Assembly: GCA_040766265.1 (NCBI GenBank)
Contig: JAXGQW010000010.1
Span: forward strand, 363-64,362
DNA from: Verrucomicrobiota bacterium
GTDB lineage: Bacteria > Verrucomicrobiota > Verrucomicrobiia > Limisphaerales > J093
DNA: 64,000 bases
Direction: 5' to 3'
Shown: positions 1-64,000 of the stretch, piece after piece
Layout: every line of letters begins with the position of its first letter
How positions within the stretch are numbered: the first letter of the stretch is position 1
The notes under the pieces: generated by a model
Database searches by the model: none
Seen by the model: the letters and a program-made list of their open reading frames with translations, nothing else
Told to the model about the DNA's origin: nothing
Program-made: the position numbers and the translations under genes

Positions 1-96
1 AACGGCCTGCGTGCCTTTGCCACCCTCGGGCAGCGGGAAGCTCACTTCCAACTCGCCGGCCGCATGACCCTGCATGTCCTGAATCGTCAGTTTCAT
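1..96 (-). CDS. rplD: 50S ribosomal protein L4, 5' part (runs off window)
   Basis: Manual translation from ATG at 96: MKLTIQDMQGHAAGELEVSFPLPEGGKGTQAV; directly follows rplC, as in S10 operon order. Confidence 0.85.
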   Translation of the reverse strand, partial: MKLTIQDMQGHAAGELEVSFPLPEGGKGTQAV

Positions 97-105
97 GGCG
101 ATGCC

Positions 106-837
106 TTATCGTTTACCACCCTTGGCTCCGGCCTTGCCCTCGGCCTTGGCCGCCTCTTTGGCCTTCGCTGCCGCGGCCAGAGCTTGCCGCCGCTCCTCGG
201 CTTTCGCCTTCGGAAACTTCTTGGATTCCCGGATGACCACGTAGTCGCCGCACGCGCCCGGTATGGCGCCCTTGACCAGAAGCAAATTGTCGGCCTCCAT
301 CACCTGGATCACCTCGAGGTTCTGAATGGTCCTTTGAACCCGGCCCATGTGGCCCGGCATGCGGGTGCCGCGCATCACCGTGCCCGGGAACAGGCGCTGA
401 CCGATCGCGCCGGGCCGCCTGTGCCAGCCTTTCGAGCCGTGGGTGCTGTCGCCCCCTCGGAAGTTGTGCCGCTTGACCACGCCCTCGAACCCGCGGCCCT
501 TGGTGATGCCGATCGCATCCACAAAGTCGCCCGCGGCGAAAACGGCAGGCCCCACGATATCGCCCGGCTTCACGGCCAGGGAGAATCCGCGGAATTCGCG
601 GATCCGGCGGACGGGCGTGCCGCCCTGTTTGCGGATGTGGCCCAGGAGCCCCTTGGCGAGCCGCTGCTCCTTTTGCCCATCGAAACCGAGCTGAACCGCG
701 TCATAGCCGTCGGTCGCGACCGTCTTGCACTGCAGAACGCAATTGGGTCCTGCCAGCACGACGGTCACCGGCACAAGGTTACCGTGCGCGTCGTAGACGC
801 GAGTCTGTCCGAGTTTCTTTCCGAGCAAACCAATCAT
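106..837 (-). CDS. rplC: 50S ribosomal protein L3
   Basis: GKKLGQT, GYDAVQLG, TKGRGFEG..KRHNF, MPGHMG motifs. Confidence 0.98.
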   Translation of the reverse strand: MIGLLGKKLGQTRVYDAHGNLVPVTVVLAGPNCVLQCKTVATDGYDAVQLGFDGQKEQRLAKGLLGHIRKQGGTPVRRIREFRGFSLAVKPGDIVGPAVFAAGDFVDAIGITKGRGFEGVVKRHNFRGGDSTHGSKGWHRRPGAIGQRLFPGTVMRGTRMPGHMGRVQRTIQNLEVIQVMEADNLLLVKGAIPGACGDYVVIRESKKFPKAKAEERRQALAAAAKAKEAAKAEGKAGAKGGKR

Positions 838-840
838 AAC

Positions 841-1149
841 CTAAATCTTGATCGTGATATCCACCCCCGCGGGCAGATTGAGCTTTTTCAACTCGTCCAC
901 CGTCTTGGCGGTCGGCTCCAAAATGTCCAGGAGACGCTTGTGCGTCCGCTGCTCGAACGTCTCCATCGATTTCTTGTCGGCATGGGGCGAGCGCTGGACC
1001 GTGAACCGCTCGACGCGTGTGGGGAGCGGGATCGGCCCGGCCACCATCGCGCCCGTGCGCTTCACGGTCTCCACGATGTCGCGGACCGACTGGTCAATGA
1101 CGCGATGATCGTACGCTTTGAGGCGGATGCGGATACGTTGTGCAGCCAT
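841..1149 (-). CDS. rpsJ: 30S ribosomal protein S10
   Basis: [26 protein letters not shown]. Confidence 0.98.
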
Positions 1150-1171
1150 ACAAAGATCAAAGGTTTCAAGT

Positions 1172-3361
1172 TCAACTGCGCGCGGCCTTCGGCTTGGCCG
1201 AGTCCAAAATCGCCGTCAGGATGTTCGCCGGCACCGGCTCGAACGACTGCGGCTCCATCGAGTACGCCGCGCGCCCCTTCGAGAGCGACCGGATCGCCGT
1301 GGCGTACCCGAACATCTCGCTCAGCGGCACGCGGGCGTGCAAGCTCGTGGCGTTGTTCTTCGCCTCGATGCTGACAATCTTGCCGCGGCGCCGATTCAGA
1401 TCACCGAGCAAATCGCCCTGGTATTCCTCGGGCGTGGTGCATTCCACTTTCATGATCGGCTCGAGCAGGATCGGGCCGGCCTTCTTCGCGGCGTCCTTCA
1501 GAGCAAAGATGCCCGCCATCTTGAACGCCAGTTCGCTGGAGTCAACCTCGTGGTATGTGCCGTCCACAATCGCGATCTTCAGGTCCACCATGCGATAGCC
1601 TGCCAGCACCCCGCCCGCAATCGCCTCCTCCAAGCCATGCACCACCGCCGGAATGTACTCCTTGGGTATCGCGCCGCCCACAATCTCGTTGGCGATCTCG
1701 ACTCCCTTGCCGCGTTCGTTGGGACGCAGCGTGATCACCGCATGCCCGTACTGCCCGCGCCCGCCGCTCTGCCGGATGAATTTGCCTTCGCCCTCCGCCG
1801 CCCGGCTGACCGTCTCGCGGTACGCGATCTGAGGGGCACCCGCATTGGCCTGCACCTTGAACTCGCGGGAGAGCCGGTCGCGAATGATCTCGAGGTGCAA
1901 TTCTCCCATGCCGGCGATGATCAGTTCGCCGGTCTCGCTGTCCGTGTAGACCCGGAAGGTCGGGTCCTCCTCGGCCAGCCGCTGAAGCCCCTCGCTCATC
2001 TTGTCGCGGTCCAGCTTGGTCTTGGGCTCGACCGCCATGGAAATCACCGGCTCCGGGAACGTCGGAGGCTCGAGAAGGACCTGCGCATCTTCGTCGCACA
2101 GGGTGTCTCCCGTGATGATGTTCTTCAGGCCGACCAGAGCGGCGATGTCGCCGGAATAGACGCTCTCGACGTCGATCCGCTCGTCGGCCTGGATCATCAT
2201 CACGCGGTTGATGCGCTCGCGCTTGCGGGTCCGCGGGTTGTAGATCAGGTCGCCTTTGCGGATCTGGCCCCTGTAAACGCGGAAGAAAACAAGCTTGCCC
2301 ACAAACGGATCGGTCCACAGCTTGAAAGCCAGGGCGCAAAACGGACCCTCGTCGTCAGAGGCCACCTCCACCGGCTGATCCGCGTCGCTGCGGTCCAGCG
2401 CGGTTGGGGGCGGAACATCGAGCGGGGATGGGAGATAATCCACGACAGCGTCCACCAGCGGCTGCACCCCCCGTTTCTTGAACGCCGATCCGCACAGGAC
2501 GGGGACGAACTCGATCTTGCAGGTCAGGCGTCGAATCGCCCGCTTGAGGACATCGGGCGGGATCGGACGGTCCTCGATGACGAGGTCGGCAATCTCGTCG
2601 TCCTTGTTGGACACGGCGTCAACCAGTTCCGCCAAAGCCATGGCCGCGCGCTCGCGATGCGCCTCGGGAATCTCGGCGACCGTGTATCGCAAGCCGATCT
2701 CGTCGGTTTCGTCGTACAGGACGGCCTTCTGGTTCACGACGTCGATCACCCCGTTGAAGCTGTCCTCTTGACCGATCGGAATCGTGACGGCGTATGCGTA
2801 AGCGCCGAGCTTCTTGCGCATCTCCCAGACGGCATTCTCGAAATTCGCACCCACCCGATCCATCTTGTTGACGAAGGCGATGCGCGGTACGCGGTATTTG
2901 GTCGCCTGGCGCCAGACGGTCTCGGACTGGGGCTGAACGCCGGCCACTCCGCAAAAGACGGCCACGGCGCCGTCGAGCACGCGCATGGACCGCTCGACTT
3001 CCGCCGTGAAGTCCACGTGGCCCGGCGTGTCGATGACGTTGATCCGGTGAGGGACGTTGTCGAAGAGCTTCACCATCCCCTCGGACTTCTGGGTCCAGTA
3101 GCAGGTGGTGGCAGCGGACGTGATGGTGATCCCGCGCTCGCGCTCCTGCTCCATCCAGTCCGTGACCGTGTTCCCGTCATCGACGTCGCCCATGCGATGA
3201 ATGAGCCCCGTGTAAAACAGGATGCGCTCCGTGGTCGTCGTCTTGCCGGCGTCGATGTGAGCCGCGATCCCGATGTTTCGGGTGTGCTCCATCGTGTATC
3301 GCCGGCGAGGCGAGTTCACGGTCTGGCGGTCTTCCGTCACAGTTGTGGTTGCTATGGCCAC
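1172..3361 (-). CDS. fusA: Elongation factor G
   Basis: [34 protein letters not shown]; probable start is GTG at 3361 (the ORF track's 3580 start overlaps rpsG). Confidence 0.97.
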
Positions 3362-3419
3362 GGAAAAAAAGAGACCCCGATTCCACTCGGCCCTCGGGGC
3401 GAATCCGACAAAGACTCCG

Positions 3420-3893
3420 CTACCAGCGGAAGTGGGCAAAGGCCTTGTTCGCCTGTGCCATCTTGTGCACGTCATCCCGTTTGCGGATGGCGTTGCCCTG
3501 GCCCTGGTACGCTTCGAGGATTTCGGCAGCCAGGGCCTGCCGCATCGGAACGCCCTTGCGGGCATCCGCAAAATCCACAATCCAACGCATGGCGAGGGAA
3601 ACCTGCCGGTCGCTCGGGACTTCGAGCGGCACCTGGTAGGTCGCTCCGCCCACCCGCCGGGGCTTCACTTCGAGCCGCGGCTTGGCGTTGTCCACCGCCC
3701 GCTGCAGCACATCGAGCGGATTCACGGCCAGATCCTTGGCCGCAATCTCGTCGAACGCCCCGTAGACGATCCCTTGCGCCACGTTCTTCTCTCCCCACTT
3801 CATGACCATGCTGACCAAACGCGACACCAAAGCGGAATGGTACTTCGGATCGGGAGTGATCGGTCGTTTAAATGCTCGGCGACGTCGCGACAT
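3420..3893 (-). CDS. rpsG: 30S ribosomal protein S7
   Basis: [26 protein letters not shown]. Confidence 0.98.
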
Positions 3894-3911
3894 AAAAATC
3901 TCCGCGCGGTT

Positions 3912-4316
3912 CTAGGCAGCGGCCGCGGCCGCCGCAGGTTTGCCGGTCTTCGGGCGCTTCACCCCGTACTTGGACCGGCTGACGCGACGCTTCTCCACAC
4001 CCGCGGCGTCCAGGGTGCCGCGCACGATGTGGTACCTCACCCCCGGAAGATCCTTCACGCGACCTCCGCGCACCAGGACGATCGAGTGCTCCTGGAGGGT
4101 GTGCCCCTCATCGGGAATGTAGGCGATGACCTCATGCCCGTTGGTCAGCCGCACCTTCGCCACCTTCCGCATCGCGGAGTTCGGTTTTTTGGGTGTGCGG
4201 GTCATGACCTGCAGACAGACCCCCCGGCGAAACGGGGCATTTTGCAGGGCGGGTGACTTGCCCTTGTAACGCAGCTTCGCCCGGCCTTTACGCACGAGTT
4301 GGTTGATGGTCGGCAT
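3912..4316 (-). CDS. rpsL: 30S ribosomal protein S12
   Basis: [31 protein letters not shown]. Confidence 0.99.
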
Positions 4317-4384
4317 CGCAAATGAATCGAGTCGTGACCGCTGACCGCCGTCCGACGCGGACGGCGGAAAAAAACGGAGCGCGG

Positions 4385-4412
4385 ATCATAGCAGGGAGCA
4401 CTTCCGCTGCAA
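4385..4412 (-). promoter_or_regulatory. Putative sigma70 promoter of rpsL
   Basis: Minus strand TTGCAG-N16-TATGAT with extended TG, upstream of rpsL. Confidence 0.45.
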
Positions 4413-4449
4413 CAAGTATTTCAACTTTTTTACGCTGTTTCATTTTCGA

Positions 4450-8580
<4,131 letters not shown>

Positions 8581-8619
8581 AGACAAATGGGGTCAAAGGC
8601 TTGAACCGATCACCGCTCC

Positions 8620-12516
<3,897 letters not shown>

Positions 12517-12740
12517 TCGTTCCCCTCTGGTTAGACCGACGTGCTATCGGTCAGATTCTCTGCGTTAGACAACATTATGCCGGGGTCCCCGCTTGCCCAC
12601 GGAAACTCGCCGGCAACTCGATTTTGATCAAACTACTCGTCGGAGGATTCGTTCCAACGGACAATATACTCTGCGCTCTCGAATGCCGCCGGCGCGGCGG
12701 GAGCGGTTCCACGCCCCGCCGCGCGGCGGACGAACGGTCT

Positions 12741-13136
12741 TTACTTGAGTTCGACTTTGCCCCCGGCGTCCTCAAGCTTCTTCTGGGCGGCTTCGGCCTC
12801 GGCCTTGGGCGCCTCTTCGAGAATCGGCTTCGGGGCTTCCTCAACCAGTTTCTTCGCATCGGCCAGACCCAGGCCCGCCTTGACCTCGCGCACGGCCTTG
12901 ATCACCGCGATCTTCTTGTCGGCAGGCACCGACACCAGAATGACGTCGAACGCCGTCTTGGCCTCCGCCGCCGGCGCCTGTGCGCCACCCGCCCCGCCCG
13001 CCGCCGGCGCCGCCACAGCCACCGGGGCTGCCGCCGACACGCCCCACTTGGCTTCCAAATCCTTCACCAGCTCCGCAATCTCCAACACAGTCGCGTTGCT
13101 CAGTTCCTCAACAATCTTTGCCTTATCCAGTGCCAT
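12741..13136 (-). CDS. rplL: 50S ribosomal protein L7/L12
   Basis: MALDKAK start at 13136; Ala-rich hinge; [21 protein letters not shown]. Confidence 0.97.
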
Positions 13137-13264
13137 GTTCTTTCCTTTCAGTCTCGTCGCCGTTCGCGGCCCCGAACGGTTTAAGCCCACCGGCCTGCGG
13201 ACCGACGATTTACTTTGGTTATGTCGACAATACCGCGCCGACTTCGTTCAGTCGGCGCGGACAT

Positions 13265-13792
13265 TCATTGAGCCGGCGTCCCGGCAAGCTTCTCGTTGCG
13301 GGCTTGCAGAACTCGGGCGAGTTGGGCAGCCGGCGTATTGAGAAGTCTGACCAATTGAGAGGCAGGGGCCTGGAATAATCCCAGGAGCTTGCCCCGCAGG
13401 ACGTCCAGCGGCGGCAAGTCGGCCAGCACAAGCAAATCCTCCAAAGCCAGACGCTGGTTGCCCAAATAGCCGAATTGCAGCTTGGGCCTGCCGAACTCGC
13501 CCTGAAAGACCTTGAGCACCTTCGCTGTCGGGGCAATGTCCTGCTGCCCCGTCACCACCGCAAGCTGTCCGTTCAACGTGCCGGCCAGGTCCGCCAGACC
13601 CGCCTCTTTGGCAGCCGCCTGGATCACCGAGTTCTTGACCACGTGCATCTCGGCACCCACCTTGGCCAGGCGCTTGCGCAGCTCGGTGAAGTGCCCCACG
13701 TTCATGCTCCGGTACTCGACCAGCAGGAAGAAGGGCGACGCATTGAGCCGGGCAACGTACTCGCGTGTCAGAAATTGCTTTTCAAGGCGCAT
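13265..13792 (-). CDS. rplJ: 50S ribosomal protein L10
   Basis: VVKNS motif, LADLPP..LRGKLLG; lies between rplA and rplL. Confidence 0.95.
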   Translation of the reverse strand: MRLEKQFLTREYVARLNASPFFLLVEYRSMNVGHFTELRKRLAKVGAEMHVVKNSVIQAAAKEAGLADLAGTLNGQLAVVTGQQDIAPTAKVLKVFQGEFGRPKLQFGYLGNQRLALEDLLVLADLPPLDVLRGKLLGLFQAPASQLVRLLNTPAAQLARVLQARNEKLAGTPAQ

Positions 13793-13805
13793 AATTCGAA
13801 GTGAG

Positions 13806-14510
13806 TCAACTCAGGTTGAAATCCCGCACATCGAGCCGGATCGCCGGACTCATGGTGCTGGACAATGTGCAATTGGTCAGGTAGGTGCCCTTGACGCTCG
13901 ACGGACGCGCCCGAATCACGGCCTCGATCACCGCCCGCCCATTGTCGACGAGCTGTTCGGCGGCAAAACCCACCTTGCCGATCGGCACGTGGATGTTGCC
14001 CGCCTTGTCGATCTTGAACTCGACCCGACCCGCCTTCACTTCCTTCACAGCCTTGGCCGTGTCGTCGGTCACCGTCCCCGTCTTGGGATTCGGCATCAAG
14101 CCGCGCGGCCCGAGCACCTTGCCCAGCTTGCGGACCTCGGACATCGCCTCGGGGGTGGCCACCGCCACGTCGAAATCAACCCAGCCTTCCTGGCATTTCT
14201 TGATGAGATCGTCGAAGCCCACATGCTCCGCTCCCGCGTTCCGCGCCGCATCCGCCGCGGCCCCAGGCTTTGCGAAGACCAGGACACGCACCACCTTGCC
14301 GCTGCCGTGAGGCAGAGGAACGGTCCCCCGCACCATCTGGTCCGACTGCTTGGGATCCACCCCGAGGCGGAAGGCCAACTCGACCGTCTCGACGAATTTC
14401 GCGCGGGGGAACTTGGTCAGAAGGCCGACGCCTTCGGCGAGCGGATAGGACTTGCTCGCGTCCACCATTGCGAGCGCTTTGCGATATCGTTTGCTGTGTT
14501 TCTTTGCCAT
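13806..14510 (-). CDS. rplA: 50S ribosomal protein L1
   Basis: LGPRGLMPNPKTGTVT, KFVETVE. Confidence 0.98.
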   Translation of the reverse strand: MAKKHSKRYRKALAMVDASKSYPLAEGVGLLTKFPRAKFVETVELAFRLGVDPKQSDQMVRGTVPLPHGSGKVVRVLVFAKPGAAADAARNAGAEHVGFDDLIKKCQEGWVDFDVAVATPEAMSEVRKLGKVLGPRGLMPNPKTGTVTDDTAKAVKEVKAGRVEFKIDKAGNIHVPIGKVGFAAEQLVDNGRAVIEAVIRARPSSVKGTYLTNCTLSSTMSPAIRLDVRDFNLS

Positions 14511-14558
14511 GTGTTTGCCGCGGTGCTGACGAGCTGATGCTCTCCCGCATTGCCAATG

Positions 14559-14984
14559 TTATCCGACAACGTCGATGCCCATGCTGCGCGCCGTGCCCGC
14601 GACAACGCGGATGGCGGCCTCCTGATTCACCGCGTTGAGGTCCTTCTGCTTCAGTTTCACGATGTCCAGCACCTGCTGCCGGGTCACCTTGCCGACCTTT
14701 TCCTTGTTCGGCGTCTTCGATCCCGAGGCAATCCCCGCCGCCTTCTTGAGCAGCACGGCCGCGGGCGGCGACTTGGTGATGAACGTGAACGACTTGTCCT
14801 GAAAAACGGTGATCACCACCGGGATGATCATGCCCGTCTGGTCCCGCGTCGCCGCGTTGAATTCCTTGCAGAACCCCATGATGTTGACACCGTGCTGGCC
14901 CAGCGCGGGCCCCACCGGGGGCGCCGGATTGGCCTGCCCGGCCGGGATCTGCAACTTGATGATACCCGTAATTTTCTTCGCCAT
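14559..14984 (-). CDS. rplK: 50S ribosomal protein L11
   Basis: [22 protein letters not shown]. Confidence 0.98.
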
Positions 14985-14993
14985 ATCGAAAGC

Positions 14994-15560
14994 CTAGGCT
15001 TTTTCCACCTGCCAATACTCCAACTCGACCGGAGTGCTCCGGCCAAAAATGTTGACCGTGACCTTGAGCTTGCCACGCGTGGGATCGATCTCCTCGATGA
15101 CCCCGCTGAAATTCAGAAACGGCCCGTCGTTGATCTTGACTGTCTCGCCCACCTCGTAACTCACCTTGGGCCGCTCGGTGTCCTCAGACTCCGAAATCTG
15201 CGCCTTGATCGAGTCGATCTCCTCCTGCGGGGTCGGCGTCGGACGGTCGCCGCCAACAAATCCGATGATGCCCTGGGTGTCGCGGATGAAATACCACGGT
15301 TTCTCGATGACGCGCTGGTTCTCATCGAGCAGCGCCATATCAATGAAGACATAACCCGGGTAGAGCTTGCGGGTCGACACGCTCTTCTTGCCGCCCCGCA
15401 CCTCGGCCACGCGCTCCATGGGCACAAGCACCTCGTGGACGTATTCGCCCATCTCTTCCGGGACGATCCGCTTTTCGATGCTCTCTTTAACCTTGAGTTC
15501 CTGCCCCGAAAGCGTGTGCAGGACGAACCACTGGCTCTTCATGGGAGAACTCGATGACAT
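14994..15560 (-). CDS. nusG: Transcription termination/antitermination factor NusG
   Basis: WFVLHT.SGQE NGN domain, KOW (DGPF..F.G), IFGRSTPVEL; start may be 15542. Confidence 0.97.
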   Translation of the reverse strand: MSSSSPMKSQWFVLHTLSGQELKVKESIEKRIVPEEMGEYVHEVLVPMERVAEVRGGKKSVSTRKLYPGYVFIDMALLDENQRVIEKPWYFIRDTQGIIGFVGGDRPTPTPQEEIDSIKAQISESEDTERPKVSYEVGETVKINDGPFLNFSGVIEEIDPTRGKLKVTVNIFGRSTPVELEYWQVEKA

Positions 15561-15579
15561 GCGCGCGCGCCTCAGCGGC

Positions 15580-15846
15580 TCAGAGCTGGGGGAGCACCCC
15601 GCGAACGACTTTGAGAATGAGAAAATCGGCGAGAACGATCATGAGGCTCAGGATGGCCGTGCTGATGAGCACCACCACCGTCGAGCCCGCAAGCTCGTCC
15701 CGTGAAGGCCACGTGCACTTCCTGAGTTCCTCGCGCGTCTCGACGAAATAGGTCGAGAGCTTCATCAGGTGCCCCTTGCGCCAGAGATAGGCGAAGACGC
15801 CACCGATGATCACCACCCAAATGCCCAATTTGACTAGTTCGTTCAC
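15580..15846 (-). CDS. secE: Preprotein translocase SecE
   Basis: ELRKCTWPSR motif plus TM helix; upstream of nusG. Confidence 0.93.
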   Translation of the reverse strand: MNELVKLGIWVVIIGGVFAYLWRKGHLMKLSTYFVETREELRKCTWPSRDELAGSTVVVLISTAILSLMIVLADFLILKVVRGVLPQL

Positions 15847-15863
15847 AACTGTTCCTCGACCGT

Positions 15864-15953
15864 TGGCGGAGGGGGGGGGATTCGAACCCCCGAGAGCGTC
15901 ACCGCCCTAACGGTTTTCAAGACCGCCGCATTCAACCACTCTGCCACCCCTCC
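15864..15953 (-). tRNA. tRNA-Ser(UGA)
   Basis: GGAGGGGTGGCAGAGTGG...CTTGAAA anticodon loop, long variable arm, GTTCGAATC, CCA end; 90 nt. Confidence 0.95.
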
Positions 15954-15969
15954 CTGGGAGGGCCACGGC

Positions 15970-16045
15970 TGGCAGGGCGGGAGGGGCTCGAACCCCCAAC
16001 CGACGGTTTTGGAGACCGCTACTCTACCAATTGAGCTACCGCCCT
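15970..16045 (-). tRNA. tRNA-Trp(CCA)
   Basis: AGGGCGGTAGCTCAATTGG...CTCCAAA...GTTCGAGCC...GCCA; 76 nt. Confidence 0.96.
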
Positions 16046-16125
16046 ACCTGCCATCTGCGCAACCGCCAGCTCCGGCGATCCTCGCCCCACCGCAATCCCA
16101 ACGCCTCGCGCGCGGGGCGCACGAC

Positions 16126-17316
16126 TTACTCGATGACCTCGGTGACGCGCCCGGCCCCGATCGTGCGGCCGCCCTCGCGAATCGCAAACCGCTGCCCGCG
16201 CTCCATCGCAATCGGCGCGATCACCTTGATCGTCACCGAGACGTTGTCGCCGGGCATGACCATCTCGACACCCTCCGGCAGCGAAACATTCCCGGTCACG
16301 TCCGTCGTTCGGAAATAGAACTGAGGCCGATAATTCGTAAAGAACGGCGTGTGCCGCCCGCCCTCTTCCTTCGACAGCACGTACACCTCTGCCTTGAAAT
16401 GGGTGTGCGGTGTGATGGTGCCCGGCTTGGCCAACACCATGCCGCGCTCGACGTCTTCCTTCTTCGTCCCCCGCAACAGCACGCCGACGTTGTCGCCCGC
16501 ACTGGCCTTGTCCAGCAGCTTGCGGAACATCTCGATGTCCGTCGCCACGGTCTTGCGCGTCTCCTTCAAACCGACGATCTCGACGTCCTGCATGCGGTTG
16601 AGTTCGCCGCGTTCGACACGCCCGGTCACAACCGTGCCCCGCCCTTCAATGTTGAACACGTCCTCGATGCTCATCAGGAACGGCTTGTCGACCTCCCGCA
16701 TCGGGAGCGGCACAAACTCGTCCACCGCATCGAGCAGCTTCTGAATCGACTCCATCGCCTCGGGATCGCCGGCCAGCGCCTTCTTCGAGCTCCCCCTCAC
16801 GATCGGAGTCTTGTCGCCAGGGAACCCGTACTTGGTCAGCAAATCCCGCAACTCCATGTCGACCAACTCGAGCAGCTCCGGGTCGTCCACCAGATCCACC
16901 TTGTTCAGGTACACCACGATCGCCGGCACGCCCACCTGGCGAGCCAAAAGGATGTGCTCGCGCGTCTGAGGCATCGGCCCCTCGGCGGCGTCAACCACCA
17001 GGATGGCGCCATCCATCTGCGCCGCCCCCGTAATCATGTTCTTGATGTAGTCCGCGTGACCGGGGCAATCGACATGGGCGTAATGGCGCTGATTGCTCTG
17101 ATACTCGACGTGCGAGATCGCGATGGTCACTGTCTTGGTCTCATCCCGAACAGTGCCACCCTTTGTAATGTCCGCGTAGGAGATCGGCGTGGCCAAGCCT
17201 TTTCCCGCCTGGACCTCGACAATCGCGGCGGTCAGGGTCGATTTGCCATGGTCGATGTGACCGATGGTGCCAATATTAACGTGCGGTTTCGTCCGCACAA
17301 ATTGCTCTTTAGCCAT
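16126..17316 (-). CDS. tuf: Elongation factor Tu
   Basis: [37 protein letters not shown]. Confidence 0.99.
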
Positions 17317-17373
17317 TGCGATTCCTGCTGTTCTCTTCGGTTTCGGTTGCCACTCTCAATCAATCACTTAAGC

Positions 17374-17449
<76 letters not shown>

Positions 17450-17581
17450 GAAACCACACCAATTCCCGTTTCGACGCCATCTCAAAACGGCAAACCACCC
17501 TCGCCCCTCGCCCTCTGGCTTGCTCCATCCGGACGGGGACAATCGGTTGTCAGCTCTTCCCAAATCAGTTTTGAGCGCGTG

Positions 17582-17611
17582 AATTTAGGAGACCGCACCC
17601 CCCGGTGTCAA
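17582..17611 (-). promoter_or_regulatory. Putative sigma70 promoter of tRNA-Thr/tuf operon
   Basis: Minus strand TTGACA-N18-TAAATT followed by GC-rich CACGCGC. Confidence 0.55.
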
Positions 17612-17723
17612 CGAATTTCGATGATCTTTTTGCAGCCCCATCCGCCCCCCTCCAAACGACTCGTTTCAAACGATTCGCTTTGCTTCCCGCCCAAGTCTGA
17701 GGAATCCTGCTGCCTCGTTTCGC

Positions 17724-19283
17724 ATGCGCGCAATCTCAAACCCAAGCCGCCCCCCGGGCGGCAAGTACAACACCCGGCATTGCCCCGCGCTCGATGGGGT
17801 GATCACCCCGGCGGACTGCGGAGCCAAACGCGGCAGCAAGCTCGATTGCCCCGACGATTGCCCCTTCTTCCCCTTCGCCCGCGCCGGTCTCGATCTCTGG
17901 GTGAAGGTGGACAATGCCTGGACGGCCAAAGCCCTCCGCTACGTCGAAAGACACATGAAACTGGCCCGGTTCCAGGAGGTGGTCCAGCGCCAGCGGATCT
18001 CGATGCGAAGCGAGCAGCTCGAACTCGAATGCGCTGTCCAGAACGCGCTCTACACAGTCCTGTTCATCCAGCGGGACGCCGCGGGCATGACCCTCGCCCA
18101 GAAGTGGGAGAGCGAAAACTGGGCGGGCCTGAACAACGATGAGCAGGTGATGATGCGCTGCCGACTCCGCGGGCGCCCAACAGTGATCGAGGCCCAGCGC
18201 ATCGTCGACGACCGGGTCGTCGAGTGCCTGGATGTCCTCGACCCCGCAGCCGGCCCGTTCCGCGTTCTCGATCGCGGGCTGGCCGCTCGAATGGTCCGCT
18301 TCAGCCGCATTCTCACCTGGCTGATCCCCTATCCCCATTTCTCACGCGTATCAGCCAGCGCCATCGAAGTGCCTTACCCCCTGTGGCCCGAGTGGCGCGC
18401 CAGCGTCGAGCAACGCCATCAGACCGCTCGAGAAACGCGTCCGGATCTCACCCTCAAGGATTTCCTGGCCGAGGCGATCGTTGAAACCACCATGCTCGTG
18501 GGGGAATTGAACGACGCCCACCGCGCCCGCATGCTCGCCAGTCTCGATTTCGAGCACTGCTTGACCCTCTTCCGCTACACCTGCCCTCGAGCCGATCTCG
18601 AGCGGGTCTTCGACGCTAAACCGGATTTCGAGCGGACCGACCAAGACGATCGATCCCCCGCCGATCGCGCCCTCGCCGCTTACAACTGGGTCGCCCGGGG
18701 CGAATCCGCCGCGCTCGTCCAGAGGCCACGGAGCGAATCCGCCGCGGGCACGGACTCCCCGGCTGAATCGGTGCCGGCGTTCGGGACTGTGCGGCTGTTC
18801 GAGGAATTGGTCGCATTCGACACGTTCTCAAAACGCAAACAGGCCTTTCTTCGCCAAATGATCGAGCGCGATTTCGGATCGTTGCTCGCGTTCGAACAGG
18901 AAACGGTCAAGAGCTTGGCCACCATCATGGCCGAACGCGCGCGACGCGAACGCACCCTGGCCTCCGCCGAACATATGGCTTTCGGCGATGCCGCCCAAGT
19001 GGCGCCCGCCGCAGCCGATCCCGCCCCTCAGGATCCGGAGGCGGCCAAAAAGGCGCGGGCGGAACAGCATCTTCGCGAGTATCGGGAGTTCCTCGACCAG
19101 GGCATCCCCGCCCTCGACGGGTTGACCCCGCGCGCCGCGTCGACGGATCCGGAAAAGCGCCCGCTGTTGATCGAGTTGATGAAACAGCACCTGATCAACC
19201 TCGAACAACAGAATCGCGATCAAGGCCTCAACCTGACACTCGACTGGGCTCTCGAGGAACTGGGACTTCGCGAGCTGTTATGA
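17724..19283 (+). CDS. Hypothetical protein with N-terminal 4-Cys cluster and C-terminal MbcA/ParS/Xre-like motif
   Basis: 519-aa ORF; CPA..C..RG...CP..CPF; C-terminal FLDQGIPALDGLTPRAA; stop overlaps next ATG. Confidence 0.75.
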   Translation: MRAISNPSRPPGGKYNTRHCPALDGVITPADCGAKRGSKLDCPDDCPFFPFARAGLDLWVKVDNAWTAKALRYVERHMKLARFQEVVQRQRISMRSEQLELECAVQNALYTVLFIQRDAAGMTLAQKWESENWAGLNNDEQVMMRCRLRGRPTVIEAQRIVDDRVVECLDVLDPAAGPFRVLDRGLAARMVRFSRILTWLIPYPHFSRVSASAIEVPYPLWPEWRASVEQRHQTARETRPDLTLKDFLAEAIVETTMLVGELNDAHRARMLASLDFEHCLTLFRYTCPRADLERVFDAKPDFERTDQDDRSPADRALAAYNWVARGESAALVQRPRSESAAGTDSPAESVPAFGTVRLFEELVAFDTFSKRKQAFLRQMIERDFGSLLAFEQETVKSLATIMAERARRERTLASAEHMAFGDAAQVAPAAADPAPQDPEAAKKARAEQHLREYREFLDQGIPALDGLTPRAASTDPEKRPLLIELMKQHLINLEQQNRDQGLNLTLDWALEELGLRELL

Positions 19284-21895
19284 ACTCCCATTCTCCTCGA
19301 TCCCTGGCCCGCATGGCTTCCATCGTGCGAAGTCTCATCGGCCGACCAAGGAACGTGGCAGATGTTGGGCTAAGGTGGCTGCCGCTCCTGGCCGGGCTGC
19401 TTATGGCAGGGGGCACAGTCCAGGCGGCGGAAGCTATCCAGAAGGTCTCCACCTTGGCCCAGGCGATTGCCCGGCTCACCGCCGATTACGGCGATCTCTA
19501 CCGGGCCGGGCAGCGCCACGCCGAGAGACTCGACGCGATCCGCCAGGCCCTCGAAGCCGCGCCGCCGGGCTCCTCGACCGCCGCGGAAGCGGAGCTCGAG
19601 ACACTCGAACGCGAGGCCTTGCTCGCCCATCCCATCCTCGATGCGCACCCTCTGCTCTTTGTGGTCCGACGCCAATACGCCCGGGACCACCACAACACGG
19701 CAACGTTCTTTCCGAAGGCCAAGACCGAGTTCAACGACGGCGCGTTCGCCGGCGGCGGCGCCCTGCGTCTGCTCGATCGGAAGACGGGAGGGCGTCTGAC
19801 CACGCTGATCGAGCTGCCCGAGGGAATCGTGCGCGATCCGGACGTCGACTATGACGGGCAGCGGATCGTGTTCGCCCTGCGCCGCAACGCCGAGGACAGC
19901 TACCACATCTGGCAGATCCGGCCCGACGGCACGGGCCTGAAACAGCTCACGTTTGCCGAAGACGTCGATGATCTTGACCCTGTCTGCCTGCCCGACGGAG
20001 GGATCGCGTTCTCATCGACGCGCGAACCCAAGTACTGCATGTGCAACCGGCACATCATGGCGAACCTCTACCGGATGGAGGCCGACGGCTCGAATATCCA
20101 CCAGATCGGCAAGAGCACGCTCTTCGAAGGCCATCCGGTCGTCATGCCCGACGGACGGCTCCTCTATGACCGCTGGGAATATGTCGACCGCAACTTCGGC
20201 GACGCCCAAGCCCTCTGGACGGTGAATCCGGACGGATCGAATCACGCCATCTATTGGGGCAACAACACGCCGTCACCCGGGGCCGTGATTGACGGACGCC
20301 CGATCCCCGGCACCGCCCAGGTCCTCTGCGTGTTCGGCTCGTGCCACGACCGTCCCTGGGGCGCCCTGGCCATCATCGACAGGCGCCTGGGCCTCGATGG
20401 ACGCCAGGCCGTCGTGCGCACCTGGCCGCCCGAAGCCATCGATCTCGTCAAAGACCAGGGCTGGGAGTTGTTCGACACCTTCAGTCAGGTCCGCCTCAAG
20501 TACGAGGATCCGTATCCGCTCGACGCGCACTTCTTCCTCTGCGCGCGCATGACAGGCGAGGGCGAGCAAACCGCCATCTGCCTGGTTGACCTCTTTGGCA
20601 ACGACATCCTGGTTCACGCGGAGGCGCCCGGATGTTTTGACCCGATCCCGCTGGCGCCTCGGGCGCGTCCGGCCCGCGTGGGGGACCGCCGCGATTTCGC
20701 GCGGGCGGAAGGAACCCTGTACGTCGCGAATGTCCGCGTCGGCACGCACATGACGGGTGTCAAGCCCGGCGCAGCCCGCTTCCTGCGCGTGATCGAGTCG
20801 CCCGAGAAACGGACCTGGACCATCCCCGCATGGAACGGGCAGGGCCAGGAAGCGCCGGCGATGAACTGGCACGATTTCAATAACAAACGCATCCTCGGCA
20901 CTGTGCCAATCGAGTCCGACGGTTCCGCCCATTTCGCGCTGCCCGCGGACACGTTTGTCTATTTTCAGGTCCTGGACGAACGCGGCATGCTGATCCAGTC
21001 GATGCGCAGCGGAACAATGGTCCAGCCGGGCGAACGCGCCAGTTGCATCGGATGTCACGAGGACCGGCGGCAGACCCCGCCGTCAACCCAGCCCGCCCGG
21101 TCGATCGCCCTCCAGCGGGCGCCGAGCCCGCTGACCGGATGGCACGGCCCGCCGCGTCTCTTCAATTATCTGACCGAAGTCCAGCCGGTCTGGGACCGCC
21201 ATTGCGTGCGTTGCCATGACTTCGGAACCGAAGGGGGATCGAAGCTCAACCTGGCGGGCGACCGCGACCTCGTCTTCAACGCGTCGTACAACGAACTCTG
21301 GCGCAAGAAATGGATTCAGGCCGTTGGAGCCGGGCCCGCCGAGACGCTCCCGGCCTACGCCTGGGGCTCGCATCGAAGCCGCTTGCTCGAGTATCTGGAC
21401 ACCGCCCACCACGACGTCAACCTGAGTCCCGAGGAATTTGACCGCGTCGTCACGTGGATCGACCTCAATGCGCCCTACTACCCCCTCTACGCCAGCGCGC
21501 ACCCGCGCAATCTCGCTGGCCGCTCGCCGCTCGACGACCTCCAGTTGGCACGGCTCGAACAGTTGACCGGCGTGCCCCTGCGCAGCCTCGCGGCGCACAA
21601 CAGCAACCGCGGCCCCCAAGTCAGCTTCGATCGCCCCCCCTCGAGTCCGTGCCTGTCCGGCATCGGTCTATTAGACTATCCCAAACGCCAGGAGGCGCTG
21701 GCGCTGATCCAGGACGGACGGGCATTGCTTCTCGAACGCCCCGGCGCCGACCAGCCCGGCTTCGTCGCCTGCGAAGCCGATCGTTCGAGGGAGGAACTCT
21801 ATCAAACACGCCGCCAAATGGAACAGCGTCACCGGACTGCCATGCGCGAGGGCCGTCGCACCCATGACACCGTCCGGTCCGACTCGAGTCCATGA
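19280..21895 (+). CDS. Exported TolB-like beta-propeller / hydrazine synthase alpha-like protein with 2 CxxCH
   Basis: RDPDVDYDG.RIVF, RWEYVDR, LGTVPIESDGSAHF..PA...YFQ.LD.RG..IQ.MRS, CIGCH, CVRCH; signal-like segment; start uncertain. Confidence 0.85.
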   Translation: MNSHSPRSLARMASIVRSLIGRPRNVADVGLRWLPLLAGLLMAGGTVQAAEAIQKVSTLAQAIARLTADYGDLYRAGQRHAERLDAIRQALEAAPPGSSTAAEAELETLEREALLAHPILDAHPLLFVVRRQYARDHHNTATFFPKAKTEFNDGAFAGGGALRLLDRKTGGRLTTLIELPEGIVRDPDVDYDGQRIVFALRRNAEDSYHIWQIRPDGTGLKQLTFAEDVDDLDPVCLPDGGIAFSSTREPKYCMCNRHIMANLYRMEADGSNIHQIGKSTLFEGHPVVMPDGRLLYDRWEYVDRNFGDAQALWTVNPDGSNHAIYWGNNTPSPGAVIDGRPIPGTAQVLCVFGSCHDRPWGALAIIDRRLGLDGRQAVVRTWPPEAIDLVKDQGWELFDTFSQVRLKYEDPYPLDAHFFLCARMTGEGEQTAICLVDLFGNDILVHAEAPGCFDPIPLAPRARPARVGDRRDFARAEGTLYVANVRVGTHMTGVKPGAARFLRVIESPEKRTWTIPAWNGQGQEAPAMNWHDFNNKRILGTVPIESDGSAHFALPADTFVYFQVLDERGMLIQSMRSGTMVQPGERASCIGCHEDRRQTPPSTQPARSIALQRAPSPLTGWHGPPRLFNYLTEVQPVWDRHCVRCHDFGTEGGSKLNLAGDRDLVFNASYNELWRKKWIQAVGAGPAETLPAYAWGSHRSRLLEYLDTAHHDVNLSPEEFDRVVTWIDLNAPYYPLYASAHPRNLAGRSPLDDLQLARLEQLTGVPLRSLAAHNSNRGPQVSFDRPPSSPCLSGIGLLDYPKRQEALALIQDGRALLLERPGADQPGFVACEADRSREELYQTRRQMEQRHRTAMREGRRTHDTVRSDSSP

Positions 21896-24623
21896 CGCCA
21901 ACGCGCACCATCAAGCAGGAAATGCCCCCGTCTTGAACAAATCACTGTCACCAGTCACACCCTCTCCCGTGGCCGCGGGATCGGCCCTCCGACAATTGGT
22001 TGCAGCCCTGCCGCGCCGTGCATTGGCGGTTTTCAGTCTGGCACTCACGTCGGCTGCCGCCGATCTCTACGTCCAGCGCGAGACTTGGGTGGACACCATG
22101 CTCGCCACGCGCGCCGCCTTGCACTCGACCCCGATCGCCGACGATGTCCGAGGCGATGCCGCCCGGGAGATCCAAGCGGGCTTCGACCGGGACTTCCCGA
22201 TGGCCTGGGATTGGTGGCGACAGGACAGCGGACGCGACAGACTGCGCTGGTTCGAGACCAATCGTACGGCCGATCTGGAGTCGGCTCTCATTCAGCGTGT
22301 GCTTGCCTCGGGCGAGCTGAACAATCGCGAGTTGGAAAACGAATGGCGCCGATTGCGCGACACATCCGCCTCGATCGAGGATCCGGCCTGGCTCCGCCTC
22401 TACACCCAGGCCTGCGCCCTGCGCCGTAACCTGCGGCTGGCCGCGTTCCGGCAGCACTGGCCGCGCATCGTTTTCACCAAACACTCCAACCTCGGCGGGT
22501 CCCACTACGCCTACACCGAGGGCCAGTCCGATGCCCAACACGAGCGCACGTTTGTCCCAGGCGCCGCGCTCTGTCTCCTCGAATCCGACGGGCCCGCCGA
22601 GCGCGTGCGCACGTTGATCGACGACCCACGGGGGGTCGTCCGCGACCCCGACGTCTCGTGGGACGGGCGTCGAATCCTCTTTTCCTGGAAACGGTCCGAT
22701 CGCGACGACGACTTCCACCTCTACGAGTACGATCTCGAAGCCTCGCGCGTGCGCCAGATTACGTCCGGACTCGGCTTTGCGGACTACGAGGGCGTGTACT
22801 TGCCAAGCGGCGACCTGATGTTCAACTCGACCCGCTGCGTGCAAACGGTCGATTGCTGGTGGACGGAGGTCAGCAACCTCTACACCTGCGACCGCGATGG
22901 CGGGCGCCTGCGCCGTCTGACCTTTGACCAGGTCCACGACAATTTCCCCACGGTCATGCCCGACGGACGCATCCTCTACACGCGCTGGGAATACAGCGAT
23001 CGCGGCCAGATCTTCGTGCAGGGGCTCTTCCAGATGCACGCCGACGGCACCGGGCAAACCGAGTTCTACGGCAACAATTCCTGGTTCCCGACCGCGCTCC
23101 TCCACGCGCGCGGCATCCCCAAGAGCCAGGAGGTCGTCGCCGTCTTCTCCGGACATCACACCCTCCAGGTCGGCAAACTCGGAATCATCATTCCGGCCCG
23201 CGGACGCCAGGAGAATCATGGCGCGCGCCTCATTGCACCCGTTCGCGAGACCGCGGCCGAGCGCATCGACGCTTACGGACAGGAAGGCGAACTCTTCGCG
23301 TATCCCTATCCGCTCAGTGCCGCCGAGTTCCTCGTGTCTTACACCCCCGACGGTTGGGCCGTCGACCCCGCGTTCTTCAAACTCTACTGGTTCCACGCCG
23401 ACGGACGGCGCGAACTGCTCGCCTCTGACCCTGACATCTCCTGCCACCAGGCGATTCCGCTCGCCCCGCGCGCCACTCCGCCCGAGAGGCAAAGCACATT
23501 GGATTTGACCCAGGACACGGGCGTCTTTGCCCTGCAAGACGTCTATGCCGGACCGGGGCTCGAAGGCGTGCCGCGCGGCACAATCAAACAACTGCGCGTG
23601 ATTGCCCTGAACTATCGCGCGGCCGGGATCGGACAAAACTTCAACGCGGGGCCAGCCGGCGACGCCCTGGTGAGCACGCCCATCGCCGTCGGCAACGGCG
23701 CCTGGGACGTGAAGATCGTCCTCGGCGACGCGGACTTGTTCTCCGACGGTTCAGCCTGCTTCAAAGTCCCGGCCCGGACGCCTGTCTATTTCCAGGCCAT
23801 CGACGACCGCGGATGCGCCGTCCAGACCATGCGCAGTTGGAGCACCCTTCAGCCCGGCGAGATCGCAAGTTGCGTCGGGTGTCACGAATCGAAGAACCAA
23901 ACCCCTCCGGCTCACGGCGCCATGCCCCTGGCTGCACGGGCCGGCCCCCAACCGCTGACCCCCTTCCATGGGCCGCCGCGCGGCTTCAGCTTTCAACGCG
24001 AGATCCAGCCAATCCTCGACCGACACTGCGTCCGCTGCCACAGCGATTCCGTCCGCTTCAACGACATTGTGAATGGCCCGGCCGACGCCGCACTGCCCTG
24101 GTCAGCCCCCGGGAGAGATCCGGCAGAGCCCGTCAAGGCCCTCTCGCTGCCGCTCAACCCGGCGGCCGACGCCGGCCCGGCCTCCGCCGCGCACCCGATC
24201 GAGGTCGCTTTCAGTCTCAAGGACGATCCGGTGACCGAACTGGGGGCTGGCCGGCGTTGGACGGAGGGTTACCTTGCGCTGGCCCAGGCCCGCTGGACCC
24301 GGATCGCCGGTGAGGAGTGCTTCGCCGGCATTCCGACGGCCTTGGTCAATTGGATCAGCGCGCAGTCTGTGCCGGAATTGCTGCCGCCCTATCACCGCGG
24401 CGCCGCGTGCAGCCGGCTGATGAACATGCTGGCCGAGGGCCATCACGGAGTCGCGCTCTCGCGCATGGAATTCGAGACGATCGCCTGCTGGATCGACCTG
24501 CTGGTCCCTTTCTGCGGTGACTACGCGGAGGCGAACACCTGGACCGCCGAGGAGCAGAGCAAGTACGTCCGCTTCCTCGAGAAACGCCGCAAGTCTGAGA
24601 AGATGACCATTGCGAGCGATTGA
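21864..24623 (+). CDS. Second hydrazine synthase alpha-like CxxCH protein (paralogue)
   Basis: RDPDVSWDG.RILF, RWEYSDR, DGSACF.VPA..PVYFQ..D..G.AVQTMRS, CVGCH, CVRCH; start uncertain. Confidence 0.85.
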   Translation: MTPSGPTRVHDANAHHQAGNAPVLNKSLSPVTPSPVAAGSALRQLVAALPRRALAVFSLALTSAAADLYVQRETWVDTMLATRAALHSTPIADDVRGDAAREIQAGFDRDFPMAWDWWRQDSGRDRLRWFETNRTADLESALIQRVLASGELNNRELENEWRRLRDTSASIEDPAWLRLYTQACALRRNLRLAAFRQHWPRIVFTKHSNLGGSHYAYTEGQSDAQHERTFVPGAALCLLESDGPAERVRTLIDDPRGVVRDPDVSWDGRRILFSWKRSDRDDDFHLYEYDLEASRVRQITSGLGFADYEGVYLPSGDLMFNSTRCVQTVDCWWTEVSNLYTCDRDGGRLRRLTFDQVHDNFPTVMPDGRILYTRWEYSDRGQIFVQGLFQMHADGTGQTEFYGNNSWFPTALLHARGIPKSQEVVAVFSGHHTLQVGKLGIIIPARGRQENHGARLIAPVRETAAERIDAYGQEGELFAYPYPLSAAEFLVSYTPDGWAVDPAFFKLYWFHADGRRELLASDPDISCHQAIPLAPRATPPERQSTLDLTQDTGVFALQDVYAGPGLEGVPRGTIKQLRVIALNYRAAGIGQNFNAGPAGDALVSTPIAVGNGAWDVKIVLGDADLFSDGSACFKVPARTPVYFQAIDDRGCAVQTMRSWSTLQPGEIASCVGCHESKNQTPPAHGAMPLAARAGPQPLTPFHGPPRGFSFQREIQPILDRHCVRCHSDSVRFNDIVNGPADAALPWSAPGRDPAEPVKALSLPLNPAADAGPASAAHPIEVAFSLKDDPVTELGAGRRWTEGYLALAQARWTRIAGEECFAGIPTALVNWISAQSVPELLPPYHRGAACSRLMNMLAEGHHGVALSRMEFETIACWIDLLVPFCGDYAEANTWTAEEQSKYVRFLEKRRKSEKMTIASD

Positions 24624-24698
24624 GAAACGAAACGGGTCCCGGAGAACAGGAATATTGTGTTTGACGGAACGCGCGGGTCCGGGTCGAGGCTCGTGGGC

Positions 24699-24843
24699 GT
24701 GGTGCGCAAGTTGCGAATCGAAGGTCCGGGGGCGGTGTACCATGTGCTGAGGCGCGGGAATCAGGGCGGCTGCATTTATCAAGGGGGATAGAGGTCGGAC
24801 ACTGTTCTTGGACACGCTGGCCGAGGGTGTCGAGAAGGCGGGG
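24699..24843 (+). pseudogene. Truncated REP-associated tyrosine (Y1/RAYT) transposase N-terminus
   Basis: VRKLRIEGPGAVYHVLRRGN, frameshift in G-run, then DRGRTLFLDTLAEGVEKAG; ends before the HUH motif. Confidence 0.7.
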
Positions 24844-24948
24844 GAAGAACTGACCGCCTGGTGTCTGGACGTCAACGATCTGGTGGTGTCCAAGCTCAAC
24901 GCGGGCCGACTGAAGGACTATGAGTTCATTAACGCCCTGCTGCGCGCG
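24844..24948 (+). pseudogene. Fragment resembling DUF6036-type nucleotidyltransferase C-terminal half
   Basis: WCLDVNDLVVSKLNAGRLKDYEFINALL, fused in frame to the RAYT fragment. Confidence 0.45.
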
Positions 24949-25052
24949 GTTCTCACAAATGACAATCGGCGACTCGCATGGCCGAATGGGATTGTCGTTT
25001 ATAGGCACCGACCCCTTCTCTTGTCGTTCGCAAGAACGGATGACTACATACC
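24949..25052. repeat. Imperfect palindromic element, copy 1
   Basis: GTTCTCACAAATGACAAT 24949-24966; inverted arm ATTGTCGTTTATAGGCACCGACCCCTT 24991-25017; TTGTCGTTCGCAAGAACGGATGACTACATACC 25021-25052. Confidence 0.8.
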
Positions 25053-25370
25053 AGCGATTGCGAGCCCTTGGATGATGCGGACGCCGATGGCCCGTCGACG
25101 TTCCGGCGACACCGATCCCCGGTGACGAGTCAACCGGGCTTTTTCGACCGTGTACAGGAGGTCACAGCGACAGAGTGTCTTCAGCTCGAGCCCATCGGCG
25201 GCATCGAGAACGACTTCATTCGCCCTTGGCTCGCGCGCATGGGCCGGCCGCATCGTGCGACAGCCGAGGACCACCACTTCGGGCCGCGCGTCGATCCGCG
25301 CCTGGCAAGACACCAACACACAGGGGTGTTCCCCGAAGACATCGTCCGTGTAGATGTCCCAGGCTTTCAC
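25044..25370 (-). CDS. PemK/MazF-family toxin
   Basis: 108 aa; WDIY..HPCVLVS..VVVLGC..GL...TLCRCD.L.TV.K..L...RGSVS pattern; overlaps upstream antitoxin. Confidence 0.8.
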   Translation of the reverse strand: MKAWDIYTDDVFGEHPCVLVSCQARIDARPEVVVLGCRTMRPAHAREPRANEVVLDAADGLELKTLCRCDLLYTVEKARLTRHRGSVSPERRRAIGVRIIQGLAIAGM

Positions 25371-25648
25371 GCCGGGACCTCAATCCTCTGTGCGGCCATC
25401 AAGCGCCCGATTTGCACCCGATCGTCGTCCTTCTGAGCATACAGCAGTCGGACTCGCTGGGTGGGGAGCGGTTCGACGCATGTCAACCGGCCCTGGGTGC
25501 GGCGCAGGGCGGCTCGCACCTTCGGGAGACCCACCCTCAATGCCTGGCGCATCACTTCGGCGCGGCTCATCCCCGCTTCCAGAGCCGTCTGGCGAACCGT
25601 CCGAGCAAGTTCTTCATTCATCGGCAAAGGATAGACTGCGCTTGCCAT
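25367..25648 (-). CDS. Putative RHH/CopG-like antitoxin
   Basis: 93 aa; YPLPM.EEL...VRQTA...GMSRAEVMRQAL; 4-bp overlap with toxin. Confidence 0.75.
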   Translation of the reverse strand: MASAVYPLPMNEELARTVRQTALEAGMSRAEVMRQALRVGLPKVRAALRRTQGRLTCVEPLPTQRVRLLYAQKDDDRVQIGRLMAAQRIEVPA

Positions 25649-25698
25649 ATAGGAAGCCTATGCGGACATGAGACACGATTCAAGCCTGAATCACCGAG

Positions 25699-25793
25699 AA
25701 GGGGTCGTGAAGGGGTCAGTTCTCACAAATGACAATGAAGGCGGGCCGCAATTGTGTTCGATTGTCGTTCGCAAGAACGGATGACTACATACC
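25699..25793. repeat. Imperfect palindromic element, copy 2
   Basis: AAGGGGTC twice, GTTCTCACAAATGACAAT 25719-25736, 32-bp block 25762-25793 identical to 25021-25052. Confidence 0.8.
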
Positions 25794-25850
25794 CGATCGA
25801 GACTGGGCGCCTCTATTGCCCGTTGTCTCGATGCGTGATCTAATGCCGGG

Positions 25851-28800
25851 GTGACCGCGATGCTTCCTTTTTTTGGCCGGGCACTGCCTTGCCTGATCCT
25901 CGGCATGGCGATATGGGCAGCGGAACCCGGACAGCCGTCTCTGAGCCTGGTCCCCGGAGCAAACGTCGATGTGGCGCCCTGGGGAGAGCGTGCTTCCTGG
26001 GAGAACGACCGTGACGCGGGCGTCTGGTGGGAGGATCCTCGAGACATCCACCGGGTCGTCGTGGCATTTGCGGACACGCCGCCACCGCCCGACCGGGCCA
26101 GGCTCGAGTGGTGGCAATCCCAGTGGCCGGAGCGGCGGATTCCCCGAGACCAGCCCGCCGGCGCCGGAGAGTCCGGCTGGGGGCACCTGGGGGATCTCTA
26201 CCAGGGCCAATGGCGGGAAGCCGACGCGGACATCGAGTCAACCGGGACAACCTGGGAGTACACCTTCCGCCCGATTCACCAGAAGGAGTTCAGACGACTC
26301 GAGAGCTTTGAGGCGAGGCACCGGACCACGATGCGGCTGCGCCTCCTGTTCGAAGGCACGGCGCCCAAGATCGAGAGGATCGAGGCCTTCACAGACTCGG
26401 TATGGAGGTCCGTCGAGATCGGCATCGAGTGGGGCGGCCAAGCCACTGGCGAACGACGCTGGGACGGACAACTCAGCGTTTTTAACGGCTACGTCGAAGC
26501 CCTCGCGCCCCTGGTCAGCGGCCCTGGGGGAAGCCGCGTTGAAATCACCAGCCCGGCTCAGTGGAGATCCAGCGTCCGAGATTTGCCGGATGGCGTGCGC
26601 TGCCGTGTCTGGTTCGCCGACAGTCCGAATGTCAACACGTTTGATTCGACCGTCGTGACGCTCCGTGCCGCCTCAGGCGGCTTCAGCTTCGACCCGGCGG
26701 CAGTGGGGAAGGGCGCGACGATTCTCTGCCCGATGCACGACGCAGTCGTCGGCCCGGCCGATCAAATCGCCCTCGAACATCTCAGGCAAACGAGAAGTCA
26801 GGGCGTCGGGTGTTCCGCCTTTCGCGCGGCCGCCGAGCGGGCCAGGACCAACGGCACGCCGACCCTCTATGCCCGGGTCTTCGACGAACCTGAGCAATCG
26901 CTCGAACGGGCCCTGGCCGAACAACCGCCCAAGCGGGGTCGCATGTACCTGCCGGTCGGGCTCGAAGGCGGGCGCCAGCGTTTCGGCATCAATCCGAGCG
27001 GCTCCGTGTTTTGCGTCAACGATCGGATCGACGCGCCGCCGGGCAAAGACACTGTGCGACGGAGATGGGGCGGTCAGCGGCTCGACTACGACTTCGGCCT
27101 TCCCCAGTCAGGCTTGACCAGGCGCTGGATCGAGGACGATTGCCTCCCCATCCAGCATGCGGAATGGGAATGCGAGGGCATCCGCTACAGCCAGACCGCC
27201 TTTGCGACCCGGCTTGACCCAGGCAGCCTGGGTTACCCTGACACGCAAGCTGACGACACGACGATTCTCATGGTCAAGATCGCCGGGCGCAACCTGGCCC
27301 AGGAGTACAAGCCCGCCCGCGTTGCGCTGTCGTTGCGCGCAGACGGACGCAGCGTGCCGCTTCACCTCGAAGAAGGTGTGGTCCGGGCGAGGCTCGCTGA
27401 CGGGGAAGTGATCCGGGCATTGATTGAAGGGCAGGGTCAGGCCAATCCGCCTGAGGTCGACGGGACGATCCAGTACTTCGGGAACATGCCGCCCGGCACC
27501 GACGGCTTCATTGTGGTCAAGATCCCATTCATTACACTGGACGCGCCGGATGAGATTGAGCGTTTGCGCAATCTCGAATTCGACCGCGAGTTCGATCGGA
27601 CCAGGCGGTTCTGGAGGAGCCGGGTCGCGGCCGGGACCCGAATCACCACGCCCATCCCGGAGCTGAACAACTTCCATCGCGCTCACGTGTCGCACCTGCT
27701 CATCAACTGCGGGCGCGAGCCCGGGGCGAATCGGCTCGCTGCGCGGGTCGGCGGTTTCTCCTACGGCGTCTTCGGGAACGAATCGTGCATGATGATCACG
27801 GACCTGGACCGCCGCGGGCTGCACGGTGAAGCCGAACGCTGCCTGGACACCTTCCTGGACTACCAGGGGACGGTGCGCTTGCCGGGCGATTACACCTCGC
27901 AGGAAGGGGTCTTCAACGGCGCATTCGGCTGGGAGGAGGGCGGATACAACCAGCATCATGGATGGATCATGTGGGCCATGGCCGAGCATTATTGGCAGAC
28001 CGGCGACAAGCCCTGGCTGGCCCGACACGCCGATCGGCTGGTCAAGGCCTGCCACTGGATCATCAGTCAGCGCGCCCGAACCCGGAACCTCGACGGCCTC
28101 AGACGCATCGAGCGCGGCCTCTTGCCGCCCGGGTCGCTCGAAGACATCGGCGACTGGCGCTGTTGGATGTCCAACAACGGATTCAGTTGGTGGGGGTTGA
28201 ACGCCGTCGCGAGCGCCTTGGCGGACATTCACCATCCCGAGGCGCAGGCGTTGAGGACTGAAGCGGAGGCCTATCGACGCGATATTCTCGACGCGTTCCA
28301 CGAGGCGAGGGTGCGCTCGCCGCTCGTGCCGCTGCGCGACGGCACGTGGATTCCGCAAATCCCGTCCGAGGTCCATCGGCGTGGGCGGACGTTCGGCTGG
28401 ATCACTGTCACGCTCGAAGGACCGATCTACTTCCTCCGCACCGGGCTGATGGCGCCGGATGATCCCATGGCAGTTCCGATCATGCAGGATTTCGAGGACA
28501 ATCTGTATTTGTCCGAACGGTATGGGTACTCGTGGGAGAAACACGGCGCCCATTGGTTCAGCCGGGGCGGCATTTCGATGCAGCCCAACCTGCTCTGCTC
28601 GCCTCATCCGTACTTGTTGCGAGACGAGATCAAGCATTTCCTGCGCGCTTACTTCAACGCGTTTGCCTCCTGCTATTATCCGGACACCCAGATGATGTGC
28701 GAGCATCCCCTGCCGGACCTTGGCGACTGGCGCGGCGACCATTACAAGGCCAGCGACGAGTCGAACTCAACCTACTGGCTGCGCCTGATGTTCATCGAGG

Positions 28801-29138
28801 ATGATCGGGGCGACGATGTCCTGCGACTCGGCATGGCCCTGCCGCGCGCGTGGCTGGCGGACGGCCAGAGTCCGGCCATCGAACGCGCCGCGACGCGCTT
28901 CGGCCCAATGAGCCTGCGGTACGAGTCCAGGGCAAATGCCGGCTCGATCACGGCAGTCCTCGACCCGCCAAGGCGCCGCGCGCCGGAGCGCGTCCTGCTC
29001 CGCTTCCGCCATCCGGAGGCCAAGCCCTTCCGGCGCGTCGAGGTCAACGGCCAGCCCTGGACGCGGTTCGATCCGGACAAAGAATGGGTCGAACTGCCGA
29101 AAGCGGAGCATCTATTGACCATCGTGGCCTTCTACTAG
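25851..29138 (+). CDS. Secreted six-hairpin glycosidase-like protein
   Basis: 1095 aa, signal peptide, Trp/Tyr-rich helical core (HGWIMWAMAEHYW.TGD..WL), C-terminal A.T.FG.MS beta domain; family unassigned. Confidence 0.65.
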   Translation: MTAMLPFFGRALPCLILGMAIWAAEPGQPSLSLVPGANVDVAPWGERASWENDRDAGVWWEDPRDIHRVVVAFADTPPPPDRARLEWWQSQWPERRIPRDQPAGAGESGWGHLGDLYQGQWREADADIESTGTTWEYTFRPIHQKEFRRLESFEARHRTTMRLRLLFEGTAPKIERIEAFTDSVWRSVEIGIEWGGQATGERRWDGQLSVFNGYVEALAPLVSGPGGSRVEITSPAQWRSSVRDLPDGVRCRVWFADSPNVNTFDSTVVTLRAASGGFSFDPAAVGKGATILCPMHDAVVGPADQIALEHLRQTRSQGVGCSAFRAAAERARTNGTPTLYARVFDEPEQSLERALAEQPPKRGRMYLPVGLEGGRQRFGINPSGSVFCVNDRIDAPPGKDTVRRRWGGQRLDYDFGLPQSGLTRRWIEDDCLPIQHAEWECEGIRYSQTAFATRLDPGSLGYPDTQADDTTILMVKIAGRNLAQEYKPARVALSLRADGRSVPLHLEEGVVRARLADGEVIRALIEGQGQANPPEVDGTIQYFGNMPPGTDGFIVVKIPFITLDAPDEIERLRNLEFDREFDRTRRFWRSRVAAGTRITTPIPELNNFHRAHVSHLLINCGREPGANRLAARVGGFSYGVFGNESCMMITDLDRRGLHGEAERCLDTFLDYQGTVRLPGDYTSQEGVFNGAFGWEEGGYNQHHGWIMWAMAEHYWQTGDKPWLARHADRLVKACHWIISQRARTRNLDGLRRIERGLLPPGSLEDIGDWRCWMSNNGFSWWGLNAVASALADIHHPEAQALRTEAEAYRRDILDAFHEARVRSPLVPLRDGTWIPQIPSEVHRRGRTFGWITVTLEGPIYFLRTGLMAPDDPMAVPIMQDFEDNLYLSERYGYSWEKHGAHWFSRGGISMQPNLLCSPHPYLLRDEIKHFLRAYFNAFASCYYPDTQMMCEHPLPDLGDWRGDHYKASDESNSTYWLRLMFIEDDRGDDVLRLGMALPRAWLADGQSPAIERAATRFGPMSLRYESRANAGSITAVLDPPRRRAPERVLLRFRHPEAKPFRRVEVNGQPWTRFDPDKEWVELPKAEHLLTIVAFY

Positions 29139-29150
29139 CGCGCGGCCCGC

Positions 29151-31400
29151 TCATTCGACCGTGATCTGCACGCACTCGCTCGCCCCGCCGAGTGTGCTGC
29201 AAACGATCCGGTGTTTGCCCCGCTCGATCGGCCAGAACAGGGGCTGCCCGACACGCGATCTCCCGACCGGCCGGTCGTCCACAAACCAGTGCAGAGGATC
29301 GCCCGCCCGGTCGGTGGCGGCGTCGAATGCGATGCGCTGGGCATCGACGTCGAGGTCCGGCACATGGCGGTAGGTGCAGCCGCGCGCGGGTGACAGGATG
29401 CGCAACGAGCCGGCGGACTCCCCCGCTACCGGCGCCGCGCCCCGGTTCAGGAACGCCGCCACGGACGGAGGCCAGGCCGCTTTGGCACCCTCGCGGTGCA
29501 CCGGGCAGAACTCATGCCGGGAGACATTCGCGATGGCCCAGTCCTCGCTCCGACATCCACAATGCGGTCCCGGCACGCAGCCGCTCTCGGCACACACGGC
29601 GCGCGTCACAATGCCCGCCGGACGGGCAAACCACGGCCCCCGGTTGTCCGGATAGAGCCGCCGCAGCAGGTCCCAGGCGATGGGCGTGGCGATCCTGCGC
29701 CCGACCAGATGTTCAGAGGCGGATCCGTCCGAGTTGCCCGCCCAGACGGCAATGACGACTTCCGGATTCCAGGCAACCGTCCAGGCGTCGCGCAGACCCG
29801 CGGAGGTCCCGGTCTTCCAGGCCATGGGCGGCAAGCGCACGTCGGCAGTATGGCCCGTGGCGTCCATGGCGCGCTCCTCTCCACCGAGCATCTCGCTGAT
29901 CAGCCAGCAGGCTTCCGGCGAGAAGACCCGCCGCGTCGCCGGCGGGTTCGGGGACTCGACGAAGCGCGGGGGAGCCCAACCGCCGCCCCGCGCCAGGCAG
30001 GCATAGGCGTTGGCGAGGTCGAGCAACCGCACCTCCGCATTGCCCAGCACCAGGCCAAGTCCATAGTGAGATGCGGGTTTGGAGATTGAGGACAAGCCTA
30101 CGTCGCGGAGGATGGCGTGGAACCGTTCCTGACCCACCCGCTGCTCGATATCGATGGCCGGCAGATTCAGCGAAAGCACCAAGGCGTGGCGCACGCTGAC
30201 CCGGCCCAGAAAATCGAGCGAGAAATTCCGCGGATCGAAATCGCGAAAGCGCGCCGGCACATCCGCCAGCACCGTGGCGGGGGTGACGAGCCCGCAGTCG
30301 AGGGCCAGCGCGTAGGCGAAGGGCTTGAGGGTGGATCCCGCCGCGCGCCGCGCGACCGCGCCGTTGACTTGTCCCGCGCGAGGCCGCGCGTAGTCGGGGG
30401 AACCCACCAGGGCGCGCACCGCGCCGGTTCCGACCTCGATCACGACCACAGCTCCGCAGTCGACGGGGCCGCCCTGCAGACAACGTCGCAGACTGCCTTC
30501 GGCCAGGCGCTGCAGATCGGCATCCAGGGTGGTGCGGACGACGGACCCGCAGGCGGGGCGCGCGGGCACCCCGACGAGGTCGCAGAAGTGCGGCGCGCTG
30601 AACGGATAGGAACCGGGGCGCACCTGGATCGGTTGGGCGAGAGCCTCCGCCCGTTCCCGTGCCGTGATCATCCCCCGGGCTTGCATGCGGTCGAGGACCC
30701 AGGCCTGACGTTCTTTCGCCCGCTCCGGATGTCGGTCGGGCCGCAAACGCGATGGGGATTGCGGCAAACCGGCAAGCAGGGCCGCCTCGGCAAGGCACAG
30801 TTCATCGGCTCCTTTGTGGAAGTAGCGGCGCGCCGCGGCCTCGATGCCGACGATGTTGCCGCCGAAGGGCGCACGGTCGAGATAATGCGCCAGGATCTCC
30901 CGCTTGCCCAGGCGGCGCTCCATCTGCAGTGCGCGGAAGGCCTCGATCACCTTGGTTCGGAGCGTCCGCGGGCGCGGCTCAATCATCCGAATGACCTGCG
31001 TCGAGATCGTCGAGGCCCCCGAGAGGCGGCGTCCAGAGAACAGGTTCTGGGCTGCCGCACGCGCGATCGCCAGACCATCGACGCCGGGATGCGACCAGAA
31101 CCGCCGGTCTTCCGCGGCGACGATGGCCTTGACGATCCAGTGCTCGGCAGCAGGTGCGTAGCCTGGGCGTCGGTCGAGTCCGCCCACGGCCAGACGCACC
31201 CGCAGCGGCTCGCCACCGCGGTCCGTCAGCACGACCGAGGGAGTGGCGCGTGTCAGTGTGTCCGCCGGAAATGGCGCCCAGCGCACCGCCGCTTCGAACG
31301 CGGCGGCACAGGCGGCTCCGGCCAGGGCCGTCCGCCACGCCCACGCGCGTTTCCCGCGGGGGCGGCATCGACGACATGGTGTTGTAGCCGCCTGGCTCAT
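29151..31400 (-). CDS. pbpC: Penicillin-binding protein 1C
   Basis: EDRRF..HPGVD, GASTISTQ, STLK, SLN, KTGTS and PBP1C-type C-terminal domain; ATG at 31400 overlaps A2M stop. Confidence 0.92.
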   Translation of the reverse strand: MSQAATTPCRRCRPRGKRAWAWRTALAGAACAAAFEAAVRWAPFPADTLTRATPSVVLTDRGGEPLRVRLAVGGLDRRPGYAPAAEHWIVKAIVAAEDRRFWSHPGVDGLAIARAAAQNLFSGRRLSGASTISTQVIRMIEPRPRTLRTKVIEAFRALQMERRLGKREILAHYLDRAPFGGNIVGIEAAARRYFHKGADELCLAEAALLAGLPQSPSRLRPDRHPERAKERQAWVLDRMQARGMITARERAEALAQPIQVRPGSYPFSAPHFCDLVGVPARPACGSVVRTTLDADLQRLAEGSLRRCLQGGPVDCGAVVVIEVGTGAVRALVGSPDYARPRAGQVNGAVARRAAGSTLKPFAYALALDCGLVTPATVLADVPARFRDFDPRNFSLDFLGRVSVRHALVLSLNLPAIDIEQRVGQERFHAILRDVGLSSISKPASHYGLGLVLGNAEVRLLDLANAYACLARGGGWAPPRFVESPNPPATRRVFSPEACWLISEMLGGEERAMDATGHTADVRLPPMAWKTGTSAGLRDAWTVAWNPEVVIAVWAGNSDGSASEHLVGRRIATPIAWDLLRRLYPDNRGPWFARPAGIVTRAVCAESGCVPGPHCGCRSEDWAIANVSRHEFCPVHREGAKAAWPPSVAAFLNRGAAPVAGESAGSLRILSPARGCTYRHVPDLDVDAQRIAFDAATDRAGDPLHWFVDDRPVGRSRVGQPLFWPIERGKHRIVCSTLGGASECVQITVE

Positions 31401-34400
31401 GGAATCACCCGCACCTGACCGCCAGCGGCCACGCCCCGGATTTCCGGCTCGTACATTCCGGACACGGTGACCGGAGGGAGCGCATAGAGACCCGGTGTCA
31501 CGGCGCGCACGGCGTAGTGGAAGCTGGCTGTGTCCTGGATCGGCCCGGTGAACACGAGCATCCGGTCGTCGCGGGCATCGCGGTGCGAGTCGCCCTCGTC
31601 CTTCTGCTTGATCCAGTCGCATTGCTGCGAGGTGGCCAGGTGCGCGTTTTCGATCTCCCACCCGGCGGGCAGGAGATCTTCGATGACCAGTTGGTCGAGC
31701 CTGCGCCCCTTCGTGTCCACTGTTAATCGCACGACGATCAACTCTCCCTGTGGCAGCTCCGCAGGATCGATCGGTTCCCCGCCCGGATCGAGGAATTCCC
31801 GCTGGATTGAGACTCCCTGTTCCGACGCCGCTTCGGGCGTGGGCGAGACTCCCTCGTGGCGCATCAGCAGATAGAGCGTGCCCGGACCATCGTTCTTCAC
31901 GGTCACGGAGCCGCCCTGGCCGGAGCCGAGCGACCAAGCGACGTCGTTTGTGCCCGAGAATGCGCGCACCGAGCCGTCCGGCAGCGTCAGGGTTCCGGCG
32001 AACGGCTGTTCCGCGGCGGGGAGATGTCGCGCCAGCTTGCCAAAGGCCAAGAGCGCCAGGGCGTTGTCCTGCGTGTTGCCCCAGTGTCCGTCTCGCTGGC
32101 AATCGCGCAAGTGCTGGGCCAGCCGCGTCACGGCCTCATGTTGCGGATTCACATCGATCCAGGCGGCGAGCAGCAGCGCGGCGTCGCGCACATTGCTGTC
32201 CAGCAGCCGCCCCGGCACGCGCGCCCGAGCCGCCGGCAGGCCCATCGATTCAATCAGCGGCAGGGCCCGACGCGGCTCCCCAGCGAGGATCATCGCGGCG
32301 GCAAGGTGAGCGCGGGCCGCGAAATTCAGGCGAACGGATTGCTCGTTCAGGCGCGCGTTCCAGCCTGCATCCGCGCGTCCTGCGAGAGCGAGGATATGGC
32401 ATTGGTAGGCGCGGTCCTGCATTGCGACAGTCCAGTCAGCTTCGCTGGCTGCGCTGGACACCGGCGAATCGAGGCAACTCCGCACCCAAGCCAACGCCAG
32501 ATCGAGGCGATCGGCAGGCACCCGGAAGCCGGACGCGTTGGCCTCGACCAGGAAATGTGTGGCATACAGAGAAGCCTCCTGCGCCACACTGCGCGAGAAC
32601 GGCCACGGCGCGAAGCCGCCGTCCTCCTGCTGCATTGAAAGCACGCGCGCAATCGCCCCGGGCACCCAAGCCGACACGTCGCCAATCGACCGGTCGGAAG
32701 GCAACAGGCGTGTCGCCCACTCGGCTGCGTACAGCAGCGGAAAGGCGCCCGACACCGTCTGTTCAAGACAACCGTACGGATAGTGCACCACGTGATCGAG
32801 CGCACGGCCCATCTGCAGCGACGGGAGTGCCGAGAGCACACCCGAGACCGACAGCGACGCCTCGATCCAGTCTTCCGGCGCGGCCACGGTGGCGCTTTCA
32901 CCGGGCGCCAGCACACGGTTTACGGCTTGGACACGACTGCCGGACGGCGGACGCACCGCCAGTTCGATGGTGTCCCGGAACGATTCAGCGCCGGCGTCGA
33001 CCTCGATCGTGCAAAGCGCCTTGCCCGGTCCCGGTCCCGCCGCCAGCGGCAGCGGCGCCTGGGCCGAGCCGCCCGCCGGGATTTCGATCGTTTGCTCTGC
33101 CCGGTCGGTTCGCAACGGACCACCGCAGGTTACACGCAGAGTTGCCGTGAGAGGTCCGTCGCTCTCGTTGCAAAGCGAAACCGACGCCGCGCACGCATCG
33201 CCAATGGCCAAGAACCGCGGCAGTGCGGGCTGCACGACCAGGTTGCGTTTGACCCGCACGGGGATTGCGGTCGAACCGGTCTGGGCCTCATTGTAGGCCA
33301 CGGCCATCAAGCGCAGCTCCCCGACAAACTCGGGCAGATCCAGTTGGAAGCGGGCCTGCCCATTGGCATCCAATGGCAGAGCAGCCAGCCACATCGCCAC
33401 CGGCTTGAACCGGCTGGCCTGAATCGGGTTGAGCCGCCGCCGCAGGAGGCTGCCACCGTCGCCGCCCGGCGCAGCCGCCTTCTCGAGTTCGTCGCCGATC
33501 AACGGCATCAGCTCGCTGTAGAGATCGAAGCCGTCCACACCCAGCGCCCGCTGCGCCTCAAAGACGTTCGCTGGATCGGGCGTCTTGAACTCGGTCAGCA
33601 GGCAGATCGCTTCGTCGACCGCCAACACCGTCACCGCGCCTCGCGCGGGCTTGCCGTCTTCAGCGCGCACGGTCACGGCGCCGTGGTACTGTGTCTGGGG
33701 GCGTGCCGCGGCTGGCCCGTCCAAGCGAAGATCGAGTCGGTGACCGGGCCGATCCACCGGCAGTGCGATTGCCCCCAGGGCACGGTGCGCGCTCCAGACC
33801 GCCTCCGGGCGCGCGGGGCGAATGAGCGTCAACGTGCAATACAGATTGGGGATACTGTCCGCGTCCACACGCACTTCGATCTCGGCGGTATTCTTGTCCA
33901 GCGTCACCAAGCGCGCCTCGCGCACGCGATCCGTCTCCACCGTCAGCAACCCCGTACCGGCGAAGGGCGCGCGCACCTGCAAACGCGCCACGTCGCCGGG
34001 ACGGTAACGCTCCTTGTCCCACGACAGTTCGACGCGGCCTGGCCGCTCGCGGCTCCAGGCGAGCCAGCGGGAATCGGTTGCACCGGCGGCGAACGAGAGA
34101 CTGCTCGAGGCGCCCGAGGCGGGATCGGACGCCGACAGCAGGTATTCCCCCGCGCTGTCCACCGCGAAGGCCCAGTCCGTCGGCGTGCCGCCTGCGCCCA
34201 GGGTATCCTGGCGGATGACGACGGCCTGGCGTTCCGACTGCCACTCATAACGGCCCTGACTGTTCTTCCGCAGCACCGAGTTCCACGTCACGCGCGACAG
34301 CGTCAAGACCAACGGCTTGCCTGCCGCCACTGGCGTGCCGTCGGGCGCCACCTCGACCACCGCCACCCGCTGCGTCTCGCCTGCGCGAACCGCACCCTCC

Positions 34401-36808
34401 CAGGCCTGTTTGAGCCCGACGTAGAAGGGATAGGCATCCAATCGCCTCGCGCCGTAGGCCGTCACGGCCCGTCCGCTCGGTTCCATCACGGTCGCCCCCA
34501 GCACCACGCGCAGGCTTGCCGGGGGCCGCCAGGCCCGCAGGCTCTCCACGTCGAACCCGCGGCGGCCCTGGGCATCCAGCCAACCTGCCCCGAGCTTTTG
34601 GTGGACGGGGGCAAACTCCTTCTCGCTGTCGCCAAACCACCATCCGGGCCAGTCGGGCGACGTGAAGGGCGCCGGGTTGATGGTGGCGGTTCCGGTCACC
34701 CGCAATCCATGAGCCGCGCGTCCGAACAAGTAGGCGGCGCGCACGCCGAAGCTGAGCGTGTCACCCGCCTCAGCCGGTTCCTTGGGCGCTTGGACGTCGA
34801 CTCGGATCTGTGGCGGCACGAAATCCTCGAGTGCCACCGAAGTTTCACCTAGCACCGTGAATGTGCCTGGCATGGCCAGTTCCACGAGGTAACGGCCCGT
34901 CGGCAGGAACTCGGGCAGCCTGACCTCTGTCCGCGCGGATCCGTACTCATCCAGCCCCACCGGAACGTCCTGATAGACGCGCCCGTCGGGTCTGCGGACG
35001 CGCAGCAGCGCGGGGAACGGCTCTGGTGCGCGGCTCTGCGAGTCACGGGCAATGGCTTGGAGGAACATCGTCTCGCCCGGACGGTACACGCCTCGATCGG
35101 TGAATACGGCCGCTTCCACCTCGCCTGGCGCCAGGTAACGCGCTCCTGCGAGGCCCTCGCCCTGATCGACCTTCGTCCCGGCCAGATCGAGATAGGACAG
35201 GTCGCCATCGAGCGCCGCCGTGATCACGAACGGCTCCGTGCCGTCCTCTGCCGGCCACTCGAACCGCGCCACCCCCTGCGGGTCGGTCGTGCCGCGGGCC
35301 AGCGCCTGATTGTTCCGCGCCAGAACCTGCACGGCGGCCCCCGCCGCGGGCTCCGCCTTCCGCAGCGAGTTTACCCACACCAGCACCCCGCCTCGGAACG
35401 TTCGCGCAGCAATGCCCAAATCCGTGACGACCAGAAGCCGGCCATCGCCATTAGCCTGCGGACCGCCGACCTCGATCCAGTAGACGCCGCGCGGCTCCGC
35501 GCCCGCCAGTGCGCGCAGGTCGACCGCCGCGCGCACCGTCGCGCCGCCCGTCGAGGCTGGCAACGCATTGGTTGCGGTCCGCCGGGGGCCCGCCAAATCC
35601 GTCGTCAGGGGGCCCCAGTGGTCGTCCGACTCGCGACGGGCCAGTTCGACCAGGTTGTTTTCGAACACCGGCATCAGCGCCACAACCATCTCTTTCAGGT
35701 TGACGGCCCGAACCGGCACGCTCAGCGCGCCGCCCGGCGCCAGGTACCGCCCTGGTTCGTCCAGTCGCACCGCCGGTGAGGGCACGGGAAACTGCACCAC
35801 CCGCTTGACCGTCTCCGGCAGGCTGGACCCATTGGCCGCCGGCAGCCCCGACCGGAGAGTGACGGTGTAGATGCCGCCTGGGCTGAAATCGCCTCGCAAC
35901 AGGAACCGCTTGCCCTGCCAGGACTCGACCGCCTCGATCGTGTAGGCCGCCGCCGGCTCGATCAGGATGAATTCCTTCGCCTGGCTCGCCTCCGGAAACG
36001 CGGTGAACTTCAGGTCGAGCAACGGCGGCTCGAACGAGGGGCATTCCGCATCGATGCCGCGAAGCAGCATCTTCACCTCCATCGTCAGAACCCCGCGCTC
36101 CTCGCGGTCCAATGGTCTCGCGTCCGATGCCGAGGGCAAGCCCGGGGCGAGACGGTATTCGAGTTTCTCCGCCAGCACCGGCTGCGTCTCGACCATCACC
36201 GTGTTCGGCCCCATTGCCCCTGAGAGCCGATACTCGACATCGCCCTGTCCCTCCGCCGAAAGATGCAGATGGCGTGTCAAGTGCTCGCGCTCGGGCTTCT
36301 CGTTGAACTCGAATACCAAGGTGACCGCCCGATCTGGCGACACGTCCGCCTGCTCCACCTTTCGGAGCCGCAGAACCTTGTCTGCCGGCCTGGCGGTTTC
36401 CTCGATGCGAACCGGCTCGGGCCCCGGCCCAGACGCCGGCTCACCCCGCGACGGCAACTGCGCGGTCCACTTCCACACCCCGTAGGCGTTCAGCAACAGG
36501 AACGCCAGTCCGAGCGCAAACCAGCGTCCCGACCCGCGGCAAGAGGACGTCGGAGAGGCGGGGGCCGACGCGCCGGCTGACGCTTCTTCCGCGAACGATT
36601 CCGGCGGATCCATCTCGGCCAGGATCCGCTCGATGGCATCGAGGTTCGCTTCGCCTTTCGCCTCCGCGCGCCGCATCGCTTCGGCGATGTGGTCCCGAAG
36701 ACCCGACAGGACCTCCCGGCGCGCCGCCGCGGTCCGGTGCGCCAGATGCCTCTCAACGGCGGCGAGATACGCCTCGACGCTCCGTGCGGACGCCTCGTTC
36801 CACTTCAT
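31397..36808 (-). CDS. Bacterial alpha-2-macroglobulin with N-terminal HAAS-like domain and TM anchor
   Basis: TDRGVYRPGE, AVDEAI, YPYGCLEQ thioester motif, DLLPAGWE, RDDR, MYEP; N-terminus YL..V..HL...R.EVL..LR.HI.E...ILAEMDPPESFA followed by TM helix. Confidence 0.93.
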   Translation of the reverse strand: MKWNEASARSVEAYLAAVERHLAHRTAAARREVLSGLRDHIAEAMRRAEAKGEANLDAIERILAEMDPPESFAEEASAGASAPASPTSSCRGSGRWFALGLAFLLLNAYGVWKWTAQLPSRGEPASGPGPEPVRIEETARPADKVLRLRKVEQADVSPDRAVTLVFEFNEKPEREHLTRHLHLSAEGQGDVEYRLSGAMGPNTVMVETQPVLAEKLEYRLAPGLPSASDARPLDREERGVLTMEVKMLLRGIDAECPSFEPPLLDLKFTAFPEASQAKEFILIEPAAAYTIEAVESWQGKRFLLRGDFSPGGIYTVTLRSGLPAANGSSLPETVKRVVQFPVPSPAVRLDEPGRYLAPGGALSVPVRAVNLKEMVVALMPVFENNLVELARRESDDHWGPLTTDLAGPRRTATNALPASTGGATVRAAVDLRALAGAEPRGVYWIEVGGPQANGDGRLLVVTDLGIAARTFRGGVLVWVNSLRKAEPAAGAAVQVLARNNQALARGTTDPQGVARFEWPAEDGTEPFVITAALDGDLSYLDLAGTKVDQGEGLAGARYLAPGEVEAAVFTDRGVYRPGETMFLQAIARDSQSRAPEPFPALLRVRRPDGRVYQDVPVGLDEYGSARTEVRLPEFLPTGRYLVELAMPGTFTVLGETSVALEDFVPPQIRVDVQAPKEPAEAGDTLSFGVRAAYLFGRAAHGLRVTGTATINPAPFTSPDWPGWWFGDSEKEFAPVHQKLGAGWLDAQGRRGFDVESLRAWRPPASLRVVLGATVMEPSGRAVTAYGARRLDAYPFYVGLKQAWEGAVRAGETQRVAVVEVAPDGTPVAAGKPLVLTLSRVTWNSVLRKNSQGRYEWQSERQAVVIRQDTLGAGGTPTDWAFAVDSAGEYLLSASDPASGASSSLSFAAGATDSRWLAWSRERPGRVELSWDKERYRPGDVARLQVRAPFAGTGLLTVETDRVREARLVTLDKNTAEIEVRVDADSIPNLYCTLTLIRPARPEAVWSAHRALGAIALPVDRPGHRLDLRLDGPAAARPQTQYHGAVTVRAEDGKPARGAVTVLAVDEAICLLTEFKTPDPANVFEAQRALGVDGFDLYSELMPLIGDELEKAAAPGGDGGSLLRRRLNPIQASRFKPVAMWLAALPLDANGQARFQLDLPEFVGELRLMAVAYNEAQTGSTAIPVRVKRNLVVQPALPRFLAIGDACAASVSLCNESDGPLTATLRVTCGGPLRTDRAEQTIEIPAGGSAQAPLPLAAGPGPGKALCTIEVDAGAESFRDTIELAVRPPSGSRVQAVNRVLAPGESATVAAPEDWIEASLSVSGVLSALPSLQMGRALDHVVHYPYGCLEQTVSGAFPLLYAAEWATRLLPSDRSIGDVSAWVPGAIARVLSMQQEDGGFAPWPFSRSVAQEASLYATHFLVEANASGFRVPADRLDLALAWVRSCLDSPVSSAASEADWTVAMQDRAYQCHILALAGRADAGWNARLNEQSVRLNFAARAHLAAAMILAGEPRRALPLIESMGLPAARARVPGRLLDSNVRDAALLLAAWIDVNPQHEAVTRLAQHLRDCQRDGHWGNTQDNALALLAFGKLARHLPAAEQPFAGTLTLPDGSVRAFSGTNDVAWSLGSGQGGSVTVKNDGPGTLYLLMRHEGVSPTPEAASEQGVSIQREFLDPGGEPIDPAELPQGELIVVRLTVDTKGRRLDQLVIEDLLPAGWEIENAHLATSQQCDWIKQKDEGDSHRDARDDRMLVFTGPIQDTASFHYAVRAVTPGLYALPPVTVSGMYEPEIRGVAAGGQVRVIP

Positions 36809-37152
36809 GATTGCGCTTCCTTCCCCTGGTCGGATTTCAATCGCTCCAATGCGTGTGTCAAGATGGGCCAGTAGGCGTTCATCTCCGCCAGGCGCACCTT
36901 GCCCCGCGGCGTGAGCGCAAAATAGCGGCGCGGCGGCCCGGCATCCGAACGCGCATCCCGCGACTTGAGATATCCGTCGTCGCGCAGCCGGCCCAGGATG
37001 GGATAGACCGTGCTCTCCGAGACCGAGAGATCCTCGATGCGTTTGAGCGCCTGCACGATTTCGTACCCGTAGTTCTCCCCCCGCCGCAGCACGAGCAGCA
37101 GGCAGTACTCGATCAGCCCCTTGCGCAACTGGGTGATCCAGCCCTCGATCAT
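36805..37152 (-). CDS. PadR-family transcriptional regulator
   Basis: QLRKGLIE..LL.L...YGYEI...ESTVYP.L.RL...GPPRRYF.LT..G; 4-bp overlap with A2M start. Confidence 0.95.
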   Translation of the reverse strand: MIEGWITQLRKGLIEYCLLLVLRRGENYGYEIVQALKRIEDLSVSESTVYPILGRLRDDGYLKSRDARSDAGPPRRYFALTPRGKVRLAEMNAYWPILTHALERLKSDQGKEAQS

Positions 37153-37162
37153 GAGCTACTCC

Positions 37163-37205
37163 GTATCACATATTACGCAATACAGAATACAGAACGGCCC
37201 GTCAA
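37163..37205 (-). promoter_or_regulatory. Putative padR promoter with overlapping palindromic operator
   Basis: AT-rich imperfect palindrome GTATCACATATTACGCAATAC (37163-37183, 7/10 pairs); TTGACG -35 on minus strand at 37200-37205. Confidence 0.55.
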
Positions 37206-37295
37206 GTCTCATCGGGGCCGCATGGGTCCGCGTCTTGGAGGTCTCCGGCTTCACGGTCGTGACAACTCCATGAAAGATGCGGGCGGTGTCCCGCC

Positions 37296-37535
37296 CCAGC
37301 CTGCATTTCTCACCACTTTTTGCCACCGCGAAGCCAGAGTTCTCAAGAGAAGTCAGCATGCAGGCTGGGAAAGCAAAACCGCGCCCGAGTGGAGGGATTC
37401 AACCGGGCAACAGGATGTCGCCGCACCTGCGAGGTTCCGGAAGCGCTCCAAACCTCGTCTTTCCCTGTGCGGGCGCGGTTTTGCCACAGCCCGGATTTCG
37501 TTGTCATCCTCCCGGCGGTGAGAAATCCGGGCCAG
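37296..37535. repeat. Stacked hairpin-cassette (MITE-like) array 1: A-B-A'
   Basis: A 37296-37368 nearly identical to 49822-49894; B ends GCAAAACCGCGCCC/GGGCGCGGTTTTGC; A' ends CCCGGATTT/AAATCCGGG. Confidence 0.8.
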
Positions 37536-37597
37536 GTGCGATTCGCGAGAGAACAGGCGGCTTCCCCTGTGGCTGTGAAGAAGGGTACGCTGGACCC

Positions 37598-38344
37598 ATG
37601 AATGGTCTGACGGCGAGGTTGATGGTGTTCACGAGCGGGTTCATTGTCATGGTTCTCGAGATCGTGGGCGCTCGTTTCCTGGGCAGGGATTTCGGCGGTT
37701 CATTCTATGTGTGGGTCAGCCAGATCGGCGTCATCCTGATCGCCCTGGCCGCAGGCTCGTACCTCGGCGGCGCCTGGGCGGACCGGGCACAGCGGTTGCG
37801 TCCGATCGGCGTCTGCCTGCTGATCGCGGGCCTGTTCACGGCGCTCCAGCCCGAGCTGGCTCCGCCCCTGATCGTGTCGATCGTCGCGCGACATCCCGCG
37901 GACGCGCCCATTCCGATGGTTTGGCAGAAGTTGGATCCCGTCCTGGGCAGCGCGGTGGTGTTTCTTCTGCCGGCGCTGGCTCTGGCCACACTGCCGCCGT
38001 ACCTGATCCGATGGTCGACTGGCAGTCTGGACCGGCTCGGACGCTCGAGCGCGGCGATTGTCGCGTCCAACACGCTGGGCGGAATTGCCGGCGTGTTTGC
38101 CACAGGGTATGTTTTGCTGGACGTGATGCGGATATCCAGCATTTTCCGGCTCATGGGAGCGTTGATCGCAGTGCTCGCCGTTTGTTGCCTGTGCGCGGAT
38201 CGCCGCGGGTCAAGGGCGGGTCGAAACCTGGCCCGCATGTGCCATGAACTTGTGACCGCGGCGAAGCCGAACGCCTCCGAAGGTGTGCCAATGCGGGCTG
38301 GAACATTGCCGGCTGCTGCCGGCGTTTCCACGAGTTGCTCATGA
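37598..38344 (+). CDS. Membrane (MFS-like) half of split spermidine-synthase-like protein
   Basis: SGFIVMVLEI.GAR.L...FG.S..VW...IGV.L.ALA.G..LGG..AD; probable ATG 37598. Confidence 0.82.
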   Translation: MNGLTARLMVFTSGFIVMVLEIVGARFLGRDFGGSFYVWVSQIGVILIALAAGSYLGGAWADRAQRLRPIGVCLLIAGLFTALQPELAPPLIVSIVARHPADAPIPMVWQKLDPVLGSAVVFLLPALALATLPPYLIRWSTGSLDRLGRSSAAIVASNTLGGIAGVFATGYVLLDVMRISSIFRLMGALIAVLAVCCLCADRRGSRAGRNLARMCHELVTAAKPNASEGVPMRAGTLPAAAGVSTSCS

Positions 38345-39303
38345 TGCTGCGAAGACACGGCGTGTTGGCGGCTCTTGTCCTGGGGTTACTCGCAGCCCGG
38401 GTAACCGTCGCCGGCGGCGGAACGGTGGTATTCGAGACCACGTCGGTCTACCACCATATTCGCGTGGTCGAGGCGGGGGGATACCGCTCCCTCCTGTTCG
38501 ACAGCTCCGAGCAGTCGCGGATTGCGCTGGCCGACCCGGAGGCCGGCCGTTTCGAGTACATTGATTACTTCTTCATGCCGTGGCTTTGGAACGCGGCGAT
38601 GACGAACGTCCTGATGATCGGCCTGGGCGGCGGCAGCGCGCAGCAGGCATACGCGCGTTATTGCCCCGGAGTGACGGTCGAGACGGTCGAGATCGACCCC
38701 GTCGTATTGAAGGTGGCGGAGGACTATTTCGGCTTCCGCCAATCGCCGCGGCAGCGAGTCGTTATTTCGGACGGCAGGATGTTTCTGCAGCGCAGCCGGC
38801 GACAGTACGACGCGGTGCTCGTCGACGCCTATGTCGAAGGGCGGTATGGCGCCTCGATCCCATATCACCTCGCCACGCAGGAGTTCTTCCGGCTTGTCAA
38901 CGACCGGCTCGCTCCCAACGGCGTCGTCGCCTACAACTGCATCGGCGTGTTGCAGAGCGACAAGGCGGATTTGGTCGGGGCGCTCCATCGGACAATGAAA
39001 TCCGTGTTTCCCCAGGTCTACCTCTTCCCCGCGCGCGAGAGTTGGAATGTGGTGCTGGTGGGGACCCGCAATGCCGAGGCGAAGAGGGCTCACGAGCTTT
39101 GGCCCAACGCCATGCCAGCGTGGCAATCGGGCCGAATGCGGCTCCCGACGTTCTTTCAGCGGCTGGGTGTCTTGCGCGTCGCGCCGCCTTCGAGCTCCGT
39201 CAACTCGCCTTTGCTGGCGGACGACTACGCGCCCGTGGACGGACTGTTGGGAGGCATGCGGCCCTTAGAGCGGTCATTTCACACGCTTCGCGAGGAACCA
39301 TAA
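38341..39303 (+). CDS. Spermidine-synthase-like SAM-dependent transferase domain protein
   Basis: S.YHHIRV, VLMIGLGGG, VEIDP.V, DGR.FL, YD.VLVDAY, L.DDYAPVD. Confidence 0.85.
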   Translation: MMLRRHGVLAALVLGLLAARVTVAGGGTVVFETTSVYHHIRVVEAGGYRSLLFDSSEQSRIALADPEAGRFEYIDYFFMPWLWNAAMTNVLMIGLGGGSAQQAYARYCPGVTVETVEIDPVVLKVAEDYFGFRQSPRQRVVISDGRMFLQRSRRQYDAVLVDAYVEGRYGASIPYHLATQEFFRLVNDRLAPNGVVAYNCIGVLQSDKADLVGALHRTMKSVFPQVYLFPARESWNVVLVGTRNAEAKRAHELWPNAMPAWQSGRMRLPTFFQRLGVLRVAPPSSSVNSPLLADDYAPVDGLLGGMRPLERSFHTLREEP

Positions 39304-39308
39304 CCGGG

Positions 39309-39382
39309 CTAGCGCGCATTTCTCAGCAACTTCTGAAGAACGCGGAGCTGGTGTCATCGAAAAGTGCACTCATGCGCGCTAG
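39309..39382. repeat. Solo A-type hairpin cassette flanked by CTAG
   Basis: CTAG-CGCGCAT...ATGCGCG-CTAG; 4 mismatches against 44798-44871. Confidence 0.85.
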
Positions 39383-39390
39383 CATGCGGG

Positions 39391-39951
39391 TTAGTTCCAC
39401 GAGAGGTCCTCGGGGGACTCCGCCAGGAGGCGATAGCGCCATCCTTTCTTTCTCAGGATATGTTGCCAGAGCCTCGCGGGTTCTGTGTGAAAAACCAGAT
39501 CGACTGTGGCCGGGTGAACCAGCCAGGCGTTGCGACGCATTTCATCCTCGAGCTGGCCCGGGCTCCAGCCGGCGTAGCCGGCGAAGAGCCTGAACTGTTG
39601 AGTGGATGAAAAGGAGTCGCCCAACTCGACAAGCTCGTCGAGCGAGTGGCTCAATCCGAGATTGGGGAGGACGTTGGCATTGGGGAGGTAGGAATCGGTG
39701 TGCAGAAAGCTCATGGCGGTCCCCTGAACAGGGCCGCCGACAAAGAGCGGGAGTTCCTTGATCCGATCGGGCAGGTCGGCGACAAGCGCGTCCCCCACCC
39801 TGTTGCCGCTGAGTTTGTTGAGGACCAGACCGAAAGCGCCCTCGGCGTCGTGCTGGCAAATCAGCACGACCGTGCGATGAAACCACGATCCATAAAGGTT
39901 GCCGCCGTCCAACAGCAATTGGCCTTTCAGGAATTTGGGTGCCTTTGGCAT
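39391..39951 (-). CDS. YqgE/AlgH family protein
   Basis: F.RTVVLICQH..EGAFGLVLN, GGPV, GYAGWSPGQLE.E; ATG 39951. Confidence 0.92.
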   Translation of the reverse strand: MPKAPKFLKGQLLLDGGNLYGSWFHRTVVLICQHDAEGAFGLVLNKLSGNRVGDALVADLPDRIKELPLFVGGPVQGTAMSFLHTDSYLPNANVLPNLGLSHSLDELVELGDSFSSTQQFRLFAGYAGWSPGQLEDEMRRNAWLVHPATVDLVFHTEPARLWQHILRKKGWRYRLLAESPEDLSWN

Positions 39952-40105
39952 GGTCCGATCTTCAGTCGACCGCCTGCGGTCCCGCGGCGCCCCAGCCGGA
40001 AGAGGCGGCGTGCCGATGCCCGCAGGCCGCCCGGCTGTCATTTGCGGCGCAACGAGACTGTGCAACAAGCTTGTCAGTCTGACAACCTCGATTAGATTGA
40101 CGCCC

Positions 40106-40267
40106 ATGAGTGCATCCGGACGAAGACTTGGATGGCTGGTTTTGCTCCTGGCGTTGGCAACCTGGCTCGGCGCGGGGTGTGCCAGCGATTCGGGCAGCAA
40201 GGAGTACATTCCAGGCAAAGGCTGGAGATCAACGGCGGTCGAATCCGGGCCAGCACGGGGCGGTTGA
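40106..40267 (+). CDS. Small putative lipoprotein (53 aa)
   Basis: Basic N-terminus, hydrophobic stretch, LGAGC lipobox, then EYIPGKGW; 18 bp upstream of the ClC gene. Confidence 0.6.
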   Translation: MSASGRRLGWLVLLLALATWLGAGCASDSGSKEYIPGKGWRSTAVESGPARGG

Positions 40268-40285
40268 TCTCGGGAGCGTGACTTC

Positions 40286-42106
40286 ATGGCGTTCGGGCGC
40301 CTGACGTGGGAGCGACTCGCGGCGGCCGGCCAGGCTTATTTGGCGCGCCGGTGGCAGCGGTTGCTCGCCCTGCGACAGCGCCTGCGTCTCAGCGAAGACG
40401 CCATCCACATCGCGCTCGCGGTCGCGATCGGCTTGGTGGCGGGACTGACTAACTTCGTCTTCTTCGGTGCGACGGAACTTATCAAATGGCTGACCCTGAA
40501 CCGGCTGGGTGATCTGACGGAGATCGCGGAGGGACTGGGGCCCTGGACGCGGCTGGCGGGGCCGGCGCTGGGCGGTCTGGTGGCGGGGCTGGCGCTGCAT
40601 TGGGGCCTGCGCGTGGTGGGCACTCAGGGCTCGACCAACTTGCTCGAGGTGGTGGTGGCTGGCGATGGCCGATTGCCCTTTCGCACAACCGGCATCAAAT
40701 CGCTCTCGTCCCTGATCAGCATCGCCACCGGCGCATCGATCGGACGCGAAGGATCGCTCATCCAGCTTTCGGCGACCTTCGCGTCGCAGGGGGGGCAGCG
40801 CTTGCGCTGGCCACCCTATCGCTTGCGGCTGATGGTGGCGTGCGGTGCCGCGGCAGGAATGGCCGCGGCCTACAACGCCCCGATTGCGGGCGCCGTCTTT
40901 GCCGCCCAGATCGTGCTCGGCAATTTCGCGATGAATCTGTTCGCACCCCTGGTGTGCGCCTCGGTCTCGGCGGCGGTTGTGTCGCGCAGCTTTTTCGGCA
41001 TCGAACCCTGGTACACGGTGCCCGACTTCAACTTCACCAGCCTGACGCAATTGCCGTGGTTTGTAGTGCTCGGGGCGGCCTCGGGAACCCTCGGCGCCCT
41101 GTTTCTGAAAATGCTGAGGTGGGGGGAAACCCTGTTCGATCGGACCGGATGGCCGATCCATATCCGGCTGGCCGCCGCCGGACTGGTGGTCGGATCCCTG
41201 GCGATCCAGGTGCCGGAGGTGTGGGGCAACGGCTACGTCGTCACGTCGCGCATCCTCGGCGACGAGGGCATCTACAGCACGTTGTTTGTGCTGGCCTTGC
41301 TCGGCGCCAAGCTCGTTGCCACCGCCTTGACCGTAGGCGCAGGGACGGTGGGCGGCGTGTTCACGCCCACTTTGTTTCTCGGCGCGGCGATGGGGAGCCT
41401 CTTTGGCCACGGGCTGCACGCCTTGGGTCTGGCGGACGCCCTTCCGGCGGGGGCGTTTGCGCTCGTCGGCATGGGCAGCGTCCTGGCCGCGACCACACGC
41501 TCGCCGCTGCTCGCCATGATCATCGTATTCGAGATCTCGCTCAATTACTCACTGATGCCGGCTTTGATGATCGCGTGCGCGGTCGGCACGCTGGTGGGAC
41601 GCGGCCTGCACCCGGCATCCATCTACACCGAACCGCTGCAGCGCAAAGGACTGTTTGTCGAGACCGAGAGCGCGCGCCTCGGCGCGGCCATTGAACGAAC
41701 CGTCGGCGACCTCATGCTGGCCCCGATCGCGCCGGTGCGCGAGACCACGCCGCTCCAGGAGATTGGCCAGCGTTTTCTCACGATCCCGAACAACTACCTG
41801 CCGGTTGTGGATGCTCGCCAGCGCCTGGTGGGAGTGGTGTCTCTGCACGATCTGAAGGGGCACTTGAACGCCGGAGACGAACTCCGGGCCGTGATCGCGC
41901 TGGATATCATGCGCCCGCCTCCCCCGTGCCTGACGCCCAATCAGAGGCTCCAGGACGCCCTCCCCGTCCTTCTTTCGAGCGAAATGCGCAATGTCCCCGT
42001 GGTGAACAACCTGCTCGAATTCCGGCTCACCGGGTCACTCTCGCGCGGCGAAGCGCTCAGGCTTTTCACCGACGCCATCGCCGCCCGGCAGGCGGCGCAC
42101 GATTGA
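40286..42106 (+). CDS. ClC-family chloride channel/transporter with CBS pair
   Basis: GREGS, YNAPIAG, GGVFTPTL, SIY; C-terminal CBS domains. Confidence 0.92.
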   Translation: MAFGRLTWERLAAAGQAYLARRWQRLLALRQRLRLSEDAIHIALAVAIGLVAGLTNFVFFGATELIKWLTLNRLGDLTEIAEGLGPWTRLAGPALGGLVAGLALHWGLRVVGTQGSTNLLEVVVAGDGRLPFRTTGIKSLSSLISIATGASIGREGSLIQLSATFASQGGQRLRWPPYRLRLMVACGAAAGMAAAYNAPIAGAVFAAQIVLGNFAMNLFAPLVCASVSAAVVSRSFFGIEPWYTVPDFNFTSLTQLPWFVVLGAASGTLGALFLKMLRWGETLFDRTGWPIHIRLAAAGLVVGSLAIQVPEVWGNGYVVTSRILGDEGIYSTLFVLALLGAKLVATALTVGAGTVGGVFTPTLFLGAAMGSLFGHGLHALGLADALPAGAFALVGMGSVLAATTRSPLLAMIIVFEISLNYSLMPALMIACAVGTLVGRGLHPASIYTEPLQRKGLFVETESARLGAAIERTVGDLMLAPIAPVRETTPLQEIGQRFLTIPNNYLPVVDARQRLVGVVSLHDLKGHLNAGDELRAVIALDIMRPPPPCLTPNQRLQDALPVLLSSEMRNVPVVNNLLEFRLTGSLSRGEALRLFTDAIAARQAAHD

Positions 42107-42117
42107 TCCGCACGCCG

Positions 42118-42396
42118 TCAGTCTTGGGCACGAATTCGGTCTTTTTTGGTCTCGAGTTCGGCCTGGAGCTTTGCGCGCTCGGCCGCAAGGATGCGCCGGG
42201 CCTGCTCGACTGCTTCGATGTCCCCTTTGATTTCCGCGGCGCGTGCGTCGTTTGTGAGCGCAATCTCACGCTCGGCGATCTTGGCCGCGTAGATCGAATC
42301 GAGTTCGGCGAGTTTCGTCTTCTGGGCGCCCGAGAGCTTCTTGATCGGCGAGTCTCGATTGAGCCGCTCCATGGCCAGTTCGTAAGCTGACTTCAT
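42118..42396 (-). CDS. Small coiled-coil hypothetical protein
   Basis: MKSAYELAMERL start at 42396; 92 aa, helical. Confidence 0.75.
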   Translation of the reverse strand: MKSAYELAMERLNRDSPIKKLSGAQKTKLAELDSIYAAKIAEREIALTNDARAAEIKGDIEAVEQARRILAAERAKLQAELETKKDRIRAQD

Positions 42397-42481
42397 AAAT
42401 CGTTTTGACAAAGGCGCATATGACACGATTCTGCCCGCTGCGCAAGGGCGCAACCGAACCCTTTGGACCTCGACTCAAATC

Positions 42482-43285
42482 ATGTCATTGCCCGTTCAGC
42501 TCATATCAACCGATTTCGATGGCACAATCTTCACCGAATTCGAGAACCCGCCGGTGCCCGAAACCCTGCAGCGACTGCTCCAGGACCTCCAGGCTCGGGG
42601 AGCCCGCTGGGTCATCAACACCGGACGCGACCTGACCAGCCTGATGGAGGCCATGGCGCGGTCCGGCCTTGGCGTTCGGCCGGACTACCTGGTGCTCGTG
42701 GAACGCGAGATCTACATCCATCAGGATCATCGCTATGTCGGTCTGGCAGACTGGAACGACCGCTGTGCGCGCGACCACGCGGCCCTCTACAAGCGAATGC
42801 GCGCCGATGTGCCGCGCCTGACGGCCTGGATCAACGAGCACTTCAACGCCGAGGTCTACGCCGACCCCTGGTCCCCTCTCTGCCTGCTGGCTCGGTCCAA
42901 TCCGGACACCGACGCCATCGAGGCTTTCCTGCGCGAGTACTGCCGCACCGTGCCGAACCTGACGATCACCCGCAACGACGTCTACGCCCGGTTCAGTCAC
43001 ACCGCGTACTCGAAGGGCACCGCCCTGACCGAGATTGCACGCCGCCTGGGAATCGCATCGGCCAACATCTTCGCGGTCGGCGATCATCTCAACGACCTGC
43101 CCATGCTCAAGAAGGAAATCGCCGGATACCTGGCTGCCCCGTCCAATGCCCTGCCCGAGGTCAAGGCCGCCGTCCAGCAGCAAGGCGGCCTCGTCAGCCA
43201 TCTCCCCCACGGCCACGGCGTGGCGCGCGCCTTAAAAACCGTCCTGACTCGCTTTTTTGCTGACTCGAAGCATCCCTCCCCCTAA
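42482..43285 (+). CDS. HAD-superfamily IIB hydrolase
   Basis: STDFDGT, NTGR, SKGTAL, GD.LND..M. Confidence 0.92.
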   Translation: MSLPVQLISTDFDGTIFTEFENPPVPETLQRLLQDLQARGARWVINTGRDLTSLMEAMARSGLGVRPDYLVLVEREIYIHQDHRYVGLADWNDRCARDHAALYKRMRADVPRLTAWINEHFNAEVYADPWSPLCLLARSNPDTDAIEAFLREYCRTVPNLTITRNDVYARFSHTAYSKGTALTEIARRLGIASANIFAVGDHLNDLPMLKKEIAGYLAAPSNALPEVKAAVQQQGGLVSHLPHGHGVARALKTVLTRFFADSKHPSP

Positions 43286-43303
43286 AACTCGATGCCACCT
43301 CGT

Positions 43304-44677
43304 ATGAAGGCTCGACGACGTCCCGTTTCACCAGGCCCAACTGGACTCACGCGGCGCTGTTTTCTCCGTCGCGCCATCGCCCATTCGGCGATCCTCGTTG
43401 TGCCGTCGCGCGTGCTCGGGCGCGGCGGCCAGACCGCGCCGAGCATGAGGCTGAATCTGGCGTGCATCGGGGCCGGCGGGCGCGGTCAAGCGGATCTCGA
43501 TGGTGTGAAGAGCGAGGTCCTTGTGGCCCTGTGTGACGTCGATGAGACCCGCGCCGCCGGGGCGTTGAAGGCGTTTCCGAAGGCGAAGTTCTTCACGGAT
43601 TATCGCCAGTTGTACGATCGGGTCGGGCGCGAGCTTGACGGCGTCGTGGTGGCCACTCCCGATCACACACACGCCGTTGCCGCCTTGGGAGCGATCCGCA
43701 TGGGCAAGCACGTGTATTGCGAAAAGCCGCTCGCGCACTCGCTCGCCGAGGTCCGCACCCTCACCCGCGCGGCACGCAGCGCCAAGATCATCACCCAGGT
43801 CGGCAACCAGGGACATTCCTCGGATTCCATCCGGCAGTTCGTCGAGATGGTGCGGGCGAGCGCTATCGGCACGGTGCGGGAAATCCACTTGTGGAATCAG
43901 AACTCCTACCGGCCGCGCGCTCACCGGACGCGGCCCTCGACAGGCGAAGCGCCCCCCTCGACCTTGCACTGGGATCTCTGGCTCGGGCCCGCGCGGCAAC
44001 GCCCTTACCATTCGGTCTACCACCCCGGTCGATGGCGCGGCTGGATCGATTTCGGGACCGGCATTATTGGCGATTGGACCTGTCACCAGCTCGATCCGTC
44101 GTATTGGGCGCTCGACCTGGGATGTCCTCTCTGGGTCCAGGCGGAATCCGAGGAGTACGACGACGCCAACGTGCGCGCCGAGACTTTTCCCGCCGTGTCG
44201 ACGGTCACGTACGCATTCCCCGCCCGCGGCCAGCGACCGCCGGTCACGGTGAAATGGTTTACCGGCCGGCTTGCGCCGCGTCCGCAGGAACTCGAAGCTC
44301 AGCGTCAAATGCCACAGATCGGCGCCCTGCTCTTCGGGGACCGCGGCACCATCATGCACGGTTCGCACGGCGCGGGCGGAGCCCAGATCATCCCCGCGGA
44401 GAGAGACCGGGCCTACCAACGCCCGCCGCAGACCATTCCGCGCGTCCCGGGGCACTATGAGGATTGGATTCGCGCCTGCAAGGAGGGCCGGGCGGCCGGG
44501 TCCGGCTTCGAGTATGGCGGGCCGTTGACCGAGGTGGCGTTGCTGGGCGTCCTGGCGCAGCGGTTCAACGGACAGAAGCTCGAGTGGGACGCGGACGCGT
44601 TGAAGGTCACGAACCACCCCGAGGCCAACCTGTGGGTGAATCCGCCCAGCCGTCAGGGCTGGGAGCTTGTGGCGTGA
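43304..44677 (+). CDS. Gfo/Idh/MocA oxidoreductase with Tat-like signal
   Basis: TRRCFL, IGAGGRG, ATPDHTH, YCEKPL, GDWTCH. Confidence 0.92.
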   Translation: MKARRRPVSPGPTGLTRRCFLRRAIAHSAILVVPSRVLGRGGQTAPSMRLNLACIGAGGRGQADLDGVKSEVLVALCDVDETRAAGALKAFPKAKFFTDYRQLYDRVGRELDGVVVATPDHTHAVAALGAIRMGKHVYCEKPLAHSLAEVRTLTRAARSAKIITQVGNQGHSSDSIRQFVEMVRASAIGTVREIHLWNQNSYRPRAHRTRPSTGEAPPSTLHWDLWLGPARQRPYHSVYHPGRWRGWIDFGTGIIGDWTCHQLDPSYWALDLGCPLWVQAESEEYDDANVRAETFPAVSTVTYAFPARGQRPPVTVKWFTGRLAPRPQELEAQRQMPQIGALLFGDRGTIMHGSHGAGGAQIIPAERDRAYQRPPQTIPRVPGHYEDWIRACKEGRAAGSGFEYGGPLTEVALLGVLAQRFNGQKLEWDADALKVTNHPEANLWVNPPSRQGWELVA

Positions 44678-44797
44678 ATCCCGGGCCGCGGAACGGCCTG
44701 TCTGGCGCAGTGGGTTCTTTGATTCGTGATCATCCGCGCCTGGGCCTGGCGGCGGGGTAACGTTGGATGGAGGGCGTAGGGGTCTGTGAAACCCGCG

Positions 44798-45230
44798 CTA
44801 GCGCGCATTTCTCACCAACTTCTGAAGAACGCGGAGCCGATGTCATCGAAAGGTGCACTCATGCGCGCTAGCAACCTTGACCGGTGAAACTTGTTGTAAA
44901 CAAGTCAAGTTTCTGTGCTGCGTTGAAGGGGTCAAGGATTCTAAGGAACGAGGCGCGGGAGAGAGGGGCGGGGAAACACGGGGACTCCTCATGGAAAGGA
45001 GGACTGGATTTGGTCTGAGGCGCGCCTCGTTAGCAAAGGAGAGTCGGCTCATCGGTTCATCAAAGCCGGGATACGCCCCAGCCGCTTGGGCGACCCGGGC
45101 ACGCCGACACAGTGTGGTCGAGATTGGGTCCAACTGTTTGGGGCGCGGGTTTCTGAGAGCCCGCATTTCAGGTGAAATGTGGCGGTGACCGGTCAGATGA
45201 CATCAACAGTTGGTGAGAAATGCGGGCTAA
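44798..45230. repeat. Stacked hairpin-cassette array 2: A-D-C-B*-A'
   Basis: Junctions CTAG 44798, CTAG 44868, CTAA 44941, TTAG 45030, CTAA 45227; IR pairs CGCGCAT, CCTTGACC, AACGAGGCGCG, CCCGCATTTC. Confidence 0.8.
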
Positions 45231-45248
45231 GATTCTTGATGCGGCCTA

Positions 45249-45276
45249 TTGAAAACCGCGGCGGTCTTCCTATAGT
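45249..45276 (+). promoter_or_regulatory. Putative sigma70 promoter of speA
   Basis: TTGAAA-N16-TATAGT, 18 bp before the ATG. Confidence 0.55.
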
Positions 45277-45294
45277 GCCGCCCACGATTCAGAA

Positions 45295-47235
45295 ATGAGC
45301 AACCTTAGGGACGACCAGCGGCCTTGGGACATCGCTGCCGCGCGTGGTCTTTATCACATTGACCGTTGGGGGGCGAATTACTTCGACATCAACGAAGCGG
45401 GCCACGTGATCGCCAAACCGCAGCAGGATTCCGGCGCGGTGGTGGACCTGACCGATGTCATCGAGGAAGCGAAGGGGCGGGGATTAAAATTCCCGCTGTT
45501 GATTCGTTTCCAGGACATCCTCAGGCACCGGGTCGAGTCGGTGAACCAGGCGTTTCGCACGTCGATCAGGGAATTCGAGTACAAGGGATCCTACCGCGGC
45601 GTGTTTCCGATCAAGGTCAATCAACTGCGCGAGGTGGTCGAGGAGATCCTGGACGCGGGCCAGTGCTACCAGTTCGGGCTCGAGGTCGGCAGCAAGCCGG
45701 AACTCTTCGCGGGGTTGGCGCTGCAAAGCCAGGTCGGCAGTCTGATCATCTGCAACGGCTACAAGGACTCCGCCTACATCCGGATGGCCTTGATGGGGCT
45801 GAAGCTCGGCAAGACCGTCATTCTGGTCGTCGAGAAACTCGAAGAATTGAGCCAGATTCTCAAGGTCTCGAGGCAGGTTGGCGTCGATCCGCTCATCGGC
45901 ATCCGCGCCCGGCTGGCGAGCAAGGGCGGGGGCAAATGGGCCGAGAGCGCGGGCGAGAACGCCAAGTTCGGGTTGAACACGACGGAACTGCTGGCCGCTG
46001 CGGATCTGCTGCGCGCCGAGAATCTCGGTCATTGTTTCAAACTGCTGCACTTTCACATCGGATCGCAGGTGCCGGACATCCTGACGATCAAGAAGGCCGT
46101 GCAGGAGGCGGCGCGTTACTACGCCAAGCTGGTCAAGATGGGATTCCCGCTGCAGTACTTCGACACCGGCGGCGGCCTGGGGATCGATTACGACGGGAGC
46201 CGGTCGGCCTTCGACAGTTCGACCAACTACACGCTGCAGGAGTACACCAACGACGTGGTCTATTACCTGGCCAGCGTCTGCAACGCCGAGCAGGTGCCTC
46301 ATCCGGACATCGTCAGCGAAAGCGGGCGGGCGATCGTCGCCCACCACAGCGTGTTGATCGTCGAAGTCTTGGGCGCCATCGCCAAACAATGCGATCTGCC
46401 CAATCTGGTCTACGGCGACAACGAGCACGCGATGGTGCAGGAGTTGATCGACATGAAGGAGAACCTCGACAGGCGCAACAAGCTCGAGACCTTCCACGAC
46501 GCCCTCGATCGGAAGGAGCATGCCCAGAACATGTTCACACTCGGCCTGCTCGATCTTCCCGACCGCGCCAAGATCGAGAATCTGTACTGGGAGATCGGCG
46601 AGAAGGTGGTGCAGAGCTTCCGCGGCCACGCCCATGTGCCCGAGGAAATCCTCAGACTCGAAGATAGTCTCTGCGACCAGTATCTCTGCAACTTCTCCGT
46701 GTTTCAGTCCTTGCTCGATCATTGGGCCTTGGGCCAGTTGTTCCCGATCATGCCGATCAGCCGGCTCGACGAACGCCCCACCCGCGAGGCCATTCTGGTC
46801 GACATCACCTGCGATTCCGACGGCCAGGTCGACAAGTTCATCGATCTGCGGGATGTCCGCCACACGCTCCCGCTGCACAAACTGGTCCGTGGCAACGGGC
46901 AGCCCGAGCCGTACTACCTCGGTTTCTTCCTGCTCGGCGCCTATCAGGACATCATGGGCGATCTCCACAACCTGTTCGGCCGCGTCAACGAGGTCCATGT
47001 CTTCCTCGAACCGGACGAGCCGTGCGGCTATTACGTCGAGGAGATCATCGAAGGGGCCACGATCGGCCAATCATTGGCCTCGGTGCAGTACGACGAAAAC
47101 GAGCTCAAGCGACAAATGAAAGCCCAGGTGGATGAAGCGATTCGCACGGACCGCCTCAAACCTTCGGAAGCGATGCGTCTGCTCGACGAATACGAGCACG
47201 GCCTGAAGGAGTACACCTATCTGGCCAAGCATTGA
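45295..47235 (+). CDS. speA: Biosynthetic arginine decarboxylase
   Basis: FPIKVNQ (PLP Lys), GLEVGSKPEL, HFHIGSQ, GGGLGIDYDG, TCDSDG, GAYQDIMGDLHNLFG. Confidence 0.97.
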   Translation: MSNLRDDQRPWDIAAARGLYHIDRWGANYFDINEAGHVIAKPQQDSGAVVDLTDVIEEAKGRGLKFPLLIRFQDILRHRVESVNQAFRTSIREFEYKGSYRGVFPIKVNQLREVVEEILDAGQCYQFGLEVGSKPELFAGLALQSQVGSLIICNGYKDSAYIRMALMGLKLGKTVILVVEKLEELSQILKVSRQVGVDPLIGIRARLASKGGGKWAESAGENAKFGLNTTELLAAADLLRAENLGHCFKLLHFHIGSQVPDILTIKKAVQEAARYYAKLVKMGFPLQYFDTGGGLGIDYDGSRSAFDSSTNYTLQEYTNDVVYYLASVCNAEQVPHPDIVSESGRAIVAHHSVLIVEVLGAIAKQCDLPNLVYGDNEHAMVQELIDMKENLDRRNKLETFHDALDRKEHAQNMFTLGLLDLPDRAKIENLYWEIGEKVVQSFRGHAHVPEEILRLEDSLCDQYLCNFSVFQSLLDHWALGQLFPIMPISRLDERPTREAILVDITCDSDGQVDKFIDLRDVRHTLPLHKLVRGNGQPEPYYLGFFLLGAYQDIMGDLHNLFGRVNEVHVFLEPDEPCGYYVEEIIEGATIGQSLASVQYDENELKRQMKAQVDEAIRTDRLKPSEAMRLLDEYEHGLKEYTYLAKH

Positions 47236-47241
47236 CAGCGC

Positions 47242-47955
47242 GTGCCCCTGCCCGAAGTCAATGCCCCGCCCCGCCCGGTCGAATCCGCATCGGCCACTGA
47301 TCTGATGGTGGCGCTCAGCCGCCTGGTGCGCGGCTTGTCAGCCCTCTTCTGGGGGTTGCCACTCGCATTGGTCGTCTCGGTGCAGACGGCACGCACCAGT
47401 CTTCTCGCCGGTCTGGGCCTGCTTCCCCCCCTGCTCGCCAACGGCCTCCTCTGCTATGCGCTCCACCAGATGCGCCACTTCCAGCGCTCCGAACGAGTGT
47501 GGCAGCACGCCCGCGAGCGCGCTCTCGTGTTCGCCTCGATCAACGTCGGCCTCTCGCCTTTCCTGTATTGGTGGCGGGTCGTGCCGGATGTGATCCACTT
47601 TCAATTCGCCGTCCTGGTCCTTGCCCTGTCCGGTCTGATGCTCCTCTTCACCGTCAATCAAATGCTCCAGCGCCTGACGGCCATGCTGCCCGACGAGACG
47701 CTGCGAATCGAAGCCAGGCTTTTCACCACGCTCAATCTCTATCTGCTGCTCGCCACGGCTCTGCTGGGCGCGGGCTGGGTCGGCCTGGCCCAGATGGGAC
47801 AACCGTCTCTCGCGCTGTCGCTGATGCTCGACATCGCCACCCGGGTGGGCGTGTTGCTCATGTTGTTGCTTGTCCTGCTCCCGCTCGCGCTGACCATGGC
47901 CCTGATCTGGAGGATCAAGGAAACCATCCTCGCCAGCGTCTTCACCTCGGGCTAG
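47242..47955 (+). CDS. Hypothetical multi-pass membrane protein
   Basis: 237 aa with about 6 hydrophobic helices; starts 6 bp after speA. Confidence 0.75.
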   Translation: MPLPEVNAPPRPVESASATDLMVALSRLVRGLSALFWGLPLALVVSVQTARTSLLAGLGLLPPLLANGLLCYALHQMRHFQRSERVWQHARERALVFASINVGLSPFLYWWRVVPDVIHFQFAVLVLALSGLMLLFTVNQMLQRLTAMLPDETLRIEARLFTTLNLYLLLATALLGAGWVGLAQMGQPSLALSLMLDIATRVGVLLMLLLVLLPLALTMALIWRIKETILASVFTSG

Positions 47956-48203
47956 AAAAGCAAAACCGCGCCAGGTTCGAGAGATAGAGAGCTGCATCAC
48001 ACTGTTCCCATGAGAGACCATTCTCAGGACCGACAGAATGCTCCCGGTTCCCTTTCTGGGCGCGGTTTTGCCAGAGCCCGGATGTCAGACTCCGCGGAGC
48101 TTTGTGAAACATCCGGGCTAGGGAGCGAGGCGCGGGAGAGAGGGGTCGGGAAACACGGGGACTTTCCATGAACCGTGGAACCGGATCGTTGATCTTCAAG
48201 CAC

Positions 48204-49549
48204 TTAGGCGATGGCTCGCGCGGGGGCTCTGGGCTGGAGAACCATGTTGTACTTGCGGGCGAGTTTCTCGAGCAGACGCTGCTCGGTCTGAGCGACTTGG
48301 ATTTCATACTGCTTGAGTCCGCGCTCGACATAGGCCTTGCCGTGCACCATCCAGCCAGAACAGTTGGGCCAACTTGCGCGCCAGTGCCAGGTTGGCCACC
48401 AAGCCACCACGGCGACCTTTGATGCGGCGGTAGAACCCGCCCAAAGCGGTGTCCACACTGCGCCCCACACTGCGAGCAATCACACAGAACAAACGACCGG
48501 CGCGATTGCGCGAGCGTCGCTGGCTGCCTTTGCGCTTGCCGCTCTGTTTGCTGCCCGGCGCCACACCCAACCAAGCCGTGAAGTGTTTCTCCGTCTTCCA
48601 CTTCCCGCCCAGGTCGGTCCCCACTTCCCCCACCAACTGCAGCAACGCGTAGTCGGCCATCCCAGGCAACGTGGTCGGATCTTTCCCCCCGCACAGCCGC
48701 CAGAGCAAGCCGTGCAAACCCTCAATCTGCGGCGTGTTGACCCCGCCCCGCTTCGTCGCCGCCGGCGGCGCCGGGGCCTGCGGATCCTCCGGCCCCGTGA
48801 TCTCCTGCAGCACCCTCTGGAGGGCTTGATCGCACTCGCGGATCTTGCTCTGGTAGGACTGCCACAGTTCGTAAGCCTGGCGCAGCGCAAACAGATGCTC
48901 GGGCTTCCAGGTCCCGTGCAAGGCCTCCCGCAATCGCCCCGCCTTGTTCTTTTGAATCTGTGCGTCACACAACGCCAGCAGCGCCACCGGATTGCGTTCC
49001 CCGCCCAGAATGGCCTCGATCATGTTGAGGCCGCTCATCCCGGTCAGGTCGCTGATCACGTCGTGAATCTTGAGATTCATCCGCTCCAGCGCCTTTTGCA
49101 TGTGCTGCTCATGGCTACCGGCCATCACGATGTGGTCGTTGCGCAACCGCAGGTAGTCCTGCAACCGACGGATGTGCTCCGGCGGGACAAAGCCCGGGTT
49201 GAGCAATCCATGTGCGTGCAAGGTCGCCTGCCACTGGCAGTCGCTCATGTCGGTCTTGCGCCCCGGCAAGTTCTTGACGTACTTGCCGTTGACCACCTCT
49301 TCGCCTGTTCCAACACCTCGTGAGGCAGAGCCAATAGATGCCCGTCGCCTCCATCGCCACGCTCTTGACTCCCTGGCCGAGCAGGTAATCCCGCAACTCA
49401 TGGAGTTGGCCAGTCGTCGTCCCGAACACCTTGGGTGGTCCTCCGGCGATCGAGACATGGAGTTGCTCACTTCCGATATCAATCGCGGCGGCTGTGGGAT
49501 TGAGAACAGGCAACGAAGGGGTTGGCGTCTTGTCGTTAGGCATTGGCAA
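48204..49549 (-). pseudogene. IS110 DEDD recombinase, read across three frames
   Basis: AAAIDIG, AMEATGIYW, PGRKTDMSDCQW, FTAWLGVAPGSKQSG, ARKLA; frame changes near 49310 and 48350. Confidence 0.9.
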
Positions 49550-49735
49550 TGTCCACGTCCCGGTGCCCGGCTAGGATCGAAAAGTACAAATCTTTCCAGC
49601 GGGAAGCCTCACGAGCTCGCCAATCAATACGCATGTCGCTAGCCGGAACCAATCTCTCCAACGAGCAACCCTCGCGGGCGCTTCAGAGTGCTTTGCGGTC
49701 ACGCTGCGCCAGAACGCGGACGGGTGTGACTATGC
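49550..49735 (-). ncRNA. Putative IS110 bridge RNA
   Basis: Non-coding end upstream of the recombinase; stems CCGGCTAG/CTAGCCGG; loop segments matching both IS junctions. Confidence 0.6.
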
Positions 49736-49910
49736 CAGGTTCATGGTCCCAATACGCGCCAAATCTGGCGTCTTTGCTCTCCATGAAGACGAGGACTGGA
49801 TTTGGTCTGAGGCGCGCCTCGCTAGCTTGCATTTCTCACCACTTTTTGCCACCGCGAAGCCGGAGTTCACGAGAGAAGTCAGCATGCAGGCTAGGAAAGC
49901 AAAGTCACGC

Positions 49911-52900
49911 ATGGGTTGTGTCGAATTGACATCCGATCTGCTCGCGCGGGTGGCGGGCTGGCGCGTGATGCAGGAGGCGCGCGCGCTCCTGGCCGGCGGC
50001 AATGTCCAGCAGTCGAGTTGGGCGCCGCCACGCCTCGATGGAGTGGTCCGCGAGGGAGCGACCAAATACCGAACCGGCCTGGTGCTGCGGAGCGCGATTG
50101 ACGTCGACACCCTTTGCTCCTGTCGACGCGCCCGCATCGAGGGCGCGATCTGCGCCCATGCCGTTGCCGCGGGGCTCCATTGGCTGGCCACCCGGCAGGC
50201 CGCCCCTCACCCGCTCCCCCCCTCTCCTCCCGCACGCGGGCCCACAGCAACAACCGTCCGAAAGGATGCCGCGTCTGGCCATCCGGGTTCGCGCCCCCTG
50301 GAGCCGCAGCTCCGGCGTGCCCTGCGGCGCGCCGCCCCCGGCGAAGCGGCCGAGGAGATCGAGATCCGGATCATCTTCCCGCCCAACCTCGAGCAGGCGA
50401 TGGCGAAAGGGAAAGTGATGCTGGTGTTCGAGGCGGTTCGCTCGAGGCGTTGCATCCCGCTGAACATGCTGCCGCTCGACGTGCCGTTCCTGCTCAGTCC
50501 GGCCGATGCGTCCGCACTCGACACCATCGAGACCCTGACGGCAGACGGGGTGCCGGCGATGCTGCTCCTTGGCGGATCCGACCTGGGACAGTTGCTGCCC
50601 AAGCTGGCTGGACATTCCGGGTTGTCCCTGGGGCGCGGACGCCCGCTCGAAATCTCGCTTGATGCGATTTCGTGGCCGGTGCGGGCGACGCTCGAGGCCT
50701 CGGGCCAGATCACACTGCGGCTCGATGGATCGGTCCCCACTGTGTTGGCGACAGGCGAAGCAGACTGGTGCCTGCGCGGGAACCGGCTGCAACCGCTCCG
50801 GTTGCCCACAGCGGCACGGGGGTTGGCGCGCGGACCGGTCTGCCTCGAACGAGCGCGTGTGCCTGCCTTCCTCGGCCGGGACTGGCCTGTCCTTGTCGCA
50901 GACGGTCACGCGCAGGCCAATTTCGATCTGTCGGACTTTGTTCTCGAAACGGAGCCGCCGCGCTTCCGACTGCGCCTCGAAGGCAGTCTCGCACGGATTG
51001 AAGCCCGACTGACATGCGACTATGCGGGACACGCCGTGGCGCCGGTCCATGGTGTCGTCGAGCCGCTCTGCTTCCCCGATGCCGCGTGCCCGACGCGCTA
51101 CACACTGCGCGATTCCGGGGCCGAACAAGCGGCGCTCGAACGTCTCGCCCAGTGCGGTTTCACCGGGCCGGATCGGGAAAACCGTTTTCTCCTGGACGGC
51201 GAGACGACTGTCCTGAAGTTTTTCGCGCGCGCGTTCCCGCGGCTGCAGCGGGAGTGGGAGGTCGAATTGGAGCCGCGGCTCGATGGGGCGGCGAAGACCA
51301 GGCTCGAACGGATCGAGCCGGAATTGGTCGTCACGCCTTCCGGCGAACAGTGGTTCGATCTGTCGGTCGCATTTGCGTCGGCTGGCGGCGAGCGATTCTC
51401 CGCCGCGGACATTCAGCGGCTCGTGTTGGCCGGCCAAAGCCATGTCCGCCTCCGCAACGGACGGCTGGCGTTGATCGACACGGGCGCCGTCGAGGAACTG
51501 CAACAGGTGTTGCTCGATTGCGAGCCGCAGCAGACCGCCCAAGGCTACCGGCTGGCAAACGCGCAGGCGGATTTCGTCGAGTCCACATTGAGGGAGCACG
51601 CAGGATGGCGACTCGACGCGCCCCGCGCATGGCTCGACCGCGCGGCTCGACCCGCCGATGCGGCGGCGCGCGAATGTCCTCCCTTGGGGAGCTTGGACGC
51701 CGTGCTTCGCCCTTATCAAAAACAGGGGGTGGCGTGGTTGTGGTTCCTGCGCAGGCACGGTTTTGGCGGGATTCTGGCCGATGAGATGGGTCTGGGGAAG
51801 ACGCTTCAGACGCTGGCTGTTGTCGCAGCCGCCCAGACCCAAACCGAGCCGGGATCACGCCCCTTGCCCAACCTTGTGGTCTGCCCGACGAGCCTTGTTT
51901 TTAACTGGGTCGCCGAGGCGGCCAGGTTCGTTCCCGGCCTGCGGGTTCTCCCGTTGCAGGGGCCGGAGCGTCAGGCGCGCTTCGCGGAGATTCCGCGCCA
52001 CGATCTGATCGTCACCAGCTACGCGCTGATCCGACGCGATCTCGATCACTATCGCGCGATCGAGTTTGACACGGTTGTGCTCGACGAGGCGCAGCACATC
52101 AAGAACCGCGAGACGCAGAACGCCCAGGCGGTGAAAGCCATCCGCGCCCGGCACCGGCTGGTGCTCACCGGCACGCCGCTCGAAAACTCGGTGCTCGATC
52201 TCTGGTCGATCTTGCAGATTTCCTGATGCCGGAGCTGCACCTGGGCAAAGCGCGGGACTTCCGCGAGCGCTATGAACTCCCATCACGCGCGATCGCGATC
52301 GCGCCGTGCAGGACCGTCTCGCGCGCCGGGTCCGCGCGTTTCTCCTGCGCCGTGTGAAGCGCGATGTGGCGCCGGATCTTCCGGAGAAGATCGAACAGGT
52401 GGCCCTCTGCGACCTGACGTCCGACCAGGCGGCGGTTTATCGCCAGGTGCTCGAAACCGGGCGACGCGAGGTTCTCGAAACAGTCGGCGCCCAGGGACTG
52501 GTTCGAAGCCGCATGATCATCCTCACCACGTTGTTGCGGCTCCGCCAGGTGTGCTGCGACCTGCGGCTTCTCGACCTGCCGGGAGTCGAAGGCGCCGCCC
52601 CTTCGGGAAAGCTCGATTTGTTCGAGGAGTTGATCGAGGAAGTGCTTGACGGCGGGCACCGCGCGCTGGTCTTCAGCCAGTTCACTTCGATGCTCGCCCT
52701 CATCCGGGATCGGCTGACGGCGAGCCGAGGGATCGAGTTCTGCTATCTCGATGGCGCGACACAGGATCGGGGCGGCGTCGTCCGCCGTTTCCAGGACAAC
52801 GCCGATATCCCGGTCTTCCTGATCAGCCTCAAGGCCGGCGGGACCGGCCTGAACCTGACCGGCGCGGACACTGTGATTCATTTCGATCCCTGGTGGAACC

Positions 52901-53094
52901 CGGCGGTGGAGGCGCAGGCGACCGATCGCGCCCATCGGCTGGGCCAGAAACGCGTGGTGACAAGCTATCGCTTGATCGCGCGGGGAACGGTCGAGGAGAA
53001 GATCCTGAGTCTGCAAAGCCGCAAACGCGAGGTCATCGACGCCCTGCTGGGCGGCGACCTGAGCTGGGAAGAGATTCAGGATCTGCTTGCCTGA
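49911..53094 (+). CDS. SWIM-SNF2 family helicase/ATPase (indels at about 52220-52300)
   Basis: CSC..ICAH SWIM, LADEMGLGKT, DEAQ, TGTPLEN, then LRQVC, VFSQF, GGTGLNL, WWNPAVE.QATDRAHR.GQ in a second frame. Confidence 0.9.
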
Positions 53095-53112
53095 CCGTGA
53101 ACCGTCGGTTCC

Positions 53113-53193
53113 GTAGTCGCCCCGCGACGCGGGATCAGTCCGCGCCGTCTCGCTCCGTCAAAGGCAGGAATCAGCGCCGACTCACGTCGGCGG
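53113..53193. repeat. GTAG-type REP element (target of the IS; remainder at 55589-55612)
   Basis: GCCGAC-TCAC-GTCGGC hairpin followed by GGCTAC; degenerate GTAG arm at 53113. Confidence 0.7.
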
Positions 53194-53244
53194 CTGGAGT
53201 TTGGACATTTTTTGCTGGACTCGAAACGGCCACTGGGGTAAATC

Positions 53245-54133
53245 GTGGTCGCAGTGGAACCGATCTGCGTCCAGGGCCGCACGCTCACGGGCGATGATCT
53301 GGCGTGGTTGCAGGCTCTGATCGAGCAGCATCCGGCCTGGCATCGCACGGCCCTCTCCCAGTACCTGTGTGAAGCGTGGAACTGGCGCAACGCGGCCGGA
53401 CGTCTCAAGGACATGGCGGCTCGCACGTTGCTGCTCAAGCTGCAGGCCCGTGGGCTCATCGGGCTACCGCCAGCGCAGAAGCGCACCCGTCGACCCTGCG
53501 CGCAGGCTCCTCCTGCTCTCCAGAGCCAGCTCCCGCTCTGGGCACCGGATCGGATCCAGGACGGCCTGGGAGTCGCTGCAACCCACTGAGCCTGGACCTG
53601 GCTCACACCCGCGCCTTGCGCCGCCGCGCGGCTGACCTGCCGGCGTTACCACTACCGCCGGTTTCCACGGAGCGGTCGGCGAGAACGTGCAGTACCTGGC
53701 CAGGGATGTTCGCGGTCGGGACCTGGCCGTGATGGCTTTGGCGCAGCCGCCTGGAAAGTCGCCGCGGGATCAGTTCATCGGTTGGTCGGTGACCCAGCGG
53801 GAGCAACGCCTGGGAGCCATCGCTAACCAACAGCGCTTCTTGGTTTTGCCTTGGGTGCGGGTCCCATCTGGCCTCGCATCTTCTGGCGCTGGCCACCACC
53901 GCTTGTCGGCCGACTGGCAAGCGCTATGGCCATCGGGTGTGGCTGGTCGAGACCTTCGTGGAGTCCCCCCCCCCCCGACCGATTTGCCGCCACGGCCTGC
54001 AAGGCCGCCGGTTGGCAGCACCTGGGATTGACGACGGACGCACCCGTCAAGATCGCCGCATCCTGCGTGCCCCTCGAATAAGCTGGATCAAACCGTTGCA
54101 CCCCGCCTTTCGCACCCATCTCACCACCCATGA
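53245..54133 (+). pseudogene. DUF4338 (DruA-like) protein, frameshifted
   Basis: RTALS..LCEAWNWR..AGRLKDMAAR.LLLKL; RDQFIGW; NQQRFLVLPWVRV; WLVETFVE; KAAGW..LG.T spread over several frames. Confidence 0.8.
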
Positions 54134-55522
54134 AGCTCTTGACCTACACCATCCCAACAGACCGCCCGCTGGGCCTCCGTCGCTTCCCTCAGGACCGTAG
54201 CCTGCAACGGGCCATCGCCTTGGCTTTCGGCATCCTCACCGGCGTGGGCCGGCCTTGCCCTCACCCGCGCCATCGCCTTCCACGGCAACACCCAGAAGGA
54301 GCTGGTCGGCCGACTACAAGGTCTTTTCCCGTTGCCCGTGGGAGCCGCGCGCCCTCTTTCCATCCGATTCTGGAGCGGGCCATCCAGGAGCAGCGCCTCC
54401 AACGGATCGTTGTCAGCACCGACGACACGCGCGTTTAGCGCACCGGCAAACACGTGCCCCAAACCAATAGCATCTGGCCGGCCATGGGACCTTCAAGTCA
54501 ACCTGCGCTGGGGGCATCGCTTTCTCCAATACGGCCTAGCGAGCCTCCCACTCTATCTCCGGGATCTCCGAGCCAGTTCCTCCGTTCCGGTTCCCATCCG
54601 CTTCGAGATGAAAGCTGATGTGATCCAAGAAACCCGGCGCGCACTTCGGACCAACAACTCGAACACTACCCGACAGCTCAAAGCAGAAGAACCTCTCAGT
54701 CCAGTTTGTCGCCTTGACCCAAGAGGTGCGCCCAACCTCAACCAGACCGGCCATCAGGCCGAAGCGGCGAGTCCAGGTCGCTGACGGCTCCTTCGCCAAC
54801 CGCACCGTGTTCGCTCAGGATTGGGAAGCGCAGAACGTGACCATATCGTCCGTTGCCGCAAGGACATCGTCTTATGCCGCCGCGCTCGGGCAAGGGCCGC
54901 TTAACTACGGCTCCACCAAGTTCACCCCGAGCAGGTCCGGCGCCACCCCGTTGCGCACGGTGGCAAGGCCTGGATCTTCGGCGGCTCTTATCGGGAAGTG
55001 CGCTACAAGGACATCACTCGGGTCTATTGGCAAGGAGGAGCCCGCAAGCGGGCCACGTGCGCCTCTTGGTGGTAAGCCGGTGGGCTATCGCACCAGCAAG
55101 AAGGAGCGCAAGTACTATCGGCAGCCCGCCTACCTGCTCACCACCGACCTGACGACCCCGGCCCTCGAGTTACTCCCAAGCCTACTTCGATCGGTGGGGC
55201 ATCGAGGTCAATCACCGCGACGAAGAAAGACATTCTGGGCGTGGGCCAAGCCCAAGTCTGGAATAAGGACTCGGTGAGCAAAGTCCCGGCGCTCTTGGTG
55301 GCCATGTATAGTTGGCTTCAGTTGGCCGGCCTCAAGTGCTACGGCCCCACGCGTACGCAGGTCTATGAACCCCTGCCCAAATGGCGTCGTGGAGCCAAGC
55401 GCCCCTCCTGTTTGGACCTCGTCACACTGCTGCGCAAGCAACTGGCCGACCATCCGGTCACATTCCCGACGGCCAAAGCCCCCGCAACCTACCCCATGAT
55501 GGTCGGCAGCGCCGCCGCCTGA
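54130..55522 (+). pseudogene. IS701/IS4-like DDE transposase, frameshifted
   Basis: STDDTR, VADGSF, YLLTTD, YFDRWGIEVNHRD, LGVGQAQ fragments. Confidence 0.78.
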
Positions 55523-55695
55523 GGTCTTCTCCCTGCCGCCTCACGCTGCCCCCCGCCAAAACCCGTCTCCAGAATGTCCAAACTCCAGGCGCCGACTCAC
55601 GTCGGCGGCTACAGGCTGGTTCATCTTCGTCGTGCGCATTCATCCGATGAATGTCAGTACTCTCGCGGCGAGTCCTGAGACGGCTTCTCAGACAC

Positions 55696-55726
55696 AAAAA
55701 AAAGCCCGCAGGTGGACCTGCGGGCT
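55696..55726 (-). terminator. Intrinsic terminator of the TPR gene
   Basis: AGCCCGCAGGT-CC-ACCTGCGGGCT followed by a T-run on the minus strand. Confidence 0.8.
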
Positions 55727-55762
55727 GTGTGGATGGTTGTCTGGGGTTGGGTGGGAGCGGCT

Positions 55763-58700
55763 CTATTGGGAAGAGGGAGCGGCCAAGGCCTTCTTGGCCT
55801 CAGCCAACAACGGCTCCTTCAACCCGGCCGCAATCGCCTTCCGAAGTTGTTCTTTGCCCTGATCGGTCTGCTTGATTTGGCATTGGGCCATACCGAGGCA
55901 GAACAGGGCCTCGCTGTCGTCGGGCTGCCTCCGGACATAGGACTCGAGCAGCGTGGTTGTGTAACGGTAGTCCTTGCGCGCGTAGCTCAGCAACGCCAGG
56001 GCCCGAGCCACGGCGCCATCGTCCGGAAAGGCCTCGCGCGTCCTCGAGAGCAGATCGTAGGCTCGCTGTCCCTGGGCGGGATCGCCTGCCAGCACCAGCC
56101 CCAGCTCACGACTGGCCGGCGCAAACCTCGGGAACACCCGAAGCACCCGCTCGTAAAGCGTGGCCGCCGCCTTGCCGTCAGCCCGCGCGCGAAACAGATC
56201 TGCTTGGGCCATCAAGGCAGGCACATGATCCGGATCAGCCTTGAGAACCTCCCGGATCCGGGGCTCTGCTTGGGCCAGCCCCTGCGGATCGAGCGCAAGG
56301 GCCGTCATCGCGACGAAGGCGCGCGCGGCATCGGCGGCTTGGAAGTCCGGCTGGATTTCGAGGGCGCGGCGCATGGCTTGGTGTGCATCCGACACCCGTC
56401 CCACAGCGTAGGCCGCCCATGCGTAGTCATATTGCAGATCAGCCTGCTCCGGACTTCGTTGAGCGGCGGATTGCAGCAGCCCATACGCCTGGGCGTGATC
56501 GCCCCGCCGGAACAGGAGGCGCCCGAGCAAACCCGCGGCCCGCGGATCGTTGGGGGCGAGTTCGTGCGCCTTGCGGGCCATCTCGAGCGCCTTGGCCTGG
56601 TCGTTCAACGGCCCGGCGTTCAGTTCGGCCAGGCGCAGAATCGCCTGCGCGGCCTTCGGGTTTTGCCGAAGGATCTCCTCGTACTCAGTCGCGGCTTTTG
56701 GAAACTGACCCTCCTGCTCGTAAACGGCGGCGAGGCGCGAACGAGCGGTGAGATCCCTGGGCTGGTCCTTGACTCGTGCCTCGAGGGTCGCCCTGTCCTC
56801 CGTGCCGCCGGCCGCGGGTCCGGACGCAAGCAGCGCGAGCTGACGCTGGGCCTCGGCTTTGCTCGGGAAAGACTGCGGCGCGGCCACGGCCCGTTCGAGG
56901 GCGGCCCGGGCGGCGTCCGGTTGGCCGAGCATGTAGCTGACCATTCCCAGGTGGTATTGAATCTCCGCGTTGCCGGGGACTCTCTGGGCCGCCTCGCGCA
57001 GCAATGGCAAGGCCTGCTGGTGTTCGCCGCGCTTGTGCAGAACCCAGGCCAACGTATCCATGACCGATGGATCTTCGGGCACCAATTGGCGCGCCTTTTG
57101 GGCGAATTCATGCGCGCGATCGAGTTGCGGCAGCCGTTCTATGTACAGGTAAGCCAGGTTGTTGAGCGCGGGAACGAACTGCGGGTTGATTTCGAGGATG
57201 CGCTCGTACTTGGCACGCGCCTGTTCGGGCTGATCCATCCGCTCGTAGAGCGTCCCGAGAATCGCCATCGACTGAACGTCGTTTGTCTTCTTCGAGACCA
57301 ATTCCTCGAGCCGCCGGGCCGCCCCGGCCAGGTTGGTGTTGGCGATATGAATGTCGGCGAGCAGTTGATACGCCAGCGAGAATTGCGGGTTGAGGCTGAT
57401 CGACTCCTCGAGGGATGCCTGCGCCTGGGGCCAAAGGCGCTGGGCCGCAAGCGCCCGGCCTTCGAGGTACTTCAGAGCCGCCGAGTTCGTCCGGGCCAAC
57501 TCGGTCTGCACCGTCTTGAGCGCGGCCGGCGCGTTGGTGGCCGCAATCTCGAGATCGACGAGTTGGTAGAGGGCCATCAGGCTGCCCGGTGAAAGCTCGA
57601 GCTCGCGCCGGAACGCGTTTCGGGCGTCCGCCATCCGCCCCTGCTCGCGCAGCAGCATCCCCAACATCATGGGAAATGCCGGCCTGTCCGGATGGTCGCG
57701 AATCAGTCCCCGGCAGGTGGCCACCGCCTCATCGAGCCGGCCCGCCCCGCGCTGGGCGTCGATGAGGAGGATCCGCGCCTCGAGGACGTTGGTGATGCTG
57801 AGCAATCGCTGCAGGGATTCGACAGCGACGGCCGGAGTGCGGCCTTCGACGTGCAGTCGGGCGCGCAAGAGACGGGCTTCGATGGCAATCGTGTCGAGCC
57901 TGTTCGAGCTGGCGATGATGGCCTGGTCAAGCGCGGCGCCCGCCTTGACGCTGTCGCCGCCAGAGAGGTGGGCACGCGCCACCTGCAACTTGATGAACGG
58001 GTTGGGCCGCACGCTCTGGTCGAATTGCTCCCACTCGAGCGCCGCTTTCTCCGGCTGGCCCTTGGCTCGGTGCAATTCAGTGCGCAACTGGCGGGCCTCG
58101 ATATTCAGCGGGTCCTTCGACACGATGCGTCCGGTCAGCGCGAGGGCTTCATCGAGCCTCTTGTCCTGCATCTCGAGACGCGCCAGCAGGAGCGCGGCCG
58201 GAAGGTAATCGGGCGCCTGGCTCAAGACATCCTCGAGGAGCGCCCGCGCTTCGTCCGGTTTGCCGGACACCATCTTGCTCTGGGCGTAGGCTGTGCGCAC
58301 AGGCGAGCGCGGCGGCGCGAGTTTGACGGCCTTTCCAAACGCTTCGTCGGCCGCGGCCAGGTTGGTCCGCAGGAGATGGATCTGCCCCATCTGCACATGC
58401 GCCTGCGCCTGATTCGGATCCAACTGCAACGCGCGCTGCACGAACTGTTCGGCGGTGTCGAGCTGCCTCTGCCGGGTCAGGAGCGCCGCACGAGCCAGAA
58501 GAACCGCCGCGGAGTTGGGATGCTTGGCGTCGAGTTGCTCCAGGTAGACCGCCGTGTTTGTCAGTTCCTGGGATGGGGTGCCGGGCCCGGCCAGCAATCG
58601 CAAGGCATCGCTGTTGGTTGGCGACTGCGCCAGCAGATCGAGCAGTTCGTTGCGTCCTCGAGCGGTGTCCCCCGTCGCCAGCCGAAACTCGGCAAGCCGG

Positions 58701-59005
58701 CAACGCAGCGCGGGATCGTCCGATTCGAGATGCGGATCGGCGGCCTGCATGGCCTGCATGGCCTGGACCGGCGAGCCCTGCTCGAAGAAGATGCGCGCGA
58801 CGCGCAGCAGCGCCGTGCGGTTGGTCGGATCCAACCGCAACACGTTCCGGTACTCGATGATCGCCTTCTCGTATTGCTCCGATGCGAAGTACTTCTCCGC
58901 CCGGCTGAAATGCCGGTCGCGTTTTGCTTCGCGGGAGCATCCGGCCACCCCCAGGAGGGCGGCGATCATCAGCACGGACAGGAGACTTCGAGTTCTGTTA
59001 TTCAT
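55763..59005 (-). CDS. TPR-repeat lipoprotein, PrsT-like
   Basis: VAGC lipobox; many TPRs (ALNNLAY, DTLAWVL, YHLG); downstream of PrsR. Confidence 0.85.
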   Translation of the reverse strand: MNNRTRSLLSVLMIAALLGVAGCSREAKRDRHFSRAEKYFASEQYEKAIIEYRNVLRLDPTNRTALLRVARIFFEQGSPVQAMQAMQAADPHLESDDPALRCRLAEFRLATGDTARGRNELLDLLAQSPTNSDALRLLAGPGTPSQELTNTAVYLEQLDAKHPNSAAVLLARAALLTRQRQLDTAEQFVQRALQLDPNQAQAHVQMGQIHLLRTNLAAADEAFGKAVKLAPPRSPVRTAYAQSKMVSGKPDEARALLEDVLSQAPDYLPAALLLARLEMQDKRLDEALALTGRIVSKDPLNIEARQLRTELHRAKGQPEKAALEWEQFDQSVRPNPFIKLQVARAHLSGGDSVKAGAALDQAIIASSNRLDTIAIEARLLRARLHVEGRTPAVAVESLQRLLSITNVLEARILLIDAQRGAGRLDEAVATCRGLIRDHPDRPAFPMMLGMLLREQGRMADARNAFRRELELSPGSLMALYQLVDLEIAATNAPAALKTVQTELARTNSAALKYLEGRALAAQRLWPQAQASLEESISLNPQFSLAYQLLADIHIANTNLAGAARRLEELVSKKTNDVQSMAILGTLYERMDQPEQARAKYERILEINPQFVPALNNLAYLYIERLPQLDRAHEFAQKARQLVPEDPSVMDTLAWVLHKRGEHQQALPLLREAAQRVPGNAEIQYHLGMVSYMLGQPDAARAALERAVAAPQSFPSKAEAQRQLALLASGPAAGGTEDRATLEARVKDQPRDLTARSRLAAVYEQEGQFPKAATEYEEILRQNPKAAQAILRLAELNAGPLNDQAKALEMARKAHELAPNDPRAAGLLGRLLFRRGDHAQAYGLLQSAAQRSPEQADLQYDYAWAAYAVGRVSDAHQAMRRALEIQPDFQAADAARAFVAMTALALDPQGLAQAEPRIREVLKADPDHVPALMAQADLFRARADGKAAATLYERVLRVFPRFAPASRELGLVLAGDPAQGQRAYDLLSRTREAFPDDGAVARALALLSYARKDYRYTTTLLESYVRRQPDDSEALFCLGMAQCQIKQTDQGKEQLRKAIAAGLKEPLLAEAKKALAAPSSQ

Positions 59006-59018
59006 TCAGGGTGCCGTT

Positions 59019-59046
59019 GTTGCGCGTTGCGCGTTGAGCGTTGAGC
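59019..59046. repeat. Heptamer tandem repeat (GTTGMGC)x4
   Basis: GTTGCGC GTTGCGC GTTGAGC GTTGAGC. Confidence 0.7.
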
Positions 59047-59053
59047 CAACTTC

Positions 59054-60439
59054 CTATTCCGCAGGCATTGCTTTGCCGTCCCGATCCGGGCGTGCGATCG
59101 CGAGCTTTTCGATCAGCTCATAGAGCGTCGGACGGCTGATATCGAGTTCGGTCGCGACGGCGGTCATCTTGCCGCCATTGCGCCGCAGAGCCTCCTGGAT
59201 CACCTCACGCTCCGCGGTCTCCCGCGCCTGCTGAAGGGTGCGCGGGGTCTGGCCGGACGAGACCGCAGGCGTCAACTCGAGGTCTTCGGGCGTGACGCGG
59301 GGGCCGTCGGCCATGATCACGGCCCGCTTGATGCGATTTTCGAGTTCGCGCACGTTGCCGGGCCAGGAATGGCCCTGCATGGCCGCCAGGGCCTGCGGGC
59401 TGAAACCAGCCGAATCCCGCCCAAACTCGACCGCGAACTTGTTCAGAAAGACCCGTCCCATCAACAACAGATCCCCTCCCCGATCCCGCAATGGCGGCAG
59501 ATGCAACACCACGACAGCAAGACGATAGAAGAGATCCTCGCGAAACTTGCTCTCGCGAATTGCCCGCTGCAAATCGGTGTTCGTGGCGGCGATCACACGC
59601 GCATCGACCTCGATCGGCACCCGGCCGCCCACCCGCTCGATCCTGTGTTCCTGAAGATAGCGCAACAGCTTCACCTGGATCGCCAAGGGCAACTCGCCGA
59701 TCTCATCCAGAAAAAGCGTGCCCCCGATCGCGGATTCGATCCTGCCCTTGCGCTGGGTGTGGGCGCCGGTGAAGGCGCCCTTCTCGTGCCCGAACAACTC
59801 GCTCTCGAGAAGGGTCTCCGGGATGGCGCTGCAATTGATCGGAACGAACGGACCGCCCTTGCGCTGGCTGCGGCGATGGATCGCCAGCGCAGCCTTCTCC
59901 TTGCCCGTGCCGCTCTCGCCCAGAATGAGCACCGGGGCATCGGTCGCGGCGACTTTGCGCACGGTGGTGAACAGTTGCTGCATCGACGGGCTCGCGCCCA
60001 GCATGTCCTCGAATCCGTCCTCATCGAGCCGGTGATGCAGGTCCCGGTACTCGCGCTCGATCCGGGCAAGGTGAAAGGCGCGACGCAGGATGACCTTCAA
60101 TTCGTCGAGATCGACCGGTTTAGACAGAAAATCGTAGGCGCCGGCCCCGACCGCCCTGAAGGCATTCTGCTTTTCACCTTGGCCGGTCACGATGATCACC
60201 TTGGTCAGTTTCTCGACCGCAAGCAACTCGGCAAGGATCCCCAGGCCCTCCTCCGGAGAGTCCGGGTCGGGCGGCAACCCCAAATCCAGCAGCACAACCA
60301 TCGGACGGCACGCTCGGAATTGTTCCAGCGCGCTCGAACGATCCCCCGCCAGCAGAAGCTCGTAGGCCCCACCCAGGGCCCACTTGAGCTGGGAGCGGAT
60401 TTCGTCGTCGTCGTCAACAATCAGCAGGTGGGATTGCAT
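59054..60439 (-). CDS. prsR: Sigma54-dependent response regulator, PEP-CTERM PrsR-type
   Basis: LDLGLPP receiver, GESGTGKE, GAFTGA, LFLDEIG, WPGNVRELEN, ISRPTLY HTH. Confidence 0.88.
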   Translation of the reverse strand: MQSHLLIVDDDDEIRSQLKWALGGAYELLLAGDRSSALEQFRACRPMVVLLDLGLPPDPDSPEEGLGILAELLAVEKLTKVIIVTGQGEKQNAFRAVGAGAYDFLSKPVDLDELKVILRRAFHLARIEREYRDLHHRLDEDGFEDMLGASPSMQQLFTTVRKVAATDAPVLILGESGTGKEKAALAIHRRSQRKGGPFVPINCSAIPETLLESELFGHEKGAFTGAHTQRKGRIESAIGGTLFLDEIGELPLAIQVKLLRYLQEHRIERVGGRVPIEVDARVIAATNTDLQRAIRESKFREDLFYRLAVVVLHLPPLRDRGGDLLLMGRVFLNKFAVEFGRDSAGFSPQALAAMQGHSWPGNVRELENRIKRAVIMADGPRVTPEDLELTPAVSSGQTPRTLQQARETAEREVIQEALRRNGGKMTAVATELDISRPTLYELIEKLAIARPDRDGKAMPAE

Positions 60440-60448
60440 ATCTTCATT

Positions 60449-61186
60449 CTAAAACAACGAGAACCGTTCAGGCACGTACACGATGTCCGACGGACGAAGG
60501 TGAAAGGGCAGCGCGGGCCCGCCCGCCATCACCGGTTTCAGATCGACGATGAAGGTCTTCATCCGCTCCCCGTCGCGGCGCATCACCCGCACGGCCTTCA
60601 GGTTGGCGCGTGTGTAATCGAAGCCGCCCGACTCCATGATGGCCTCGAGCAGGGTGATCGGGCGGTCCGATGTCACTTTGCCCGGTCGCAACACCATGCC
60701 GGTGACAAAGACCGAGAAAGCCGTGGACTCGAGACTGACGGTGACGTCGGGGGCGAGCAACTGGTTCCCGTACACGGCCAGGATCTCCTTCTCGAGCGCG
60801 CTCGGCGTCAGACCGGCCGCCTTGAGATCCCCGACCAAGGCCAGGTTGATGTTGCCGTCGCGCCGGATTTGCTGCGTCGTGTTCAAGTTCGGGCTTCCTG
60901 GGAATGTGACCTTCACGACATCCCCCTCGCGCAGCACAATCGCCCGGTCCGGCTCGGCGTCTGCCGGACTAATGAAGGTGGGGCGGTGCGATTGGCAGCC
61001 TGAAGGCAAGAGGACCAGCGCCAGAGTCAGGACCGCCCACGCAAGCGATGCGCTTCCAGCGCGCACAGTAGGAAACCCGCGGGTTCCGCCTCGCAGCAAC
61101 CTGCCAAGGCCATGAATGATGCCGTGACCCGGTTGCCGTGAACTTCCAGTTTCAAGAATCCCGACGTCCGTTGTTGTCTGTTTCAT
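60449..61186 (-). CDS. Polysaccharide biosynthesis/export (Wza-like) lipoprotein
   Basis: L.EGDVV.V, IRRDGNI.L.LVG.L.AAGLT, V.G.V.RPG, TLLEAI..SGG, L.P.DIVYVP; PSGC lipobox. Confidence 0.88.
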   Translation of the reverse strand: MKQTTTDVGILETGSSRQPGHGIIHGLGRLLRGGTRGFPTVRAGSASLAWAVLTLALVLLPSGCQSHRPTFISPADAEPDRAIVLREGDVVKVTFPGSPNLNTTQQIRRDGNINLALVGDLKAAGLTPSALEKEILAVYGNQLLAPDVTVSLESTAFSVFVTGMVLRPGKVTSDRPITLLEAIMESGGFDYTRANLKAVRVMRRDGERMKTFIVDLKPVMAGGPALPFHLRPSDIVYVPERFSLF

Positions 61187-61189
61187 TGT

Positions 61190-62580
61190 CTATTCCTCGC
61201 GTGTTTCCTCCGAATGATCCCAGATAAGACTCCGACGTTCGATGCCCAGCTTCTCCATCAACGAGTAGAAAGTGGGCCTGCTGATCCCCAACTCCATCGA
61301 CGCCGCCGTGATCTTGCCATGGTGCTTCCGCAGCGCCCCGATGATCACAGACCTCTCGGCGCTTTGACGGGCCTCGCGCAAACCGGCGGCTGCAGGCTGC
61401 ACGCTCGATGCCGTCAGCCCAAGATCGTCCGCCCTGAGGATGTCGGTGTCCGACATGATTGCCGCGCGGCGCACGCAGTTCTCGAGTTCGCGCAGATTGC
61501 CCGGCCACCCATGCCGCTCGAGCGCGCGCAACGCCTCGCTGTCGAATTGCAGATTCGGCCGGTCAAACTGAGCCGCAAAGCGCTTCAAGAACCCTTCGGC
61601 CAACTGCCGGATGTCCTCCTTGCGGTCGCGCAGAGCGGGGACCCGGATCACCAGCACGGCCAGTCGGTAATACAGGCCCTCGAGGAAGTTGCCCTTGGCG
61701 ATTGCGGCGGTCAGATCCTTGCTCGATGCAGCAATGAGCCGCGGCGCGGTCTCCCCGGAGGGCCGCTCTTTCACTCCATCCGCCACCCGCTCATCGAGCA
61801 ACCGCATGAGTCGAACCTGCGACCTCAGCGGCAAGTCGCCCACATCCTGAAGAAAGAGGGAGCCGCCGGACGCCGACTCGAGCCGGCCTTCCGCGGACGC
61901 CCCATCGCTCCGCGCATCGTCCTCGCGCCCGAACAGTTCGCTCTCCAAGAGGCTCTCGGACGCCATGTCGCAGTTGAGTTTCACGAACGGTCCGGCCCGA
62001 CGCCCGCTCTGCCGGTGAATCGCCAGGGCCACCGCGTCCTTCCCCGTGCCGCTCTCGCCCAGAATCAGCACCGGCGCCTCCGCCGTCGCCACCTTGCGGA
62101 TGTTCACAAGGAGTTCCTCCATCCGCGGGCTTCGACTTTGAAGAAGCTCGAACGGCTCGACCTCGGGATGCTGCCGGATCTCCTCGTATTCGCGTTCGAG
62201 GGTCACCACGTGGCGGCAGTGGCTCAGAAGCAGCTTCAGGCTGTCGATTTGCACCGGTTTGAGCAGGAAATCGCAGGCCCCTTCACCGACCGCCCGCGCC
62301 GCTGTCTCCTTGCCGCTCAGACCGCTGATGACAATCACCTTCGCATGCCGGTCCAGATTTCGCATGTCCGCCAGGGCAGCCATCCCTTCGCGTGGGATCA
62401 GTTCGGTAACGGCGGCAGACCGAGGTCGAGCAACGCCAGATCCGGACGCCGCGCCCGAAATGTCTCGATGGCGCTCGGCCGGTCCTTGGCCAGCAAGACT
62501 TCGTATTCGTCGGCTAAGGCCCATTTCAACTGATCGAGGACAGCCTCGTCGTCGTCGATGATTAATACTGTGGGTTTCAT
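61190..62580 (-). CDS. Second PrsR-like regulator, degenerate AAA+ domain, apparent frameshift at about 62390-62400
   Basis: N-terminal MKPTVLIIDDD..LDLGLPP in one frame, remainder in ORF 61190..62524; GAFTGA absent. Confidence 0.8.
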
Positions 62581-62614
62581 TGGAAAAAGTCGTTAGACAC
62601 AGCGTCAGAAGTTC

Positions 62615-62670
62615 CGCCGCGTGCGGGCACGCGGCCTACAGGCTTGTAGGCCGGGTCCCCTGACCCGGCG
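62615..62670. repeat. Pair of GTAG-type REP hairpins, back to back
   Basis: CCGCGTGC.GGCACGCGG-CCTACA-GGCT-TGTAGG-CCGGGTC...GACCCGG. Confidence 0.7.
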
Positions 62671-62856
62671 CTGCATCATTTATGTCGCTCTGTATAGACC
62701 CAGTTCTGTCGCAGGGCCCCGCCGCAGGTTCTTGGGATGATCGCACGCAGGCTATAGGATGAGTGCCTGCTCGGACTGCCCCCTGAACTCGCACCGAGGT
62801 CTCCTGGTCCTATTCTCAATCGTATTCTAATCGTAATCTCCTGTCGCCAGCGAGAA

Positions 62857-64000
62857 TCAGGATCTCGAGTCACCCCCAGATTCATCGAGAGCGCATTGGC
62901 TGAGTGAGCCGCTCCCGGCCACGGGGCGCTCCGAACTCAGCGGCAACACCACACGGAACGTCGTGCCGCGACCAGGCTCGCTTTCGACCTCGAGTCTCCC
63001 GCCATGCGCTTCAACGATCATCTTGCTCTGGAACATCCCAATCCCCAGGCCCTTCTTCTTGGTCGTTTGAAAGGGTCGAAAGAGCCGCCGGCTCAGGAAC
63101 TCCGCGCTCATCCCGCAGCCCGTGTCCGCCACCGAGACAACCACATGTCCGCCCTGGACCATCGTCGCCACACGAATGGTTCCAGGCCCCGAAATCGCTT
63201 CACGGGCGTTGAGCAGCAGGTTGGTCAGGACCTTGGGCAACTGCTCGAGATCGACCGGCAATCGGGGAACCGACTGCAACTCCTGAATCACCTGGATCGC
63301 ATCCGCACCGTCAATCTGCCCCAGCGCAGCCCTGACCAACTGGTTCAGATCCGCCAACACCGGCTTCACCTCGAGCCCGCGGCGGATCAGAGCGAGGCGC
63401 TGGACCAAACCATTGAGTCGATCCACCGAAGCCCCAATTCCGCGCAGAGCATCCGCTCTGAACTCAGGATCGTTGAAATGCACCGGCAGGTTCCGCAACA
63501 TCAACGAGAGCGTCGACGCCGTGTTCTTCAGGTCGTGAACGAAGAAGGCCGACATCGACTGAAACGCTTCGAGTTCCCTGGCCTCGATCAGTTTCCGCGA
63601 CAACTGCAGATTCAGCAGGCTCGCGGCCACCTGATCCCCGATGCACTTCAGCAAATCGTAATCCTCATGCGAGAATTGCACGCCGCTGACCCGATCGGCC
63701 ATCGTGATGAGCCCAAGCACCTCGCCCGCGGCCACCAGCGGCACGCAGACCCGATTCCCGCCTTTCTTGAAATAGTCCGGATTGCACCGCTTCAGGGTCT
63801 CAACCCAGCCGCCCTCGGAACCACTGAGGTCCAACGGCGTCGGCGCCGCGCGCACGGCCGCGATCACCGCCGCACTGTTGTCTCCCAAATCGAGCAGTTC
63901 GTTTGCCGCTTGCTCGGTCAAAGCCGTCGACGCGCCAAAGCGCAATTGCTGCCGATGCGGATCGACCACCCAAACCGTGACCGACAATGTATTGAACGTC
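62857..64000 (-). CDS. prsK: GAF-histidine kinase, PrsK-type (5' end outside window)
   Basis: SAFFVHDLKN H-box, NLLLNA, DTGCGM, LFRPFQTTK..GLGIG; GAF domain upstream. Confidence 0.85.
   Translation of the reverse strand, partial: TFNTLSVTVWVVDPHRQQLRFGASTALTEQAANELLDLGDNSAAVIAAVRAAPTPLDLSGSEGGWVETLKRCNPDYFKKGGNRVCVPLVAAGEVLGLITMADRVSGVQFSHEDYDLLKCIGDQVAASLLNLQLSRKLIEARELEAFQSMSAFFVHDLKNTASTLSLMLRNLPVHFNDPEFRADALRGIGASVDRLNGLVQRLALIRRGLEVKPVLADLNQLVRAALGQIDGADAIQVIQELQSVPRLPVDLEQLPKVLTNLLLNAREAISGPGTIRVATMVQGGHVVVSVADTGCGMSAEFLSRRLFRPFQTTKKKGLGIGMFQSKMIVEAHGGRLEVESEPGRGTTFRVVLPLSSERPVAGSGSLSQCALDESGGDSRS

What the first reader, a model, noticed from the sequence alone, without database searches (positions are those of the whole stretch)
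29151..37205. PadR + HAAS-TM-alpha-2-macroglobulin + PbpC: candidate protease-triggered envelope signalling system
Seen: three genes with 4-bp overlaps and a palindromic operator-like site upstream. The A2M has no lipoprotein signal. It begins with a roughly 75-aa helical domain (YL..V..HL...REVL..LRDHI.E...ILAEMDPPESFA), then a linker and one TM helix, and it retains the CLEQ thioester motif. Known: bacterial A2M-PbpC pairs are usually lipid-anchored protease traps with a wall-repair partner, and HAAS (DUF1700-like) domains partner PadR regulators in membrane-stress modules. Inference: the trap doubles as a receptor. Bait cleavage in the periplasm would be relayed through the TM to HAAS, which sequesters or releases PadR and autoregulates the trap and repair genes. 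I know of no description of this fusion but cannot search.
Basis: partly seen in the sequence, partly recalled or inferred. Interest (0 to 1): 0.85.

Follow-up and report, generated by a model that had tools for sequence, protein, structure and literature searches.

The report
Protease trap fused to signalling domain
A bacterial protease-trapping protein carries on its cytoplasmic end a small domain that normally partners the repressor encoded next door, so attack on the cell envelope may be reported directly to the trap's own genes.

Summary
On the minus strand lie padR (36805-37152), an 1803-aa HAAS-TM-alpha-2-macroglobulin (31397-36808) and pbpC (29151-31400). Both junctions are ATGA overlaps. 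The N-terminus scores above Pfam's cut-off for HAAS, one TM helix follows, and the CLEQ thioester motif is present.

The fusion is not an artefact. 112 of the 114 full-length nearest A2M relatives carry the same HAAS-TM head. padR sits directly upstream in all 36 related A2M loci from named assemblies. pbpC follows in 28 of those 36.

A 37-bp dyad-symmetric element (37155-37191) lies just before padR in 21 of 21 loci. It occurs only once in the window's own genome.

The best reading is a self-contained, autoregulated envelope-defence cassette. PadR represses it through the 37-bp operator, and the HAAS head captures or releases PadR. That the signal is the state of the trap, meaning protease capture, is inferred and untested. 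Weakly conserved linkers, part of one modelled as disordered, and a HAAS-less relative with the same anchor weigh against a direct conformational relay.

My literature searches found no description of this fusion; supplements could not be read. I rate it a new variant of a known kind (HAAS-PadR dyad; type-I bacterial A2M/PBP1C pair).

The parts
37200..37205 (-). -35-like hexamer (TTGACG), 8 nt upstream of the operator element
   Evidence: Read from the sequence. In the upstream alignment by eye, a TTGAC or TTGC hexamer precedes the element in 19 of 21 loci, at variable spacing. The strict promoter scan did not call it.
37155..37191 (-).
   Evidence: EM motif search over 21 loci. The PWM correlates with its own reverse complement at r 0.80. 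On average 22.4 of 36 positions are self-complementary, against 9.1 +/- 3.7 in shuffles. It is the only site above 14 bits in the 5.53-Mb own genome. It scores 39.7 bits or more upstream of padR in 35 of 36 A2M-linked loci.
36805..37152 (-). padR: 115-aa PadR-family winged-helix regulator
   Evidence: PF03551 E 8.5e-21, 74.2 bits. 56-87% identical in 20 of 20 sampled loci. Mean column identity 70% across 21 orthologues.
31397..36808 (-). HAAS-TM-alpha-2-macroglobulin, 1803 aa
   Evidence: Pfam domains HAAS, bMG3, MG2, bMG5, bMG6, A2M_BRD, A2M and bMG10. The nearest solved relatives are Salmonella A2M 4U48 and E. coli YfhM 4RTD/4ZIQ, aligned over residues 294-1796.
36584..36772 (-). HAAS domain, residues 13-75, with the near-invariant M-D-P-P-E motif at 66-70
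   Evidence: PF22564 is above its cut-off and matches 18 of 21 orthologue N-termini at E <= 0.001. M66 is conserved at 93%, D67 at 97% and P69 at 98% in 126 proteins.
36461..36529 (-). single transmembrane helix, residues 94-116, with a conserved Asn at 107
   Evidence: AF2 helix 94-116. W96 is conserved at 95%, F103 at 91%, L104 at 91%, N107 at 95% and W112 at 94% in 126 proteins, while the flanking linkers are poorly conserved.
32759..32770 (-). thioester motif CLEQ, residues 1347-1350
   Evidence: CxEQ is kept in 19 of 19 full-length locus proteins. It is present in 110 of the 114 full-length nearest database relatives.
29151..31400 (-). pbpC: penicillin-binding protein 1C, 749 aa
   Evidence: TIGR02073, 598.8 bits against 494.2. 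Pfam Transgly, Transpeptidase and BiPBP_C. It lies downstream of the A2M in 17 of 20 loci and in 28 of 36 loci.

Best explanation
This is a self-contained, self-regulated envelope-defence cassette. Shown: the genes encode a PadR repressor, a YfhM-type thioester alpha-2-macroglobulin and PBP1C. The macroglobulin's usual lipid anchor is replaced by a cytoplasmic HAAS domain plus one TM helix. A conserved 37-bp dyad element, unique in the genome, spans the region from just downstream of a -35-like box to the start codon of padR. Inferred, step 1: a PadR dimer binds this element and represses the three translationally coupled genes, as shown for the Listeria PadR LltR on its padR-DUF1700 operon. 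Inferred, step 2: the HAAS domain, held at the inner face of the membrane, binds PadR through the groove around its M-D-P-P-E motif and so takes it off the DNA. Inferred, step 3: this capture depends on the state of the periplasmic trap, that is, bait cleavage, thioester reaction and the resulting compaction. Because the linkers are poorly conserved, the relay more likely runs through a change in self-association of the Asn-bearing TM helices, or through turnover of spent trap, than through a rigid push through the membrane. The outcome would be more trap and more wall-repair enzyme when a foreign protease reaches the periplasm.
For: The fusion is fixed in the clade: 112 of 114 full-length nearest A2Ms carry the HAAS-TM head, and 17 of the best 150 representatives at 50% clustering are 1700 aa or longer. 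padR is directly upstream in 20 of 20 loci and in 36 of 36 A2M-linked loci; the two sets overlap. The HAAS motif is 93-98% conserved in 126 proteins, so the head is under selection and is not a relic. The thioester motif is kept in 19 of 19 and 110 of 114 proteins, so the trap is also under selection. The operator element is conserved, symmetric and unique in the genome. By my reading of the rows, 13 of 36 relatives carry an exact ATGT-N10-ACAT core. That is the canonical PadR operator form described in PMC3506622 (passages). This genome has only one HAAS match, so the PadR-HAAS pair is dedicated to this operon. Only the three genes, not their flanks, are shared with the distant carriers, so the cassette behaves as one unit. 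Precedents: HAAS always neighbours a PadR-like wHTH and was proposed to relay signals to it (PMC11237479, passages). LltR autorepresses lltR-lmo0600 (DUF1700)-lmo0601 more than 100-fold (PMC6624303, passages). Contigs from RNA libraries of two studies bridge the A2M/pbpC junction (X1 at 31143-31738, X4 at 30839-31799). This is compatible with co-transcription, but DNA carry-over is not excluded.
Against: No binding of PadR to HAAS or to the element was measured here. Both linkers flanking the TM are poorly conserved, and part of the cytoplasmic one (residues 81-91) is modelled below pLDDT 50. This argues against a rigid conformational relay. One relative (G071, L032) has the same Asn-bearing TM anchor directly at its N-terminus, no HAAS, and creD rather than padR directly upstream. 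Two of the 114 database proteins also begin at the TM. So the anchor and the trap can do without the signalling head. Close HAAS-TM relatives of only 165-240 aa have little or no ectodomain, so the HAAS-TM module may sense on its own. The window's inner right half-site differs from the ATGT/ACAT form kept in relatives, and the three own-genus loci L053-L055 share this change. Solved YfhM-type A2Ms are lipoproteins for which no signalling role is mentioned in the passages I read.
Confidence: 0.45

Rival explanations
1. The HAAS-TM module, not the macroglobulin, is the sensor. It responds to a membrane or wall cue, and the A2M is a co-regulated output that merely uses the HAAS-TM segment as its anchor. 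A gene fusion of a short padR-linked HAAS-TM protein with the trap gene it controlled would produce this arrangement.
For: Related HAAS-TM proteins next to padR are only 165-240 aa long or carry quite different ectodomains, such as a beta-helix/NosD domain in L095. The TM helix is as conserved as HAAS, with Asn107 at 95%. PMC11237479 ties HAAS-PadR to membrane-stress contexts.
Against: The same TM motif survives in a HAAS-less A2M, so TM conservation need not reflect signalling. The fusion is kept in 112 of 114 relatives rather than splitting again.
Confidence: 0.25
2. The system is a dosage feedback without an outside signal. HAAS binds PadR constitutively, so the amount of trap in the membrane sets the pool of free repressor. 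Alternatively it tethers the operon's regulator to the site of insertion of a very large membrane protein.
For: ATGA coupling of padR and the A2M is found in 7 of 21 loci, with short overlaps or gaps in most others, and would fix their ratio. There is one operator in the genome and one HAAS.
Against: By inference only: constitutive 1:1 capture of a repressor by its own co-translated product gives runaway expression rather than control. Nothing here tests this.
Confidence: 0.12
3. PadR answers to a small ligand, as several PadR regulators do, and HAAS is an accessory or a relic with no relay function.
For: PadR-family members such as LmrR bind compounds directly (PMC5428041, search listing only). 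In Listeria, repression of lieAB by LftR did not need the DUF1048 partner LftS (PMC4517056, passages).
Against: The HAAS motif is 93-98% conserved in 126 proteins. padR is linked in 36 of 36 loci.
Confidence: 0.08
4. The fusion is an assembly or gene-calling artefact.
For: None found.
Against: The frame is open from the HAAS start to the A2M stop in 19 of 21 loci from independent assemblies. 112 of 114 database proteins carry the fusion. Three other own-genus genomes match the first 139-140 residues at 88-92% identity in open frames of 1348-1920 aa.
Confidence: 0.01

Closest known systems
E. coli YfhM (ECAM) / Salmonella A2M with PBP1c (type-I bacterial alpha-2-macroglobulin)
   Same: It shares the MG-domain series, bait-region domain, CxEQ thioester and MG10, and aligns over residues 294-1796 with 4U48 and 4RTD/4ZIQ. 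The pbpC gene is adjacent.
   Different: There is no signal peptide or lipobox. A cytoplasmic HAAS domain plus a TM helix replaces the lipid anchor. A dedicated PadR gene and operator precede the trap. No regulator of the classical pair is mentioned in the passages I read.
HAAS-PadR-like wHTH dyads (PMC11237479); Listeria LltR-Lmo0600 (DUF1700) (PMC6624303)
   Same: A standalone PadR gene lies directly upstream of a membrane protein with an N-terminal HAAS domain. Autorepression of the operon is shown for LltR.
   Different: The partners listed in the main text of PMC11237479 are PspC, LiaI-LiaF-TM, Toastrack, FtsX-like, FtsW/RodA-like, multi-TM and pentapeptide domains. 'Macroglobulin' occurs 0 times in that text. 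Here the fused part is a 1660-aa periplasmic thioester protease trap behind a single TM helix.
BlaR1/MecR1-BlaI/MecI (recalled from memory, not tested here)
   Same: It works alike in outline. A sensor outside the membrane reacts covalently with the threat, a winged-helix repressor inside is inactivated, and the induced genes protect the wall. PadR gave a weak Pfam hit to Penicillinase_R (E 0.023, below the cut-off).
   Different: There is no zinc-protease domain here. The inferred step is capture of the repressor, not its cleavage. The two systems are not homologous.
Eukaryotic alpha-2-macroglobulin and its receptor LRP (passage in PMC3328433)
   Same: The reacted, compacted form of the trap is what gets recognised.
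   Different: In the eukaryotic case a separate cell-surface receptor clears the complex. Here the proposed read-out is in the same polypeptide and ends in transcription.

Membership tests
HAAS domain (Pfam PF22564; PMC11237479) | Profile match above the curated cut-off | tested here: met
   33.8 bits for the whole protein and 38.6 bits for residues 1-133, against a cut-off of 27. 18 of 21 orthologue N-termini match at E <= 0.001.
HAAS domain (Pfam PF22564; PMC11237479) | Three consecutive helices, the third kinked at a conserved GxP motif | tested here: met
   AF2 model (pLDDT 76.5) with helices 27-50, 56-65 and 70-78, and a break at residues 66-69. P69 is conserved at 98% and D67 at 97% in 126 proteins. 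The motif reads D-P-P rather than G-x-P.
HAAS domain (Pfam PF22564; PMC11237479) | Gene neighbour is a standalone PadR-like wHTH | tested here: met
   padR overlaps the start of the fusion gene. It is upstream in 20 of 20 loci and in 53 of 55 loci.
HAAS domain (Pfam PF22564; PMC11237479) | Fold shared with DUF1048 (PDB 2O3L) | tested here: inconclusive
   Foldseek found no match at E <= 0.001. The best VIA-align matches were generic helical proteins with Z up to 7.1. A profile search of PDB sequences found nothing related.
PadR family (PF03551) | Profile match; short single-domain form with a C-terminal helix | tested here: met
   74.2 bits against 27, residues 18-90 of 115.
PadR family (PF03551) | Operator with an ATGT/ACAT inverted motif, spacer about 8-10 nt (PMC3506622) | tested here: inconclusive
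   13 of 36 relatives have an exact ATGT-N10-ACAT and 5 more have CTGT-N10-ACAT (my reading of the rows). The window and the three own-genus loci L053-L055 have an altered right half. Binding was not measured.
Type-I bacterial alpha-2-macroglobulin (YfhM/ECAM class) | MG domains, bait-region domain and CxEQ thioester | tested here: met
   Pfam bMG3, MG2, bMG5, bMG6, A2M_BRD, A2M and bMG10. CLEQ at residue 1347. Alignment to 4U48 and 4RTD.
Type-I bacterial alpha-2-macroglobulin (YfhM/ECAM class) | Adjacent pbpC | tested here: met
   ATGA overlap with a PBP_1c equivalog.
Type-I bacterial alpha-2-macroglobulin (YfhM/ECAM class) | Signal peptide followed by a lipoprotein box | tested here: not met
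   The N-terminus is a HAAS domain. The only hydrophobic segment in the first 125 residues is the helix at 94-116, and no lipobox follows it.
Type-I bacterial alpha-2-macroglobulin (YfhM/ECAM class) | Covalent trapping of proteases; reaction with methylamine | not testable with these tools
   This needs purified protein.
PBP1C (TIGR02073) | Equivalog score; transglycosylase, transpeptidase and BiPBP_C domains | tested here: met
   598.8 bits against 494.2. Three Pfam domains.

The most novel reading that the evidence does not exclude
The thioester trap is itself a receptor. Covalent capture of an invading protease in the periplasm is turned into transcription by one polypeptide plus one repressor, with no kinase, no sigma factor and no proteolytic cascade. 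The whole sensor-regulator-repair unit moves between distant lineages as a three-gene cassette. This would be the first thioester-protein signalling system in bacteria, and the first HAAS-PadR pair with a defined stimulus that can be applied experimentally.
Probability: 0.4. Interest if true: 0.85.

Novelty: new variant of a known kind. Interest (0 to 1): 0.62.

Why it matters
No regulatory input for the bacterial A2M-PBP1C pair is mentioned in the passages I read. The way HAAS talks to PadR is likewise only proposed there. This fusion joins the two open questions in one protein. Its outside part has a known chemistry, namely bait cleavage, thioester opening and reaction with methylamine. The stimulus can therefore be applied at will and the relay read out with a reporter. 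The family has more than a hundred members at 90% clustering, a dedicated operator and a dedicated repressor, which makes heterologous reconstruction realistic even though all carriers found are uncultured. If the trap turns out not to be the sensor, the family still shows a new way of anchoring and controlling a bacterial macroglobulin.

Tried and rejected
- **Complex prediction.** A prediction for PadR with HAAS(1-80), both supplied as alignments, scored 0.31 and 0.29 against a mark of 0.32, and the controls were not run. This gives no verdict either way.
- **Fold and PDB searches.** Searches with the N-terminal model gave only generic helical matches. A PDB sequence search with the HAAS-TM profile gave nothing related.
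- **PbpC membrane helix.** I looked for a conserved polar residue that could pair with Asn107 and found none across 35 distinct N-termini.
- **Promoter scan.** The strict sigma-70 scan made no call in 28900-37500. I therefore do not claim a -10 box.
- **Rfam.** No match on 36900-37700.
- **RNA libraries.** Only assembled contigs were available. They cannot show a transcript start, strand or level. The parts without cover (for example 36936-37222), and the contig that reaches only 11 nt into padR (X2, 36552-36819), are not evidence.
- **Tree.** The careful tree did not finish in the time allowed, so a quick tree was used.
- **Motif-counting script.** I stopped that step and counted by reading the rows.
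- **Literature.** Searches were HAAS+PadR, DUF1700+PadR, alpha-2-macroglobulin/PadR/PbpC, bacterial A2M terms and macroglobulin/DUF1700/HAAS domain/PF22564/HTH-associated. None of the listed titles or abstract openings joins a macroglobulin with HAAS or PadR. The supplements and web app of PMC11237479 could not be read and may list this architecture.
Full report
**What is in the sequence.**
The minus strand carries three coupled genes.
- padR lies at 36805-37152 and encodes 115 aa. It matches Pfam PadR at 74.2 bits against a cut-off of 27.
- An 1803-aa protein lies at 31397-36808.
- pbpC lies at 29151-31400 and encodes 749 aa. It matches NCBIfam PBP_1c at 598.8 bits against 494.2 and has transglycosylase, transpeptidase and BiPBP_C domains.

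padR ends and the large gene starts in an ATGA overlap. The large gene and pbpC overlap in the same way.

The large protein has the full set of bacterial macroglobulin domains: bMG3, MG2, bMG5, bMG6, bait-region domain, A2M and bMG10. It has CLEQ at residues 1347-1350. It aligns over residues 294-1796 with the solved Salmonella A2M (4U48) and E. coli YfhM (4RTD, 4ZIQ, 5A42).

Its first 75 residues match Pfam HAAS (PF22564) above the curated cut-off: 33.8 bits in the whole protein and 38.6 bits on the first 133 residues, against 27. An AlphaFold2 model built on 21 orthologues (pLDDT 76.5) shows helices 5-21, 27-50, 56-65 and 70-78, a low-confidence stretch at 81-91, and one long helix at 94-116. 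There is no signal peptide or lipobox.

**The fusion is real and old.**
- A word-indexed search with residues 1-140, restricted to A2M-sized proteins, gave 36 clusters at 41-88% identity. Most carried PF22564 in the precomputed Pfam column.
- A search with the thioester region (1130-1630) listed the 120 nearest macroglobulins, of which 114 are 1700 aa or longer. An HMM built from my HAAS-TM alignment finds the head in 112 of those 114; the other two begin at the TM helix. CxEQ is present in 110 of the 114.
- A full HMMER pass over 1.84 billion representatives gave 2019 proteins at E <= 0.001 and 300 at E <= 1e-10. Among the best 150, 17 are 1700 aa or longer. Many shorter top hits may be gene fragments.
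- In a sample of 400 other genomes of the phylum, 20 carry a HAAS-A2M: 18 with open frames of 1800 aa or more and 2 interrupted.

**Linkage.**
I fetched those 20 loci. padR is directly upstream in 20 of 20. The macroglobulin body follows in 20 of 20. pbpC follows in 17 of 20; it is absent in L044, L047 and L048 although DNA continues there.

A separate scan of one genome per species returned 55 loci. Of these, 36 have the macroglobulin body behind HAAS, and all 36 have padR directly upstream. 28 of the 36 have pbpC. Six of the eight misses lie at contig ends, and in L086 and L087 DNA continues without it. The two sets overlap and are not independent.

PadR is the most conserved of the parts, at 56-87% identity, compared with 35-60% for the HAAS-TM head where tblastn aligned it (18 of 20 loci) and 39-70% for the full-length A2M bodies. 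Across 21 orthologues the mean column identity is 70% for PadR and 41% for HAAS-TM.

The window's genome holds only one HAAS match, one PbpC-like match, and a second PadR at 43% identity elsewhere.

**Operator.**
Upstream of padR, an EM search seeded on one locus found a 37-bp element in 21 of 21 loci. In the window it lies at 37155-37191. It ends 0-5 nt before the start codon in 18 of 21 loci and 18-54 nt before it in three. In those three the 3' arm cannot be only a ribosome-binding site.
- The position matrix correlates with its own reverse complement at r = 0.80.
- On average 22.4 of 36 positions are self-complementary, against 9.1 +/- 3.7 in shuffles. The window's copy has 22.
- The layout is an outer pair of 5-6-nt arms, an inner pair, and a palindromic 7-nt centre.
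- In the 36 A2M-linked loci of the second set the element scores 39.7 bits or more in 35. Upstream of the 17 padR genes not linked to an A2M body it scores from -13 to 36 bits.
- By my reading of those rows, 13 of 36 have an exact ATGT-N10-ACAT core and 5 more have CTGT-N10-ACAT. This is the canonical PadR operator form (PMC3506622, passages).
- The window and the three own-genus loci L053-L055 share an altered right inner half-site.
- Scanning the whole 5.53-Mb genome (81% complete) with the matrix finds no other site above 14 bits. The predicted regulon is this operon alone.
- A TTGACG hexamer lies 8 nt upstream. The strict promoter scan made no call, so the position relative to the promoter is inferred.

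**How it most likely works.**
Two precedents exist.
- HAAS was defined as a three-helix domain that always neighbours a standalone PadR-like regulator. It was proposed to pass a signal from fused or associated sensor domains to that regulator through a groove at a conserved GxP motif (PMC11237479, passages).
- In Listeria, loss of the PadR LltR derepresses lltR-lmo0600 (DUF1700)-lmo0601 100- to 150-fold (PMC6624303, passages).

Here the matching motif reads M-D-P-P-E. It is 93-98% conserved in 126 proteins and sits at the break between helices 56-65 and 70-78.

I therefore take three points as the best-supported core. PadR represses the operon at the 37-bp element. The HAAS head binds PadR at the membrane. 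The pair is dedicated to this cassette.

Whether the trap's state is the signal is inference. Three observations speak for it:
- The ectodomain is the only large extracytoplasmic part.
- Head and trap are both under selection and stay fused.
- Unconditional capture of a co-translated repressor would make the regulator pointless.

Three observations speak against a direct relay:
- The linkers on both sides of the single TM helix are poorly conserved, and part of the cytoplasmic one is modelled as disordered.
- A relative (L032) has the same Asn-bearing anchor at its very N-terminus, with creD rather than padR upstream.
- Close HAAS-TM relatives next to padR are only 165-240 aa long or carry unrelated ectodomains.

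The TM helix is as conserved as HAAS: W96 95%, F103 and L104 91%, N107 95%, W112 94%. Established knowledge says that a polar Asn in a TM helix drives helix-helix association. I am recalling that point and did not test it here. If a signal crosses the membrane, a change in self-association or turnover of spent trap is more plausible than a piston-like motion.

**Comparison with what is known.**
The macroglobulin part is a member of the YfhM/ECAM class by domains, thioester and pbpC linkage. It fails that class's lipoprotein feature. The head is a member of HAAS by Pfam's cut-off and by context.

The main text of PMC11237479 lists PspC, LiaI-LiaF-TM, Toastrack, FtsX-like, FtsW/RodA-like, other multi-TM and pentapeptide partners. 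It does not contain the word macroglobulin. Five literature searches found no listed paper that joins the two. Supplements could not be read.

I rate this a new variant of a known kind.

**Expression.**
Contigs assembled from RNA libraries of anaerobic-digester and activated-sludge samples cover parts of all three genes at 95% identity or more. Contigs from two studies bridge the A2M/pbpC junction. DNA carry-over cannot be excluded, and contigs give neither strand nor transcript ends.

**Distribution.**
- The nearest named records are uncultured Verrucomicrobia MAGs, including ADurb.Bin006 (90-93% identity in the head). Further carriers are labelled Kiritimatiellia, Lentisphaerae or Verrucomicrobiota.
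- Within the window's own genus, 4 of 5 other genomes match. In the other genera of its family, 1 of 19 matches, weakly and in a 999-aa frame. In the other families of its order, 0 of 16 match.
- All 20 carriers in the phylum sample belong to another class.
- A quick tree places the window's protein inside one genus of that other class, with SH-aLRT 96 for the clade of six.
- Its flanks are shared only with own-genus loci.

The three genes therefore appear to have been acquired as a unit.

Noticed in passing
window 37298-37420: A short dispersed repeat lies just upstream of the operon's promoter region. It gives 36 blastn matches, including itself, on 29 contigs of the own genome, up to 123 nt long at 95-96% identity. 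In RNA-library contigs its depth is several-fold higher than the operon's, and its flanks differ between contigs. It contains an inverted repeat and a terminator-like hairpin. Rfam gave no match.
   Followed up: partly
window 29151-37205 versus loci L033-L078: The cassette looks horizontally acquired. It is present in the own genus (4 of 5 other genomes). It was not found as an A2M fusion in the rest of the family (0 of 19, apart from one weak hit in a 999-aa frame) or in the order (0 of 16). In a quick tree it nests inside a genus of another class. Only the three genes, not the flanks, are shared with those carriers.
   Followed up: partly
L032 (G071:C2), 1-2978: This macroglobulin starts directly with the same conserved Asn-bearing TM helix. 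It has no HAAS head and overlaps by 4 nt a creD gene (PF06123, 437 bits) where padR would be. It is a HAAS-less form of the same anchor. Two database proteins, P0261 and P0272, also begin at the TM.
   Followed up: partly
L085, L089-L096, L100-L105: These padR-linked HAAS-TM proteins carry the same M-D-P-P-E motif but other extracytoplasmic parts. They are 165-710 aa long. L095 carries beta-helix/NosD domains and a signal-peptidase-like stretch. They come from Pontiella, Planctomycetota, Chloroflexota and Sumerlaeia records.
   Followed up: partly
own genome G000, all contigs: tblastn with PbpC found only this one class-A PBP-like gene at E <= 1e-5 and above 45 bits, in a genome that is 81% complete.
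   Followed up: no
own genome C13:~35655 and C126:~43685: There are two further macroglobulin paralogues of 2046 and 1707 aa, only 23-28% identical, with CNEQ and CFEQ motifs. The tblastn that found them found no second pbpC in the genome. At least one of the two starts with a signal-peptide-like N-terminus.
   Followed up: partly
L036 (G179), L045 (G185); G403 in the own genus: These are interrupted copies of the fusion gene, with open frames of 642 and 1025 aa, and of 224 and 295 aa in G403. The similarity continues beyond the breaks. They may be pseudogenes or assembly errors.
   Followed up: no
L040 and L046 (G026, G287): A gap of 520-607 nt separates padR from the fusion gene, where other loci overlap or nearly abut. 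I did not examine what lies in the gap.
   Followed up: no

Follow-up and report, generated by a model that had tools for sequence, protein, structure and literature searches.

Arrays of short hairpin elements bounded by CTAG-like sites in an uncultured Verrucomicrobia genome

How did four intergenic loci within one stretch of 64,000 nucleotides (the window) come to be built from a shared set of short hairpin modules joined at CTAG-like tetranucleotides? The window belongs to an uncultured Verrucomicrobia MAG (G000, 81% complete), which was compared with five congeners (G001 to G005); the genus consists of uncultured digester and sludge Verrucomicrobia. In the reading that we consider probable, miniature MITE-like mobile elements, all of them non-coding, have piled up at these loci by inserting at TA within YTAR and regenerating this site.

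Module families and their common boundary

The original prediction that the loci are built from shared modules, each with its own terminal inverted repeat, proved correct: the modules are present as described, each recurs genome-wide, and each is closed by a terminal stem of 9-13 bp. In G000, approximately 850 copies of nine families make up 526 arrays. Non-overlapping copies detected with nhmmer numbered 236 (E), 161 (B), 114 (C), 110 (D), 101 (F), 53 (A2), 34 (A3), 21 (A1) and 20 (Bs), and BLAST yielded 16-96 matches per module at a module coverage of at least 80%. Basic modules are 45-125 nt long, in families of 20-236 copies, and their interiors contain no ORF of meaningful length. Self-BLAST depth was at least 5 in 1422 regions that add up to 198 kb, and approximately 3.6% of the genome is covered by short repeats of all kinds. 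Some modules had to be renamed. The single 'A' module of the prediction comprises three distinct families (A1, A2 and A3), of which A1 is an A-type hairpin element (CCTGCAT...ATGCAGG). B*, once regarded as a variant of B (GCAAAACCGCGCC...GGCGCGGTTTTGC), is a separate family, Bs, with its own terminal repeat (GAAACCCGCGCCC), and A' corresponds to F.

Eight to 16 end positions were paired in the terminal inverted repeat test of E, A2, F, B, C and D. DNA-fold z-scores ranged from -2.6 to -4.4 in six of eight modules and were -1.0 and -0.7 in the other two; the module interiors were mostly without structure. In the boundary profiles, C-T-A-R was found in 66-100% of cases in eight families (E, A1, A2, A3, F, B, C and D), in agreement with the expectation of several non-autonomous families with common CTAG-like boundaries, while the profiles of H, K and R did not contain it. 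Module ends read TA/R...Y/TA within a Y-TA-R context, and adjacent modules are spaced by 3-4 nt in 238 of 320 pairs. The junctions are not all CTAG-like, as had been assumed: those between a B-type and an inverted A-type module read CAG, GAG or TGAGAG, not YTAR. Module families were present in all five congeners. Outside the genus, two of the 25 genomes searched gave matches: the first belongs to another genus and has C-like copies (74-79% identity), and the second yielded just one weak match (E-value 5.7e-4).

CTAG is the second-rarest tetranucleotide of the genome (1187 copies, observed/expected 0.30). Module boundaries, which cover 0.34% of this CTAG-avoiding genome, hold 343 of the copies (29%), and CTAG density is 18.4 per kb there versus 0.15 per kb elsewhere. 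In the assumption-free self-BLAST, 193 of 1015 HSP-start peaks fell on CTAG, CTAA or TTAG, which together occupy approximately 0.07% of genome positions. The junction tetranucleotides are enriched, as predicted, and are not due to chance. Array ends located no more than 5 nt from a stop codon numbered 180 (TAG 109, TAA 51, TGA 20), with a genome-wide usage of 2267 TGA, 846 TAG and 473 TAA, counts that rest on a purpose-made, crude gene caller.

About a third of the gene-3'-facing array ends (174 of 508) adjoin a stop codon, which would suit host-selected functional elements (3'-UTR RNA hairpins, terminators or protein-binding sites) as opposed to selfish insertions. A2 is partly co-oriented with the gene that lies upstream (31/14, p 0.016), and contigs of RNA libraries bridge a gene end into A2 (44607-44827), the latter evidence being weak because it consists of contigs only and DNA carry-over is possible. 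Selection by the host is nevertheless highly improbable as the origin of the arrays: no Rfam family matched the modules, terminator-like sites are not in excess (10 found versus 10.2 expected), most families show no orientation bias, module interiors are largely unstructured, and presence or absence at the same genes varies between close congeners.

According to the favoured reading of MITE-like insertion, elements would enter at the TA of a CTAG-like (YTAR) site, usually a stop codon (TAG or TAA) with C or T in front of it, and would duplicate the TA. As the R...Y ends of an element would come to lie within a Y...R target, both new junctions would read YTAR again, and since CTAG is strongly depleted in the genome, such self-made junctions would account for many of the targets on offer. 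Newcomers, among them full-size IS of the same target preference, could then land beside earlier elements, so that arrays would seed their own growth. Some neighbours have fused into units that are now amplified jointly (E-B-F, A1-B-F, A4-Bs-A3, D-C and A2-B), and imprecise deletions trim the arrays. In this way, target-regenerating insertion could turn stop codons into growing, species-variable mosaics.

Family E illustrates the element ends. Among 180 copies scored, the flanks read CTAAC..GTTAG in 48, CTAGC..GCTAG in 26 and were mixed in six. The TA-adjacent base is part of the element: it follows the subfamily, and this position shows Watson-Crick pairing in 165 of 192 copies versus 92 when shuffled. 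The outermost boundary base is variable (C in about 80%, with T and G among the rest), in line with an origin from target DNA. In a few copies the flanking dinucleotide varies inverted rather than direct (CTGA..TCAG), and direct CTAA..CTAA is missing among the 30 commonest flank pairs. These flanks and the boundary profiles agree with a TA duplication and a preference for CTAG. YTAR is found on both sides of elements, yet CTAG is palindromic and a TA duplication is thus not proven by it.

The four window loci and their orthologues

Table 1. Features of the four array loci, in window coordinates (> and < denote module orientation).
Locus	Position	Strand	Feature	Evidence
1	37296..37299	.	Outer left junction CCAG, degenerate CTAG	Sequence reading
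1	37300..37364	+	Module A1	21 copies genome-wide; DNA fold
1	37369..37486	+	Module B	161 copies genome-wide; stem counts
1	37490..37531	-	F-like module (A'), inverted A-type end of A1>B>F< composite	
1	37532-37535		CCAG after F-like module	
2	39309..39382	+	Solo element CTAG-A2-CTAG between convergent genes	
2	39383..39394	.	8-nt remnant of E right end (CATGCGGG) and TTAG	Comparison with intact E in G005 and G004
3	44783..44797	+	Left arm of Bs (TCTG-TGAAACCCGCG), severed by nested stack	Alignment with three intact copies
3	44798..44871	+	CTAG-A2-CTAG, first element of stack nested in Bs	
3	44872..45033	+	D>C> composite: D 44872-44940, CTAA 44941-44944, C 44945-45029, TTAG 45030-45033	
3	45034..45230	+	Remaining Bs to 45153, TGAGAG junction, inverted A3 45160-45226, terminal CTAA 45227-45230	
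4	47952..47955	+	Entry-site CTAG with TAG stop (47953-47955) of gene 47242-47955	
4	47956..48121	+	B 47956-48073, GAG, inverted F 48077-48117, CTAG 48118-48121	
4	48122..49825	+	Module C, split by IS110-family element; CTAG 49822-49825	
4	49826..49910	+	A1 49826-49890, CTAG 49891-49894, B-like 5' remnant (GAAAGCAAAG...) into start of next gene	

All four loci differ among the five congeners (insertion polymorphism), and the comparison shows real gain and loss of modules. At locus 1, the orthologue in G005 is without the entire array and reads CTCGAG/GTGCGG, and G002 retains the F-like module alone; in G000 this module did not match the F profile at an E-value of 1e-3. Locus 2 is filled by A2 in G002, D-C in G001, B<E< in G005 and X-F-E< in G004, and is empty in the outgroup G003 (CGACTAATTCC, with a bare CTAA stop). 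The TTA within the TTAG that follows the E remnant of G000 is the stop codon of a minus-strand gene (39391-40287).

Locus 3, previously described as a linear array, is a nested insertion, with A2 and D-C stacked inside a Bs element at a position where three other Bs copies read CCCAG. The Bs-A3 unit measures approximately 196 nt and is up to 97% identical to a copy in G003.

The array of locus 4 starts at the TAG stop of the upstream gene, as predicted. In G001, G002, G004 and G005 the same entry CTAG is followed directly by A1 (gene-CTAG-A1), and these four congeners have a single CTAG where G000 has CTAG flanking both sides of a B-F-C block. B-F is present only in G000, the A1 part is conserved in the four congeners, and the counterpart in G003 is a full A1-B-F. 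Locus 4 of G000 has gained B-F-C beside a resident A1. Together with the four fills and the empty outgroup site of locus 2, this agrees with the predicted accumulation at one site. Module C is interrupted by a 1.6-kb IS110-family element (about 48164-49778, +/-8 nt) with its transposase on the minus strand (Pfam Transposase_20, 42.7 bits; seven BLAST matches over at least 80% of the length, window copy counted). The closing 'B' of the array, formerly listed as a module, is a remnant of about 10-16 nt.

Elsewhere, an insertion in G001 lies right after a CTAG stop and is absent in G000. Three empty-site comparisons are without a clean YTAR, namely locus 1 (CGAG versus CCAG..CCAG), G005 at window 82381, and the D-C site of C134. 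Arrays of this kind alter the 3' ends of genes and the intergenic distances from one close species to the next, and assemblies break at them.

Composite units and array order

Order and orientation are fixed in the composites E>B>F< (46 isolated arrays, 52 triples), D>C>, A2>B> and A4>Bs>A3<. Common variants of partner modules are linked, as none of 300 re-pairings reached the observed mean mutual information in any of the four pairs tested, and distances between partners are correlated in D>C> (r 0.56) and A2>B> (r 0.72). Both D>C> and A2>B> are amplified as whole blocks, and yet the outer ends of their consensus sequences are not inverted repeats of each other. Because such multi-module composites propagate as units, much of the module order is fixed, and the arrays cannot be read as the ordered, processive record of single insertions that had been proposed. 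The proposed shuffling holds for the arrays, with their many types and varied fills, and not within E-B-F, D-C, A2-B and A4-Bs-A3; the fixed order that would have spoken for one composite repeat is found in part, in these units.

Fixed order (also in A3>Bs<) and linked variants would equally be expected if independent stacking did not occur at all and a few long composites (A-B-A, D-C) had inserted whole, to be eroded later by deletions between internal CTAG-like sites. Deletions that took modules along with flanking unique DNA were indeed found in G001, G002, G004 and G005. This explanation appears quite improbable, however, given (i) the unrelated fills at the same orthologous site in different congeners; (ii) the B-F-C block added beside a conserved A1 only in G000; (iii) A2 and D-C inside a Bs element; (iv) the three B>F<C> blocks of the genome, which carry different B subfamilies; (v) E copies with and without B, which are interleaved by sequence (nearest neighbour in the same state in 58% versus 51% by chance); and (vi) the composites themselves, which join one another in many orders to give 68 array types.

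Resident insertion sequences and candidate mobilising systems

Full-size IS were predicted to use the arrays as a landing pad, and several do. Two IS630-family elements are flanked by CTAG/TGTAATG..., one IS630-family element sits exactly in an E/F junction with TTA on both sides, and TAA flanks its second copy (C1). Of five IS701-family (DDE_5) copies, three are flanked by CTAG..CTAG, one by CTAT..CTAC, and the last is disrupted at its left end and has CTAG on the right; two of the five lie at module boundaries, adjoining E and E-B-F. The modules and the resident IS630- and IS701-family elements thus have their CTAG sites in common, junctions included, and the IS110-family element in C is a further case.

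The most likely enzyme source for the MITE-like modules would be a trans-acting DDE transposase from a family that targets TA/YTAR. The full-length IS with module termini that had been anticipated was found neither in G000, which is 81% complete and in which IS often stay unassembled, nor among seven IS630-family loci scanned in the five congeners. The IS630, IS701, IS1182 and IS5-type loci inspected in G000 had no termini in common with any module. As to a dedicated cassette-accretion enzyme, the analysis provided evidence neither for nor against it. Sequence-specific transposases do not readily account for a boundary motif common to eight or more families whose terminal repeats are unrelated, and the joint amplification of blocks with unrelated ends, with no matching transposase in sight, is of real mechanistic interest.

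Among known systems (cited here from excerpts of the respective papers), ISY100/IS630 elements duplicate TA (PMC2170065), and RUP of Streptococcus pneumoniae is linked to IS630-Spn1 (PMC2229807). RUP and other IS630/Tc1-mariner MITEs resemble the modules in being small, non-coding, of high copy number, with terminal inverted repeats and TA flanks (PMC2229807, PMC2170065). RUP ends resemble those of IS630-Spn1 (PMC2229807), whereas the resident IS630-family ends (TGTAATGTCTCA..., TTCGATTTCGCTTTCAAG...) are unlike those of every module, and similarity of ends does not mark the modules as IS630-derived MITEs. A further difference is the single target common here to eight or more families whose ends are unrelated, along with the co-amplification of composites that lack matching ends. 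The CTAG flanks of the IS630-family elements recall the TA in 5'-CTAG-3' at which IS630 reportedly inserts, going by the title of a 1991 paper of Tenzen and Ohtsubo. MITEPsy1 of Pseudomonas syringae, an IS5-family derivative of about 100 nt, also inserts at CTAG or YTAA, with a 4-nt direct repeat in the excerpt of PMC3189936. E flanks, in contrast, are inverted (CTAA..TTAG 48, CTAG..CTAG 26, no CTAA..CTAA in the top 30 pairs), unlike the direct 4-nt YTAR duplication of an IS5-type MITE.

The occurrence of YTAR on at least eight unrelated hairpin families, and of co-amplified blocks with non-matching outer ends, could point to structure-guided mobilisation as another route. REP/BIME-like or IS200/IS605-PATE-like hairpins would be moved by an HUH (Y1) transposase or a recombinase that reads the hairpin foot plus YTAR, and any hairpin run between two YTAR sites could move as a unit. 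We judge this unlikely, and slightly more doubtful still a sequence-independent form in which an HUH/Y1 or attC-like recombinase reads the hairpin foot plus CTAG and moves or accretes hairpin blocks. If true, such a system would be a CTAG-tagged counterpart of REP/BIME-RAYT. It would accommodate unrelated stem sequences with one boundary motif, composites that co-amplify without terminal inverted repeats, and the recurrent A>-B-<A architecture, which is like REP dimers with a spacer. Mosaic intergenic hairpin arrays with set orientations, inverted pairs around a spacer and a hairpin-foot tag are likewise described for BIMEs, REP clusters with hybrid dimers, and REPINs (excerpts of PMC2817692 and PMC3733652). 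The stems of E, F and C show compensatory variants; this covariation tracks subfamilies, so descent can explain it.

The genome contains 17 Y1_Tnp matches at 14 distinct places. None of the 14 has a CTAG-class module within 1.8 kb, none of 11 examined closely has an abutting repeat within 600 nt, and homology of the six-copy Y1 gene stops at the gene itself. REPs measure 20-40 nt, are RAYT-linked and carry GTAG/CGTC at one end only (excerpt of PMC3733652, in which CTAG does not occur); the modules measure 45-125 nt, carry YTAR at both ends and have no associated Y1 gene. GTAG density is 1.8 per kb at module boundaries versus 1.55 per kb elsewhere, and neither in size and tags nor in Y1 distance do the modules match a REP/BIME system with RAYT. 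Through target-regenerating insertion, BIME-like architecture could arise in a simple way with no need of REP/RAYT. PATEs of the IS200/IS605 type have differing subterminal hairpins, lack TIR and TSD, and insert with a strand bias 3' of a fixed tetranucleotide. Their two-hairpin layout fits the composites, and no orientation bias relative to GC skew was seen (for instance E 81/86 and D 39/43) in this draft genome, with a weak control, as 51% of genes lie on the G-rich strand.

In integron attC cassette arrays, every recombination site has conserved inverse-core and core sites, RYYYAAC ... GTTRRRY. The reading ..CTAAC...GTTAG.. is confined to the CTAA subfamily of E; AAC/GTT is absent from its CTAG subfamily and from D, A2 and B, and on this point the modules do not match an attC array. 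Plant Stowaway-type MITEs and Neisseria Correia elements are TA-flanked and often insert within or beside other copies. Clustered Stowaway insertions are mentioned in an excerpt of PMC3695323. Those systems are eukaryotic or single-family, whereas here several families form ordered multi-module arrays at bacterial stop codons.

Module families and their junctions

The source genome (G000) is a 5.54-Mb draft of 191 contigs with 64% G+C and a completeness of 81%; the window spans C2:363-64362 in it. The four array loci of the window proved to be intergenic, as predicted, and every module named in the original prediction recurred genome-wide, with 16-96 BLAST hits per module when hits covering at least 80% of the module were counted. 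Profile searches with overlaps removed yielded 236 copies of E, 161 of B, 114 of C, 110 of D, 101 of F, the A' of the original prediction, 53 of A2, 34 of A3, 21 of A1 and 20 of Bs. Modules fold with a closing stem of 9-13 bp and a largely unstructured interior; they had no match in Rfam, and terminator-like sites were not in excess. In self-BLAST, a depth of at least five was reached in 1422 regions covering 198 kb. A 20-mer from the commonest repeat family occurred in 53 stretches, confined to MAGs labelled Verrucomicrobia or Verrucomicrobiota. No description of CTAG-tagged stacked arrays in bacteria, or of these families, was found in the open-access library searched.

Three families of a different kind, without CTAG boundaries, are present in G000. 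H (110 copies) is about 54 nt long (GGTTCATGG...CCATGAACC). K (132 copies) is about 137 nt long and forms long tandem arrays in the congener G005. R (68 copies of about 37 nt, GTCGCCCCGGTG...GGATTGAAAC; around position 12221 of contig C187) occurs in a single orientation and has a CRISPR-array-like appearance. Further, tandem heptamers CGTTGAA/CGTTGAG, found genome-wide, differ in length between G000 and G005.

Positions of features in the window
Feature	Position	Remark
Locus 1	37296-37535	
Locus 2	39309-39394	between convergent genes
Locus 3	44783-45230	
Bs left arm, locus 3	44783-44797	remainder of Bs from 45034
Locus 4	47952-49910	
IS110-family element	48164-49778 (+/-8)	splits module C
2.45-kb IS	53153-55664	site without IS in G001 and G005
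H/K entries	55573-55664, 62594-62697	
Tandem heptamers	59015-59043	
103-nt segment	61058-61160	missing at orthologous site of G001; not a CTAG-class module
Stretches missing in G001	37235-38022, 43451-45227	
Gene, 5' part deleted in G001	37277-38344	
Gene, mostly deleted in G001	43292-44677	

The observation of module arrays with CTAG-like junctions was confirmed, and the junction tetranucleotides were enriched far above chance. Positions where many self-BLAST alignments begin or end were collected with no motif assumed; 193 of 1015 start peaks and 181 of 1039 end peaks fell on CTAG, CTAA or TTAG. CTAG is the second-rarest tetranucleotide of G000 (1187 copies, observed/expected 0.30). Boundary zones, which make up 0.34% of the genome, contain 343 of these copies (29%), a density of 18.4 per kb against 0.15 in the rest of the genome; within the zones CTAA and TTAG reach 10.5 and 9.4 per kb, compared with about 0.2 elsewhere. 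C-T-A-R was present at 66-100% in the boundary profiles of E, A1, A2, A3, F, B, C and D, and nothing like it was seen in those of H, K and R. Adjoining CTAG-class modules were spaced by 3-4 nt in 238 of 320 pairs.

Among 180 scored E copies, the flanks were CTAAC..GTTAG in 48, CTAGC..GCTAG in 26 and mixed in six. The base beside TA follows the subfamily and is complementary between the two ends (Watson-Crick pairing in 165 of 192 copies versus 92 shuffled), and the outermost flank base is variable. The pattern is consistent with an element R...Y that has TA on each side, in a Y_TA_R target. The E flanks do not agree with a 4-nt direct duplication. At CTAG sites duplication cannot be proven from flanks because CTAG is palindromic.

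The modules are probably MITE-like elements which target and regenerate CTAG-like (YTAR) sites, and regeneration of the site on insertion would account for their stacking. The original interpretation was thus supported in part; the ordered record of insertions that it envisaged was not supported, since composite units account for much of the module order. IS701 prefers YTAR. IS630 reportedly prefers CTAG, as the title of a 1991 paper by Tenzen and Ohtsubo has it. Further comparators are Correia elements, nested Stowaways, PATEs and attC core sites. IS630/ISY100 duplicate TA (PMC2170065), MITEPsy1 targets CTAG or YTAA with a 4-nt duplication (PMC3189936), RUP is linked to IS630-Spn1 (PMC2229807) and other IS701 members have 4-5-bp repeats (PMC8024623). 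REP elements, for which clusters are described, carry the tags GTAG and CGTC, and 'CTAG' occurs nowhere in that article (PMC3733652).

Module order and gene context

Module order had been predicted to be shuffled. This holds for composite units and solo modules, which join in 68 array types; within the composites E>B>F<, D>C>, A2>B> and A4>Bs>A3< (arrowheads give orientation) order is fixed and partners share their history. E stood alone in 118 arrays. B nearly always had its left end against an A-type module's right end, and E>B> (37 joins), A2>B> (20) and A1>B> (7) compare with a single B>E<. F follows B in inverted orientation, with 46 arrays consisting of E>B>F< in isolation and a total of 52 such triples. 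C follows D in most of the best 40 D copies listed, in one orientation only, and Bs accompanies A3.

Pairwise distances of partners were correlated (r = 0.56 for D-C, 0.72 for A2-B, 0.32 for E-B, 0.39 for B-F and 0.28 for E-F; permutation p 0.002 each). Mean mutual information of common variants was 0.128 versus 0.065 for D-C, 0.190 versus 0.051 for E-B, 0.186 versus 0.051 for B-F and 0.289 versus 0.126 for A2-B, and none of 300 re-pairings attained the observed value for any of these four pairs. Composites therefore amplify jointly, and array order is in large part inherited from them. That arrays are nothing else than a few long composites, inserted whole and then eroded, is improbable given the diversity of array types formed by joined composites and solos. 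In addition, E copies with and without B were interleaved by sequence (58% versus 51% by chance), and the B subfamily differs between the three B>F<C> blocks of G000.

At locus 3, the predicted linear order A-D-C-B*-A' had to be abandoned. Three other copies preserve the full unit, A4>-TCTG-Bs-TGAGAG-<A3, in which GAAACCCGCGCCC...GGGCGCGGGTTTC close Bs. The window copy has A2 and D-C between the left Bs arm and the remainder of Bs; its stack is bordered by CTAG...TTAG, where the intact copies have CCCAG at the insertion point. As the Bs arm is split here and continuous in the intact copies, locus 3 is a nested insertion of A2 and D-C within Bs. Modules split by others were also sought as internal empty sites, which returned K-family cases only.

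Array ends lay within 5 nt of a stop codon in 180 cases (TAG 109, TAA 51, TGA 20), compared with a genome-wide usage of 2267 TGA, 846 TAG and 473 TAA, all counts resting on a crude gene caller made for this analysis. Abutment was far commoner at gene tails (174/508) than at heads (28/380). No strong orientation bias relative to genes was found; the apparent bias at stop codons (E 59/20, D 29/2) largely reflects how composites are built, and the overall numbers were close to even. Strand bias relative to GC skew gave no signal, with a weak control (genes only 51% on the G-rich strand). RNA-library contigs bridging the upstream gene and A2 give a weak hint of read-through into A2.

Orthologous sites in congeners

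The module families are present in all five congeners (G001-G005). Outside the genus, 25 genomes were searched and two gave matches: a genome of a different genus has C-like copies (74-79% identity), and the other yielded only one weak match. Sites were compared on syntenic contigs of 93-97% identity. At locus 4, A1 comes immediately after gene...GGGCTAG in G001, G002, G004 and G005; only in G000 does B-F-CTAG-C-CTAG lie between the CTAG of the gene and A1, with an IS110-family element in C. Locus 2 is filled by A2 plus an 8-nt E remnant in G000 and G002, by D-C in G001, by B<E< in G005 and by another module, F and E in G004. In G003, which is more distant, the site is just CGACTAATTCC, in which CTA is the complement of a TAG stop of the minus-strand gene. 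The array of locus 1 is lacking in G005 (CTCGAG|GTGCGG versus CCAG[...]CCAG), and F alone is kept in G002. Elsewhere, G001 carries an insertion directly after a CTAG stop at a site without it in G000, and F'-B-A2 in G005 corresponds to CCAAAAG in G000.

In these alignments gains fall on YTAR-like sites, and losses are in many cases imprecise deletions. Locus 3 is absent from G001, G004 and G005 along with adjoining unique DNA, and a D-C unit on contig C134 is deleted in G001, the deletion extending 27 and 21 nt into its flanks. For an A2 solo on contig C115, the four closest congeners provided no empty site, its flanks lying on separate contigs there. Logan contigs of public runs contained at most 41% of sampled words, with joints mostly from other repeat copies, and yielded neither usable empty alleles nor a measure of expression. 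The two window stretches missing in G001 take in parts of two genes as well as arrays; these deletions therefore took arrays together with coding DNA.

Search for a mobilising enzyme

No long element with module-like ends was found in G000. A pattern search for A-type ends, A1/A2-type ends being outside the pattern, returned 109 sites, 103 of them in annotated modules, and no autonomous partner; of 29 orphan module ends in G000, none were paired at 400-6000 nt. Inverted-repeat searches around IS630, IS5-like, IS701 and IS1182 loci gave no module-matching ends. The IS630 loci scanned in congeners have ends unlike any module, and an IS630-like ORF of 524-534 aa on contig C15 is without module-like ends.

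G000 has nine matches to IS630-family genes. Two elements are flanked by CTAG|TGTAATG..., and a further one lies exactly in an E|F junction with TTA on both sides, its second copy being flanked by TAA. An IS701-family element of 1.37 kb (DDE_5, 212.6 bits) is present in five copies (C5, C106, C110, C134 and C1), three with CTAG..CTAG flanks and two directly at module boundaries. One IS1182-like gene was found.

D>C> and other composites amplify despite non-matching outer ends, which sits uneasily with a DDE transposase of sequence-specific action and leaves structure-guided mobilisation as an unlikely alternative. No association with Y1/RAYT was detected, there being no module near any of the 14 Y1_Tnp places. 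A Y1_Tnp gene of about 340 aa exists in six copies of 92-95% identity (C46, C117, C118, C126, C137 and C152), whose homology is limited to the gene plus some 50 nt upstream of it, with no terminal hairpins.

The IS110-family element of the window (Transposase_20, 42.7 bits) gave seven BLAST hits that span 80% or more of its length, the window copy included, all with the left end TTCCATGAACC. Two other copies lie inside H-family hairpins; the target is therefore a CCATGAA-like motif and not module C as such. Finally, the 2.45-kb IS (ends CTGGAGTTTGGACATTTTT..., about ten copies) targets small GC-rich hairpins, the whole hairpin of about 20 bp being duplicated on both sides.
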